DNA of 64,000 bases, from the NCBI GenBank assembly GCA_024679065.1, contig JAGIQG010000015.1:38812001-38876000 (forward strand), written 5' to 3'. The number at the start of each line of letters is the position of its first letter. The first letter of the stretch is position 1. The notes beneath the pieces were generated by a model. The model had not been told where the DNA came from, searched no databases, and saw only the letters and a program-made list of their open reading frames with translations. The stretch comes from Sphyrna mokarran. Lineage: Eukaryota. Positions 1 to 64,000 of this stretch are shown piece after piece. A program made the position numbers and the translations under genes.

Positions 1-892
1 GTTGAAGCTCTACATTGCTATATAGTTGAACTGTTGCTCTTGTGTCCAAGCTGTGGTCACAAGGATGGCTACAGTGCACCTGTATTTCATATTAAAATGT
101 GTTGCTTACTATTGTATTCTTAGCAAAGCATAAACCAATGCATTCAGCTATCTAATGACCAATTAATGACTGTCCTGCTTGTTGGAGATGGAGGTAAATT
201 GAGTCTTTGTGTTTCGGTTGGTTTAAAGGTGGAATGTTTAGCATTGGAAGATTAAAATTGTATTTAGTCTTCATTGGTAGCCTTGGGTAACTTGTGTTCT
301 AATAATAGCCTCACACCAACGTACCTGAGATTGATAACCCAGTGAAGATGTCTGATCAATTTTCACATTCTGTTTGAGCAGAGGCATCACTTCTGTCTTG
401 AACATTACCTATCAGTTAGTCACAATTACTGTTTTTATTCAGTGGGATCAACAATTTGTAAAAATTAATTGTGTTTTTTTTTATGTTATGCACATATCAA
501 AGTAAAAGCTCTTCCCAATTTTAAGTCTCTCAAAACACGTCTCATAGAGTGAATTTTGTTGTGCAGATTTCATCTGTGTTTGAACTGAAGTCCAGTAAAT
601 ACTATCTGATGCTGATAATGTAACTATGTTGTCATCAAGCTCTGAAAAATTGGTATGCTAACAGACATAAAACTGTTGAAATTAAGTCAGCAGTAGTCAG
701 TTAGTATTTTTCATTAATCAGTGAATTGATATTTTCATGTTGGATTTGGACCTGAAAATTGGCATTTTTTTAAATAAATGAAAATTTCACTTATCCAGTT
801 AAACCTGTTATAGTTCTGAAAGAAACCCAGACATTTTTAAAAAATAAAATGGAAACCTGCAATTAAAAACACAGTTGTAGAAATTTCTACAT

Positions 893-1183
893 GTAGAATC
901 ATAGAATCCTACAATGCACTAGGAGGCCATTCAGCCTATCAAGTCTGCACCAACCATAATCCCACCCAGGCCATATCCCCACAACTCTATGCATTTACCC
1001 TAGCTAGTCTCCCTGACGCTAAGGGGCAATTTAGCATGGCCAATCCATCTAACCTGCACAACTTTGGACTGGGAGGAAACAGGAGCACCTGTAGCAAGTT
1101 CCACACAGACCGTGACGCAAGTTGGGAATCAAACCTGGGTCCCTGGTGCTGTGAGGCAACAATGCCAGCCACTGTGCTGCCCC
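893..1183 (-). mobile_element. HE1-like tRNA-derived V-SINE (internally deleted)
   Basis: Minus strand reads gggcagcacagtggc...cagggacccaggtttgattccc (tRNA-like head with B-box), a partial V-domain (ggtgctcctgtttcctcccagtccaaag), then a CR1-type tail ending (gattctat)n. Confidence 0.85.
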
Positions 1184-1503
1184 ATCAAGTGAAGAGTTCG
1201 ATTTGTGGTGAAAGGTACACTACTAAAATGCTGACTTGTTTTTTCCCCTGGAGTGCTGATTTACCTGGTATGCATTTTCTGCAACTTTGGTTTAACCCTT
1301 TGTCTTAAATTCATAAATTAACATTCTCATAATTTTTACACTGTGACACAAATTGATTAATAGTTCATTGATCTGACATAATACATCAGTTGCATCTCCA
1401 AGAGGCAGTGTGCTTTTAAAAAATACGATGTATTATAAGCACATTGGCCAAAGAACAGATGGTTGTGGGATCACCTGAGATGTGGAAAAAAAGGAGAATA
1501 TTT

Positions 1504-2198
1504 GTGCTGTTAGAAGCAAAACTCCAAGTTACATTAGGGTGCCAGATAAGACCCTAACAATTTTTCTATTTCCTCACAAATGTGAGGAAAGGATATTTTG
1601 CTTCAGGAGTAATTCCACTGACAAATTAGGGATCTTTTATAGTAAAACAAACTTTATTTAATAACACAGTTTAAATATAAATATAACTCTAACAAATGAA
1701 GGAGCTTAACCATTAACAGTTGAACAGTATTTAAAAATGGAAGGAGACAATTTTAAGTTCTAATTTATGACTGTTTTAGTTCCAAAGAAACAACATTCAT
1801 CGTACAGATTTAAAGACCATTTCAAATATAGTTAGCAATCACAAATAGTGCAGACAGTTCTGAAACTTTCTGAAAGAAAATTAGTTTAGAAGCCTTTAAA
1901 GTCCTTCTCACTTCAACTGAAAACTCCAACTCACTACTTTTCCCTCTAAGACCCAAGACTGAACATAACCCACATCATCACATAACTTTGTCAATCAATA
2001 ATCTGAAATCTCAGGAGAACTTACGAAAATAAAAGTCCATTAACTCGACAAAGCATAATCACTTACAAAGCCAAAATGAGTAATTATCTTGCTTCCTCAG
2101 CATCTGAGCTGAATTACCCACAGACATACTGACTGCAGCATAAAGCTGATTATTTTAAAAACATTCCCCATAAGCATAAAAATATATATTCTCCATAT
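1504..2198 (-). mobile_element. Possible solo LTR
   Basis: TG...CA bounded ~700 bp segment with a minus-strand AATAAA near 1652-1657. No partner LTR or coding sequence seen; boundaries are a guess. Confidence 0.25.
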
Positions 2199-2328
2199 CA
2201 ATACACCACTATCATGCATAAAATTGTTTTAGCAGAAGTGGTATAGAGCTGAATAGAATTAAACAACTAACCATAAATTGGTGCAACAACTAAGTAGAGA
2301 GAAAAATAATGTGAGAGAAAGGAGCAAG

Positions 2329-2576
2329 TGCGCGTTCTCCCCGTGCTTCCATGGGTTTTCTCCGGGTGCTCCGGTTTCCTCCCACATCCCAAAGATGTGC
2401 TCTTAGGCTAATTGGGAAAACAAATTCTCCCTAAATTGTCTCAAATTTGGTTTTTAATCCATAGATCTCTAAACATAGACAGGGATCACGGGTAGAGGTG
2501 GGAACATCGGGGAGGTGGCGTGGGCTCGTTGGGCTGAAGGGCCTGTTTCCTATGTTGTTTTGTTCTTTGTTCTTTG
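2329..2576 (+). mobile_element. 3' fragment of the V-domain-carrying CR1-like LINE family (copy 1)
   Basis: V-domain (gggttttctccgggtgctccggtttcctcccacatcccaaagatgtgc) plus a family-specific tail ending (ttgttct)n; near-identical to 30430..30673. Confidence 0.9.
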
Positions 2577-3990
2577 AAACTGCATGTATTATAATATGCA
2601 GATTGTGGAAAAAGTAAACTGAGCAAATACTTTGTAGGATGATCTAGACTTAGTGTTATTGTTAGTGTCAATGGAAAATAAAACAATTGGAATATAATAA
2701 ATGTAAGAGAAATAGAAAAAAATGGAGTGGCAGTATTGGTAAAACAATAGTACATGCTGTTGAGATGTTGATATTGGCAAGAAATACTTTGTGAATATGA
2801 TTGGGACTTGAGGATAAAGAGCTAGTTGTATGGATAAAGGTATATTACAAACCTCTAAATTTTGGGAAAAAGATTGAAACAATAATTTTGTCAGATTAGT
2901 GAAATGAGTAGGCACAGCAATTGTTGAGAGCAATTTGAATTATCCACTTATCAACAAGGACAGTGAGGAAGGATATGGATGTCTTAAAATATGATTACAA
3001 GACTGGAGTAGCTGCTGCATCTGGCTGATATACAAATAGATGCAAGTCGATTTAGCTAAATGTGGATGAGCAACTTGGGAGTAAAGACCACGGTATGAAA
3101 TGGTTTAAGAGACAACTTGAAAGGGGGAAAAATTCTTATGAAAAATGGAGCCCAAGATTTAATTGAAGCAGTTATTAAGAAGGTGAGCAGTGGCCAGTGG
3201 AGGAGAAATTGACACACGCAACTGCATAGGACAATTGAATGTTTCTAAAAAGTGATTTCAAAGATACTGAATAACAATGTTGCATTAGAACTGAAGGAAA
3301 CTATTGGTAGTTTTAGTATGCCTTGGATAACTAACGGCAAGAGAATTGATTTTAGAATTGAAGATGGCTATTGTGGACTAATAATCATGAAAAAACTGAA
3401 GATCTAAGGAAATGAAAGGTGTGGGAGAAAAAAAATGAAATGGAACATGCCCTTAAGGGAAAGGACTGTAAGTTTGTAGATGATAAAAAAAAATTGTTGG
3501 GCATTTAACAAATATCAAGCATCAGTCTTTACTCCAGAGAAGGATTTTGGAAAAGAGGTGAATTTTGAAAAGGGAGAACGAGCTGAGCAATATTACAATG
3601 GATAAAATGTAGATGTTGGTTAGACTGCCAGAATATAAAAAAATCAGAACCAAATGGGATGCATCCTCATGCGGAAATAAATTGTCAAGGTATTATGTTT
3701 CAAGACTCTGAATTTATGTCAGAAGACTGGAGGGTAGCCAAATTAAATTGACAACCTGAGATAACACTGATAATTTCAGGACACTTGTTTTAATGTTTGT
3801 GGTTGGGATAATTTCAAAGTTTTCCATTAATGATGAAATTACTATGTATCTGGACAAAGAGAATTGCCACTGGCACAGATTACCAAAGAGATGGTCATGC
3901 TTGACAAATCTTTTGAGTCCTTAGAGTGTAAGATCTGGTAAATGGTGGGAAATGCAGTGTATATTGTCTGGTTGAGCAAATGGCATACTT
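2577..3990 (+). mobile_element. Ancient, heavily decayed CR1 ORF2 remnant
   Basis: Degenerate traces of the endonuclease start (ctgcatgtattataat), PEDWR-A (cagaagactggagggtagcc) and SCLTNL (tcatgcttgacaaatc); many stops and indels. Confidence 0.6.
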
Positions 3991-6900
3991 CCATCTTGTA
4001 ACTTATAACAATATATAAGATGTGTTGAATAAAATGTATTAATTGATGTAATCAGAGAGAGAGTAAAAGCATTTTCAGGTAAATTCTATTAATACACAAA
4101 CTGTTCAACAGAATTAAAACAAGGCAAGCCTTTTTTTATACATAGTTGGTTTTGAATTTATTGAAATATTTCATATTAATTATCCTATCTCTCAAGTACG
4201 AACATAGTTTTGTTTAGAGAATTTTCAAAGTTGTCAGTTCTCCGAAGTGACAAGTATTGAAATGCTTTTATTGTAAGCCCCTTTTTAAATTGGAGTAGCA
4301 TCTTTTATTTCTTTGGTGGATTTATTACGAAGTTTTTAACACTGTTCAGCCTGTTGTGCTGATGGTGCTGTAGTTTGACCATCAACATTTCTGCTCAAGA
4401 TGTAAATGTTACTCTTCCCAATATTTAACTGTCTCTTGTTGGAAGTGCACACAAATAATTAATATTTTATGAGGGTAGAATTGAACTCTGCTCTGATGCT
4501 ATTCTATCTCCTCACCAATGATTTAACACTCTGCAAATACTTGCTGTCAGTGTTCATAAATAAAAAAAAAAAATGCTGCAGTGGATAAGGTAAGTTTTTC
4601 TGGAATGCATGCAATTATATTGCTCCAGGAAAGAAGACAACCCAGTTAAATTATACTTGTGCTAATCTTTTCATTGGGCTCAAAACAACTACAGTCTCTG
4701 AGAGACTGAGACAAATGCAAAAGTATTAACAGACTGTCTCAGTCCTTCTGATAATATGAGTTCATGGTAGAAAATCCTTGCTGGTTCACAATCTGCTCTA
4801 ATAGTTCATAATATTTGGTGAATTGGCTGGATGAGTGAACGTTTAATGGTGCCCTGCTATAAGAACTGGCTGACAGAGCAAATTAATCTTTATCTCCAAT
4901 TAAGGGTTACACCTCAAAACTCAGCCATTAGTCAACATTTTGTTTGGGCCTTAATTTATCAGTTCGTTGCTGCTGCTGAAAAATTCCAGGCCCAAGCAGA
5001 CTTGCCTACTTTTGTGAAACTGTGGGTGGAGTAACAAGAATGTAATCAGCTTGCTGGGAGGGAGTTACTTTGTGCAGCAAATTAAGTATTGACCAACTGA
5101 GCCATATATAGATATATCAGTTCTACTAGATACTTTCAGGTACAAGTCTGTCAATCTTACCTAGTTTTTTCTGTTAATTTTTAATGGGGTCCTGTAGGCT
5201 AGTTGTATAGGAAGTCTTTACATTGCTGTAAACTGATGAGCATTATAGTACAGAAATGAGCCTGTGGCTGGTAATGAAAATTGTTAGATCTATATTTCTG
5301 GAGTAGAGTTTGCACTGGATGTTTAATCGGGACTAGATTTCTTGAGTAATATGGTGTGACAAGCTTTAGTTGTGAAATACTGTCTTGTTCCTGCAGGTCT
5401 CTAGAGAGTGCAAAGTAGAGCAATCTGCTACCAGCCTGTACTTCAGCAATCGAACCCTTCTCCCTGAGCTTATGCTTTGCACTGTTAATTATTGCCACTT
5501 TCTTGTGCTGCGAGAGCTTAGTGGTTGTGAGAAGAGGTGATGAATTTTCTTTGAAGATTAATTTTGAATTCTAGTTATTTTTAACCATTAAGCAATTGGT
5601 TTCCTATCTAGTTTCATCTATGTATTGTAACAGTGAACTAATTTCCAAATTACTCTCTCAACTTTCCATGGACTGAAAAAGTAGCATCTTGTTTCTTGTA
5701 TAAATAAATTAAAAGGTAATGAAAATTTCATTCATGCCTTGGTCGTCTATTATCTTTTCTACATAGTTGATTGACATAGACTGGTGTAAGAGAGCTGAAG
5801 TTTAACACAAAAATGAACTGGTTTTGGTAATTTCATGTCATTTTCAGTATTGTTTCCTGTTTTCTCTTTTTCAGTTTGTTTCTGAAGATGATGTGGTAAG
5901 GCCTTGTGGTTAAGAAGTCATGACAGGTCTCAGGATGTAGGAATCAGTGAAGGAAGTACAGCGTGCCTTACTTTGGAATCGCCTCTGGTGAGGATATTTA
6001 AAAAGTGTCAGCTTGTGCTACAGAAACAAAGCACATATTTCATGAACCCAACAATGAGTAAATTAAAAGTTCAAATGAAAACAATATTGGAAATATAACA
6101 CTGTGCATAAATCAACAACAGTTGTAAAAATCTTTTGTGTTGCATCAGTTTTGTGACACTAATAGATTCCCACATTTCCTAGGCATTCAAAATTGAGAGT
6201 TTAACCTGATTCCTAATGTCCCGTCTGGTGTCTGTTCATTTGAAGGCTTGGTGCCTTTAAATTTTTTTGCACAGCAGCAACCATGACCACACAGTAACTT
6301 AGAGAGGACTTGATTTGCAACAGAGTCATATACATGGTTGATAAAACATTTTCCACTCTTTCTGTCCACTTTGCTTCTGTCATTTGCTGTGTCTCTTTTT
6401 TAAACTTCTGCTTTTCTACTTTTTTCATATGTTAGCTGTGCTATGAAAGGAGAGAAGAAATTGCTACGATCTCGATTGAGGCCAATGGCATTTTAAAATG
6501 AAATTTGAACTTCTAGATAATAGCTGAAAAGGATGACGCATCAAGAATTCATGTTGAGATTTTTACTATAGCAGATAACAAAAATTTGCAAAGCACTGTT
6601 TTTGAAAGCAACCTACATTTTGTACTTAACAAATATAGCACACTCCACAGAATTAGAGCTCTTGTAGCAAATAATACAGTCACTTCCAGTTTCCAATGGA
6701 TGCATATTTTTCCATTTCACTTGATATTAACCATGTCCAGATGCTTCTCTCTGCTTTTGGAACGTTTCCCAAATTATTTCCAGCTGTAAAACCCACTCTG
6801 ATGATACTTATTCACCCCAAACCACTTGCCACACTTGGACAAATCTCCCAGATTCTTTAGATGGCTATGAAATCCATCTCTCCCACCTTTGGTAGCTCAC

Positions 6901-9379
6901 AAAGAACAATAGCCTCCTCTCTCTGCTGTTTCTCCCTCTCTTGGAACTGACAAGTCTATTTATTGTCATTTGTTCCAAGGTCTGAGAATTTGGAACTCTT
7001 TAATTCTAATTTGAGTTGAAAGACACAGTTTCATCTTACCTCATAATTGTAACAAAATGACTATCTTGGCTTAATCCAACCTGCTTAAGTGTTACTATTG
7101 CTTAATTCAGAGATAAATTGGTGGTAATACTTTGGAGAGATGAAAGGGCTTCCACAGCAGATATATGAAGCATTACTAACCCCTCTCTTTGTAGCTATCT
7201 CCAATCCCCTCCATCCCACCCCATGAATTTAATCAAAAGAATTTGTGCTTAAATTATGTATTCTTGACAATTTTGCATTGTTGTTCCAGTTAACACACAC
7301 TTTATTCAGGATTTTCAAATTTCTCAACCTATCCTGGACAGGTCATAGACCTAACTTCATTGCTTCGTGGAATTTGTTTCTTTTTTTAATCACAGTAATA
7401 CTGACCTAATGTAAGTGTTGAGAATATGTTGTACATCGATCAATCTGGTTTCAACAGTTTATTAACTTAATTAAATAGTCACTTGTGAGAATGTGAAATG
7501 CACATCTGTTCAAAAAGAAAATTAATTTGGAATCCACTTTTCCTCCGATAAAGTCACCTCAGATATTTTGTGACAGGGATTCTATAAATGTTGCTTTTTG
7601 GTCATGGAACCACAATTCCAAAAATCATGTTTCCTTTAATGCTTATCAATTTTTTTCCTTCCTCTCCATCCTTGCCCTTTTCCACGATCTCTTACTAGGA
7701 TAGCAGAATTTCTTTTGGTACTATGGTGTGGCAAGGATTGGGGGAGAGGAAATTAGGTTGGAGATATCACGTGGTTTGCTAAGATTAGTAATAGTTAAGC
7801 TGCAACTTTTTATTCATTGTCAATCTAATGGTCTGTACAAGTTTTGATACTTGTATCGACCTTTATTTAGGTAAGAATGTTATTCTAATGAAATCAGCAT
7901 TAATGCTTATTGTAATTTTTTTAATATGATTATGTCACTCCTTCTAAAGCTTCTGTCCTTCAAGTTTTTAAACCAAACTACCACTATTTTCTGTTTACTG
8001 ACTTTCAACTCTTCTCATCAGGTAAACTCTTATTCCCTTTTGCAAGTTGGTTTTGATATATTTATGACTCCACAAGAGACATGAAGGTGTGATTTAAAAA
8101 GACCACATTTCAAGGTATGTACCTCAAACTTGGTAATTCTGTATTTGATAAACTTGTTCCTGATTTGTTTACTGACCATCCCAGTTTAGTATTATTTGCA
8201 AACTCAGTTTTAAATCTTTTCCCACTTCATTATAAACAGTATTGATCCCCTAGGCATCTCACATTGCATTGTTCTATGCCCCTTCAACTCCTTTGCTTTA
8301 GATGCTTTTCAAGCTATTGTAGAAGTACTCCACTCTTACCAAGCATTCTAACATTGTGGCTCAATCTCCTCTTGTGCATTGTATCAAATGCTTTACTAAA
8401 ATCTAAATAAAGGACATTCAAGTGATTTTCTGTCCAGGTTATAGTGAAGGTAATGGCACTGGTTGTTAGTATGGACTAAATTTGACAGCAGTGGCTAACT
8501 TCTGCCCATCTGCAGTTGAATGCAGAGATTCCACAAACATTGCTACATCAGTTCTTCTTGAAGAGAATTGGCAGTCAAGCATATGAAAGGAGTGAAGCTG
8601 TGGCACTTGCCTGTGAATGTGTCAAAAAAAAAAATTAGGGCATGTCCATTCAAGTACAAGTGAAATTGGTGTGATAAATTTTAATTACTGTCAAACAATC
8701 TTTCTAGTACTGAAAATATACTTGCAAAAATATGGTGGCTCATTCCTTCAATCTTAATAATTAGAGATTTCATAAGTTATTTTAACTATTTGTCTCTTGT
8801 CTCTTCAATTCCATCTTTTCACCTTAATTTTGTGACTTTACATTGAATCAGTTACTCTGCATTGTAATCTTGATTTAGATTCTGCTTGTCTCAGTAACGA
8901 TATTTCTATCTGATTTATTGAAGAAATAAGTGGTTGCCTTGATCTTACAACATTCAGACCTCTGTAGAGGTTACCACGTTGTATCAAATTCCCAATGACC
9001 ATAAATTTCTGTACAAACGTCTGGACAGCTGTAGATGTAATGAATAATGAGTGCCATTTGTTTGCTACTGACTATAAATTCCAGACCAACTTGTTTTATA
9101 CTCCCCATCCCATCAGTTTTGACTCTCTCAATTAGGTTTTTTTATAAACTCCCTTATTTTAATTCTTGTAAGTGCTGTTTTTGGTCCACTTTGGGTTTTC
9201 ATATCTGAAGGAAGCAATTTTTTGTCTTTTGTCCCTTTTCTCTAGGGTTTGTCTGTTTCAGTTACCACACAGTTTTGAGTTTACCATTACCTTCTATCTT
9301 GAATTAACAAATACGTATTCATGAAATTGTTCTACTGTTCTTTTCCCTTCTAAAATAATAAACTGATCTACTGCTCATA

Positions 9380-11000
9380 GCTTGGTTGTCATGCCATTGA
9401 ATGTCAAAAAGGGGAAGAAATAGAATGAGTGAACTAGCCTGGAATATAAAAACAGATTGCAAGAGCTTTTACAAGTGTGTATGTAAAGGAAGACAGTCAC
9501 TACAGCAAACATTGATCCCTTAAAAGCAGAGTCAGAAGAAATTATCATGAGGAAATGACAGTGCCATTGTTTTGTAACTGTCATCACAGTATAGAAAGCA
9601 CAAGTTACATGCCAGAAATAGAGTAACCTATATAGGATGAAAAAATTAAAGTAATTAATAGAACAAAGAACAAAACAGTATGGGAAACAGGCCCTTTGGC
9701 CCAACGAGCCTGTGCCGCCACCTCAATGTTCCTATTTCTACCCATGATCCCTGTTTATGTTTATAGATCTATGCATTGAAACCAAATTTGAGACCGTTTG
9801 GCAGAACAACTGCTCCCTAATGAGCCTAAGAACATATCTTTGGGATGTGGGAGGAAACCGGAGCACCCGGAGAAAACCCACGCAAGCACGGGGAGAATGC
9901 GCAAACTCCCACAGATACAGGCCCAAATCCATGTATCTGCACAGCACAACGATAGTCACTGAGCTGTCGTGTTGCCTATCAAATGGTCCAGGTCCAGCGT
10001 ACACTAATGACGTGAAGCACTAGGATACTCTCAAAATCCAAGAGCAGCCTCTCATGACCCATCGTGTGTATGCCCCTTGTTAGACAACAAGGTGGACCGA
10101 AGTACCTGTAGGATATAACAAATATATCAATGTCATCGACAATTTACACACTTCCCAGGGAACTCCCAAGGCTCATGATCCCTATTTTAAATCAGTTTTC
10201 TATATCCCTCCATTCCCATTCTGTTCATGTGCCCATCTAAGTATCTCTTAAATAACTCCAGACTGCCTGCCTCCACCACTTTACTTGGTAGCGCGTTCCA
10301 TACCCCCACCACCCTCTGTGTGAAAAAACTCCCTCTAGCACCAAATTATACTTTACCCCCTCCCCCCCTCACCCTAAGCCCGTGACCCCTCATGCTATTT
10401 GAGTCCATCCTAGGAAAAAGCTTAACCCTGTTTACTCTATCTATACCCCTTATAATCTTGTACGCCTCTATTAGATCTCCTCTAAGTCTACGTCTTTCTA
10501 AGGAAAACAGTCCCAATTTGCCTAACCTGTCCTCGTAACTCAAATCTTCCATACCAGGCAGCATCCTGGTAAACCTTCTCTGCACTCTCTCCAGAGTCTC
10601 CACGTCCTTCCAGTATTAGCAAGAGAAAAAGTACTTGAGAAATTCAAGACATTAAAATCTGACTAATCTCCAGGATTTGATCGTCTACATCCTAGAGTTC
10701 TAAAAGAGATGATAGCAGAGATAGCGGATGAGCTGGCGACGATTTTCTAAAATACCCATGATTCTGAATGATCCCAGCACGTTGAAAGCTGACAAATGTA
10801 ACGCCACTATTCAAGAAACAAGGAACAGATATAAGGAAGATCCACAGGCCAGTTAGCCTGACATCGGGTGGTGGGACAGTGCTGGAATCTAATATTAAGG
10901 AAGTTTGAATAATACAATTAGAAAACGTTAGTACAATTAGAACAAGTCAGCTAGTTTTATGAAAAGGAAATCCTGTTTGAAAAATGTGTAAACTTTTGGA
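9380..11000 (+). mobile_element. Old CR1 ORF2 fragment split by the younger insertion at 9661..10615
   Basis: Decayed PLK, SPG-D-LHPRVLKE and ANVTPLFKK motifs read through on both sides of the insert. Confidence 0.6.
9661..10615 (-). mobile_element. 5'-truncated V-domain-carrying CR1-like LINE (copy 2)
   Basis: ORF 10346..10603 (LERVQRRFTRMLPG...RRLRGDLIEAYK) is the CR1 ORF2 C-terminus, followed by the structured 3' UTR, V-domain and (ttgttct)n tail at 9661. Confidence 0.92.
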
Positions 11001-11669
11001 AAATAATTTGTGTTGTATTCCTTTTTGTTGCTTAATGTAAGATGGATGTTAAATTGAACCATATTTTACTTCCAACGTGCATTGTCACTCTAACCTACTG
11101 CTTCAGCATTACCTGTTGTTACAAGCAAGAAGTTCAGTGTCACTTCCTGTATTGTAAATTACTTAATCATTTAGGTCATGTGAGCAGTTCACTATCACAC
11201 CCAAAAATACACATTTTTCAATTGTACCTGTTGAGGTCCTGATAAATTGAAACCTTAGAGGACAAATGGTTATTTTTTCCTCATTTACACCTTGTGTGTG
11301 TGGTGTTTTGGGGCTTTTTTATTGATCTAGTGGCTAGTTTCATTCCAGTCATTAGTTTCTTTATTTTAATGTCATTTAATTTGGTACACAATGCTTTCAT
11401 TACATTTGTACCCCATTCCAATTAGTCCAAGGGCTTTCTCAATACTAAATTAGAAGAGCCATCCTTCCTAATTTATTCTTTCTATTTAGCCCTTACACCT
11501 ATAAAGTTAATACTAAGCCTGTTGTTAGTTAATTAAATCATGCCCCTAATAACAGAATATATTTCATTATGTAAAGTTTGATATCTCCCATTTTATTTGT
11601 GACATTCGTGATTTACACATGGAAAGTTGAGGGCTTTATTATCTCTAATCTTAAGACTTCTATGTCATT

Positions 11670-14486
11670 TTCGAGGTCGCAGCAATGTATTGACAGGCAG
11701 GAGAGTGGTTTGAAGTGTGTGTACTTTAATGCTAGGAGCATACGCAATAAGGTGGATGAACTTGCAGCCTGGATTGGTATCTGGGATTTTGATGTTGTGG
11801 CCGTTTTGGAGATATGGATAGAGCAGGGACAGGAATGGTTGTTGCAGGTTCTGGGGTTCAGATGTTTCAGTCAGAGCAGAAAAGGGGGAGGCGTGGCATT
11901 GTTAGTCAAGGATAGTATTATGGTGGCAGAAAGGACGTTTGATGTGGACTCGTCTATTGAGGTAGTATGGGCTGAGATTAGAAATAGGGAAGGAGAGGTC
12001 ACCCTGTTGGGAGTTGTTTGTAGGCCTCCAAAAAGTTCCAGAGATGTAAAGGAAAGGATTGCAAAGATGATCCTGGATAGCGGCAAAAGAAACAGGGTAG
12101 TTGTTATGGGGACTTCAACTTTACAAATATTGATTGGAAAAGCTATAATTCAAGTACGTTAGAGGGGTCAGTGTTTGTTCAATGTGTGCAAGAAGGTTTT
12201 CTGACACGGTATGTAGGTAGGCCAACAAGAGATGAGGCCACATTGGATTTGGTACTGGGTAATGAACCAGACCAGGTGTTAGACTTGGAGGTACGTGAGC
12301 ACTTTGGTGATAGTGACCACAATTCGTTTATGTTTACCTTAGTGATGGAAAGGGATAGGTATATACCGAAGGGCAGAAGTTATATCTGGGGGAAAGGAAA
12401 TTGAGGTGATTAGGTGAGATTTAGGATACATAGTTTGGAGTACGAAACTGCAGGGAACAACTGAAATGTGGAGCTTGTTCAAGGAGCAGCTACTGCGAGT
12501 CCTTGATTAAATATGTACCGGTCAGGCAGGGAGGAAGTGATCGAGTGAGGGAATCGTGGTGTACTAAGGAAGTTGAATCTCTGGTGAAGAGGAAGAAGGA
12601 GGCTTATGTAAAGATGAGACGTAAAGGTTCAGTTAGGGCACTGGAGAGTTACAAATTAACCGGGAAGGAGCTAAAGAGAGAGTTAAGAAGAGCTAGAAGA
12701 AGACATGAGAAGACTTTGGCAGGTAGGATCAAGGAGAACCCTAAAGCTTTCTATTAAGTATGTTAGGAATAAAAGATTGATTAGGGCCAGTCAGAGACAG
12801 CAGTGGGAAGTTGTGCATGGAGTCTGAAGAGATAGGAGAGCACTAAATGAATATTTGTCAGTATTCATGCAGGAAAAAGTCAGTGTAGTCGAGAAGAATA
12901 CTGAGATACAGGCTTTTAGACTAAATGGGATTGAGGTACTTGAGGAGCAAGTGTTAGCAATTCTTGAGTGTGAAATAGATAAGTCCCCTGGGCCAGATGG
13001 GATTTATCTTAGAATTCGTTGGAAGGCTTGGGAGGAGATTGCAGATCCTTTGGATTTGATCTTTATGTTGTCATTGGCTACAGGTATAATGCCAGAAGAC
13101 TTGAAGATAGCAAACGTTGTCCCCTTGTTCAAGAAGGGAAGTAGAGACCATACTGGAAATTATAGACCAGTGAGCCTTACTTCTATTGTGGGCAAAGTTT
13201 TGGAAAGAATTATAAGAGGATTTATAATCATCTAGAGAGAAATAATTTGATTAGGGATATTCAACATGGTTTTGTGAAGGGTAGATCGTGCTCACAAACC
13301 TTATCGAGTCCTTTGAAAAGGTGACCAAAGAGGTGGATAAGGATAAAGCAGTTGACGTGGTGTATATGGATTTTAGCAAAGTGTTTGCTAAGGTTCCCCA
13401 TGGTAGGCTACTGCAGAAAATACGGATGCGTGAGATTGAGAGTGATTTAGCAATTTGGATCAGGAATTGGCTAGCTGATACAAGACAAAGGTTGGTGGTT
13501 GATGGGAAATATTCAACCTGGAGTTCAGTTACTAGTAGTGTACCACAGGAATCTGTTTTGAGGACACTGTTGTTTGTCATTTTTATAAATGACCTAGATG
13601 AGGGTGTAGAAGGATGGGTTAGTAAATTTGCTCATGACACTAAATTCGGAGAAGTTGTAGACAGTGAGGGTGGATGTTACAGTTTGCAGAGGGACAAAGA
13701 TAAGCTGCAGAGCTGGCTGAGAAGTTCCAAATGGAGTTTAATGCAGAAAAATGAGAGTTGATTCACTTTGGATTACAGGACATAGGGCTAATGGAAGGAT
13801 TCTTAGTAATGTCGACGAGCAGAGATCTCGGTGTACATGTGCATAGATCCCTGAAAGCTGGCACCCAGGTTGTTAAGGCATACAGTATGTTAGCTTTTAT
13901 TGGTAGAGGGATTGAATTTCAGAGCTGTGAGATCATGTTGCAACTGTACAAAATGCTGGTGCGGTCGCACTTGGAGTATTGCATACAGTTTTGTTTGCCA
14001 CATTACAAGAAAGATGTGGAAGCATTGGAAAGGGTGCAGCGGAGGTTTACCAGGATGTTGCCTGATATGGTCGGAAGGTCTTATGAGGAAAGGCTGAGGG
14101 ACTTGAGGTTGTTTTTGTTAGAGGGAAGAAGGTTAAGAGGTGACCTAATTGAGGCATACAAGATGATCAGAGGATTAGATAGGGTGGACAGTGAGAGCCT
14201 TTTTCCTCGGATGATGATGGCTAACATGAGGGGACATAGCTTTAAATTGAGGGGTGATAATTATAGGACAGATGTCAGAGGTAGGTTCTTTACTCAGAGG
14301 GTAGTAAGAGCATGGAATGCCCTGCCTGCAGCAGTTGTGGACTTGCCAACTTTAAGGGTGTTTAAATGGTCAGTGGATAGGCATATGGATAATATTGGCA
14401 TAGTTTAGATGAGAGGGTCATTAGATTCTTTCCACTGGTCAGTGCAACATCGAGGGCCTGTACTGCGCTGTAATGTTCTATGTTCT
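11670..14486 (+). mobile_element. CR1 LINE, near-complete but frameshifted ORF2 (APE endonuclease + RT)
   Basis: ORF pieces YFNARSIRNK, DLVLGNE, FGDSDHN, KSPGPDGI, NYRPVSLTS, YMDFSK, KFAHDTK, HLEYC, RRLRGDLIE; short 3' UTR ending tgttctatgttct. Confidence 0.93.
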
Positions 14487-15094
14487 GTTTTGTGCTATTA
14501 TCTTTTTTCTGTATCAAATCTATTGTACAATGTCACTAGGTATACATTTGTATAGTGCTTCATTGTTTCTCATCTCTTCTGTGGATTCTGTATTCCCTAT
14601 ATGTTCTAGCTCAACATACCTTATTTTGGTCTTTCTTGCTCCAATTTCTACTAATCCGACCCTGATTAAAGCCTCTAAATATCCTTCCCTTGAAAGTTTC
14701 AGTAACTGCTTAAATTAAACCCTTTAGTAAGAGGTTTGGCACCATTTTGGTTGAAGTGAAATCCATCCCTTCTGTATGGTTTCCCCGTTTCTCAGATATA
14801 TTCCCAATTTCCAAGACATCAGAAATCTCCTTCTACGCGCCACCCTTCAAGCAACATAGTTCACTTGTGTCAACTGGAAAATGAGATGGAAGCAGCTAGA
14901 ACTAGATACAATCTGAGATTACTGTTTTGGAAATCTTGAACCTCAATCTAGTCCAGCTATTGGAAATGACTGTGTAATTTCCAGTGTAAGCCCAATGGCC
15001 TATGTTCCTTCCACTGCAATTGGGAGGCAATGTAACGTGACTGGGAGTCTCATAACTACAACTACTGAAAACATGCATCTAATTATTGAGAACT

Positions 15095-15325
15095 TTATGA
15101 TAGCCATCTCACTATTGGTGACCATGAAATCATCATCGATTTTTTTAACATCCTGCAGGTTCACCAGTATCCTTTAGGAAAGGAAATCTGCTGTCCTTGC
15201 CTAGTCTCGCAATATGTTTGGCTCTCAACTGCCCTCTGAAAAGGCCTAGCAAGTCATTTAGTTCAACAGCGCTTAAGAAAGGGCAACAAATACCAATGAT
15301 GCCCACATTGCATGAAAGAATAAAT
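15095..15325 (+). mobile_element. Old SINE 3' portion (DeuSINE-like shark family)
   Basis: cctttaggaaaggaaatctgctgtcctt...ggcaacaaat...gcccacat...gaataaa; the tail resembles the minus-strand element at 31865. Confidence 0.5.
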
Positions 15326-16389
15326 TATAATCAACTTCCTCCTTCCTACCTATAGCCCTTTTCTCCTTGGTGTCAGCTTTATCTCCTTTCCCTTTGGGGG
15401 CAGCAAGCCATTTCTTCACCTTGCTTCATTATGAAACACTGATTCTCAGTTTGTATAGTGCATGTCTTAATATGTATGTATTTTGTATGTAAACCTTGCA
15501 ATGTTATATTTGAGAATCGCAGTCCACTGACACATCACACCTTTACTGACCCAGGGTGGTTCATTTGTTTTGCATTTAGCACATGTGCTGTCCATGTGAC
15601 AATGATATCTTCCTGTTCTGGTCCGGTCTGAATATGACTAAATTACATCTTATCAGGCAGGTCCAGGCAGTGTCCATGCTTCCTTTTAGTTAATCTCCTC
15701 AAAAACTTGTAATCTAACAAGTTCAATTCTTTCTGCTGACTCTGTGGACTGGTGTTTTTATATGCTTGTTGGAACTTAGCATTTGTTTCCCCTGTGTCAG
15801 TCAGCATTGTTGTGTGATCACCAATTAACATTTAGCTGCTTGTGTTTAGACTAATATCCAGCAACCACTTACACAATTCTGCAGCTGTAACTGACAGCTA
15901 AGAAATGTAAAAGGGGTACTTATTTTAGACTTGTTACTGAACTCCCTTAAGAAAAACTCTTTTCCCAAGAGACATCAACTGTGGTGCCCTGTGTAAGATG
16001 GAAGGAGGGAATGAAGAATGCTATTTTTCATTCTCCTTACAGGATCATATGAGAATTTGGGGTTAGGGATATGCTGCTGAAATTGAGAGGGGAATGTTTC
16101 AGTGGAGAATGTGAGGAGGTCACATTGAAGGTGTTATGATGTATTATCTTTCTTTTGACCTATTATCATAGTAGAGTGGCTATCCTCTTGGATATTAAGG
16201 AAAGATTTAGCATGTCCACAGTTTACGCAACCAGATTCTAATGAATTCAAAATGCTCGGAAAGTTTGAGGTAGATCTGTGGTAGCAATGCCACAATGACT
16301 TTTGGCTTAAGTGAAGATAAGATTTTCTTTCTGATGATGCAAACTGCTGATATTTGAAAGATAAATTTGACTTGACTCGAATAAAGAGC

Positions 16390-16670
16390 TTGGCTTGCTG
16401 CTTAAAAATAAAAGTCGCCCATTTAAGACCAAGATTGGGAAAATAATTTTCTTTGGGGGTTGAGAGACTTTGGAATTCTCTTCCTCAAAAGCTAGTTGAG
16501 ACACAGTCTTTGAATATCTTTAAAGCAGAAGCAAATAGATCGTGGATAAGCAAAATGGTGAAAGATTAACCAGTGTAGGTAAGAATATGGAGTTGAGATT
16601 AAAATTAGATTAGCTACGATCTTATTGAATAGCGAAACAGGATCGAGTGGCCCACTCCTGCATCCAATTC
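16390..16670 (+). mobile_element. Old CR1 3' fragment
   Basis: ctttggaattctcttcctcaaaa...gaatatctttaaagcaga...gatcttattgaatagcgaaacagg...cccactcctgc, typical of a CR1 ORF2 end plus tail. Confidence 0.65.
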
Positions 16671-17160
16671 ATGTGTACATAGGGTTGTAGTTGTGCTTGG
16701 CGCTGATGCGTGCTAAGAGTGATGACCACTGATTAAGGTATGCCAAGGTTACTTGTAGGGAGTCATAGAATCATACAGCACAAGAGGCGACATCAGGGGA
16801 TATATTCCATGTAAGTTGCACAGTGGTGTAGCAATTGGAAAATTGTCTCATAGTGCACAAGTCACTTCCTTTAAGTTTTTAAAAAATTAAAGAAATTACA
16901 CAATTAAATCAGCTGTGCACTCCAAAATAAAACTTAAGGGAATATTGCCAGAGGCTCTTATATCTCAAACTTTTTCACAAATTAGTATTGTATGTTAAAC
17001 TGATGTACTTTCTATCTCATCAATGCAAGCTTAAATTTTTTTTGGTAAGTAATAATCATAGTATGTAAGATTTAGCATAATATCTCTCTCCTATGAATAA
17101 AAATCAGAATTCTTTAGTTATACTGTGATCATTTTGATTTTTGTTTGCAGGTTGGCCATT

Positions 17161-19362
17161 ATGCACCTTAAGCCATACCCAAAGCTTCAAAAGAAAGATG
17201 CATCTCTTGAATCAAGCCAAGAGGCACTTGGAGAGCTTTGCTCCAGCCAGCATGCAACTGTAAGAGTTGAAAGATGCCAATCCACCTATAATAATCAGTC
17301 ATGCTGTAAAGCTATTACAGTTAGTACAGTGGCATCTCACATCAGCTTATGGTGTCCAAGACCTTTTGGTTTCATTTCTCAAAATAAAATGTGCAATATG
17401 AAGAATCCAACTGATAATCTCGCCTTTAAGGGAAGAAAGAAACATGTGTCTGAAAATATTCTGCCTCCTTCTATTCACCAGGAAGAAGGGGAGGCACCGC
17501 TGGATATCTGGGCAGTCATAAAACCTGGTAACACAAAGGAGAAAATCGCCTTCTTTGCAGCACATCAGTGCAATAATAGGACTGGTTCCATGAAAATAAA
17601 AAGCAGCTGGGATACTGAAGTCACAACTGCTAAACGCAGAAAGAAATCTGCTGATCTAGAGAGAGTAAAAATTCAACCAATGAGAATAAAAGATAATGTG
17701 AAGGATGTTGACAGAAGGTGTTTACATGCTGATCCCCCAACAACCAGTAACAGTGAGGAGAATTCATCTGTCAATAATGAGAAACAAAATGGTGATGGAT
17801 TATGTCATAGTAGCTCCCTTTCTGTGGCAGAAATGGTGGCTTTTCTAGAACAAAGGGCAAATTCACTGCTCCCAGACTGTAGCAAAACATTTACAAATGC
17901 CAATGCTAACATATCAGGTATTGTGCATTCAAAGGGAGGGCCCCCATTACCTGAAGCCATTTCTGCTACAGGACCTGAGTTTGGTTTAAGTCACAAAAAG
18001 TCCATTGAAAATAAACTACAGGGTGAGTATGTTCGTGTTATAGAAGTTATAGCAAAGCTTGAATCAGAGTGCTTGAAAAATCAGCATGACAGAAATGGAG
18101 ACAGTTTATCCAGGAATAATAGTTTTCGGAGAGGGGTGGGGAGGGTTTTGCTGACTAGTCCGCACCAATCAGAACAAAGCACCAGGAGTGTGGAGGGCAT
18201 TGCAACATCCATGGGCGTATCCAAAACAGCCGACAATAGTGGGGACAACGGACAATACAACCATATAAGCACAAGCTGTACTAAACCATGCACTGAATCA
18301 CAGGAGGATGCTACATGTGATCCATCTCTAACTATTAACCTTTCAGGTAATGAGTCTTCATTAACCTGCAAAGCAGCAACATCATTGTCAAACAGTATCA
18401 GAGATGTTTTCAGCAGTGATGTTGGGATGCCGGTGGAGTCCTGTATTACCCCATCTGTATGTTGGGAAACAGACAATAAGTTTGTATCAAACTTTACTTT
18501 ACCAGGGAATGGTAAGCGCGAGTATGCAAATAATTTTACTATTGATAAGGAGCTGATGTCTTGTATGGTGGATGGGAATCTGGTTAATAGAGTAAATGGA
18601 GTAACAGAATGTACACCAGTAACTAGATCTAATCAGGAAGACTCTAATCCTAGTGAGGAACCACTTCCTGGAGAATTATTTTTCACACTTGAACAGTCCC
18701 ATATGGAAAACTTGGATTCAAATGAAAATACTACTGAGGAACTCCAGGATGTTGCACAATTCAAGGATGACTTAGTGACTGCTAAAAGCAAAACATTTGA
18801 CACAAGTTGCTTAGAAGCAAATCAGGACAATTCTCTTCTATCTTTCAAAACCACATGCCCTTCACTAACTGAGCTCTTTCCTCTAAGGAGACAGGTATCT
18901 CATGAATTCTTAGAAACACGCTTCAAAATTCAACAGCTTCTTGAGCCTCGGCAATACATGGCCTTTTTACCGCACCATATTATGGTGAAGATTTTCATGT
19001 TCCTCCCTACCAAAACCCTAGCTGCTCTGAAATGCACGTGCCATTATTTCAAGTTCATTATAGAAAACTATGACATTAGAGCAACAGATTCACGCTGGGT
19101 TTGTGACCCACGATACAAAGATGATCCATGTAAGCAGTGCAAAAAGCATTACTCAAAAGGGGATGTGTCACCATGTCGATGGCACTCAAAACCCTATTAC
19201 AAAGTTTTACCCTATGGGCGCTCATACTGGATGTGCTGTTGGCAGACGGAAAAAGATTCACTGGGCTGTAAAATTGGGCTTCATGATAATAACTGGGTGC
19301 AGTCTTCTAATCACATCCAACAAATATGTGAAAAAGCAAAGAAGAATGGAGAAGGAATGTAA
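17161..19362 (+). CDS. FBXO34: F-box only protein 34, single coding exon (733 aa)
   Basis: Starts MHLKPY..KLQKK; conserved blocks PLDIWAVIKPGNTKEKIAFFA, GSMKIKSSWD, MVAFLEQRA, LSRNNSFRR, FLETRFKIQQLLEP; F-box LPHHIMVKIF..LPTKTL; Cys/His C-terminus. Acceptor tttttgtttgcag ends at 17150, so the exon starts at 17151 and the ATG is at 17161. The ORF-track start at 17125 is intronic. Confidence 0.96.
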   Translation: MHLKPYPKLQKKDASLESSQEALGELCSSQHATVRVERCQSTYNNQSCCKAITVSTVASHISLWCPRPFGFISQNKMCNMKNPTDNLAFKGRKKHVSENILPPSIHQEEGEAPLDIWAVIKPGNTKEKIAFFAAHQCNNRTGSMKIKSSWDTEVTTAKRRKKSADLERVKIQPMRIKDNVKDVDRRCLHADPPTTSNSEENSSVNNEKQNGDGLCHSSSLSVAEMVAFLEQRANSLLPDCSKTFTNANANISGIVHSKGGPPLPEAISATGPEFGLSHKKSIENKLQGEYVRVIEVIAKLESECLKNQHDRNGDSLSRNNSFRRGVGRVLLTSPHQSEQSTRSVEGIATSMGVSKTADNSGDNGQYNHISTSCTKPCTESQEDATCDPSLTINLSGNESSLTCKAATSLSNSIRDVFSSDVGMPVESCITPSVCWETDNKFVSNFTLPGNGKREYANNFTIDKELMSCMVDGNLVNRVNGVTECTPVTRSNQEDSNPSEEPLPGELFFTLEQSHMENLDSNENTTEELQDVAQFKDDLVTAKSKTFDTSCLEANQDNSLLSFKTTCPSLTELFPLRRQVSHEFLETRFKIQQLLEPRQYMAFLPHHIMVKIFMFLPTKTLAALKCTCHYFKFIIENYDIRATDSRWVCDPRYKDDPCKQCKKHYSKGDVSPCRWHSKPYYKVLPYGRSYWMCCWQTEKDSLGCKIGLHDNNWVQSSNHIQQICEKAKKNGEGM

Positions 19363-21848
19363 CTTTTTTTTAGAAAACAAATGGTGGATTTGGTTTCGCC
19401 TGACTAGAGATTTAAGGAAAGTCCTAATGGATGATCTGCTTCCTGTAGAAATTGGAATATTTTGTCAGTCCTGCACTGTTTACATTGTACAGTATGATCA
19501 TATTGGCTTATATGAATCTGCATGTACAGAACTGCAGCAGCTGTTAACTGTGCAAGAAGTACAGTATTTGCTCTATCATGTGTTTGATCAATGATAGTAT
19601 TGTACTGTTAATGTAGCTGGCACAGCAACAAACCACTACAATGCAGCTATGTCAGTGTTGCAGTTAATCTGTTTTAAATTTTGGTCTTTCTTTTGAATAG
19701 TTTGTATATTCTACCTAAAATTATATTTAAGTGAAAATGCAAAACATTGGCGTGGGAATGAACTCAACACATCTTAATAAAATTGGTCATCTACAACATA
19801 CTTAGAATTATGATAGTCAAGTGTTGCTATATGACGTTGGGGCAAATACATGGAAAAAATGTTATTTTGGCATTGCAAAATTGCAGGTTATGCAAGATTT
19901 AAAATGGCTTTTTCATCAGTAATATTGCTTAGATTTTCTGTTCTAATTTCCATATGAGTGCTTTCAAATGATGAATTGCAGTGATTTCTGGGAGTCTTTT
20001 TCTGGTCTTAAAAGGAAATTAAGTGCAAGTTTTTTTTGCTATTTACAAATCTCATTCAGATAATTATAAAATGTAAAGCTGTTCACCAAGTGCTTTCAAC
20101 AGGTAAAGATAACCTGCACAGTGCAAAATATGATTTTTATTCCTCACTTGATATCGAGTCATGCATCCTTTGGTTTCTGAAAGCACTTTGTATATATTTT
20201 GCTATTTAGTCAATAAATGAACACATCTATTTTAAACTAAGGTCAGAACTGTTGATGCTGCAAGTGGTGAGTTATATAAATCCTTGTGTAAAGCAGTAAT
20301 TTTAGTGAGGTAGGTGTTTTAGTAAGATTAACCAGTTATTGTGTTGAAACAAGATATAACCCTATCAAAAACAGTCATTATACCATGTCCTAATCTAACT
20401 GATATCAGGTTGTCATATTTAAAATCTTGTTTATTGATGAGCAATAAAAATCTATTTTTAAACAGAACCTTCTACAAAATTGAAGCCATAGATTTCATTT
20501 TGGCATCATAATGTAGAGAAAAGAAACCTCATCCTCAAAACATAAGAGGAGGTCATGTTTAAATCTAAGCAACATATTAAACTGCCATGATTTAATAATA
20601 ATCACTTCAGCCCCTATGGTTTTATATTTTGAGTTTCAGTCAAAAGCTCTATTCCAGCTTGATTTAAAAATTTATTCATTTTTAATTTTCCTCCTCCTTC
20701 CTTTCCTTATCTCAGAAAAATGGGAAGCAATATAAAAGAATCTCTTTGACACACTGTGAATCAGAGGTGAACATTTTCATGTGTTGGTGAATGAGTATAT
20801 GTGTGTACATATATTTTTAAAATCTGGCTTCTAAGGTTTCTTGAGAAAGAAACAACTAACAAAATTCATCTCAGTTCATATCTCTGTGTGAGTAGTTGTT
20901 TAGTTTCTCAACTCTGGAGATCAATGTTATTTTTAATATTGTACTTTTCTCCTACATCAAATGTTCAGCATTGTGGAAGTGGTGAACATAAGGATAGGAC
21001 AGGGAATGCTGGAAATATTCAGCAAGTTGGGCAGTATTTGTGGAGAGAGGAAGGTAGAGTTCAACTGAAAGTTCATTTTTTCAGGTTGATGACCTGTCTT
21101 CTTTCTCCGTGGATGCTGCCTCACTTGCTGAGTGTTCACAGCACTTTGTTCATTTTTTTTCAGATTTCCAGCAACTGCAGTATTTTGTTTAGAGCTCAGA
21201 TATTGTGCCTGCTTACCCCATTTCAAGAATACCACCTCTTTTCAAAGATCACCATCTCTTAACACTCCAAAACTAGGTTGTAAGAGTACTGATGGATATG
21301 TTTATTTTTCTAAATAAATTTTTTAAAGCACTTTTACTGCCTTTGTGAGCTTGGGATACATGATTTGATTGCATTTTTAAACTTGTGTTCCCAATTGGAG
21401 TCAGAATTAGAATTTATTTTTTACATTGGTGCTGTCCTGTAAATGTGCATTACTTTGAATTTTATAAAGGTAGAAAAGTATTCCCATGAAATGCAATAAA
21501 TCTGGCACACAGGTTTTTATTTAGTTTTTGAATACCAATGCACTTAACATTTTCAGATGGTGCCTAAAAATGTTTGCCTGTTTGTTTGCTACTGACTCCT
21601 CAATTCTGCATAACCTGTAACTCTTTGCTTTCAGAATGTATTTTGCCCCAACCAAACTTCTTTGCTGCTTGCTCCAGAAAGACTTTCACTTGAGTGTTCA
21701 ACGTTGCAAGCATCTCTATATACATTTCAGCAGTTTACACAATTGTACAGCTGCTGTTTCTGTGGGTCATGTACATTAACTTGCAATTTTCTATAAGCTT
21801 TATTCAAGTTGTAACATGAATAAAATGGGACATTAATAAAAAAAAAAA
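19363..21848 (+). other. FBXO34: Probable FBXO34 3' UTR with candidate poly(A) signals
   Basis: AT-rich, almost transposon-free stretch after the stop; AATAAA at 21819 and 21835 (others near 20212, 20443, 21495). The true end cannot be determined from DNA alone. Confidence 0.4.
20997..21190. mobile_element. Decayed palindromic Penelope-derived non-autonomous element
   Basis: Left arm tgctggaaatattcagcaagttgggcagtatttgtggagagag is the inverse of right arm ctttctccgtggatgctgcctcacttgctgagtgttcacagca; a relative lies at 56480..56640. Confidence 0.65.
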
Positions 21849-22130
21849 GTACTGGTTGTAAATGTTTGGTACCTAATAGAAATTTGTTTATAAGCCCATT
21901 TCTGGATTAGAACTTAGTCTTTACTGTAAACATTAATCGGTATGTTGGAAGCTGTATCAGACTCCAAGTATTTCATTTGTTAATAAAGCCAAATTTGGAT
22001 TGATAATTTAATCAACTTTTCACTACAGAAGTGACTTGATTTTGGTTTTTGGCTATAGTTTTTATATAGAAGCCTCATTGTCCAGAATTAGCTTTTGGGC
22101 AATAATTATGAGCCACCTGTCACATGTTTT

Positions 22131-22234
22131 TGTGTCTGTGTGCGTGTGTCTGTGTGCGTGTGTCTGTGTGCGTGTGTCTGTGTGCGTGTGTCTGTGTGCG
22201 TGTGTCTGTGTGCGTGTGTCTGTGTGCGTGTGTC
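22131..22234. repeat. Perfect minisatellite (TGTGTCTGTGTGCG) x7 plus partial unit
   Basis: 14-bp unit read directly. Confidence 0.97.
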
Positions 22235-23411
22235 CTCCAGCAATATTGTTGCCTTTTTGTGTTTTTAAGGTGAAAATGTTCTCTGAATTATGTGAAGTAC
22301 TTAATGATGGTCGAGTGGCTGTCAGTGTTGAGTTGGTGGATGACTGCACCACTTAATGTAGCATTAAATCATATGGACCAGTAAGATCCCGGATTTGTGC
22401 TGTTAATTCTGTGCTTGGAGGGATGGGTGGAAGGGGAGAAACGGTACTGCAGTTCACTTTGAATTTGTAAGGTGGAGTGGGTGGTAAGAGAAAAAAGCAT
22501 GTGTTTAGCCATTAAGTAAAAACAACCTTATGGTAAAATGGTCAATGGTCAATGTTAAATGGAAGAATGGTTGGTATGTGTAGGAGATACCTGTGGAACA
22601 ATGACCCAATATGCTTTGGACCCTTTTGGGAAGGGCTGGAGCAAATGCATTACCCATTTTGCAATGAGTTTATTTACTTGGTAATTACTACTGACTGAAG
22701 CAGAAAATATCATTTTCTGCTTCAGTTTTGCAATATATAACCTTTAGTGAATAATTAGATTTGATATTCTTACCACCATGCATACTTCCTCAGTTAAATG
22801 CTTTTTGCCATTGTTTTTCCAGTCTGATCAATTGCAATTACTATTCTCCAACATTTAATAAAAAATGAAGTCTTGTGTATTTAAAAGTAACTGCATTGAA
22901 TCTGGGATTCTACTGCATAATTCAATGCATTGCCTAAAAAAAGTTTACATTTGGAAAACTTAGGTTTCTCAAAGGCCTTCTGAAATATAGCCAAAAACCA
23001 ATTGGAGTCTTGCCACCAAGGGTTTGGCGGAAAAAAGGGAAATTACTAGAGCCTCTAATTTGTTCTTTGTTCTAATTAAATGGAGTGACTGAACACAAAA
23101 GTTTTCACTGATCTGGGAAAGCCATCATGGATTTGTAAAAGGTAGATGAATCTTTTGAAAAGACGACTGAAGTAGTGGATAAAGTGTTTATCTATATGGA
23201 GTTCCAGAGGGCTTTTTTGATAACATCCCTCATAATTAATTATCAGTAAAAGTTGAAGGTCATGAATTGAAGGAAGATTATTGACCTGGTCACAAATTGG
23301 CTCAACAGGAGGAGACTGAGTGTAAGGCAGACACTCAGTTGGCAGAATGTGATTAATGCTATTGCATGTAGATGTATTAGGGCCCTAACCATTTGCTATC
23401 TTTAATGACAC

Positions 23412-25395
23412 GAAAACATGGGAGCAAGAGTAGGCCATTTGGCCCTTTGAGCCTGTTCCACCATTCAATCTGATCATGGCTGATCCTCTATCTCAACGCC
23501 ATAATCCTACATGACACTGAGTTTAGAAATCTATCTAGTTCCTTCTTAAATATATTGGCTTCCACAGGTTTACTACTGAGTAAAGGTGTTTCTCCTCCTC
23601 TAAGTTCTAAATGGCCTTCCCTTATCCTCAGACTGAGATCTCTTGTAGGACTCCCTGCCCTCAGCCAGAGAAAATGGTATCCAGTCTGTCCAAACTTGTC
23701 AGAATTTTGATGTGTTTCAATTAGATTCCCTCATTCATTCATTTATATTCCAGTTGTAGTTAACCTAATCTCTCCTCCTATAACAGCCTTGATATCCCAA
23801 GAATCAGTGTGGTGAACTTTCGATATATCTTCTATGATATACGTCCTTTTCACATCCGTAGAATAAAGAGATCAAAACCCCACACAACATTCCACGTGTG
23901 GCCTACCAAAGCAGTGTACAACTGCAGTAAGACATTTTTGCTCCTGCGCTCAAATCATTTGTCTTCCTAACTACTTGCTGTACCTGCATGCTTGCTTTCA
24001 GTGACGGATATACTAGCACACTCAGATTGCTTTTTGTATATCAACATTTCCCAATCTCACCCCTTAAGTTATAGTCTACTATTCTGCTTCTCTGTCTAAA
24101 GTGTATAACTTCACATTTATCCATATATTTGCCCACTCACTCAAATTGTCTAAATCACCTTGAAACCTCTTAACATTCTGGTCACCACTCATTCCCATCA
24201 AGTTGTGTCATTGACAAACTGGGAAATATTACTTTTGATTTCCTGATCCAAATCATTGATGTGAATAAGGGCCCAAGCACTCATCTTAGTGGACCCCCAA
24301 GTCACCTGCTTTGAAAAAGACATTTATTCCCATTCTCTGTTTTATATCCGCTAAACAGTGCTCAATCTATGCTAACATATTATCCCCAATCCTGTGTGCT
24401 TTAATTTTGCATACTAACCCCTTGTGTGGGACTTCATGAAAAGCTTTCTGAAAATCCAAATGCACCATATCCAGTGGTTCTCATGTACCTACTCCACTAG
24501 TTACAACCTGATAAAACTCCAGTAACTATCAAACATATTTGCCTTTCATAAATCCATGTTGACTCTGTCTAATCCTGTTGATATTTTAAGTGTCCTGTCA
24601 TCGTATCTTTTATGATAGACTCTAGTATTCTCCTGCGACTGACTTTAGGCTCACGGATTTATAATTACCTGTTTTCTCTCTCCCACCTTGTTTAAATAAT
24701 GGGGTAATATTTGCTAGCCTTCAATTTGCTAATAATTCCAGAATCCATAGAATTTTGGAAGATGACAACTGACGACAATTTTCATGGCTGCCTCCTTCAG
24801 AAGCCTGGGATGTAGATTATCAAGCCCTGGGGATTTATCAACTTTGGTCGCTTTAATTTCTCCAGCACTTTTTAAAATAATACTCATTTCTTTCAATTTC
24901 TTCTCTTTCAGTTTTTATATTACTTTCAAGTTTAAGTTTACTAGTACTCAATCTCTTGATCCTGCTTTGCTGAAGCAGCTCTGCTTTGGATCTAATGCTA
25001 TAATTTTTGTAAACCATAGTTAGGCTACTTTTGTTATATTTTTGCACCAGGAAGGAATGTATAGTTGTTGCAATACGTACATTAGTTCCATAAATATAAA
25101 CCATTGCCGATCCACCATCATGCCATTTAAAGAAGTTCCCCAAACTATCTTAGCCAACTGATACCTTTGTTTAGATTTAGGATTCTAGCTTCAAATCAGA
25201 CTCCTTCACTTTCCAGTCTAATGAATTTTATCATGTTATGATCACTCTTGCCCTGCACAACAAGATTATTAATTAACCCTTCTCAGTATGTAATACCAAA
25301 TCCTAGGATCACATGTTCCCTGGTTGGTTCCTCGACATAATGGTGTGAAAAAAAAAATCTTGTGCAGAATCCAGCCATCTGTCACAATATTGTTG
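23412..25395 (-). mobile_element. Old CR1 LINE ORF2 + 3' tail
   Basis: Tail ggagcaagagtaggccatttggccc at 23420; minus-strand decayed KSPGLDNLHPRLLKE, QHGFMKG and LDFQKAF motifs. Confidence 0.75.
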
Positions 25396-25989
25396 CTGGT
25401 TTGAAAGTCTTGGATGAAAGGATAAAGCCATATGTCCAAATTGCTGATGACAAAACAGTTACTTTATAAGGATTATAAATGGAAGTCAAAATCACATATT
25501 AATAGATTAAATGAATAGAATAAATGGTGCAAGATCATTTACTGTGTCCTAAAAATATACTTTTTAAATAAGTTACAAACAATATAAGTCCAGAACAGGT
25601 ACAGAAAATCAAACATGCTAATGAAATGGCTTTTATACCCAAGGGACAACTATAGAAAGCCTTAGTTAGATCACACTTGGAATACAGTGAGCGATTCTAA
25701 GTGCCACATATTAGGATATATTGGCCTGGGAGGAATGTAGTGTAGATTTAGCTGGATGCCAAAGATTAAATGAAGAGGAGAGATTATAAAGATGCGTGTT
25801 ATATTTCCTGAAATTTAAGAGGCTAGTGCGTGATTTAATTGAATGTTTCAAGACATTGAAGGGAAAGTGATTGAGTTAATGGGGAGGAAATTAAGTGGGG
25901 AATTAATCTAAATTAGAATCAGATTTTTCAGGAGAAACACCTCTAAATACAAGATGATAGAAGTTTGGAACTCTTCTGCAACATGTCTC

Positions 25990-26545
25990 AAATAATCTGT
26001 CCTGGTCCCCCAAGCTGACATAATTAAGAAAACCTACCAACACCTCTCTCAAGACTGAAGAGATTTGGCATGTCAGCTATGATTCTCACCAACTTTTACA
26101 GATGCACCATAGAAAGCATTCTTTGTGGTTGTATCACAGTTTAAGGCTCCTGCTCTGCCCAAGCCCTCAAGGAACTACTGAATGTAGCCCAGTCCATCAG
26201 GCAAACCAGCCTCCCATCAGTTGATTCCGTCTCCGCTTCTTGCCGCTTGGACAAAGCAGCTAGCATAATTAAGGACCCCATGCATCCCTGACATTCTGTT
26301 TTCCACTTTCTTCCATTAGAAAGAAAGCCAAAAATCTGAGGTCATGTACCAATTTACTCAAGAATAGCTTCTTCCCTACTGTTCAGATTTTTAAATGGAT
26401 TTGTCTTGCATTAAGTTGATCTTTCTCTACACCCTAGCTACAACTGTAACACTACATTCTGCATTCTCTTGTTTCCTTCTCTAAATGGTATGATTAGTTT
26501 GTATGCGTAAAGAAATAATATTTTTCACTTAATGCGTGACAATAG
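25990..26545 (+). mobile_element. Rex1/Babar-clade LINE 3' fragment
   Basis: Translates as decayed KK..QHL..RLKRFGMS.MILTNFYRCTIESIL.GCIT, characteristic of the Rex1-type ORF end. Confidence 0.7.
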
Positions 26546-27235
26546 TCAAATTGTTAATTTTAAAATCAAAGGTTATCGAATTTAAGGCCTGGGTTTAGAA
26601 AAAGACGTGTGTCAAGTTGGAGAGCAACTCCAATTGAATCGTGCAACAGGCTTGAAGAGCTAAATGGCCGTCTCCTGTTCTTACAATTAAATTGGAGCAA
26701 GAGTAGACGGCCACTGAAGGTCAGAGGCAGCTGGGGTGGGCGTTGGAGTTAAAAGCGAGGAGAGATGAAGGCTGATCATTAAGATTAGAACATCTTGAGT
26801 TGAGAGTAGGTGTGATGGGGAATGACTTTTGGGGAAATAATTGAATTTTTAAGTTAAACATTGAATTATTGTATTCCCATGAGCTGAAATCGGACAAGAT
26901 ATTTGCAAATTTACAGAGCCAGGTAGAGTGGAAGACTTGGATCCCTATTGCAGTGGTTCTCAAACCACAGTCAGTCGAGACCATGAAATAATTTGCTCAG
27001 CACAGTTGGCCTAACATGTGGGCGACTTCCCTGGGTCTCACCATCAGGAATTGAAAGTCATCTTGTTGTATGTAACTGTTTGCTTAACAGGCTGCCTCTT
27101 TTGATTGAAAACCTGTATGGAGTAGTACAGCAAATGTTAACTATGCAACCCTTTTTCATTGTTTTTCTTTACAGTATGATTAAATTGTACATTATGGTTT
27201 AGTACCGCGCTAAACTAAAATGAACAAAGAACAAA

Positions 27236-30200
27236 GTGAATATCTTAGCTGGGAGGTTAGCTGGAGTGTTTCGGCAGGATTTAAACTAATATGGAGGGGG
27301 GGAGGGGACGAGACCGATAGCTCGGTAGAGAGCGATATGGGAGATAGAGTAAGTTTGGACAAGAAGAGATGCACCGGGGAGGAGGAGGTTCCGAGTGGGC
27401 TTGGAGGTCTGGAGTGTGTTTCAATGCGAGGAGCGTAACGGGAAAAACGGATGAACTTAGTGCCTTAATGTTTGCGAGGAAATTGGATGTGGTTGCAGTG
27501 ACAGAGACGTGGTTAAAGGAAGGGGAGCAGTGGCAACTGAACATTCCTGGGTATAAGTGTTTCAGGTGTGACAGAGGAAGGTCCAGAAGAGGTGGGAGAG
27601 TGGTGTTGTTAGTTAAGGAGAGCATCACGGCAGTGCAGAAGGAGGACAATACAGAGGAGTTAGGAGTGGAGTCACTGGGTGGAGTTGAGGAATAGAAAGG
27701 GGACAATTACTATGCTAGGGTTGTATTATAGGCCACACAACAGCCCACGGGCAGTTGAAGGCATATTAAAGACATTTTGGATAGGTGCAGAAAGAACAGA
27801 GTCGTTATAGTGGGAGATTTTAATCTCCCTAGGGTGGATTGGAAAGTACCTAGAGCTGGGGGTTTGGTTGGGCAGGAATCTGTAAAATGTGTACTGGAAG
27901 GATCGTTGGAGCAGTATGTGGCAGCCTGACTAGAGAAGGGGCTATATTGGATTTAGTTCTGAGTAATGAGCCAGGGCAGGTGGTTGATGTTGTAGTAGGG
28001 GAACATGTGGCTAACAGTGACCACAATTCTGTCTACTTTAGGATTCAGATGGAAAAGGATGCTTGTTGCCCTAGGGGCAGGGTGCTGAATTGGGGGAAGG
28101 CTAACTACGGTCGAATTAGGCAGGAACTTAGGGAAACTGATTGGGAATGGTTGTTTGAGGGTAAGTCCACGCTAGGCATGTGGGACTCTTTCAAGGGAAT
28201 ACTGAAAATGTTGCAAGATAAGTACGTGCCGGGCAAGAGGAAAGATGGGAAAGGTAGGATTAGAGAGCCGTGGATTACTGGGGACATTGAGGACTTGGTT
28301 AGGAAGAAAAGAGAAGCGTATGATAGGTCGAAGCAGCTGGGAACCGAGACAGCATTGAAGGAATATAGAGAGAGTAGGAGGGAGCTCAAACAGGGAATTA
28401 GAAGGGCAAAAAGGGGGCATGAAATGATTTTGGTGGATAGGATTAAGGAAAACCCAAAGGCTTTTTACTCCTATGTTAGGAATAAAAGGGTGGTTAGAGG
28501 AAAAATCGGACCTCTTAAGGACAGAGGAGGGGAACTGTGCTTAGAGGCCGAGGGAATGGCGGAGATCCTGAATGAATACTTTGCGTCGGTATTCACGAAG
28601 GAGAGGGGCTTGTTGAGGGAAATATCCGTACCGAGGGAGGAAGTGTTAGAGCTTCTAGGTAGCATTAAAACCAATAAATCTCTAGGGCCTGATGGCATTT
28701 ATCCCAGACTGCTTAGAGAGGTGCGAGGTGAAATTGCTGGGCCTCTAACACAAATCTTTGTCTCTTCCTTGGACACAGGTGAGGTCCCAGAGGACTGGAG
28801 AACAGCTCATGTTGTACCATTGTTTAAAAAGAGTCGTAGGGATAACCCTGGAAATTATAGGCCGGTGAGTTTGACATCAGTGGTAGGGAAGTTGTTGGAG
28901 GGGATTCTTAGAGATAGGATGTATAGGCACTTAGAGCGTTGCAATCTGATTAGGAATACGCAGCATGGATTTGTTAAGGGGAGGTCGTGCCTTACAAATC
29001 TGGTAGAATTTTTTGAGGAGGTGACGAAAATGTTGGACGAAGGGCGAGTCATTGATGTCGCCTGTATGGATTTTAGTAAGGCATTTGACAAAGTCCCTCA
29101 TGGGAGATTAGTCGAGAAGGTCAAGGCAAATGGGATACAAGGACAGGTAGCTAGATGGATAAGCAACTGGCTTGGTAATAGAGTAATAGTGGAAGGGTGT
29201 TGCTCTAGCTGGAGGTCGGTCACTAGTGGTGTGCCGCAGGGCTCGGTACTGGGAGCTCTTCTATTTGTAATATATATAAATGACTTGGAAGAGGGAGTAA
29301 GTGGAGTGATCAGCAAGTTTGCAGACGATACAAAGATGGCTGGACTTGCGGATAGTGAGGAGCATTGTCAGGCGATGCAGCAGGACATAGGCTGGTAGCT
29401 TGCGCAGAGAGATGGCAGATGGAATTCAATCCTGATAAATGTGAGGTGATGCATTTCGGGAGAAAGAATGTAGGGGGGAGATGTATGATAAAGGGTAGAC
29501 CTATTAAGAGTATAGAAATGCAGAGGGATCTGGGGGTGCAGGTGAACAAGTCTCTGAAGATGGCAGAGCAAGTGGAGAAGGTTGTGAAGAAAGCATATAG
29601 TATGTTAGCCTTTATAGGAAGGGGTATAGAGTACAAGAGCTGGCTTTTAATGTTGCAGTTGTATAAAACGCTGGTTAGACCTCATTTGGAATACTGTGTC
29701 CAGTTCTGGTCGCCTTACTACCGGGAGGACGTGGAGACTCTGGAGAGAGTGCAGAGGAGGTTTACCAGGATGCTGCCTGGTATGGAAGGTCTGAGTTACG
29801 AGAAGAGATTAGGCAAATTGGGACTGTTTTCCTTAGAAAGACGTAGACTTAGAGGAGATCTGATAGAGGTGTACAAGATTTTGAAGTGGATAGATAGAGT
29901 AAACAGGGCTAAGCTTTTTCCTAGGATGGACTCGAATAGCACAAGGGGTCACGGGCTTAGGGTGAGGGGGGGGGGTAAGGTATAATTTGGATGCTAGAGG
30001 GAGTTTTTTCATAGAGGGTGGTGGGGGTATGGAATGCACTGCCAAGTGAAGTGGTGGAGGCAGGTACTCTGTAGTTATTTAAGAAATACTTAGATGGGCA
30101 CATGAACAGAATGGGAATGGAGGGGTATAGAAAACTGATTTAAAATAGGGATCATGAGCCTTGGGAGTCCCTGGGAAGTGTGTAAATAGATGATGATATT

Positions 30201-30673
30201 GATGTACTTGCTTTTATCCCACAGGTGCTTTGGTCCACCTTGTTGTCTAACAAGGGGCATACACGCGATGGGTCGTGAGGGCTGCTCTTGGACCTTTTTT
30301 GAGAGTATCCTCGTGCTTCACGTCGTTAATGTATGCTTGACCTGGACCATCTGATGGGCAACACGACAGCGCAGTGACTAACGCTGTGCTGTGCAGATAC
30401 ATGGATTTGGGCCTGTGTCTGTGGGAGTTTGCGCATTCTCCCTGTGCTTGCGTGGGTTTTCTCCAGGAGCTCCGGTTTCCTCCCACATCCCAAAGATGTG
30501 CTCTTAGGCTGATTGGCAAAACAAATTCTCCCTAAATTGTCTCAAATTTGGTTTTTAATCCATAGATCTATAAACATGGACAGGGATCGTGTATAGAAGT
30601 GGGAACATTGAGGTGGCGGCGCGGGCACGTTGAGCCGAAGGGCCTGTTTCCCATGCTGTTTTGTTCTTTGTTC
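27236..30673 (+). mobile_element. Young CR1-clade LINE (copy 3, longest): ORF1 C-terminus, ORF2 (EN+RT) with few frameshifts, ~530-nt structured 3' UTR with V-SINE domain
   Basis: ORF1 end NILAGRLAGVFRQDLN* (stop 27287-27289); FNARS, VTETWL, VGDFN, SDHN; 503-aa ORF 27887..29398 with QHGF..GRSCLTNL, GVPQGSVLG, KFADDTK; ORF2 ends near 30142 (EGYRKLI*); tail (ttgttct)n. Confidence 0.95.
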
Positions 30674-31864
30674 ACACGAAGCTGTTCTCATGCTGGCCAG
30701 CATGTCTGATCACATCTTTAGGAACTTGAGCACATTCTGATATGCAAAATGCCTAAAACTTCATATTTAACAGAACCTTTGGCATCCTTGGGAGCTTCCA
30801 AAGTTATTGACGTCTAGTAACTGTTGCTTCGCAAGCAAATGCGGCAGCCAATTTGCGCATGGCAAGATCTCGAGGTAACGCGGTAAGCCATCTAAATGCG
30901 TAGGTTGATGCCCTAATGTATACACCATCCTGGCTGCCCTTTATTCCCTCACACCCTACACTTTGGAAGATTCCCTGGATATCTCAAGTTGCTTTTAGTT
31001 GGTTCTTGCAGTTTCCATTGAGTTTTAGGAAAATAATTACAAGTTTTAGCTCTTAAGTATTTAGTAATTATCTATATCACATCTAATTGATATCTGGTGT
31101 GCAAACCTGGTGAGTACTGACTCTACTAAAACTCCAGGATATTAAGTGTTTGTGGCAAATTTTAAGATGCCCTTTCCGGGGAAGTTTGTCCTTAAGTCTT
31201 AAGCAAGGAATCCTGAGATTCTTGGGTTTTTGTCTAGCTCTAGGTAATTCAACTAATTTCCCAAAAGTGTAAGCCCGATTCAGATGCTCCCCACCCCCAT
31301 TCAACCATAGCTTTGACAACCAGTCACATTGTGAGGATGTGATATGTGATTAGTGGATCTCCAGTGCATTTTTTCATCCCAGCAACTGCCAAAGATATTT
31401 GGGCAATTAAAAAATTTGCACGGTATATTGTTGAAACCTAGCTATGTAAATCAAAGTATTCAGCAGATGTTTATCTGCATCTGCTTTTTTACTTTGGGGT
31501 TATAACCACTTTATTTACTGCCCTTCCCAAAACTCCCAAGTTTCTCTTTTTCCTCCTGTGCTTTTTACTGAGGGACGACTGATTTCAATCTCCATCTCAA
31601 GTCTCCTTTCTCTTCGAATTCATACCCTCCTTTTTACTAACCTGACTTTCTTTTGTGTCTGCTCCCAAGGAGAAAACAATCTTCAATTTCCTCACGCAAA
31701 CTCTCAATTGCCTCGGCTTTCACCTTCCATAAACAACAATAATAATGCAGTTGATACTGTCACAATGAAACCTTCATCCACTTCCACTGTAGCAATTGTT
31801 CCCATCTTTGCTCCCTCAGCTTCAAGGGTGCAGCGTAACTGACCCAAAAAGGATTGATTTGGCT

Positions 31865-32525
31865 TTTTTACGTTCTTTCACGGGATGCGGATGTCACCGG
31901 CTAGACCAGCATTTATGACCCATCCCTCATCTCCCTCGGGAAAATGGTGGAGCACTGTCATCTTGAACCATTACAATCCATATAGAATAAATGGATTCAG
32001 CAGTTCCAGGATCTTACTCTGGCAAAGTGAAGGAATGGCAATATAGTTCCAGATCAGGATGGTATGTAACTGGGAGGGGAACTTCTAGTATGGTGTTCCT
32101 ATGCTTCTGCAGACATTGTCCTCAGTGGTCAAGGCCCTTGGGTCAGGAGGTGCAGTTGAAGAAGTTTTGGTGAGTTGCTGCAATGCATCTTGCAGATGGT
32201 GCACACTGTTGGGGGGGGCGGGTGGAGGGTGGGGAAGAAAGAGGGATGTTTCAGGTGGTGGATAGAATACCAATCAAGTGTGCTGCTTTTGCCCTGGATG
32301 GAGTCAATCTTGTGTTGTACCTGCACTCATCCAGACTTAAATGGTGGACAGGGCTTTTGGGTGTCAGGAAGTGAGTTATTCATCTCAGAATTCACAACCT
32401 CCAACCTATTTTGTAAGCCTTAGTATTTTTATAGCTGATTCAGTTAGTTACTGGTCAATAGGAACCCCCATGATGAAGATTATGGGGATTCAGTGATATT
32501 AATGCCAGTGAAAGTTATCAGCTGC
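31865..32525 (-). mobile_element. Old LINE 3' fragment (CR1/L2-like)
   Basis: Minus-strand tail gggatgggtcataaatgctggtctagccggtgacatccgcatccc; upstream reads VCTICKMHCSNSPKLL. Confidence 0.55.
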
Positions 32526-32699
32526 CATGAGTCAAAGTCAGAGGATTACAGTATGGAAACAGGCCTTTGTCCCAACTTGTCCATGTTGCTCCTTTTTGTT
32601 AACCCTTAAGCTAGTTCCAGCTGCCTGCATTTGGCCCATTTCCCTCTATACCCATCTTATCCACATAACCATGTACAATAAACGCTTTATAAATTTTAC

Positions 32700-33620
32700 T
32701 GGACCACATCAAGCACATCTAGGTCCTCATTCCAGAAATATGGAGAGCAAAAATAATGCCCACTTTATTTCATCCACTTGCCAGTTGCCTCCACCTTCAC
32801 TCTCAACAATGATTACAGAAAGCTCATGGGCATCTTTGTCAGTAAAATCAAAACTGTTCCATTACCTTTGTTTCCACTCTCCTTGCCTTTGTATTGTGCA
32901 CAAATTTAACCCTCCCTCAGACTCTCCCCACCACTAACTTGGATTTGATCTTCTTCATTAGCTTTTCTCTTGGTTCCTTCATTTTCCCTCTAAGCTCTCA
33001 TTTGACTATGAGGCTTCTTGATTCTATTCTGATTAAATTGCTGAATACATACCTTCCTTCTGACAATTAAAATGGTTTCCTCATAACTAACATTATCACC
33101 TTCCTGTTTAAAAACTGCCATCATAAAACTTCCTTAAAAATAATCTTTTCAATGTATTGTTCTATCTTCAATCTCACTATCTCCTCCAAGCTATTGAACA
33201 TCATCTCCCAAATCCATGTTTCTGTTTCCCACAAACCCAAGCTTGAATCCCTCCAATTAAATTTCTGCTGTCCCTCTGTCACTGACAGGACAAAGTCACA
33301 GATTACATCTTTTGACCGTGGTGCATTTTCTTTCCTTGTCCTGTCTGCAACTTTGACAGAATTGGCTTCTTCAAAGTTCCTCCCTCTGTTGTCAAGTAGA
33401 AATGCCCTATTCTGATTCCATTCCATTCCATTCCTGCCAATCAAATGACAACTACTACAAAAATGATAAATTTTCCCACTGTCCAGCAACCCACAAAGAT
33501 TCATCTTTGGCTCTTTATTCAACTTGCTGTTCATTGGTAACATGATTATTAAGATGTTAGATCATCTTCCACATGTATACTGGTGACACTTGGTTCTATC
33601 TTTCCACCATAGGGTATTTA
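32700..33620 (+). mobile_element. Ancient L2-like RT fragment
   Basis: ORF 33152..33415 reads NLTISSKLL, LESLQLNF, LVLSATL, decayed versions of the L2 ISNL..LSKILE, QSGFR and LDLSAAFD motifs. Confidence 0.5.
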
Positions 33621-35105
33621 TCCTTCTGATTACGTTACTAGACTAGTAATCCAACAGGCCTAGACTAATCCCCCAGTGATATGAATTTGAATTCTGTCAC
33701 AGTAGCTGGGGAATTCAAATTCAATTAATTAATATAATCTTAAAGCTAGTGATGGTAATCACAAAACTAGCAAATTTTTCCCTATTTCCCCCAGTCTAAT
33801 GAAAACTAGTGGTGATTCTTTTACTGGGAACACTTCTATACGTTGTGATCATTTGAAATAACATACATTATAACATTCTAAGCCCCTAGAAACTAGAGTT
33901 TGTGTGAGATCTGATTGCAGCTTTGATTATTCTGTGCTCTGATAAAAATCACTTTTTCTTTAATATTTAAAAATGTATGCAACAGTATACAATGTTTGAA
34001 ATAGTAGGAAGAATAAGTGGCACAGGGATGTCAGGTTGAGATATTTGGGTATATCTCAAATTTGGATAGGGGTTACAGTTTGATCTTTTAAATCAATGTG
34101 TTCATGAGATTATATGCAGCTAATGCAATCAAAATAAGTTATTTGTTAACAATGAAACGTTACTAATTAACCAAACACAACATTGAACAATTTTGTTTAT
34201 AAACCACTTTAAACTGAGAATAATCAACTGATGCAACCAAGCCATTCCATTTGTTTTGAAAATCATTGGTTTCTAGAGCTTCACACTCATGCAGGCATTA
34301 CCTGGTTTATTTGTAATCTTATGGGTTAGTAATGTCTGAATTGTTGAGAGTTCAGTAAGTCAAATTTAATTTTGAGAATGGAGCCTAGCCTAACTTAAGA
34401 TCTTACTCATAAGAATCAGAAAAACATTATTAATGTGGGACAATATGAAATGGTTTATTTTTCCACATAAAGGTAAGTGAAAGAATCTTGACTATAATAT
34501 ACTGATGTAAAATTAGTATTAATTACTAAATGATCTAATTTTAATGTATTTCAAAGCCATTTATTGAACTATTGGTGGAATGCATCTGTAAAAGATCTTA
34601 GTGTTACATTATTTAATAAGTAGTCAGTTGGTCATACAGAACTTGAGTATTGCTGAAAAAGAGACCTATTGAAGTTTTGTCTTGTACTCATCAGGGTGTT
34701 TTGCAAGAATACCAATGTAAGGGGAAAACAACAATTTTGTACTATGAATGCTGAATGGTTTGGAAGTAGACTCTGGTAGTGGCATTGCCACAGAGAATGC
34801 ACCAAGTGATGGTGACTGGCACTCTTTCTCGTGTCCAACATTAAAACTGATTCTGCAATTCAACATTTATTAAATAATGGGTGCACTAATTATGCTGACA
34901 ACCAAATTAAGATTGTCAGTGTGTTGGGGGTGGGGTAGGGGGAGAACAGTGTGGTGCATTTGCATGTACGAAAGACAAAACATATACACATGGCATCTAT
35001 TTCAGGTAAACAAAATAAGTAACAGCCATTTGCTGATTCAATGCCCAGGGCAATGCTTTGAGACAAGTGCCTGGTTTGAATTTTGAATAGTACTTGGCAG
35101 TTAAC

Positions 35106-35321
35106 TGTTATTTTTGGGGCTGTTATTATGTTGTACTGTCACTTTAAGAGTCTAGTTAAGTGCATAGTTTGTGACATCTTTGGCTGCTTTGCAGGCTTTT
35201 GCCTAATCTGGAATAAGCCTTTAGAGTTAATAGCTTAGTAATAAACCTACATTGTTGTTTTCACCCAGCTCCACATGCTATTGCTTTATTTCCTTTTAAC
35301 CAACAAGTGCAGTATATAACA
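35106..35321 (+). repeat. 5' LTR of Gypsy element
   Basis: TG...CA; aligns with 42582..42779 (aataaacc..ttgttttcaccc..tgcagtatat). Confidence 0.72.
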
Positions 35322-35333
35322 GGATAAAAATAC

Positions 35334-35345
35334 TGGCAACGAGGA
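35334..35345 (+). other. Primer binding site (tRNA-Ser(GCT)-like)
   Basis: tggcaacgagga, one mismatch from TGGCGACGAGGA (complement of the tRNA-Ser(GCT) 3' end), 12 nt after the 5' LTR. Confidence 0.6.
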
Positions 35346-35631
35346 ACAGATAAAATTCTTTGAGTAAATGAAGAAAAAGGAAATTGGAGCTGCACTTACC
35401 AACTGGAAACTTTGATACTTTTGATGTTAGGGCAGAATCAATAGCAGGTCAGTGATCGAACCTGGCAATGGACCGGTCCAAAAGAAAGAGGTCCAAATTA
35501 AAATTGCCACCCCAAAGAATTCAGGCTGCAGAGCTTTCCACAGGCACAGTTGTATGAGGTGTGGAGGTAAAATGAAAGAAATTTTGTACATTGCTTTAAA
35601 TCTAAGAAAAACTGCAATAGTTGTCTCATCA

Positions 35632-36258
35632 TGGTGGAGGCAGGTACTCTGGAGTTATTTAAGAAATACTTAGATGGGCGCATGAACAGAATGGGAATGG
35701 AGGGGTATAGAAAACTGATTTAAAATAGGGATCATGAGCCTTGGGAGTCCCTGGGAAGTGTGTAAATAGATGATTATATTGATGTACTTGTTTTTATCCT
35801 ACAGGTGCTTTGGTCCACCTTGTTGTCTAACGAGGGGCATACACGCGATGGGTCGTGAGAGGACTGCTCTTGGATTTTTTTCGAGAGTATCCTATTGCTT
35901 CACGTCGTTAGTGTACGCTTGACCTGGACCATTTGATGGGCAACATGACAGCTCAGTGACTATCGCTGTGCTGTGCAGATACATGGATTTGGGCCTGTGT
36001 CTGTGGGAGTTTGCGCATTCTCCCCGTGCTTGCGTGGTTTTCTCCGGGTGCTCCGGTTTCCTCCCACATCCCAAAGATGTGCTCTTAGGCTGATTGGCAA
36101 AACAAATTCTCCCTAAATTGTCTCAAATTTGGTTTTTAATCCATAGATCTATAAACATGGACAGGGATCGCAGGTCGAGGTGGGAACATCGGGGTGGCGG
36201 CGTGGGCTCGTTGGGCCGAAGGGCCTGTTTCCCGTGCTGTTTTGTTCTTTGTTCTTTG
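35632..36258 (+). mobile_element. V-domain-carrying CR1-like LINE 3' fragment (copy 4)
   Basis: Near-identical to 30052..30673. Confidence 0.92.
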
Positions 36259-37142
36259 ATCTACAAAATAAGCTAGACCATTGTGTATAAGGGAAGCTAC
36301 TGAAGGAATGTTGCTGAGTACTCTTGCAAAATGACAGGGAAATGGATACCACTGGGCAGTTTGAGGACTGGAAGTATAGTACAGAAAGATTTCAGTAGTA
36401 TTCTAGCAAACAAGGTTCCTGAGTATATAGCAATCCCTGCATTTTTCAGTACCATTGACTGACAGTAAAACTTTAGATGTACTTCGGAATCTGGTCCAGC
36501 CTGAAAAACCTAGTAGCAAAACATATCAGGAATTAACCAAGATGTTAGAGAGCCACTATTCACTCAAACCATTAAAAGTAGCAGAGCATCTTCAGTTTCA
36601 TATCAGTAATCAGCTTGAAGAAGAAAATATGGTGAGCCCAAAGTGCCTCTCAGAGCATTGTTATTTTGGTGGTTCTGCATGATACAATCTGGTTTGTAGA
36701 TTGAAAAATGAGGCTACACAGCAGAGATTGCTAACTGATAACTAATTTGGGTCTGAAAAGTGCTATGGAGATAGTCATTTCAATGGAACTTGCTACTCAG
36801 GAGGTTTCTCCTTTTGGAACAAGCACTGACCAGAGAAAAGCTACTCAGCAATTGGTGTGTCATTGCTCTGCAAAAATGAGCCATGCACAGGCTGACTGCT
36901 GGAACAAGAATCATGGCAAAATTGGTCAACATAGAACAAACATACTGGCAGAAATGAGCTTCCACAGAAAGGATTGTCCACAGAAGGACACATCTTAAAG
37001 AATTTTACAAAGAAAATAAAATTAATTTTGCAAATAAGATTTACAATCAGTAACAAAGCACATTAATCTGATCTAAATATACGTTCAGTTCAAGGTGAAT
37101 TGCATCTGTTTTGGGTGGTTCCAAAATTAAATGGACAGCTTA

Positions 37143-38418
37143 TGGAATTTTATCCTAATAAAAGCGATGTAATGCATTTTGGAAGAAATAATGTAGGGGG
37201 AGTTATATGATAAAGAGTAGACCTATTCAGAGCATAGAAATGCAGAGGGACCTCGGGGTGCAAATGCACAAGTCTTTGAAGGTGGCAGTACAGGTAGAGA
37301 AGGTTGCGAAGAAAGTTTATAGTATGCTAGCCTTTATAGGAAGGGGTATAGAGTACAAGAGCTGGCGTTTAATCTTGCAGTTGTATAGAATGCTGGTTAG
37401 ACCTCACTTAGAATACTGTGTCCAGTTCTGGTCACCTTACTACCGGAAGGACATGGAAACCCTGGAGAGGTTGCAGAGGAGGATGCTGCCTGGTATGGAA
37501 GGTCTGGGTTACAGGGAAAGATTGGGTAAATTGGGGCTGTTTTCTTTAGAAAGACGGAGAATGAAGAGAAATCTAATTAAGGTGTATAAGATTATGAAGG
37601 GTATAGATAAACAGTGGTAAGCTTTTTCCTAGATTGGAAACAAATATTTCAAGGGGCTACAGGCTTAGGGTGAGGGGCAGGGTGAGGTATAATTGGAGAT
37701 TTTTCATACAAAGGGTTGTGGGGGTATCAAATGCATTGTCAAGTAAGGTGGTGGAGTCGGGCATGCTAGAGTTATTTAAGGGATACTTAGGCGCATGAGC
37801 AGAATGGAGATGGAGGGATATAGGAGACTGTTTGTTTTAAATAGAGATCAAGAGCCTTGGGATGTTCCTGGGAATCAATTGATTCTTATGGACCTTCCAA
37901 CATATTTTCTGGCTCATTTGTTTTATTTTTGAGCTTCTGGGGATTCCCTTGAATGTTTGCATAAGATGTGCTTCGGTCTGCCTTGTTGCTCAACAAGGGG
38001 CATACATGCGCTGGGTCGTGAGAGGGTTGCTCTTGGATTTTTCAAGAATAGCCTAGTGTTCACATCGTTAGTGATGCTTAAACTGGACCAGTTGACGGGC
38101 AACACAACAGCTCAGTGACTATCGCTGTTTGCTGTGCAGATACATGGATTTGGGCCAGTATCTGTGGGAGTTTGTGCGTTCTCCCGTGATTGCACGAATT
38201 TTCTCCAGGTGCTCCGGTTTCCTCCCACAACCCCAAAGATGTGTTCTTAGGCTGATTGAGGGAAGACAATTTGTTAATCAATCTGGTTTTCAATGTGGAT
38301 TTCCATAAGCATAGACAAAGGTCATGGGTGGAAGAGGGAACTCACACTGTTAAAATGGCAGCACGGGCTCGTTGGGCCGAAGGGCCTGTTTCCCGTGCTG
38401 TGTTGTTCTTTGTTCTTT
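37143..38418 (+). mobile_element. V-domain-carrying CR1-like LINE, subfamily B (copy 5)
   Basis: ORF 37207..37620 is the CR1 ORF2 C-terminus; different UTR spacer but the same structured module, V-domain and (ttgttct)n tail. Splits the Gypsy protease region. Confidence 0.9.
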
Positions 38419-38913
38419 AGCTTAACAGAATGAAAGTTAACATAGGGGCTGCCATCTCCCTAATTTCTGAGATCACCTCAAAGCAAGAATTGAATTGTCT
38501 ATCAAAGCCAGCAGATGTCAATCTGAGGATCTACACTAAGAAAATCGTGCCTGAGAGGAGATATTGTAGTCAAAGTAGAATTAAGTGGGCAAATGGTAGA
38601 GTTGCAACTTCGTGTTGTCAGAGGAAGTTTTCCAGCTTGCTTTGGCTGGAGAAGATAAAGTTGAACTGTGCTGTGGTCAGTTCAGTTGATCTTTAGAACA
38701 TCTTGGAGAAATAGAGTAGGGTATTTGAGATGATCCTAAGATCCATGAAAGATGTACAGGCAGCAATTAGACTGACTTTTGTTTGATCTTAAATATCTCA
38801 ATGAAAGAATAGTATCCTACATCAAATGTCCAAAGGTAGAAACTCAATTAATGAGACCGGTAGACACATCCAAATGATGATCAATCCAATTCTGTGTGCA
38901 GATAGTATTGTTA

Positions 38914-39177
38914 TGGTAGCACAATAATTAGCACTGCTGCTTCACAGCACCAGGGACCTGGTTTCAATTCCTGGCTTGGGTCAGTGTGGAGTTTGTACAT
39001 TCTCCCCACATCTGTGTGGGTTTCTTCCAGGTGCTCTGGTTTCCTCCAAGATTCTGAAAGACATGCTAAGGAAGTGCATTGACACAAATAGATCCAGAAT
39101 CCGGTGACTAGGGAATTTCACAGTAACTTCTTTGCAGTGTTAATGTAAGCCTTATTTATGACTAATAAATAAACTTT
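38914..39177 (+). mobile_element. tRNA-derived V-SINE with (aata)n tail
   Basis: Head ...ttagcactgctgcttcacagcaccagggacctggtttcaattcc, V-domain gtgtggagtttgtacattctcccc, end aataaataaacttt. Confidence 0.85.
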
Positions 39178-39839
39178 AATACCTGCTAACTTTGAGGATT
39201 TATTTGCTGGCTGAAGTTCAACAAAATTTACATCATAGGCCTACCTACAAATGAATGTTATAGCTGAATCTCAACACCTGCTTACTATCCATAACACAAT
39301 GAAAATTTCACCAATACCTCAATAGTTATCATGTCACATTGCTGGTGGACTATTGTCCCTTAACTATGAAGATGTTCCATCACTTGCCCACATGCTACTA
39401 TCAAATAAAGCACCAACAGTTCAAAAACCAGTACAATGCTGATGCATTGCTGTGGTTACCTTTGACCACTAATCAAGGATCACCCCCTACTTGTGCCTCC
39501 AATATTTTCTATTTTTTTTTGCAGATTTAACATGCCCCAATGATTGCAGCTCAAGTCCAAAAACAGATGAGAAATGATCATGTGATGGGGAAGGTATTGG
39601 AAATGGTGTTAAAAAGGACAGTGGGAATCAATCCATCCTGAATTAAAGCTATGTTTCCAGAAATCTCCAGTTGACAGTACAAAGTGGATGCCTGTTGTGA
39701 GAAGATAATAATTCCTCAACTTGTGACAGTATCAGATCAATTACATGAAGGACAGCGAGACATAGTTTAAATGAAAGAACTTGTAAGGAACTGCTTCTGG
39801 TGGCCTGACTAGATATCTAGATCGAAGAAAAAGCAGGAT

Positions 39840-40755
39840 TAGAACATAGAACATTACAGCACAGAACAGGCCCTTCGGCCTTTGATGTTGCGCCGACCAA
39901 TTATGAAAAAAGCAATGACCCTCCAAACTAAACCATTCCCTTCTCTTCCATAAACTTCTCAACTAACCTCTTAAACGCCACCAAACTTGGCGCATCTACA
40001 ACTGCCACAGGCAGGGCATTCCACTCCCTAACCACCCTCTGGGTAAAGAACCTACCTCTGATAGCCATCCTATAACTATCACCCCTTAATTTAAAGCTGT
40101 GTCCCCTCGTGCTGGCTTTCTCCATCCTAGGAAAAAGGCTATCACTGTCCACCCTATCTAAACCTCTAATCATCTTATATATTTCGATAAAGTCTCCTCT
40201 TAGCCACCTCCCTTCTAATGAAAACAACCTCAAATCCCTCAGCCTCTCCTCATAAGACCTGTCCTTCATACCAGGTAACATCCTGGTAAACCTCCTCTGT
40301 ACCCTCTCCAATATCTCCACATCTTTCTTATAGTGTGGGGACCAGAACTGCACACAATACTCCAAGTGCGCCCGCACTAGAGTTTTGTACAGTTGCAACA
40401 TGACATTGCGGCTCCGAAAGTTAATCCCCCTACCAATAAAAGCTAAGACTCCGTATGCCTTATCGACTTGACTGCCTACTTTCAGGGATCTAGGCACAAA
40501 TACACCAAGCTCCCTCTGTTCATCAACACTATTAAGAATCCTACCATTAGCCATATACTCTACACATTTATTATTCCTGCCAAAGTGCATTACCTCACAC
40601 TTTTCCACATTAAACTCCATTTGCCACCTCTCAGCCCAGCTCTGCAACTTGTCCATGTCTCTCTGCAAACTATAACATCCCTCTTCACTATCTACCACTC
40701 CACCGACTTGTGTCATCCGCAAACTTACTAATATATCCTTCAATACCCTCATCCA
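39840..40755 (-). mobile_element. Young 5'-truncated CR1 LINE (short-UTR family)
   Basis: Open ORF2 C-terminal region (WAERWQMEFN..KCEVMHFG...HLEYCVQFWSP...RFFTQRVV) and (tgttcta)n tail at 39840. Confidence 0.93.
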
Positions 40756-41010
40756 GATTGTAGTCGTTTGCAGAGGTTGACCTCCGTTGTTCCTATTACA
40801 TCCATGGGAATGGTCTATAATGCCTTTACAACAATTACACATTGCCCTTGCTGATCCATACAAGGGGCACATATTCATGGTTATCATTGATGCATAGTCC
40901 AAATGTTGGCGATTGTGCTTAATTAACAACTGTTGACCAAACCATCAAAGCTCAGATTTTTACCAGCTTTGGGCAACCCACAACAAATTGCAAATGATAA
41001 TGGATCACAA

Positions 41011-41726
41011 TTAGGTTTAAGGTGAGGGGGGAGGTAAGGTATAATTTGGATGCTAGCGGGAGTATTTTCACACAGAGGGTGGTGGGGGTATGGAATGTGC
41101 TACCAAGTGGTGGAGGCAGGTACTCTGGAGATATTTAAGAAATACTTAGATGGGCACATGAACAGAATGGGAATGGAGGGGTATAGAAAACTGATTTAAA
41201 ATAGGGATCATGAGCCTTGGGAGTCCCTGGAAGTGTGTAAATAGATGATGATATTGATGTACTTGTTTTTATCCTACAGGTGCTTTGGTCCACCTTGTTG
41301 TCTAACGAGGGTCATACACGCGATGGGTCGTGAGAGCGCTGCTCTTGGATCTTTTTCGAGAGTATCCTAGTGCTTCACGTCATTAGTGTATGCTTGACCT
41401 GGACCATCTGATGGGCAACACGACAGCTCAGTGACTATCGCTGTGCTGTGCAGATACATGGATTTTGGGCCTGTGTCTGTGGGAGTTTGCACATTCTCCC
41501 CGTGCTTGCGTGGGTTTTCTCCGGGCGCTCCGGTTTCCTCCCACATCCCAAAGATGTGCTCTTAGGCTAATTGGCAAAACAAATTCTCCCTGAATTGTCT
41601 CAAATTTGGTTTTTAATCCATAGATCTATAAACATGGACAGGGATCATGTGTAGAAGTGGGAACATCAAGGTGGCAGTGCGGGCTTGTTGGGCCTGTTTC
41701 CCGTGCTGTTTTGTTCTTTGTTCTTT
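41011..41726 (+). mobile_element. V-domain-carrying CR1-like LINE 3' fragment (copy 6)
   Basis: Near-identical to 29955..30673; splits the Gypsy integrase just after the NDNGSQ motif. Confidence 0.92.
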
Positions 41727-42581
41727 AATTCACAGCTCACGAATGTGAAGATTATCTGAAGATGAGTGACATCCATCATAAACCAACACTTTACTACCTA
41801 TCAACAAATGGATTAGGTGAAAGTTCTGTCTGGTCCTTGCAACATTCACTGAAAGCCTATGAGGACCAAGATTCATTAAATTGCCATCTAAAGTTTCTTG
41901 ACAATGTATCACAACACCACACATTCAACCACTTGACTTCCCCAACTTTGCTCTTACTGAAGAGGAAGCTGAGAACTACCTCTGATCTACTCTTCTCATG
42001 TAGGAGACAGCAGAGATAGTAGAACACAATCAGAAGTCACAAATTTTAAGATTTTTCTAAAAAGATGCTTGCTTCGACAAGGAGATCCGGTTTTGGCTTG
42101 CCGCTATACCACTAGGAAGAAGTGAGTTTGTGCAACTGTGTTGGCTCAGATCTCCTATATAGTACAAACTGAAAATGAACTAAGGTGGAAATGACATTCA
42201 GACCAATTATTGGCTACACATGCCAATGTACCAGTACTATCTGTGCCAGAACTACTTCTGGATGAACTGCTGTCCATACCATTGGATGCAGTAATTTGGA
42301 TCAATCAGCAGAAACTTAGATTGCTGAAGAATCCCTTGCTGCTACCAATCTTCCGTCTTCAAGATAAATTGTTACACTTTCCAGAATACAGATGCCCCTC
42401 TGACGAACCAGAGTATTTCAAAGGTTAAGAACAAAGTCCCTTAAGTGTGCAGGCAGTGTGAAATAAATGCCTGTCTCATCATCTTTCCTATTAATTGTAC
42501 TATTACTATGTAATAATGTATTGCCTGTTATATATACATATAGATTATTTGTTGCTATGGGACCTTAGAAGGTGGAGGGAT

Positions 42582-42779
42582 TGATATATATATAGGACTG
42601 CTGCTGTGTTGTGTTATCACTGACTCTAGTCACATGTTTAGTTCATGACATCAACTGCTAGTCCAGATCAAGCTTCTGTAGAGTCAACAGTTTATTAATA
42701 AACCAGCATTTTGTTTTCACCCAAGCCTATGTACTATATTGCCATACATTCTTCTTTCCAATAAATGCAGTATATCACC
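42582..42779 (+). repeat. 3' LTR of Gypsy element
   Basis: Starts TG right after the purine tract agaaggtggaggga; homologous to 35106..35321. Confidence 0.72.
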
Positions 42780-43587
42780 TGTCAGTCATCATCAGCTGGT
42801 GCAGTCCCTTTGGCAACACCTCTAATAATAACACTCTTGTTGTGTAGTATAAATTGTTTTTTTCCCCTTATGCTAGCGTTTATAAAAATTTTTCAGCAAT
42901 ACTGTATAAATATTGTGCAAAAATTAAGACATACATTTGTGAACAATATAATCAAGGCCAGAGGTGAAATTTATCAAAGGGCAAATATCAAATTGGATTT
43001 GGCAGTTAATAGAAAGTTAAGCCAGAAGTTCAAAAGGTGGAGGGATCAGGCTTTTGAGCTGATCACATGATCATCTCACCCATAAATAAATATGAGGACA
43101 CCAAGGATGAGTATGTATCACAAGCCAGGCATCAGCCAATTTGAGAGAAGTAGAAGGCTGCATTCTTTAAAGCATGAAAGTCACACATAATGGAAATAAA
43201 TATGTCCTAACATTCACTTCCTAAGTGTTATTTGCTTAGCCATATACTCCCATCACATTTTATTGACTGACTCCAAAGTAAAACTACAGCAAATCAGAAC
43301 TGAAATCACTTGCACAAATAAAAAATATTAAAAAATCATTAAGGAAGCCTAAACAAACAAGGCACAATAAAAATAACCAATCCTAAAATTCAGGATCTGG
43401 GATAAATTCAAAAATCTGTAGAAATTTAGAGAAATGTCTTCTTCAGGAAATGATGGAAAGATTTTGTATTGATTCATTCAAATGCAAATTGGATTTCATT
43501 CAGAAAATAACAATTTGGGATCCAGCATGTGTTAAAAAGTATATTTTGCAGGCAAAAGCTCTCCTCCATTTAGCTTTTCATTGCATC

Positions 43588-43874
43588 AAAGAACAAAGAA
43601 CAACACAGCACGGGAAACAGGCCCTTTGGCCCAACGAGCCCGCGCCGCCATCCTAACGTCTTAACATATAGACATATATGTTAAGACATATAGAGACCAA
43701 TATAGGGACAATTTGTTACCCAATCTGCCTAAGAGCACATTTTTGGGATGTGGGGGGAAACCGGAGCACCCGGAGAAAACCCACGCAACCACGGGGAGAA
43801 CGCACAAACTCCCGCAGACACAGGCCCAAATCCATGTGTCTGCACAGCAACAGCGATAGTCTCTGAGCTGTCAT
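43588..43874 (-). mobile_element. V-domain-carrying LINE family 3' fragment (copy 7, subfamily C-like)
   Basis: Tail aaagaacaaagaacaac, V-domain and the two head-derived hairpins. Confidence 0.88.
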
Positions 43875-44025
43875 TTCTGGGTCTATTCACTGAAGAATAG
43901 AGATTGATTACTCAACAGTACCATTAGCATTGTGTTATACAACTACCAAAAGTATAACTAGATCTTTATTATTCAATAATTCCTACATTCCTAACATCCC
44001 TAATTCCTTCCATGCTATCTGCTTT

Positions 44026-45277
44026 TAAAGTTTATTTATTTGTAGACTTGCATTAACACTGCAATGAAGTATTATGAAAATTCCATAGTCGCCACACTCC
44101 AGCATCTGTTTGGGTACAAAGAACAACACAGCACAGGAAACAGGCACTTTGGCCCAACAAGCCTGTGTCGTCATTTTAACATTGTGAGTGCCCTTTTCTA
44201 CCTATGACCCTTGTCTACGCCTACTAGACTCCACAATAAAGAAACTATAACCAGATTGAAGGACGCCTAATTTAGGGACAATTTGTTAACATCAATCAGC
44301 CTAAGAGCATGTATTTAGGGTATGGAAGGAGGGCAGAGCATCTGGAGAAAATCCACACAAGTATGGGGAGAATGTGCAAACTCCCACAGACACTGGCCCA
44401 AATCCATGTATCTGCACAGCAAACAGTGATAGTCACTGAGCTGTCATGTTGCCCGTCAGCTGGTCAGTTTAAGCGTACACTAATGATGTGAAGCACTAGG
44501 CAACTCTCAAAGCAACATCCAAGAGCAGCCTTCGCATGACCCACTGCGCATATGCCCCTTGTTGAACAACAAGGCGGACCGAATCACCTGTGATTAAAAA
44601 AAAGATATCAATCAACACGCACAACTTAAACAGACATTTGCAGAATCCCCAGAACTCAAACGTAAGACAAATGAGCCATAAAATATGTTGGACGGTCCAT
44701 AGGAATCAACTGATTCCCAGGAATGTCCTAAGGCTCTTATTTAAAACAATCTTTTGTATCCATCCATCTCTAGTCTGCTCATGTACCTATCTAAGTAAGC
44801 CTTAAATAATTCTAGTGTGCTTGCCTCCACTACCCTATTTGGCAGTGCATTCCAGGCACCCACAACCCCCTGTGTGAAAAACCTCCCTCTAACATCCGAA
44901 TTATACCTTGCCCCTCTCACCCTAAGCCCATGGCCCCTTGTAATTTTTGTATCCAAACTGGGAAAAAGCTTATCACTGTTTGCTCTATTTATACCCTTCA
45001 TAATATTATGCATCTCTATTAGATCTCCCCTCACCCTCTGCCTTTCTAAGCACCAATTTGTCCAATCTCTCCTCATAGCTCAATGTACATGAGGGAAAAT
45101 TTAACATGGCCAATGCACCTAACCAGCATGTCTTTGGGACTGAGGAGGAAGACGGGACATCCGGAGGAAACCCACAGACATGGGGAGGATGTGCAGTCTC
45201 TTCACAATGACCCAAGTTTACTTTGGAACCTGAATCCTTGGCATTGTGAAGCAGCAGTGCTAACCACTGCGCCACCG
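44026..45277 (-). mobile_element. V-SINE split by LINE copy 8 (tail 44026..44117, head/body 45085..45277)
   Basis: Head acggtggcgcagtggttagcactgctgcttcaca on the minus strand at 45277; tail matches the 38914..39177 family; gtaca occurs at both junctions. Confidence 0.8.
44118..45084 (-). mobile_element. V-domain-carrying CR1-like LINE, subfamily B (copy 8)
   Basis: ORF 44741..45076 is the ORF2 C-terminus (RGDLIE...RFFTQ..WNALP), then the structured UTR, V-domain and tail. Confidence 0.9.
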
Positions 45278-46759
45278 TTCTATTCTTCATTTCAAATCAG
45301 TATATAGTTATTACCACTAGAATTGTTGCAAATTATTTTTTGTTGCTCTGGGACAAAATTTCCATCAAGCTAAAGTAGATGAAGGGAAAATAACAATGTG
45401 ATCTCTTTGCCAACAATGTTTAACTCTCGTTCAGCATCAACTTATAAGATTGTCAAGGATCATTCTTGCTCCAAGAATTAAGGTAAGTAAATTCTCATCT
45501 CGATGTTTAACAAACGATTTGGCATTTTTTTAGTTATAAATTCATTATCAATTTATTTTTATACAGCATATTAAATTATAAATATAAAAAGGATCTTTCT
45601 TTTAGCAACCATTGCTATTAGCGAAAGGTGAAATGAACATGAGAAATAAAAGTAGGAGTTGACCATTTGGCCCAACTTGCCTGCTCCACCATTCAATATG
45701 ATTGTGGCTTCAACTCTACCTTCTTGCCCACTCCCCATAGCCCTTAATTCCCTGAGACAAAAAAAATTCAAATCACAGAATTAAAATTAATATTTTTAAA
45801 TGCAAGATCAATTCTAAAGGTCTGATCTTTTTATTGCTTTTGAAAGTTGGATCGCTACTCCATTCTGTTTTCTTACTGACTGCTCTTTAGATCTTGTGAA
45901 TAAGTAATCTGTATCTGACTGAATGCTTAACAGTTACACTAATCTTAGATTCAGGATTTACAATTTTGATGTAAAACATCTCAATAGCAATTAGAAATGG
46001 GCAAATACTAGCCTAGCCAATTAATAAAAAAACATTCCTATCAAATCAGTTAACTAAAAATGAAAATGTGAACATTAAAAACAATTGGTTTATAATATTA
46101 TGTCAACTATACCAAAACTCTAAAATATGTAATTCAATAGACTAGTCAGTCCCTTTTTAATCTACCATACCTATGTAATTTTAGTGAACACTGCTGACTT
46201 AATAACATCAAATGGCTTTGCCATTAACATTACAAGTGATTTATAAAGAGCCTTGTAAAATTGTAAAGTGAAATTAATTATTTGAAATGTAAGTCAATCA
46301 AAACTCTGAAGCTTTATTTTCATGGCATCTGATCAAAAGCTAGTGAAATTAATTAACTGCATGATTTAGAAGTTAAATGTTGATCAGCCCATGCAATTGT
46401 TTCAACTAGCAAATGTTTAAAAGAAACAAATATTTGCTATTCCATTGCCTTGTTACTCAACATATTTCATTGCCCACAACAGTCTAACTATATTGACCCA
46501 GTAAAACTGATGATAGTAAAACATAACCCTTCTTCATCAGACTAGGACTATTCTTTAAAATGTACTTTCACATAATTCAGTTTTGATGGAAAATACATAC
46601 AGTTTTACATTGGATTTGATTATTGAAAACGGAAGGAAACTGGAGGTATAGTAATTTTTATGCAAAATATGATTCTTTCAACAAGAGGAAGGCTAGTTTA
46701 AGTGAATTTAAAAGTTACTCAGGTGGATTAGAATCAAAGATTGGCATCTAAAGCAGTAA

Positions 46760-49295
46760 ATACAACAATGGGAACCCTTTAAAGAGCATATAGATTGGGT
46801 TCATCTAGGCACACTTCCACAAGGAAAGCAGAAGGGCACTTCAAAGGTACAGTTTCCTGGATGACAGAAAATAGAAAGATTAAAATTAAACAGATGAAGA
46901 AGCTTTTGATGTCAGGTAAAGACATAAGTAAGTAAAGAATACTCGTAAAAAAGTGAAATGAAAAAGGGAGTAAGGACAAAAATAGTTATAAAAAAACAAA
47001 TTAGTAAGTAATATAACAGGGTATGTAAAACTGGTTTATAAACATTGGTAAATATAATCCAAGGGTGGGGTCAACTAGGGTTCAAATATGAGATTATCTT
47101 GTGGAAATCAGAGAGCATGCCCATGCAACAAATGATCACTTTTCATGTCTTCATTAAAGAAATGAATGTTGTCAATATGAGAAATTTTAAAAATATGCAC
47201 AAAAATACATACTTAAGCTAGCATTACTCTAATTGAAGAAACACCTGGTCACAATTAGATAGATCTTGGGTTCCCTAGAAAACCAAGGATGGAAAATTGC
47301 CAAGACTTTGGCCACAATTTTTGAATCCTCAAATCTGGAAGCAATGATAGTGGACATGAAGCAAATATTATACTGCTGTTCAAAGAAAACCAAATTATTA
47401 CAGGTCAACAAGCTTAGAGATGGATATAAATTTGGAGATACTCTGAACATTAATCTGGGACACAATTAATTGGCACTTGGAAATATATGGGTGAATAAAT
47501 GAAAGTCAGCAGAAATATGTTGCTGACGAATCTTATTTGCAAATTTGAGTTAGTCGAGGTGACAGAGGGTGATCAGCATGGTACAGCTGATGTATATATG
47601 GACTTCGAAAAGACATTCGATACAGTGCCCTATAAGATTGTCAAAACTAAAGCCCATGGAATTTATTAGATAAAAAAATTAACTGAGGAAGAAGTTTCAG
47701 TATGGTTAATGTTTGCTCTCAAATTAGAGGAAAGAATAAAATGTATTTATACAAACTTTGGCCAGAGTTCAAACTACAGATTCTGTAGTTGGAATAGTTG
47801 GAACTACAGAATCTTGGGTTGAGAGGATAGAATTTCAAAGTTTACAAACACAAAATGCAAATGCGGTGAAAATGAGAAGCATACTAACACAAATGCTAAA
47901 TGATTAACTTTGCTAGGAAGAAGGAGGAGAGGCAATACCAACAAGATATCACAATTTTAAAGGACTGCAGGAACAGAGTCTGTGGTGTATGTACACAGGT
48001 CTTTTTGAAGAGAGCATCACAAGCTCCCTTCAGTTGTTAGGAAGCAGATATGATCCTTGGCTTTATATAAATAGAAGAATTTATTACAAAAGCAAGGACG
48101 TTCTGTTTAAATTTTAAGACATGCTTAGCTCCCAACTTGGATATTAAACCATGTTTGAACCCTGCACTTTAAAAAGTATAACAATGGCACAAAGGAGGTG
48201 CAGAGATTTAATAGCATGGAACTAGGGATGAAAGACTTATGTGGAGAAACCATAGAAATTGGGACTGTTCTCTTTTAAGGAAATAGGGTAAAGTGAATTT
48301 ACTTTAATGGTCAAAATCTTGAAAGGTTTGATACGTTAAATAAGGAGAATCTTTCACATAGCAGCTGGTTGCCTTTTTCCCCCCCTTATAATCTGCACTC
48401 AATAAATTGAATTGCTTTGAAAGACGTCGGCTTAGAGGGGATCTAATAGAGGTGTATAAGATTATAAGGGGTATAGATAGAGTAAATGGTGGTAAACTTT
48501 TTCCACCTTCAGAAATGGATAGGACGAGGGGTCATGGCCTTAGGGTGAGGGGGGCTATGTATAAGACGAATATTAGAGGGCAGTTTTTCACACAAAGGGT
48601 AGTGGGGGTGTGGAATGCACTGCCGAGTAAGGTGGTGGGAGCAGGCACGCTAGGGCTGTTTAAGGGTCTCTTGGACAGCCACATGAGCGTATGCAGATAG
48701 AGGGATATAGTAGGACTGTTTAACTATGGCTTTTTTTCCACAGGTAATTCGGTCCATACTTGACCAACAAGGAGCATGCATTCGGCAGGTGGTGCGAGGA
48801 CAGCTCTTGGATGTTGATTCATGGGTTGCCTGGTGCTTCATGTCATAAATGAGTGCTTTATCTGGACCATCTGAAGGGCACCATGACAGCTCAGTGACTA
48901 TCGCTGTAGCTGTGCAGACACTTGGAATTGGGCCGGTGTCTGCGGGAGTTTGTGCATTCTCCCCGTGGTTGCGTGGGTTTTCTCCGGGCGCTCCGGTTTC
49001 CTCCCACATCCCAAAATTCGCTCTTAGGCTGATTGGGAAACAAATTGTCCCTACATTGAGACTCTTCCATATTAGGAATAACCTAAAATTAGAATAGGAT
49101 AATGGAATTGTTACTATATAGTTATGACGGCGGCGTGGGCTCGTTGGGCCGAAGGGCCTGTTTCCCGTGCTGTGTTGCTCTAAAAAAAAGTGTTCAAATA
49201 TTTGGAAAGGAAAAAATTGATGGGATATGGAAGAAGAGGAGATAATGAAAATTAATTAGCCCAGGTCAAGTGGGCAAATGCCCTTGTGTTTGATT
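46760..49295 (+). mobile_element. Ancient CR1 ORF2 remnant interrupted by copy 9
   Basis: Decayed YMDFEKTFDTVP and related motifs at 47100..48360; tail remnant at 49190..49295. Confidence 0.5.
48418..49181 (+). mobile_element. V-domain-carrying CR1-like LINE, divergent subfamily C (copy 9)
   Basis: ORF 48407..48700 is the ORF2 C-terminus; short spacer, divergent but structurally conserved module, V-domain, gggccgaagggcctgtttcccgtgctgtg tail. Confidence 0.9.
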
Positions 49296-49349
49296 CTAAT
49301 TCCCTTTCATACAAGAAAATAATGGCAATGGCACATGCTTCTTCATAGT

Positions 49350-49355
49350 TTTATT
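49350..49355 (-). promoter_or_regulatory. ATG14: Candidate ATG14 polyadenylation signal
   Basis: First clear minus-strand AATAAA about 410 nt after the stop, just before transposon sequence begins. Confidence 0.45.
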
Positions 49356-49764
49356 AATAAAATCTTATCACTGATCTGTTGCTTCAGATACAACCTTGCA
49401 GGTGTCTGTTGTGACGGTAACTATAGGAAGCATATCGGGTAAGTTGAATTTGGGGTAGTGGGGAGGGGGATCAATGATAAAATTGATTTTTTTTAGAAAC
49501 AGAATTTACTGAGATCACTATTTTTCTGTAAAAATGAGTAATACTTGACCAAAAAGTGCTCTAAGCAAAGCCAGTCTCAATTTCAATCACACACTAATTT
49601 ACTCAAAGAAAATAGTTCCATCATACTAAATTTGGCCAGTTGTAGTTTTCAGTGGCTTTACGCTTCCAATGCATATAAACACAATTGTCTAGTTTTGTTA
49701 TTGTGTTTTATAGGCACTATTCAAGTGTTGTTTTCACATGTTTGTGTTCTAGTTCAGCAAATCA

Positions 49765-50074
49765 TCAGCGGTGTCCATAATACTGTTTCCACCATGATGT
49801 AACAGAAGCTGCTGCAGAAGAGATCATACCACCCGTGCTGTTGCTATTGCTGATTGGTTGAGATGCTTGCATGGCTTGGCTTTGCAGTACTTCCACTGGC
49901 TGGGAAGGGATATCGTAAAATTTAGGACTAGGTACCGTCTCCCAATCTGTTCCCAAATCAGTCTCTTCATCAGTTACATATTCATCACCACTCTCATCTG
50001 TCTGACTAGCAATATTAGGGTCTACCAACTCCATTGAATCTTCAAGATCAGCACTGATTTCAAAAGGCCCGGAC
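49765..50074 (-). CDS. ATG14: ATG14 (Barkor) last coding exon, incl. LIR and BATS domain
   Basis: Acceptor ttttttaatttag|G; (R)[19 protein letters not shown]...SGDE...[16 protein letters not shown]...[22 protein letters not shown]. Matches the human ATG14 C-terminus; phase fits the previous exon. Confidence 0.96.
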
Positions 50075-52739
50075 CTAAATTAAAAAACATCACATTTAGT
50101 GCACATATATTAATGTACAGATTCTCAAATATTGATTTTTCACCCCTAAAGAATATTGCAAATTCTTACATTTGAATGTACAATTAGTTCAAATTATCTA
50201 AGGCAGTATAGTTTTAAAATAGTCATTACTTCTAGTTGCCAATGGATGAAAATCACATTTTGAAATATTGAAGCTCTGTTCATATGTCTAAAATACATTT
50301 CATCTGTAGGCAAATAGAAATCATGGATATACACAAGAAGCTATATCAACCTGTGCCAAAAGGAAAAATATATAGGATGATATAGGATGTGAAATTTACA
50401 CTTCTCTCTTCATTCTGACTTGCTCAACTGCTAATGGAAAATAATATTTTAACATAATTATATTCAGATACAGACAGAACCAAAGCAGACATACAATATC
50501 TGGAACTACCAATATTCATGAACTATAGATGACAGCAAGTCATGACCAATACAGCATATTCAAATTGAGACTTGAGAATACTTAAGTGGTGATAATGCAA
50601 AATAGAAATTTAAAGAATTCACTATTTAGTGGATAACACTTTTCTTTCAATCTTTTTTTTCTTCCACTCCCTCTCTAAAGATTGGATGGGAATCATGGCT
50701 ATATTTTTAATGATTCACAATACGAAGTGGGACTGACTTTGTCACTGCAAGGCAAGTTTTAAATCAAAAAAATACAATTATGGCAAGTAATACAGTAGCT
50801 TGCAGTCCTCATCTGTTGCATTTCATGAACACCGATCTTCAATATATTACTGCCAGTTCAGATCAAGTTTCCATATTGCACCTGCTTCTCACTATAACCT
50901 GACTGAGTCCCAATTCTTTACCTTTTCCTGCCTATCTGGCTTTAGATGCTTTGCCTCATGCTACTTCTCCCTATTCATCCAACTCTTGAGCTATACACTC
51001 CTCACCAACCATAAGTGAATAGGTTGCTCCTAACTGTCCCTGCTTACAAAACACAATAGGAGACAAATAAATTAATGGAATAAACTGAAGAATAGGAAAA
51101 AACGATATAGGAGAGAAAACTGAGAGCAAAAGTGATTTCAGACATTTTTTCCCACTGCTTTGTTGTAATGTCCTTCATGGAAAACTGGTGAGAAAATGGG
51201 GTGGTTAGTGCTACGAATACGTTAAGTTCCAAAATGACACTTGTGGACAAATCACACTGGACACAATATTGGAGCAGATATGAGTGCACTTGCAGTAAAC
51301 ATCTGCTGAAAGTATGCAAAGTTGGCAGATTATGACATCAATCAGCATGCAATGCTGATTTAACATAAGTGGTGCCATTTTGGAGCTTAATATTCTAGCC
51401 AACAGGCTTTTTCACCTTGCACATACAAAAACATATTCAATAACAGAAAGACTCAATTTGCTGACTGCACCATTTAAAAGGATCAACAAGGTACAGATTA
51501 ATTTCTGGTTGATTTTTTCTGACTGTTGCAATGATTTTGACAATTGTTTAGTGCTTTCTTTAGCTGCTCAAAGTTGCAAGAGTTTACAAAGAGTGGTGAG
51601 TAATGCGCTGAAAGACTACTGCTGAGTTCAAGGCTTCTACAGAAACTAGTTCCTCCTGAACATGGATGCAATACTAGGCATTCTCCAGGGAATACTACAT
51701 TAATTAACAGAATTAACTGCGGAAATAGAAAGCAGGACAGACGGCTGCAAATGGGAGAGACTCTTGGGAAAGCTCTCCTACATGAACCCAGGGAAAACAG
51801 TGTGTAAGGATGGCTGCACAGAAACTTTCCACCTGCTGCAACTAAAATTGCCACTGCCAGTATTAGTGAAAGTGAACATGGCGAAGAACTTCAATATGAA
51901 CTGCTCCTTCCAGGGTGGAGATATTTGCAATGCCTTACAGTTAAATAAAAATTTAAAAGGAATGCTTCTGTTTGAGTTCTATCCACACTCCATTTTCTGA
52001 CTTTTGCCTCTTTTCAACATCATCCTGCTCCTCAGCTGTCCATTCAATTATAGCTAACAACATTTCATTTTCTGTTGCTGGAGACAAGCTACTTCGCATC
52101 AGAAATATGAGAAGGGAGAGGATGCAACCTATATAGCCTTCTTTTCAGGCTATGTAGAACTCATCTAACTGAAAAGCTTCAGAATTTTTCCAGCATTTTC
52201 TGTTTTAAGTTTGCTTTTCCAAACAACCTCCGGAAATTAGAGCCATCAGTGACTTTTTCTATGTTAATATCTGCCACTTTATATCTCATTTGCAGGCATT
52301 CTCATGACTCAAAGACTAATTCATTGCACCGGACTTTGTGTATATAACTGTCATCCATCAGATGAATGCGAGCAACACAGGTTCCTTTATAGTAGAATCC
52401 AGTATTTCCCCTCTCTAGATCCAGTTTCCCAGGGGCATAATTTTAATATTTTACTTGATAAAGAATGCAGTTAATATTAATCATGACATTAAGTATTTCC
52501 AAATCTTATACCACCTTTACTCAAAGTAGGAAGTAAATGCTGCCAGAATCATGCTATTCTACTCTTGTATTTTCAAGTATTCTCAAATGTCCACCATTTG
52601 GTTATTGGGATTTTATTCTGGGACAGTTGGGTGCTCCCTGATGGAAAACAGCAGACCTCATTTCTACCAAATCAGAAAATCATAATCCATCTGAACTCAA
52701 CAAGCTTTTGCAGATCAAAATAACAAACAGAATATGTAG

Positions 52740-53930
52740 TTTGTAGGTAAGCCCATTTCATCACTGTGATAACTGACTTGAACATGTCCGAATACTACTT
52801 CACATCCTCCGTCACCTTTGTGTGCTTGATCTCCCCCCAATTCAATGAAATTTTGCTGAGCTAGTCACACCCTTTCCTTCGACCACAAGGAGGCGATACC
52901 TTGCTTCTTGACTATTATATGTAATATCGACTTCCGATACCCTAACAAAGATACGTATTCTCCGGTGTACATCCAAAGATTAATCTCTGCTGGAAAGTGC
53001 TGGGTTTTAGTTAAAATCCTATGTTAACCTGTAGTTTTCCTCACTAGTTACAGATGTGGAAGCTCCACTGTCCATCTATATCTTGATTTGTTCACCACTG
53101 ACTACAACTATGATAAAAGTATTCTCTGCTTGCATCTCATTGATTCTGAACATGTTGTAAGCTTGCATGTCTGCCTGCTCCAAGCTTTCTATGTGACGTG
53201 TAGTTGATTGAAACTTCTTTGAATTAAAACCTTTTTGTTCAGCCCTCGGCTTAATCTTCGCAGCCCTGCATTTCTTCAGTAAATGTCCTTTCTTACTGCA
53301 TTGGTGACAAATAGCACCATAGACTTGCAATAATTGATAGAGTGTGGTCCATCAGACCCAAAACATTCCAGTGCTTTCACCCTTCTACTTGCAGCTTCTT
53401 TCTGTCCTTGGCACAATGCCCTATCATTTGCCTGCTGAACATGTCTAGTATTTCTGGCAGCAATTTCCATACCCTGAGAAATTTCTTGAATCTTTTTAAA
53501 ACTGTTTGGCTTCCCCCAACAATTGATGCTGAATGGTGTCCTTGTTAATGTTGCAGACCAGCCTCCTGGTGAGCATATCATCTAAAACTGCTCTAAAAGC
53601 AGTGTTCTGAAAGCTGACATTCTTTATAATTAGTTATTAATTGAGCTGCTTTTCAAAAATGGTTATGAAATTTATATCTTTGCACAATCACCGACGGCTT
53701 TGGATTATGGTGAGTCTGGACTACAATAAATGAAATATTCCCTGGTTTCCACAGCATGGCCTGATTCATCAACTTATAAGTCTTCACCCCACATACACAA
53801 AGCAGAATTGAGCACTGCTTCATCTCATCTTCTATTCCAATTGTTAAAACGAAATGCAGTACCCTCTCCAGTCCTCTCTTCTCTCATCAAACTCTCCAAT
53901 TGCCCCAAAACATAGCCATAGCTAACTCGA
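52740..53930 (-). mobile_element. Second decayed Gypsy gag-protease remnant
   Basis: Minus strand has a CCHC knuckle CHQCSKKGHLLKKC, protease-like MDSGAS near 53060..53075, and decayed gag helices. Confidence 0.7.
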
Positions 53931-54573
53931 AATTCTGGCAAATAAATTCATGATGTAAACTAACTACTCATGGTATGCAATCTCATGTTGTGACACTGAA
54001 CATCGACACATTTTTGCTTTCTCTTCACTTTCCAATCTTTCTTTCTCTTCACTTTCTATTTTTTCTTCAATGTCAAAAAGATGCAATAGCTTGGGACCAC
54101 AATATACGTAGTCAAATGTGTCGTTTAAGAGAAGGAATTTCTTCATGTAAATAAATACTGAAGTTTAACAGTCACAGTAATCCAGCAGAACAGTAAAAAC
54201 AATGAAAACAGGAGTATAAGTAAAACTGGTCTTGCCTGCAGAACACATTCTTGCACTCTGAAAAGCCTACCAAAGCCTGCACGTGCTCAGAACCCTGACC
54301 AACGCCAGTAAAACAATGACGCAGGAGAAGAGTATAAAAATAGTCTGTACTCAAAATGACAGGGGAAATGTCACAACCTAATCAGCACTACTTGTTTACA
54401 CAAGTTACAATTTGTGAAATTGGAAAGCCAATCATTATGGAACTTGATTGGAATATATTATGGGTAAATGCTAACCAAAATTTAACTTGGATTAGGAAGG
54501 ATGAAAGTGAAGATATAGCATGTACATCAACTCACGTGTATACACCCCTTTTCCTACTGCTGCTGATCACTAC

Positions 54574-54866
54574 TATCAAACAGATATGCCTAAAATTCCT
54601 ACGGTGTCTAAGGAGGCCATTCGACAGAACATCTTATCCAGGTTCTATCCCCATAACCCCACATTTACTCTGCTGTTTCCCCTAAACTACACATCTTTGG
54701 ACATGAAGGGGCAATTTAATATGGCCAATCCACTGGACAAAACCAGAACACCCAGAGGAAACCCACACAGGCATGGGAACATGCAAACTCCATGAAGTCA
54801 CCCAAGGCTGGAATCAAACCCGGATTCCTGGCAACGTGAAGCTGTAGGGCCAACCACTGTGTAACC
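54574..54866 (-). mobile_element. HE1-like V-SINE
   Basis: Minus-strand head cacagtggttggccct...ccgggtttgattcc, V-domain ggagtttgcatgttccc, tail with ggcctcctt. Confidence 0.75.
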
Positions 54867-55122
54867 CCAATGAGTCATGCAGGAAAGATTTATTCTAGGT
54901 TTACATAATGCCCTCCCCTAACACATGTTGCATAACCTTTGCCCTTTACATGGAAAGCATTTAACATAATTAATTAAGGACCTTTTTTTAATCATGTCAA
55001 TATATGCATAATTTAAAGCATCATAGTTGGAAGAGAAACAAATTAATCAGAATTAAACTTTGAAGAGTAATTTATCTGAAATTACAAAGACTGTTTTCAA
55101 ACCTACTAAAGATCCAACTTAC

Positions 55123-55208
55123 CTGCCCAGGTTTTTATTTTCAGGACTGACCAAATGCATAATATTTCGGAGTGTGTGCAAGGGATGCAACAGTTCTGGA
55201 TTAACATG
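55123..55208 (-). CDS. ATG14: ATG14 penultimate coding exon (86 nt)
   Basis: cag|HVNPELLHPLHTLRNIMHLVSPENKNLG(R)|gtaagt; homologous to human [22 protein letters not shown]. Confidence 0.95.
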
Positions 55209-55481
55209 CTGCGTGATAAGAAAACCGTACAAATTATTAACGATGTTAGAAACTAAATTAGTGTGAACAAAGAATTTTGTCAATTTTGTTACGATAAATT
55301 GTAAACATGGTTTTTAAAAAACCTGAACTATACATTGCTGCATTTTTCAGCTTCTAGTAACTTAAAACTGTGCCAAGATATTTACGAGTAATAAAATTAG
55401 TAGGTACAAAGCCAATCACGCAGTTTAATAAAAAAAACTGAAATTCAAAACTTCAATCTAATTGGCATCCAACTGTGGTAC

Positions 55482-55572
55482 CTGGGAAAAGCAGAGATGC
55501 AGGATGTTAGTGTTTAGCTTATTCACTGCTCGAATGAACTTCTTTCTGCTCATATTCTCTTCACAAAACTCA
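55482..55572 (-). CDS. ATG14: ATG14 coding exon (91 nt)
   Basis: ttctgcag|(S)[30 protein letters not shown]|gtacca; phases consistent with both neighbours. Confidence 0.95.
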
Positions 55573-56479
55573 CTGCAGAAGACAAAGCACCTTAGTAATT
55601 CAAAATTCATTACATTTTTGTGAAACTATAATAAAATAGAAAATGTTTTTTACAGTGATCAAAATAGAATTAGTTCAATATATTAGCAACATCATTATAT
55701 ACGTGTTTTGGAGCAAAATATATTGGCACGATAGCATTTAAAAGTTTTGAGAATTTTCAGAATGAATGCTAAAAACCGAGTAAATAGTATACTGGCAAAG
55801 CTATTACACTTCAGCAATTATAAACAATAGGTCATTGACTAGGCACTGCCTTTTTGCAGTTAAATTATCCTATATGCAGAAAGGCAGTCATCTAGAGTTA
55901 GATTGGAAAAAAAAACTGGAAAGAACAATTACAAGCAATTTATATTTTGATCATGTTAGGTATGATTTTTCATAGGTATGAGGTATTGACTTTTAAAAGA
56001 AGAAAGTAAAATCGTTATTATTTTCAAGCCATTTCTGGGATTTGGTCTAGTCCAACCACCTGTAAATTTTGCTTTCATTTAGACTAGTGTCAGACACAAG
56101 TTCTGCACTGCTGAAGTAATAATTTTTTTTAAACTTGAGATATGGAAGTCAAATTTCATCAGGACAATAGACAGAAAACCTGCTCACAAGCCTGTATTAT
56201 CTTGACTGGTCAAAATCTGAACTCCTTTCCAGAGGTTTCAATGAGTAAGGGCACCACATAATGTGGAACTAAGTTTATGCCAGAGGTTCTACTTATAATT
56301 CCAAGTTAATACTGAGTTAACATATGTACATAAAGATTGTAAGGGTTGGTAGGTTTGACAGCAATTACACATCAGTCTTCTAAATCCAGAAATAGGAAAA
56401 TGAGCTTGAATGCCAACTTCTGTTGAAATCGAGTATCCTGTCTCCATGTGAATATTGGGTAACAACATGAATGATACAG

Positions 56480-56640
56480 AAGAAAAATACTGTTGGTGTT
56501 GGAAATCTAAAATAAAAAACAGAAAATGCTGGTAACATTCAACAGGTCAGGCAGCATCTGTGAATGAATCAGAGCTGTGACATTTAACTGTTTCTCTTTA
56601 CACACGCTACCTGACCCATTAATTATCAGCATTTTGCATA
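56480..56640. mobile_element. Decayed palindromic Penelope-derived non-autonomous element
   Basis: aaaatgctggtaacattcaacaggtcaggcagcatctgtg is the inverse of cacacgctacctgacccattaattatcagcatttt; same family as 20997..21190. Confidence 0.65.
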
Positions 56641-57159
56641 TATTTTGAGAGCAGGATTCAGTTGGCTGTAAACACTCCCTACAGTGGGATAGCTTAATAG
56701 TTTTTACTGTTCAATCTTTTATCAAAAATGAAAATTTCACTACTGTTATGACAGGTGCTAGTGCTTGTTGAATCATATCTTAATCATTAGGAATCATCTG
56801 CAACAGAGGAAGTATAAAAGAGAATATATTAGAGAATACCATTTCTGGTATTTGATATAGCACTTTTATAATCTTTAGCCAATTCCATTAAGTCATTAAA
56901 ACAGAAAAGGCTGAATCTCTCTTAGAGTGTGTTTTCTTCTCGTGATATTTCTTGTGAAGTGTCTTATGATATTTCTTTTTAGTCATCCTTTAACAACGTC
57001 TTGATTTTGAAAATCAGGGCCAAGGCATTTCTAGTAGTCCAACTGCCAATGGATTAGTCTTAAAATAATAAAACAAAAATTCTTCTTATCCAGTGGAGAA
57101 CTTTATTTGCATGCTTCTGAAGGTTTACTATTAAAATTATGTGATTTTAGGATCCTCAC

Positions 57160-57277
57160 CTGTTGCAAAGTCTTTTGGGAAGATTTACATCAAGAATGTG
57201 AGAAAGTATATTTGCTAGTTGTGTAGCATAGCACAATGCTGCACTGATGGTATAGGCTGGGTTACTTTGCTCCATAT
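57160..57277 (-). CDS. ATG14: ATG14 coding exon (118 nt); more 5' exons lie outside the window
   Basis: tatacag|(D)[38 protein letters not shown](S)|gtgagg; nearly identical to human. Confidence 0.96.
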
Positions 57278-58196
57278 CTGTATATAAGCAACATAGAGCA
57301 AGATATAGATTGAAAAAGATCCACAAACACGCATTTCCAAATCTTTAATATCACAAAAATACTTAGAAAGCAACAACTTGCACATTTATTTAAGCTTGTA
57401 AAACATCCCAAGCATTTTAGCAGGAATGTAACCAAAAAGCATTGAAATAGTACCTTTAATGTAGTAAAATGCCGCAAGGGAATTCAACAAAGAGTTATCA
57501 AACAGAGGCTGACCAAAAGTTTGGTCAAAGAAGATATTTTAAGGAACAGGGATGATAGTGGCTGAAGACAAAAAGTTTGAACATTAATGGCCAAAGACAA
57601 AAAGATCAGAAATGTTTTTCTGACAAGCAATCATGTACACATCATAACACAAAGCAACAAGTTTACTCTGTGAGCGGATTATAGCACTTTTAATGATCTA
57701 TGGTTAAATGCAAGTGTTTTATAGGCTTCGAGAATCTCAGTTTCTATTGGTGCAGCAAACAAGTAGTCCTCACAGGAGGCATTTGTCAGGTAATCGTGCA
57801 CACTTAAATTCTAGGTCAGAGATATCTTGACAATGTAAACATAACTTGCATATTACAATTAATAAATATTAAGCTGAATGTGAATAACTGAAAGAGCAAA
57901 AGGAAAAATTATAGTCCCCAACAAATCTCTGCATTGAGAGTAAAGCTATTTTTATTACGAGAGCATTTTCATCCATACATTTGCTGATGGTTAAAGATAA
58001 TTTCTAGTTAAATTGTTCAAAAATGTTTTCTCAATATACAGCTGCTTGTGAAGACAAAGTATTTTACAAATAATTTGAAGTCAAATGAATAATCAGCAAA
58101 ATCATAGGAAATAGTTGTATTTGACCACATTCCACAGAAGGCTGGTCTACCCTAAATACTGGTAGCAACCATTTAATGACCACTGCAGTTGCTAGT

Positions 58197-58984
58197 TATA
58201 GAACATAGAACACTACAGCACAAACAGGCCCTTCGGCCCACAAGTTACGCAGAACACATCAAAACCTACCCAGCCACAGACCTATCTATAACCCCCAATC
58301 CCATTGGATCCCATATACTCATCCAGAAGTCTTTTAAAAGACCCCAGCGAGTTCGCCTCGACCACCACCGATGGCAGCCGATTCCATTCACTCACCACCC
58401 TCTGAGTGAAAAACTTTCCCCTAGCATCCCCTCTGTACTTGCTTCCCTGCACCTTAAATCTGTGCCCTCTCGTCGCGACCATTTCAGCCCTGGGAAATAG
58501 TCTCTGAGAGTCCACCCTATCTATTCCTCTCAACATCTTGTAAACCTCTATCAGGTCGCCTCTCAACCTTCGTCTCTCCAGGGAGAACAGTCCCAGCTCC
58601 CTCAACCTGTCTTCATAAGGCATGCCTCCCAATCCAGGCAACATCCTTGTAAATCTCCTCTGCACCCTTTCAATAGCTTCCACGTCCTTCCTATAGTGAG
58701 GCGACCAGAACTGCGCACAGTACTCCAAGTGTGGTCTGACAAGGGTCCTATAAAGCTGCAGCATTACCTCCTGACTCCTGAACTCAATCCCTCGATGAAT
58801 GAAGGCCAGTACACCGTAAGCTTTCTTAACCACATCCTCCACCTGGGAGGCCGATTTGAGAGTCTTATGGACCCGGACCCCAAGATCCCTCTGCTCTTCC
58901 ACACAGCTAAGACTCCTACCTTTGATAATGTACTCATTCATCCTGTTGGATCTGCCAAAATGGACCACAACACATTTATCCGCA
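58197..58984 (-). mobile_element. Young 5'-truncated CR1 LINE (short-UTR family) in an ATG14 intron
   Basis: Uninterrupted ORF2 C-terminus (ORF 58282..58992) and (tgttcta)n tail. Confidence 0.93.
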
Positions 58985-59028
58985 TGGTCCATTTTGGCAG
59001 ATCCAACTTGGATGAATGAGTACTTATT

Positions 59029-59084
59029 TATTTAACAACTGATATTTAACAACTGTTATTTAACAACTGTTATTTAACAATTGT
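59029..59084. repeat. Tandem repeat (TATTTAACAACTGT) x4
   Basis: 14-bp unit read directly, single variants in units 1 and 4. Confidence 0.9.
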
Positions 59085-61341
59085 TTTTGTTCTATTATTA
59101 ACTACTGTAAATTGGTACCTTTTGATCAATAAACCATGGAACATCACTCAAAGCAACCCCCTGACGCATAAGGAATTGTAAAAGCACCACGAGATGATTG
59201 CATTTGAGCTAATTTTTTGATTCTAAATCTAACAACCATCTCATCTAGCTGGAATGGTGACATTTGAGTTACTTCATTATGAAGGAATAGAATACACACC
59301 CTATCAAGTACCAGTGGTACTTGAAGAAAAGGGAGAGGAGAGAAAGTGGGTGACAGGAAATAGAGGAAGAGAGGGAGAAGTGGGACGAAGTCCCCTGCAG
59401 ATTAACTGCATTGTGACCACTTAACATGTCTCCAAATGAATGCCGTTTCCAGTCCTTTGTGAGAGATTTGGGATTTTGGGAGTAAAGGAGGTAGGAACAA
59501 ACACACTCTTTCTTCCATCTCCCATTAATTCACCCAACTCACCAAGAGTTCGCATGACCGACCCTATACCCGAGTAGGCAAACACCCACCAAGTAATATA
59601 GTAATCACCCTGATCAATATTGCCAAACCTGATAAACAATTAACTCAACCAGTGTCTTAATATAATATCATTGGAAGTGAACTGGATCAAATTAGTGCCT
59701 TCAGATAGCCCAGGAGTGGTTTGGGCAGTTTGTGGAAACAGATGGTAACTTGTTCCAGGCTTGAGAGGCTAAATAGCTGCAGCCAGGTCTGGGAAGGAAG
59801 CTAAGTCAGGCCTAACTTCCAGCCCTGTAGCTGGCTTTTACATTCTCTCCCAAGCTTGGACTACTTTGGAGAAGGTGGTGGCAACTGGACCATGTGAGTG
59901 AGATTTTGGGAGGGGTTTCAGAAACAAATTAAAAGGATGCAATTCCATGATCAAATGTCAGAACTTTTTAACCCTTGTAGAAACAACTTAAAAGGAGCAA
60001 AGAGAAATAGTCAAATGGAGAGATTTCAGAAGAAATTCCAGAGCTTAAGGAGTAAGCAGCTGAAGAATGGTAGCAATGGTGGCCAAAATTAGAGCAGCAC
60101 AAATATCAGAAGGTTGTAAGGGTAGAGGAAGATATAGAAAGGGGAAGAGAACCTTCAATACTCTCTACAGGTCCTATCTGTCTAGATTAAATGAAGCAAA
60201 ATATCAATGTGACATACATCAATATAAAACAGCAATAATTTTTATTCTAGAATGTAACACTCAAAATTTAAGTTTAAAAAAACTTATTACAAAAGTTTTT
60301 GATAATTACTTCTGTATTAGCTATCCAAATTTGTTCTTTACAGCATATAACAAAACAAGGTTTGAATTATCGTGCATGTTTGCAACCAGGACAATATTCA
60401 ACTTTGAACTCAGGTTTCTTTCTTTACATAACTAAGGCAAGTGATTGACATGCACATTTATTCCATTCAAGAACACATCATGGGGTAGCCATGAACCACT
60501 CGTTTACACAATTTATATGTACACAACAACTAGAAGTTAACTAAACAAAGGGAGACTTAGAGACAATAGACTAAATCCTGAGCTCATGTTCACCATCTGC
60601 AAGGTTGGTGGTGAGGGCTCCGATCCGGAAGCTGCAGTTCTCGCTGGTGAGAATGCGACTTCAGATTTTCCCCACCTTTAGCTGGCAATGTCATCAGGTT
60701 CATATTCATAGTGGGTGGGAACCTCCTTTGCATGCACTACGATACTATTAACGCCCCTCTCCAAATACTGATACCATGCCAATGTCACGCTGCGGGGTTC
60801 ACAACAGGTTCACACACGTGAACCTGTCATGGAGGTCTCCACAGGAGCACAAAGCAACGGTGGTGGTGGTGGTTTGCTCAGGCAGAGTCCTGGCAATGCT
60901 CCTTGACACAGGTTAGCACTGCCTTGTTGGCAACATGTCACCCTGGCAGTGCCATCCTGTGCCAAGGGACGGTCACAGTAGGAGCTTCATAGGGGAGGGT
61001 CCGCAGTTAATACTGCCATGCTTTGGGCTGGTAGCCATCCAATGAGCAAAGGATGCCTATTCGATGGAGGTTACACTTTATCAAAACAATGGGATTCAGA
61101 GGACTGCAATATTGCTGCATGCTATTTCAACTCTGCACATTATCAATGTTGATGGCCTCCAAATGTGATTGAGGGTCTAAATCATGAACAGGCTTGTCCT
61201 TTAGTTTAAATCAGCCAAATGCACTTCCCTAATGGTCTTTAGAGAAGATAAATTATTATTGAATCAGTTTTGATTAGACACACACGTTTTGCATACCACA
61301 ACCTTTTTTATGCATTATTATCAGAAATCCTACAGCATAAT

Positions 61342-63480
61342 AAGAAGTCTCACAATACCAGATTGAAGCCCAACAGGTTTATTTGGTAGCACAAACTTTC
61401 GAAGTGTTGCTCCTTCTTCAGGTGAGTTTGTTCACAAACAAAGCATACAGAGAGACAAATTCAATTTACAAAATAATGGTTGGAATGCAAGTCTTTACAA
61501 ATAATCAAGTTCTAAAGCTACAGGCAATGTGAGTGGAGTGAGGGTTAAGCACAGATTAAAGAGGCATGTACCATCTCCAGCCAGGACAGTTAGTGAGATT
61601 TTACGTGCCCAGGCAAGTCGTGAGGGTTACAGATAATGTGACACGAACCCAAGATCTCAGTTGAGTCCGCTTTCATATGCAAAACTTGGCTATACGTCTC
61701 TGCTCAGCGATTCTGCGTTGTCGTGTGTCGTGAAGGCTGCCTTGGAAAACGCTTACCCGAAGATCAGAGGCTGAATGCCTGTGACTGCTTAAGAGAACTC
61801 TCTGCCTGGTGATTGTCGAGTGGTGTTTATTAATCTGTTGTCATAGCATCTGCATGTCTCCCCAATGTACCATGCCTCAGCACATCCTTTCCTGCAGCGT
61901 ATCAGGTAGACAGCATTGGCCGAGTTGCATGAGTGTCAACTGTGTACCTGGTGGATGGTGTTTTTAGGTGAGATGATGGCATCCGTGTTGATGATCCAGC
62001 ATGTCTTGTGAGATTGCTGCGGCAGAGTTCTGTGGTATCACGGTCACTGTTCTCCTGAAGGTTAGGTAGTTTGCTGTGGACAAAGATCTGTTTGAGGTTG
62101 TGCAGTTGTTTGAAAGCAAGAAGTGGGGTGGCCTTGGCGAGATGTTAGTTTTTATTGATGACATGTTGGAAGCTCCGAAAATGATGTCATAGCCTCTCCA
62201 TTCTGGGGAAGTACTGGACAATGAAGTCTGTCTGCCATATTGCGTGTTTGTCTTCTGAGGAGGTCAGTACGCTTTCTCACTGTGGCGCATCGGAACTGTT
62301 GATCAACGAGTCAAGCACCATATCCTGTTCTTATGAGGGTGTCTTTCAGCATCTGTGTCAGATCCTGCATTACGGAAGGCTAGTCCATAGGAGATAGCTT
62401 CTTTAATGTGTTTAGGGTGGAAGTTGAAAAAGTAGAGTATCGTGAGGTTATCCATGAGCTTACAGTACAGTGAAATGCTGAGATAACATCCTTAATAGAG
62501 AATGCATGTATCCAAGAATGCAACAGGTTTCAAAGAGTATCCATGGTGAGTCTGACGGTGGGATGGAACTTGTTGATGTCATCATATAGTTGTTTCAGTG
62601 ATTGTTCGCCATGAGTCCGAAGAAAGAAAATGTCATCAATGTATCTAGTGTATAATGTCAGTTGAAAATTCTGTGCAGTGAAGAGGTCTTGTTTGAATCT
62701 GTCATAAAGATGTTGGCACATTGAGGTGCAAATTTAGTCCCCAGGGCTGTTCCGTGTGTTTGGATGAAGAACTGATTGTTGAAGGTGAAGAAGTTATGGT
62801 CCAGGATGAAATTGATGAGTTGTAGAATTGCATCTGGAGATTCGCAGTTATAAGCCAGAGTACTAAGGCAGTTGCAGCAATACTGTCATCATGGCGGATG
62901 CTGGTGTACAGTGCCGAGACATCCACTGTGACAAGGAGTGCTTTTGGTTCAACTGCTCCATGTGTGCTGAGTTTCTGTAGGAAGTCCATAGTGTCGCGAC
63001 AGAAGCAGAGGGTTCTTTGTACATAGGTTTCAGGATGCCCTCGATGTAGCCCGAGAGATTCTCACAGTGTCCCATTGCCTGATATGATGGGATGGCCGTA
63101 GCTGGTGGGGAGTATGTGGGATGAGAGCACGGAACTCTGAAGATCCGGATCAAAGGTCTTGATCAGTCTGTTGAGTTGATGGGTGTGTTCTTTGGTCAGA
63201 TCTGGGGCTAACTGTCTGTAGTGTCCCTCGTTGTTCAGTTGTTGGTACACTTTGCAGTAATCCATTCTGTTCAGTGTGACAGTGGTCCCTCCTTTGCTGG
63301 TTTGATGACAACGTTGTGGTTGGTCTTGAAAACACAGATGGTATCGTGTTGTACTTGGATGACGTTCAGGGCTGTCTTGTGAGTGCAACCGATGAATCTG
63401 GTAATGATACATCTCCTGGCGGCTTGGGCATATGTGTTGAGTTGAGGGCAGTGGTCTTCCAGAGGAGTCCAATTCACTGA
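61342..63480 (-). mobile_element. Decayed Penelope-like element (RT, probable GIY-YIG region, 3' pLTR)
   Basis: LVTVDVSALYTSI and LYTRYIDDIFF RT motifs, DINKFHPTVRLT, RPIISG-like; the 3' end holds a hammerhead and aataaacctgttgg...tgtgagacttctt. Confidence 0.88.
61390..61424 (-). ncRNA. Degenerate minimal type I hammerhead ribozyme of the Penelope pLTR
   Basis: Minus strand CAC-CUGAAGA-a-GGAG-caaca-CUUC-GAAA-GUUU-GUG: core boxes, stem II and CAC/GUG stem I. Confidence 0.7.
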
Positions 63481-64000
63481 ACCGCAAGTCCACAGATAAC
63501 CTCACAATGCTCCACTTCTCTAGCTTTCACCCTAAACACATTAAAGAAGCCAATCCCTATGGACAAGGTCTCCACATACATAGGGTCTGCTCAGATGAGG
63601 AGGATCGCAACAGACATCTACAGACGCCAAAAGACATCAGCATAAGAACAGAATATGACGCTCGACTCATCAATCGACAGTTCCGACGCGCCACAGCGAA
63701 AAACTACACCAACCACTCCGGGTACTTCCCCGGAGCAGAGAAGCTATGACATCTTCTCTGGAGCCTTCAACATGTCATCGATAAAGATTAACATCTCGCC
63801 AAGGCCAATCCCACATCTCCACTTTTTGCCTTCAAACAACCGCATAACCTCAAACAAACAATTGTCCACAGCAAACTATCCAGCCTTCAGGAGAAGTGAC
63901 CATGATACCACATAACCCTGCCACAGCAAGCTCTACAAGATATGCCAGATCATCGAGATACATGCTATCACCTCACGAGAACATCATCCAACAGGTACAT
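63481..64000 (+). mobile_element. Inverted copy of the Penelope-like element's 3' half (runs off window)
   Basis: MLHFSSFHPKHIKEA.PYGQ.L.IHRVCSDEE; homologous to the minus strand of about 61960..62468. Confidence 0.85.

What the first reader, a model, noticed from the sequence alone, without database searches (positions are those of the whole stretch)
30143..30673. A CR1-clade LINE lineage that carries a captured V-SINE as a fixed part of its 3' UTR
Seen: in seven copies (2, 3, 4, 5, 6, 8, 9) the ORF2 end is joined, in the same orientation and order, to spacer - structured module - degenerate tRNA-like SINE head - V-domain - variable linker - CR1 stem-loop tail. Copies 1 and 7 are shorter 5' truncations. 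The head (gggcaacacgacagctcagtgactatcgctg) aligns with the free SINE heads in this window (acggtggcgcagtggttagcactg at 45277 -, gggcagcacagtggc at 1183 -). Spacer and linker differ strongly among three subfamilies, while module and V-domain persist. The other young CR1s here (11670, 39840, 58197) have short UTRs without it. Known: the V-domain is the conserved core of vertebrate V-SINEs, function unresolved, and SINEs normally borrow tails from LINEs. Inference: flow in the reverse direction, with the autonomous element keeping the SINE core under selection. This would be a natural test system for V-domain function.
Basis: partly seen in the sequence, partly recalled or inferred. Interest (0 to 1): 0.85.

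Follow-up and report, generated by a model that had tools for sequence, protein, structure and literature searches.

The report
Shark LINE carrying a captured SINE
A self-copying shark retrotransposon has absorbed the core of one of the short parasitic elements that normally exploit such retrotransposons, has kept parts of it almost unchanged, and so offers a way to test what that long-mysterious core does.

Summary
Nine copies of one CR1-type LINE lineage fill about 14.6% of this shark window. Seven join the ORF2 end to spacer, structured module, SINE head remnant, V-domain, linker and CR1 tail, with the same spacing and one shared B-box deletion. Their ORF2 ends form one clade (100%) against three short-UTR CR1s, so this was a single capture. 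The V-domain matches the published consensus at 66-67 of 80 bases. The Pol III promoter is broken, so the SINE is no longer a SINE.

Two corrections. The most constrained part is the head remnant (relative rate 0.33, against 1.55 for ORF2 third positions), not the V-domain (0.70). It is predicted to fold with the V-domain's 5' third into a four-way junction. The V-domain's central hairpin is intact in seven copies but damaged in copies 5 and 8, so it is not strictly fixed. A splice-acceptor-like motif precedes the module.

Most likely this is an RNA-level cis element of the LINE transcript; function is inferred, not shown. A 2016 paper says such domains are unknown in LINEs, and ten searches found no description, but Repbase and Dfam could not be checked.

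The parts
27237..30673 (+). Copy 3, the longest copy: 5'-truncated CR1-type LINE with the probable end of ORF1, all of ORF2 and the composite 3' UTR
   Evidence: tblastn to P0121 covers aa 18-965 at 27348-30155; ORF1 end is an inference from a stop at 27287-27289 and a recalled resemblance
27348..30143 (+). ORF2 (endonuclease plus reverse transcriptase), broken by several frameshifts and stops; stop codon 30141-30143
   Evidence: RVT_1 E 1.4e-26
30144..30218 (+). Spacer, variable in length and sequence between sublineages
30199..30225 (+). Motif resembling a 3' splice site (branch-point-like word, pyrimidine tract, CAG|G with AG at 30223-30224)
   Evidence: passes a crude filter in 5 of 7 copies; 39 hits in 128 kb of both strands, including the FBXO34 acceptor; consensus pattern recalled
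30219..30355 (+). Structured module of unknown origin, predicted three-way junction
   Evidence: alignment fold -32.4 against -20.2 +/- 3.3 kcal/mol, 0 of 300 column shuffles; 3 of 38 pairs with two-sided change, 19 of 500 shuffles; no Rfam family
30356..30413 (+). Remnant of a tRNA-derived V-SINE head: A box with 2 mismatches, B box deleted; the slowest-changing segment
   Evidence: 23 of 31 identical (copy 6, by hand) to a published toad V-SINE head
30358..30451 (+). Predicted four-way junction made of the head remnant and the 5' third of the V-domain
   Evidence: alignment fold -40.5 against -23.4 +/- 3.4, 0 of 500 shuffles; covariation not significant
30414..30535 (+). V-domain with flank; 80-nt core at 30423-30502
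   Evidence: 66 of 80 (c3) and 67 of 80 (c2) identical without gaps to the published V consensus, counted by hand
30452..30486 (+). Central V hairpin with internal loop, probably the published Vhc subdomain; damaged in copies 5 and 8
   Evidence: -9.6 to -14.2 kcal/mol in seven copies, -1.9 in c5, -6.4 in c8; PMC4758252 gives 14.44 for Vhc; identity with Vhc is inferred
30536..30614 (+). Linker, fastest-changing segment
   Evidence: relative rate 1.93; no significant match to free SINE bodies
30615..30673 (+). CR1-type 3' tail: stem-loop followed by a short repeat
2329..2577 (+). Copy 1, truncated inside the V-domain
9653..10618 (-). Copy 2
35632..36260 (+). Copy 4
37142..38419 (+). Copy 5 (central V hairpin damaged; acceptor-like motif absent)
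41013..41732 (+). Copy 6
43582..43874 (-). Copy 7, begins about 7 nt inside the head
44115..45083 (-). Copy 8 (V-domain 3' part eroded), inserted into a free V-SINE
48412..49181 (+). Copy 9, most divergent ORF2 and module, shortest spacer

Best explanation
Once, in an ancestor of this shark CR1 lineage, a V-SINE came to lie in sense orientation in the 3' UTR of an active LINE, between the ORF2 stop and the LINE's own tail, by insertion or by a template switch. It lost its Pol III promoter and was copied from then on as part of the LINE RNA (shown within this window). The lineage kept diversifying with ORF2 under purifying selection (shown for the last 125 or so codons). The head remnant, the tail and, in two of three branches, the V-domain changed far more slowly than synonymous sites, spacer and linker (shown). 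The inferred reason is that the captured sequence was remodelled into a folded cis element of the LINE transcript. That element is a four-way junction next to a three-way-junction module and the V hairpin, and it helps the RNA survive, or be packaged with ORF2 protein, until reverse transcription. The central V hairpin is helpful but dispensable in one branch.
For: Single origin: shared junction and spacing; B box lost in 8 of 8 heads while 3 of 4 free SINEs keep one at 1-2 mismatches; ORF2 clade at 100%. Selection on ORF2 after capture: for example c2-c9 differ at 13/86, 15/87 and 36/88 first, second and third positions. Constraint: relative rates head 0.33, tail 0.61, ORF2 positions 1+2 0.64, V core 0.70 (0.50 without c8), module 1.02, ORF2 position 3 1.55, linker 1.93. 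Variable sites: head 8/58, V core 26/78, against 48/75 at third positions (P 3e-9 and 1e-4). RNA level: the same four-way fold is the minimum-energy fold in 6 of 8 copies (z -2.0 to -3.9); c8 keeps the arms with a shifted closing stem, and c7 is truncated. Against the free head at 45278, c9 has 15 differences yet pairs at 11 of 11 stem positions (null P 0.0004), three of them changed on both sides (P 0.025). 11 of 17 distinct changes in junction stems keep pairing, against 33-45% expected (P 0.008-0.08).
Against: Covariation within the family is not significant for the junction (34-125 of 500 shuffles reach it) and borderline for the module (19-26 of 500). Against the free head at 38913 the two-sided count is not significant (P 0.12). 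Most stem pairs never vary, which says nothing about structure. The V hairpin is damaged in c5 and c8 (21/101 changes against 13/191 in the junction, P 0.0008). The module folds no better than shuffles in c5 and c8 (z 0.14, -0.58). The four free SINEs are decayed single copies and need not be the donor. There are only nine copies from one window, pairwise tests are not independent, and there is no expression or functional data.
Confidence: 0.6

Rival explanations
1. The cassette is a passenger. It looks conserved because sublineages swapped this part recently (template switching or gene conversion, the V-domain acting as a recombination hotspot), not because it is selected.
For: Recombination-hotspot models for such domains are in print (PMC5804259). 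A 33-nt block next to the V-domain in c2 differs at 16 sites from its close relatives, which shows block-wise change. The head+V tree is weakly resolved.
Against: The head+V tree still recovers c7+c9 (94%) and c5+c8 (55%), as the concatenated tree does. c5 and c8 share an insertion inside the head. All copies carry states absent from the free SINEs here, so they were not homogenised with those. Conserved and variable blocks alternate over 50-130 nt.
Confidence: 0.15
2. The constraint is on DNA: the cassette is a transcription-factor or chromatin signal that helps source copies be expressed or tolerated.
For: Loops as well as stems are conserved (unpaired 0-4 of about 25, paired 0-5 of about 70 per copy). 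Regulatory roles for conserved SINE domains are proposed in PMC4824008.
Against: Changes relative to free heads preferentially keep or create base pairs. The segments under constraint match predicted helices and include the tail, whose counterpart in L2 LINEs is known to work as RNA (PMC4176376).
Confidence: 0.1
3. The selected unit is a spliced terminal exon. The acceptor in front of the module lets LINE or host 5' sequence splice onto module-head-V-tail, giving a short RNA that ORF2 protein can still copy.
For: Branch-point-like word, pyrimidine tract and CAG|G in 5 of 7 copies, spanning three branches whose spacers range from 40 to 173 nt; 39 such hits in 128 kb.
Against: c5 lacks it and c2 narrowly misses the filter. 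The CAG|G also lies in a predicted helix, which could explain its conservation. No copy begins at the junction. The donor-like site near the ORF2 start is 1 of 14 in copy 3 and not the strongest.
Confidence: 0.1
4. The LINE is the source of the V-domain, and V-SINEs took it from such a UTR.
For: LINE UTRs have supplied SINE bodies in RTE and Vingi elements (PMC5786205).
Against: A tRNA-head remnant is attached. Three sister CR1 lineages here lack the cassette. V-SINEs occur from cnidarians to vertebrates (PMC4824008).
Confidence: 0.03
5. Independent SINE insertions into LINE copies, or an assembly artefact.
For: Nested insertions do occur here: copy 8 sits inside a free V-SINE.
Against: Same junction, same deletion and the same derived bases in 7-8 copies on both strands with unrelated flanks.
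Confidence: 0.02

Closest known systems
MER6/MER6A, a mammalian Tc1/Mariner MITE carrying a headless Ac1-like V-SINE (PMC6887750)
   Same: A V-SINE captured inside another transposon, unable to transcribe itself, and spread by the carrier.
   Different: The carrier is a non-autonomous DNA element, so the domain need not act in an RNA intermediate. The paper reports near-neutral divergence of copies. Here the carrier is a LINE, the head is kept and remodelled, and constraint is seen between sublineages.
HE1 V-SINE and its partner HER1 LINE of sharks and rays (listed in PMC3747384; original papers not held)
   Same: Same host group; a tRNA-derived V-SINE and a LINE sharing a 3' tail (that HER1 is CR1-like is recalled).
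   Different: There only the tail is reported as shared and the SINE is a separate element. Here head and V-domain are inside the LINE. Whether the donor was HE1, or this LINE is HER1, could not be tested.
Ingi-3_AC and R4-1_ADi, LINEs with Ceph-SINE/RTE-like sequence in the 5' UTR; RTE-1_DAn with a tRNA-like stretch (PMC5786205)
   Same: LINE families bearing SINE-like sequence, with LINE-SINE recombination suggested for Ingi-3_AC.
   Different: In Ingi-3_AC and R4-1_ADi it lies in the 5' UTR and is RTE-derived; none is head plus conserved body in a 3' UTR, and no test of constraint was reported in the parts read.
Vhc subdomain of invertebrate V-SINEs (PMC4758252)
   Same: A hairpin of about 39 nt with an internal loop and almost the same predicted energy.
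   Different: Described only in SINEs. Here it is in a LINE and is damaged in one branch. The figure giving its sequence was not visible, so identity is inferred.
Ruminant BovB LINEs bearing SINE-derived ends (recalled; searches found no paper stating it)
   Same: A LINE lineage that incorporated a SINE.
   Different: RTE clade, no conserved SINE body domain involved; from memory only.

Membership tests
CR1-clade LINE | ORF2 with APE endonuclease and reverse transcriptase | tested here: met
   RVT_1 E 1.4e-26; copy 3 aligns over aa 18-965 of P0121, which carries endonuclease and RT domains
CR1-clade LINE | RT groups with CR1 elements | tested here: inconclusive
   Groups with the window's short-UTR elements (100/100) apart from named turtle, bird and frog RTs. 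That these references are CR1 is recalled, no other clade was in the tree, and no formal classifier was available.
CR1-clade LINE | 3' stem-loop followed by a short repeat, no poly(A) | tested here: met
   c9 ends in a short A run that may be flank
CR1-clade LINE | Frequent 5' truncation with a constant 3' end | tested here: met
   9 of 9 copies are 5'-truncated and end at the tail
CR1-clade LINE | Short or absent target-site duplications | tested here: inconclusive
   4-6 nt repeats in 6 of 9 copies, too short to tell from chance
V-SINE | V-domain of about 80 nt | tested here: met
   66-67 of 80 to the published consensus, by hand
V-SINE | tRNA-derived head 5' of the V-domain | tested here: met
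   remnant only: 23 of 31 to a published V-SINE head, 20 of 35 to the free head at 45278; no tRNA call by ARAGORN
V-SINE | Intact Pol III A and B boxes | tested here: not met
   A box has 2 mismatches in 7 of 8 and 3 in c7; best B-box match has 5 mismatches in 8 of 8 (box patterns recalled)
V-SINE | Moves as an independent short unit starting at the head | tested here: not met
   7 of 9 copies extend into ORF2; none starts at the first base of the head, though c7 starts about 7 nt inside it
HE1 SINE / HER1 LINE | Sequence identity to the published consensuses | not testable with these tools
   papers not held; SINEBase supplements not readable; no Repbase or Dfam
Known structured RNA family (Rfam) | Match above a family's gathering score | tested here: not met
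   0 in the window; only E 0.5-5 matches in two copies

The most novel reading that the evidence does not exclude
An autonomous LINE has domesticated the head and V-domain of a parasite of its own kind into a folded 3' element that raises its own retrotransposition. This would be the first LINE known to carry a SINE highly conserved domain, and would show that such domains act on the retrotransposing RNA itself rather than for the host. In the boldest form, the conserved acceptor also makes the cassette a spliceable terminal exon that yields short mobile RNAs.
Probability: 0.3. Interest if true: 0.85.

Novelty: new variant of a known kind. Interest (0 to 1): 0.62.

Why it matters
Why SINE central domains such as V stay conserved for hundreds of millions of years is unresolved (PMC4824008, PMC5804259). 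One argument used against the tail-exchange hypothesis is that no such domain has been found in a LINE (PMC5804259); this lineage is a counter-example. Because the cassette lies in cis on an element that encodes its own reverse transcriptase and no longer has a Pol III promoter, its effect can be measured directly, free of SINE transcription. Nature supplies variants: intact hairpin, damaged hairpin, and sister LINEs without the cassette. If the density here is typical, it is also a large part of a shark genome that repeat annotation would split wrongly into LINE and SINE.

Tried and rejected
The head motif had 0 hits in the prokaryotic genome collection. A protein scan there gave 7 distant CR1-like loci (47-56% identity), none with a head/V hit better than E 0.1. 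Antisense read-throughs of the UTR used as bait found nothing (0 of 29 candidates) or only the V part (5 hits, residues 3-42 of 76). All of these are uninformative about other sharks.

An ORF2-spanning intron: the donor-like site at 27349 is 1 of 14 in copy 3, so it was dropped as evidence.

A whole SINE supplying the tail: the linker matches no free SINE (best 49 of 500 shuffles) and the 3' half of the tail is LINE-like, so this is not favoured; a donor SINE bearing this LINE's tail is not excluded.

An old LINE tail left upstream of the SINE: the tail profile finds none in spacer or module.

Origin of the module: no other match in the window or in Rfam.

Orientation bias against host genes: most copies appear to lie between FBXO34 and an ATG14-like exon, so no test was possible.

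A closer tie to MER6 than to other V-domains (69-70 of 80 against 65-67, by hand) is too small to use.

One search was misaligned by one base and is replaced.

Full report
Setting. The window is from a shark: the long ORF at 17101-19359 is FBXO34, 90% identical to basking shark, 82-86% to three other sharks, 74-76% to rays and 68% to elephant shark. An ATG14-like exon lies at about 55461-55625 on the minus strand (1 of 53 pieces scanned, E 1e-4).

The observation. The 531-nt query finds eight further copies, and seven of the nine continue into ORF2. The order spacer, module, head, V-domain, linker, tail is the same in all. Inner spacing is nearly constant while the spacer runs from 40 to 173 nt. 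A covariance model built from eight copies finds those, copy 1, and three free SINEs, 12 matches in all. The nine copies total 9,315 bases, 14.6% of the window. Copy 3 covers aa 18-965 of a 966-residue intact relative, with frameshifts, so the cassette sits on a full ORF2 and not on a short fragment.

Is it a V-SINE? The supplement of PMC6887750 prints a V consensus and amphibian V-SINEs. Counted by hand, 30423-30502 matches the consensus at 66 of 80 bases without gaps, copy 2 at 67, and the head of copy 6 matches a toad head at 23 of 31. The head is not a working promoter. With recalled box patterns, the A box has 2-3 mismatches in 8 of 8 copies and the best B box has 5, whereas 3 of 4 free SINEs keep a B box at 1-2 mismatches. 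The alignment shows one shared deletion of about 12 nt there. The linker matches no free SINE, and the 3' half of the tail agrees with the three short-UTR CR1s rather than with the two free SINEs that have a CR1-like tail. The simplest reading is that head, V-domain and flank were placed in front of the LINE's own tail.

One origin, on an autonomous element. In a tree of ten ORF2 ends the seven cassette-bearing copies are separated from the three short-UTR copies at 100%. Between sublineages, third codon positions differ at 0.26-0.42 and first and second at 0.09-0.22. ORF2 therefore stayed under purifying selection while all branches carried the cassette. This rests on at most 125 C-terminal codons.

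What is conserved. Partitioned rates are: head 0.33, tail 0.61, ORF2 positions 1+2 0.64, V core 0.70, module 1.02, V flank 1.50, ORF2 position 3 1.55, linker 1.93. Without copy 8 the V core is 0.50 (spacer left out as unalignable). Among four sublineage representatives, variable sites are head 8/58, tail 10/47, V core 26/78, module 49/125, third positions 48/75 and linker 40/56. The V-domain is nearly unchanged between the two most distant groups (c2-c9 6/79, against 36/88 third positions). It has eroded in copies 5 and 8, whose 3' V part carries 21 changes in 101 sites against 13 in 191 for the junction. In copy 8, 13 of 61 non-CpG V sites differ, against 2 of 93 in head and tail. Whether this is fixed in their lineage cannot be told from two copies.

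Structure. Whole-UTR folds of two distant copies place head and 5' V in one four-way junction. It is the minimum-energy fold in 6 of 8 copies at z -2.0 to -3.9, and none of 3 free SINEs tested gives it. The alignment fold beats 500 of 500 column shuffles. Relative to the free head at 45278, copy 9 differs at 15 of 35 sites yet pairs at all 11 stem positions (null P 0.0004), three through changes on both sides (P 0.025; P 0.12 against the other free head). Within the family, 11 of 17 distinct stem changes keep pairing (P 0.008-0.08), but formal covariation is not significant. The upstream module folds as a three-way junction (0 of 300 shuffles) with 3 two-sided changes in 38 pairs (19 of 500), and folds poorly in copies 5 and 8. 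The central V hairpin has a predicted -14.2 kcal/mol in three copies, close to the Vhc hairpin of PMC4758252, and drops to -1.9 and -6.4 in copies 5 and 8. No Rfam family matches. All structures are predictions.

An extra feature. A 3' splice-site-like motif precedes the module in 5 of 7 copies across three branches. Copy 5 lacks it, its AG also lies in a predicted helix, no partner donor stands out, and no copy starts there. It is unexplained.

Mechanism. Shown: single capture, promoter loss, copying as part of a LINE, uneven constraint. Inferred: the constraint acts on the LINE RNA, as a fold that stabilises it or helps it meet ORF2 protein (0.6). Tail recognition through an RNA stem-loop is established for L2 LINEs (PMC4176376), and greater RNA stability is a published guess for SINE central domains. 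Rivals are recent module swapping (0.15), a DNA-level signal (0.1), a spliced exon (0.1), LINE origin of the domain (0.03) and independent insertions (0.02).

Literature. [quoted passage not shown] PMC5786205 (parts 1-4 of 5), a systematic LINE-SINE comparison in Repbase, reports no V-domain in a LINE and says no sequence similar to conserved SINE bodies has been found. The nearest precedent is MER6 (PMC6887750, parts 1-3 of 5, supplement part 1 of 17 and searched passages). Also seen: PMC4824008 (passages, section 13, supplement primer rows), PMC4758252 (passages, section 11 part 1 of 2), and passages of PMC3747384, PMC5499810, PMC11481361, PMC3531059, PMC2911107 and PMC4176376. Ten searches listed no paper whose title or abstract describes this architecture. 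Four of them used a UTR term that probably missed the usual spelling, and most subscription papers are absent. The two Ogiwara papers were not held. The SINEBase supplements, which bear on whether the donor was HE1, could not be read. A family this abundant probably has a consensus in Repbase or Dfam; whether its make-up is annotated is unknown.

Verdict. The feature is real and well supported inside one window. Capture of one transposon by another is a known kind of event. A SINE conserved domain retained under constraint in an autonomous LINE appears undescribed and bears on an open question. Distribution beyond this window, database status and function remain unchecked. Interest 0.62; new variant of a known kind.

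Noticed in passing
   Followed up: yes
window 895-1183 (-), 54590-54864 (-), 38913-39175 (+), 45278 (-): Free V-SINEs here have two tail types: a CR1-like stem-loop tail in two, and a different A-rich-ending tail in the other two, pointing to two partner LINEs.
   Followed up: partly
window 27220-27237: The 5' junction of copy 3 abuts an inverted copy of the family's own tail repeat.
   Followed up: no
window about 9798-9830 (-), copy 2: The 33-nt V flank differs at 16 sites from its close relatives, while neighbouring segments differ by 3-18%.
   Followed up: partly
window 43874 (-), copy 7: Its 5' end falls about 7 nt inside the head, so it looks like a free SINE; it may be a chance truncation or a head-initiated copy.
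   Followed up: no
window 17150-19359 (+) and about 55461-55625 (-): FBXO34 coding exon and an ATG14-like exon flank most of the copies.
   Followed up: partly
window 61943-62477 and 63470-63999: An inverted pair 69% identical over 570 nt, another repeat family.
   Followed up: no
protein P0121: An intact ORF2, 68% identical to copy 3, is filed under a bacterial name on a 3-kb contig, probably vertebrate DNA in an assembly; it is sister to the cassette lineage in the tree. Its UTR could not be seen.
   Followed up: partly
L001-L006: CR1-like fragments on short contigs of bacterial assemblies, probably contamination; no V cassette.
   Followed up: partly
window 10616-10950 (+), 23430-24863 (-), 25626-25864 (+): Older CR1 fragments; the one ending near 23430 appears to have a short UTR, consistent with short being ancestral.
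   Followed up: partly

Follow-up and report, generated by a model that had tools for sequence, protein, structure and literature searches.

The host element and its lineage

The window, i.e. the whole 64-kb stretch of DNA analyzed here, contains on its forward strand a 5'-truncated and frameshifted copy of a CR1-clade LINE (27236..30673), which is evident from its open reading frames and from Pfam matches to Exo_endo_phos and RVT_1, belongs to a subfamily termed F5 and is 92% identical across 3.5 kb to the full-length copy L241. The features of the CR1 clade are all present, namely APE and RT in ORF2, an esterase-type ORF1 and a stem-loop tail with simple repeats, the esterase-like character of ORF1 having been read from the translation of a full-length copy and not from a Pfam scan. 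The parts of this copy discussed below lie on the same strand. As judged from the sequence and the subfamily consensuses, ORF2 ends with the stop codon at 30141..30143 (EGYRKLI*) and is followed by a variable spacer (30144..30198), a 3' splice-site-like motif, a structured region described in an earlier note and here called domain I, a captured V-SINE and finally a CR1/HER1-type 3' tail with TTGTTCT repeats (30614..30673). In this tail, 44 nt are identical across four consensuses, and a similar tail is found in CR1 copies without the module made up of acceptor-like motif, domain I and V-SINE. Among the matches listed, these other CR1 copies stop about 60-100 nt past ORF2 and carry no insert, and since they are many, the module is not needed by CR1 elements in general.

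The genome (2.77 Gb) is rich in CR1 LINEs and in a tRNA-headed SINE. Their likeness to HE1/HER1, a pair listed for sharks and rays in PMC3747384, points to a shark or ray as the source. Seven copies of the element reside in the window and 14 were found in 800 kb of evenly spaced stretches, the latter corresponding to roughly 50,000 copies genome-wide; the density in the window (positions 1-64000) is thus about sixfold above that of the sampled genome. Exact anchors occur 18,732 times for F5 and 31,171 times for the adjoining SINE head. Copies of subfamily F1 (n=35) deviate by 1.4% from their consensus, those of F5 by 4% and those of F3 by 7.5%, F4 is older, and F2a and F2b are thinly represented by six copies and one copy, respectively. 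Copies were mostly gathered by similarity search, and set sizes are not to be read as proportions; the comparisons below draw on a single genome and on no more than five or six related sequences of subfamilies. In this sample the element is confined to one LINE lineage, just as the earlier note had proposed. Searches of 800 kb with an HMM or a covariance model revealed no homologues outside the lineage, weak matches being taken as free SINEs.

In the youngest subfamily, a run of A takes the place of the terminal TTCTTTG repeats (in 25 of 34 F1 copies and all eight copies lacking hairpin P2 of domain I, compared to none of 57 in F2a, F3 and F5), as seen at 48412-49190 of the window and in copies L111-L140 and L217-L224. 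According to section 15 of PMC13343379, Zenon elements are the only members of the CR1 group with poly-A tails. At the 5' end of the full-length F1 copy L236, which lacks P2, a monomer of about 180 nt occurs twice in tandem, and each repeat closes with a TATA-like box situated about 30 nt ahead of the start of the next unit; an acceptor-like motif resides inside each monomer and a donor-like site precedes ORF1. This tandem-monomer promoter layout presumably resembles that of mouse L1. A variant of F5 (L009, L021, L023, L026) has a common spacer deletion of about 45 nt that ends short of the pyrimidine tract. Apart from the LINE copies, the window features a TG-rich tandem array with a 14-nt repeat (22117-22248).

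Predicted fold of domain I

Folding, consensuses and aligned copies delimit domain I (30232..30348) as an element composed of helix P1, an optional P2 hairpin and a long bulged P3/P4 rod. With ViennaRNA, the helices were placed as in the earlier note, with P1 at 30232-37/30343-48, P2 at 30238-55, the P3 arm extending from 30257 to 30336 and P4 in terminal position. The window copy reaches an MFE of -52.6 kcal/mol (z -4.72), and none of 200 shuffles was as good. Four subfamily consensuses yielded z values of -3.0 to -5.1 in sense orientation and +0.5 to -2.0 as reverse complements, i.e. folding of domain I is confined to the sense strand. In 19 aligned copies, 90.5% of the pairing cells are compatible with the structure compared to 37-44% with the partners slid, a difference that is inflated because the structure was derived from consensuses of the same subfamilies. 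The probability of P1 in the full UTR context ranges from 0.01 to 0.99 across subfamilies, and in F2b, F3 and F4 long-range alternatives displace P1 and lower P3 unless the pair span is limited. Reading of the consensuses agreed with the statement that no reading frame is conserved past the acceptor; frames and stops differ between subfamilies, and a coding role downstream of the acceptor was rejected on these grounds.

The earlier note had placed a three-way junction at the heart of the element. This did not hold. A pattern for copies from which P2 is deleted has 2,379 exact matches and identifies a young, amplified subfamily. Three of the eight copies retrieved were folded and form a single rod of about -50 kcal/mol with a lengthened P1, and further pair-improving changes have been acquired in this subfamily. 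It is thus the bulged rod, and not the junction, that appears as the conserved unit. In three copies (L173, L175, L189) 5' inversions were noted, the junctions of which are situated near P1/P2.

Pairing through sequence change

That pairing survives sequence change was a further claim, and it stands in part: pairing is kept across subfamily consensuses beyond random substitution, but strong compensatory covariation is not seen, as changes are mostly one-sided. We took the substitutions observed between two consensuses and re-placed them at random on like bases. The observed substitutions kept the MFE better in six of seven directed comparisons (p 0.000-0.02; p 0.057 in the seventh) and retained more pairs in six of seven (p <0.004), the seven comparisons sharing branches and hence not being independent. 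In most comparisons, randomly placed substitutions cost about 10-20 kcal/mol more than the observed ones. In the consensus alignment, 31 of 94 paired and 16 of 34 unpaired columns are variable, and 217 of 235 cells pair. Double-sided change was found at six of 47 pairs in the 19 copies, a count also reached by 65 of 500 shuffles, and two of these six pairs amount to a CpG/CpG pair. Most pair changes in domain I are one-sided and mainly of the G-U type, and P1 does not show double-sided change in any copy aligned. The changes in copy 5 (37968), previously put forward as compensatory, may be private because no other copy of its type is present among the examined loci. Covariation is weaker, and topology less fixed, than first claimed.

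Between F2 and F3/F5, divergence amounts to 0.13-0.21 in domain I, 0.27-0.31 at four-fold ORF2 sites and 0.39-0.57 in the two variable UTR parts, with values of 0.07-0.11 for the SINE head, 0.04-0.08 for the V core and 0-0.05 for the tail. As far as these divergences tell, no part of the UTR other than the tail is conserved as well as the V-SINE block, which also surpasses domain I. In the comparison of F1 with F2a, domain I has diverged by 0.175 and four-fold sites by 0.098; F1 has changed faster in domain I and keeps 38 of its 47 pairs.

A captured V-SINE downstream of domain I

From 30356 onward the UTR can be aligned to the genome's free tRNA-headed SINE (63 copies) at 26-33% divergence. 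This free SINE we take to be HE1/V by likeness to the consensus of that family. Alignment and folding define domain II (30356..30451) as a stretch of captured V-SINE made up of the tRNA-derived head and the 5' V domain, with a predicted four-way junction and, in the oldest subfamily, a longer head. The junction is common to the free SINE (z -2.0) and the LINE-borne forms (z -2.1 to -4.6), and its pairs have changed from G-C to A-U at three positions and from A-U to G-C at one, with mismatches repaired. Intact A and B boxes are no longer present: the Pol III boxes were lost, the B box in steps, while the fold was kept. In F4 the full arm is retained and the B box has been turned into a perfect 12-bp stem, of which region later subfamilies deleted 18 nt. 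The 5' ends of copies show no preference for the SINE head (at most 106 of 31,171 in the pattern sampled), and about a third of the 100 cases listed are small deletions, as read. The V core, the most conserved part of the V domain (divergence 0.04-0.08), folds as a separate hairpin (30454..30484) in all four consensuses folded, and this hairpin is likely the stem-loop Vhc that the available text of PMC4758252 predicts for V-SINEs.

An acceptor-like motif upstream of domain I

The 3' splice-site-like motif (30199..30225) comprises a branch-point-like TTGAT, a pyrimidine tract and CAG|G (AG at 30223-24) and ends 7 nt 5' of P1. Neither this motif nor the V-SINE fold had been noticed in the earlier note. 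YAG|G and 13/16 pyrimidines are present in all six subfamily sequences and the branch-point-like word in five, in F1 and F2a overlapping the ORF2 stop codon. The distance from stop to AG is 21, 21, 81, 103 and 163 nt in five subfamilies. By a simple score of our own, the motif AG ranks first of 354 AGs in the window copy and is tied second of 529 in a full-length copy with a nested insertion. A rough neutral simulation of motif persistence gave p 0.01-0.06, values that are understated because F2b fails one criterion.

Foreign DNA upstream of the motif was detected at 26 of the 18,732 F5 anchors, compared to 33 cases at an internal control site (about half of them small deletions), and at eight F1 anchors. 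The upstream pattern for F5 samples about a fifth of sequences and the patterns overall about a fifth to a quarter; they would admit the donor ends that full-length copies have in their 5' UTR. None of these 26 F5 and eight F1 copies is joined to a 5' UTR donor. They represent scattered truncations, two duplicated pairs, three inversions, one small insertion and one LINE-internal join, and spliced or cleaved retrocopies were rejected as an explanation. A strong donor-like site is found a short distance ahead of the ORF1 start in one full-length F1 copy; a retrovirus-like donor/acceptor pair was dismissed with regard to the weak donor-like site in F5. In L177, ORF2 position 28720 is joined directly to 30225 at AG|GT with removal of about 1.5 kb and 6-nt microhomology, because of which splicing and deletion are indistinguishable. 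A strong donor-like AG|GTAAGT shortly ahead of ORF1 was also noted in other CR1 families (L087, L090). RNA contigs of four runs (three organisms and one metatranscriptome) cover domain I and as such indicate presence only; among the matches listed, none has a loose end at 30225.

Comparison with known RNA classes

In line with the earlier note, which had recognized no known RNA family, Rfam searches gave no match in the window and none at E <=10 in 30100-30700; a further search returned three chance snoRNA matches (E 1.2-2.7) away from the element. ARAGORN found no tRNA cloverleaf (0 genes). Motif scans relied on short core patterns run without positive control. In these, core words of hammerhead, twister and pistol ribozymes were not found on the sense strand of the subfamily sequences (one chance hammerhead word pair occurs on the antisense strand of F2b), the SECIS RUGA..AA..GA spacing was absent from the subfamily sequences, and so was the U-rich internal loop facing an A-rich tract that marks an ENE, U runs being confined to the apical loop of F5. 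The subfamilies share no register for an HDV-like nested double pseudoknot (P1/P1.1/P2/P3/P4), the descriptor being loose, without positive control and matching 12 of 20 shuffles. The dispensability of the modeled three-way junction argues against an xrRNA. Copies in genome order (20), a random sample and the subfamily sets all have scattered 5' ends, which pile up neither at the three sites counted nor among the copies sampled. Taken with the lack of a core motif in the subfamily sequences, this leaves the ribozyme that the earlier note had listed among the possible functions unsupported.

Metagenome and viral contigs do not contain an exact pattern match. Neither this UTR nor a V-SINE inside a CR1 3' UTR is described in the literature searched, which did not comprise Repbase, Dfam, subscription journals or supplements, and the same is true for the available portions of PMC3747384, PMC4824008, PMC5786205, PMC6887750, PMC3045867, PMC4758252 and PMC13343379. 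The subfamilies may have been deposited in repeat databases without structural annotation. As far as the structural models go, domain I is a real, lineage-specific structured RNA without a known family and part of a larger structured 3' UTR.

Possible functions of the structured 3' UTR

We tentatively favor a reading, rated a little short of even, in which domain I is a lineage-specific cis-acting RNA predicted to provide a protein-binding platform for export or stability of the unspliced LINE RNA. Within the lengthened CR1 3' UTR, this domain is predicted to form an elongated, bulged rod with or without a side hairpin, and the rod would act in cis, protein binding helping the unspliced full-length LINE RNA to accumulate or to leave the nucleus. 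Acceptor, domain I and V-SINE would have been gained as one piece by 3' read-through or by a template switch onto a CR1-tailed RNA, and the fold would have been kept by selection on master elements. We infer a single capture because the oldest subfamily already possesses all three parts; a source locus was not found. A role on the intact RNA is suggested because no processed or cut products were seen among the copies, and export or stability is preferred because of the position of domain I and a precedent in L1: the accessible part of PMC3045867 cites an NXF1-binding export element in the human L1 3' UTR and states that a synthetic L1 gained no retrotransposition activity when this element was restored. 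With the L1 element and with retroviral CTEs, domain I shares its location at the ORF2/3' UTR border or in the 3' region of an unspliced retroelement RNA. The long bulged rod presumably also resembles a CTE in shape, whereas the repeated NXF1-binding loop motif of CTEs is absent from all consensuses, the likeness being one of predicted fold and position. A wider interpretation as a multi-domain regulatory 3' UTR RNA, combining a working splice acceptor, a new rod for export of the unspliced RNA in the manner of simple retroviruses and the four-way junction of a domesticated V-SINE, seems rather unlikely.

The vicinity of the acceptor-like motif raises the possibility that the selected rod, located 7 nt past it, tunes its use and thus gives rise to a short spliced non-coding RNA or a terminal-exon signal. 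In an element rich in purines and with a spacer shrinking from 163 to 21 nt, YAG|G and the pyrimidine tract persist in six subfamily sequences, which would agree with this, as would the rough neutral simulation and the strong donor-like site ahead of ORF1 in one full-length F1 copy. However, not one of the 26 F5 and eight F1 copies with foreign upstream DNA is joined to a 5' UTR donor and the control site has more such matches (33), the donor-like site is weak in F5, the simulation p values are understated by way of F2b, the branch-point-like word overlaps the ORF2 stop in F1/F2a and loose ends at 30225 are missing among the matches listed; control of splicing is considered improbable. A self-cleaving ribozyme or processing site, be it HDV-like or an RNase P-type cut at the tRNA-like head, is very unlikely. 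The word UUCACGU resembles the loop of the CPEB3 ribozyme and CUGA resembles HDV J4/2, but in no subfamily does an HDV-like topology form in the register of these two words, the loose descriptor having matched 12 of 20 shuffles as well. Moreover, Rfam matches are lacking, 5' ends are scattered (26 of 18,732 near the acceptor and, close to where the SINE begins, 106 of 31,171, with many small deletions among these 106), and cutting would presumably separate ORF2 from the tail it needs.

Two further explanations concern the UTR as a template and as mere baggage. The structured UTR might, together with the 3' tail, help ORF2p to bind or position its template in target-primed reverse transcription. 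Domains I and II are situated 70-400 nt from the tail, which is invariant, conservation of the V block is strong, and tail recognition by CR1/L2-type ORF2p is established according to the passages available of PMC4824008. Still, CR1 elements without the module use a similar tail with a short UTR and domain I tolerates the loss of P2, and we regard this function as unlikely. It appears quite unlikely that domain I is a passenger, i.e. a stable hairpin rich in G-U pairs that was picked up by chance and is slowly decaying, for which recent origin, CpG decay and consensus smoothing mimic conservation. Few double-sided changes, the loss of P2 and the faster change in F1 fit such a scenario; against it stand the extra 10-20 kcal/mol that random substitution costs in most comparisons and the flanking UTR parts of the same age, which diverge two to three times more.

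Relation to known elements and implications

HE1 is described as a V-SINE of sharks and rays with HER1 as its partner LINE (PMC3747384, in the text available). The likeness to V-SINEs lies in domain II and the V core, both of which can be aligned with the genome's free tRNA-headed SINE, whereas here the SINE body resides inside the 3' UTR of an autonomous LINE, the Pol III boxes are lost, the junction is kept by double-sided change and domain I is without a counterpart in the free SINE. The MITE MER6 provides a parallel, as it is likewise a transposon that captured a V domain with loss of independent SINE transcription, but it is portrayed in the accessible text of PMC6887750 as a non-autonomous DNA element without an RNA step, whereas the LINE-borne V block passes through an RNA stage and has stayed conserved in subfamilies that amplify. 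With ordinary CR1/HER1 elements the host shares the clade and a similar tail with terminal stem-loop; its UTR, however, is about 530 nt long instead of about 60-100 and carries the acceptor-like motif, domain I and the V-SINE block.

The 3' UTR of a LINE is commonly regarded as a short tail that serves recognition. Here, about 330 nt of structured RNA are under apparent selection and include a fold without a known family. What the conserved central domains of SINEs do is described as unknown in PMC4824008, as far as its text was available. In the element studied here, a V domain is found in an autonomous element without a Pol III promoter and in young subfamilies (about 1.4% from consensus). 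If the multi-domain reading were true, the conservation of the V domain, for long without an explanation, would reflect the maintenance of an RNA fold by which retrotransposition is boosted in cis. Natural variants, either without P2 or with a long versus a short SINE arm, together with the young subfamilies make the function of the V domain testable in a retrotransposition reporter.
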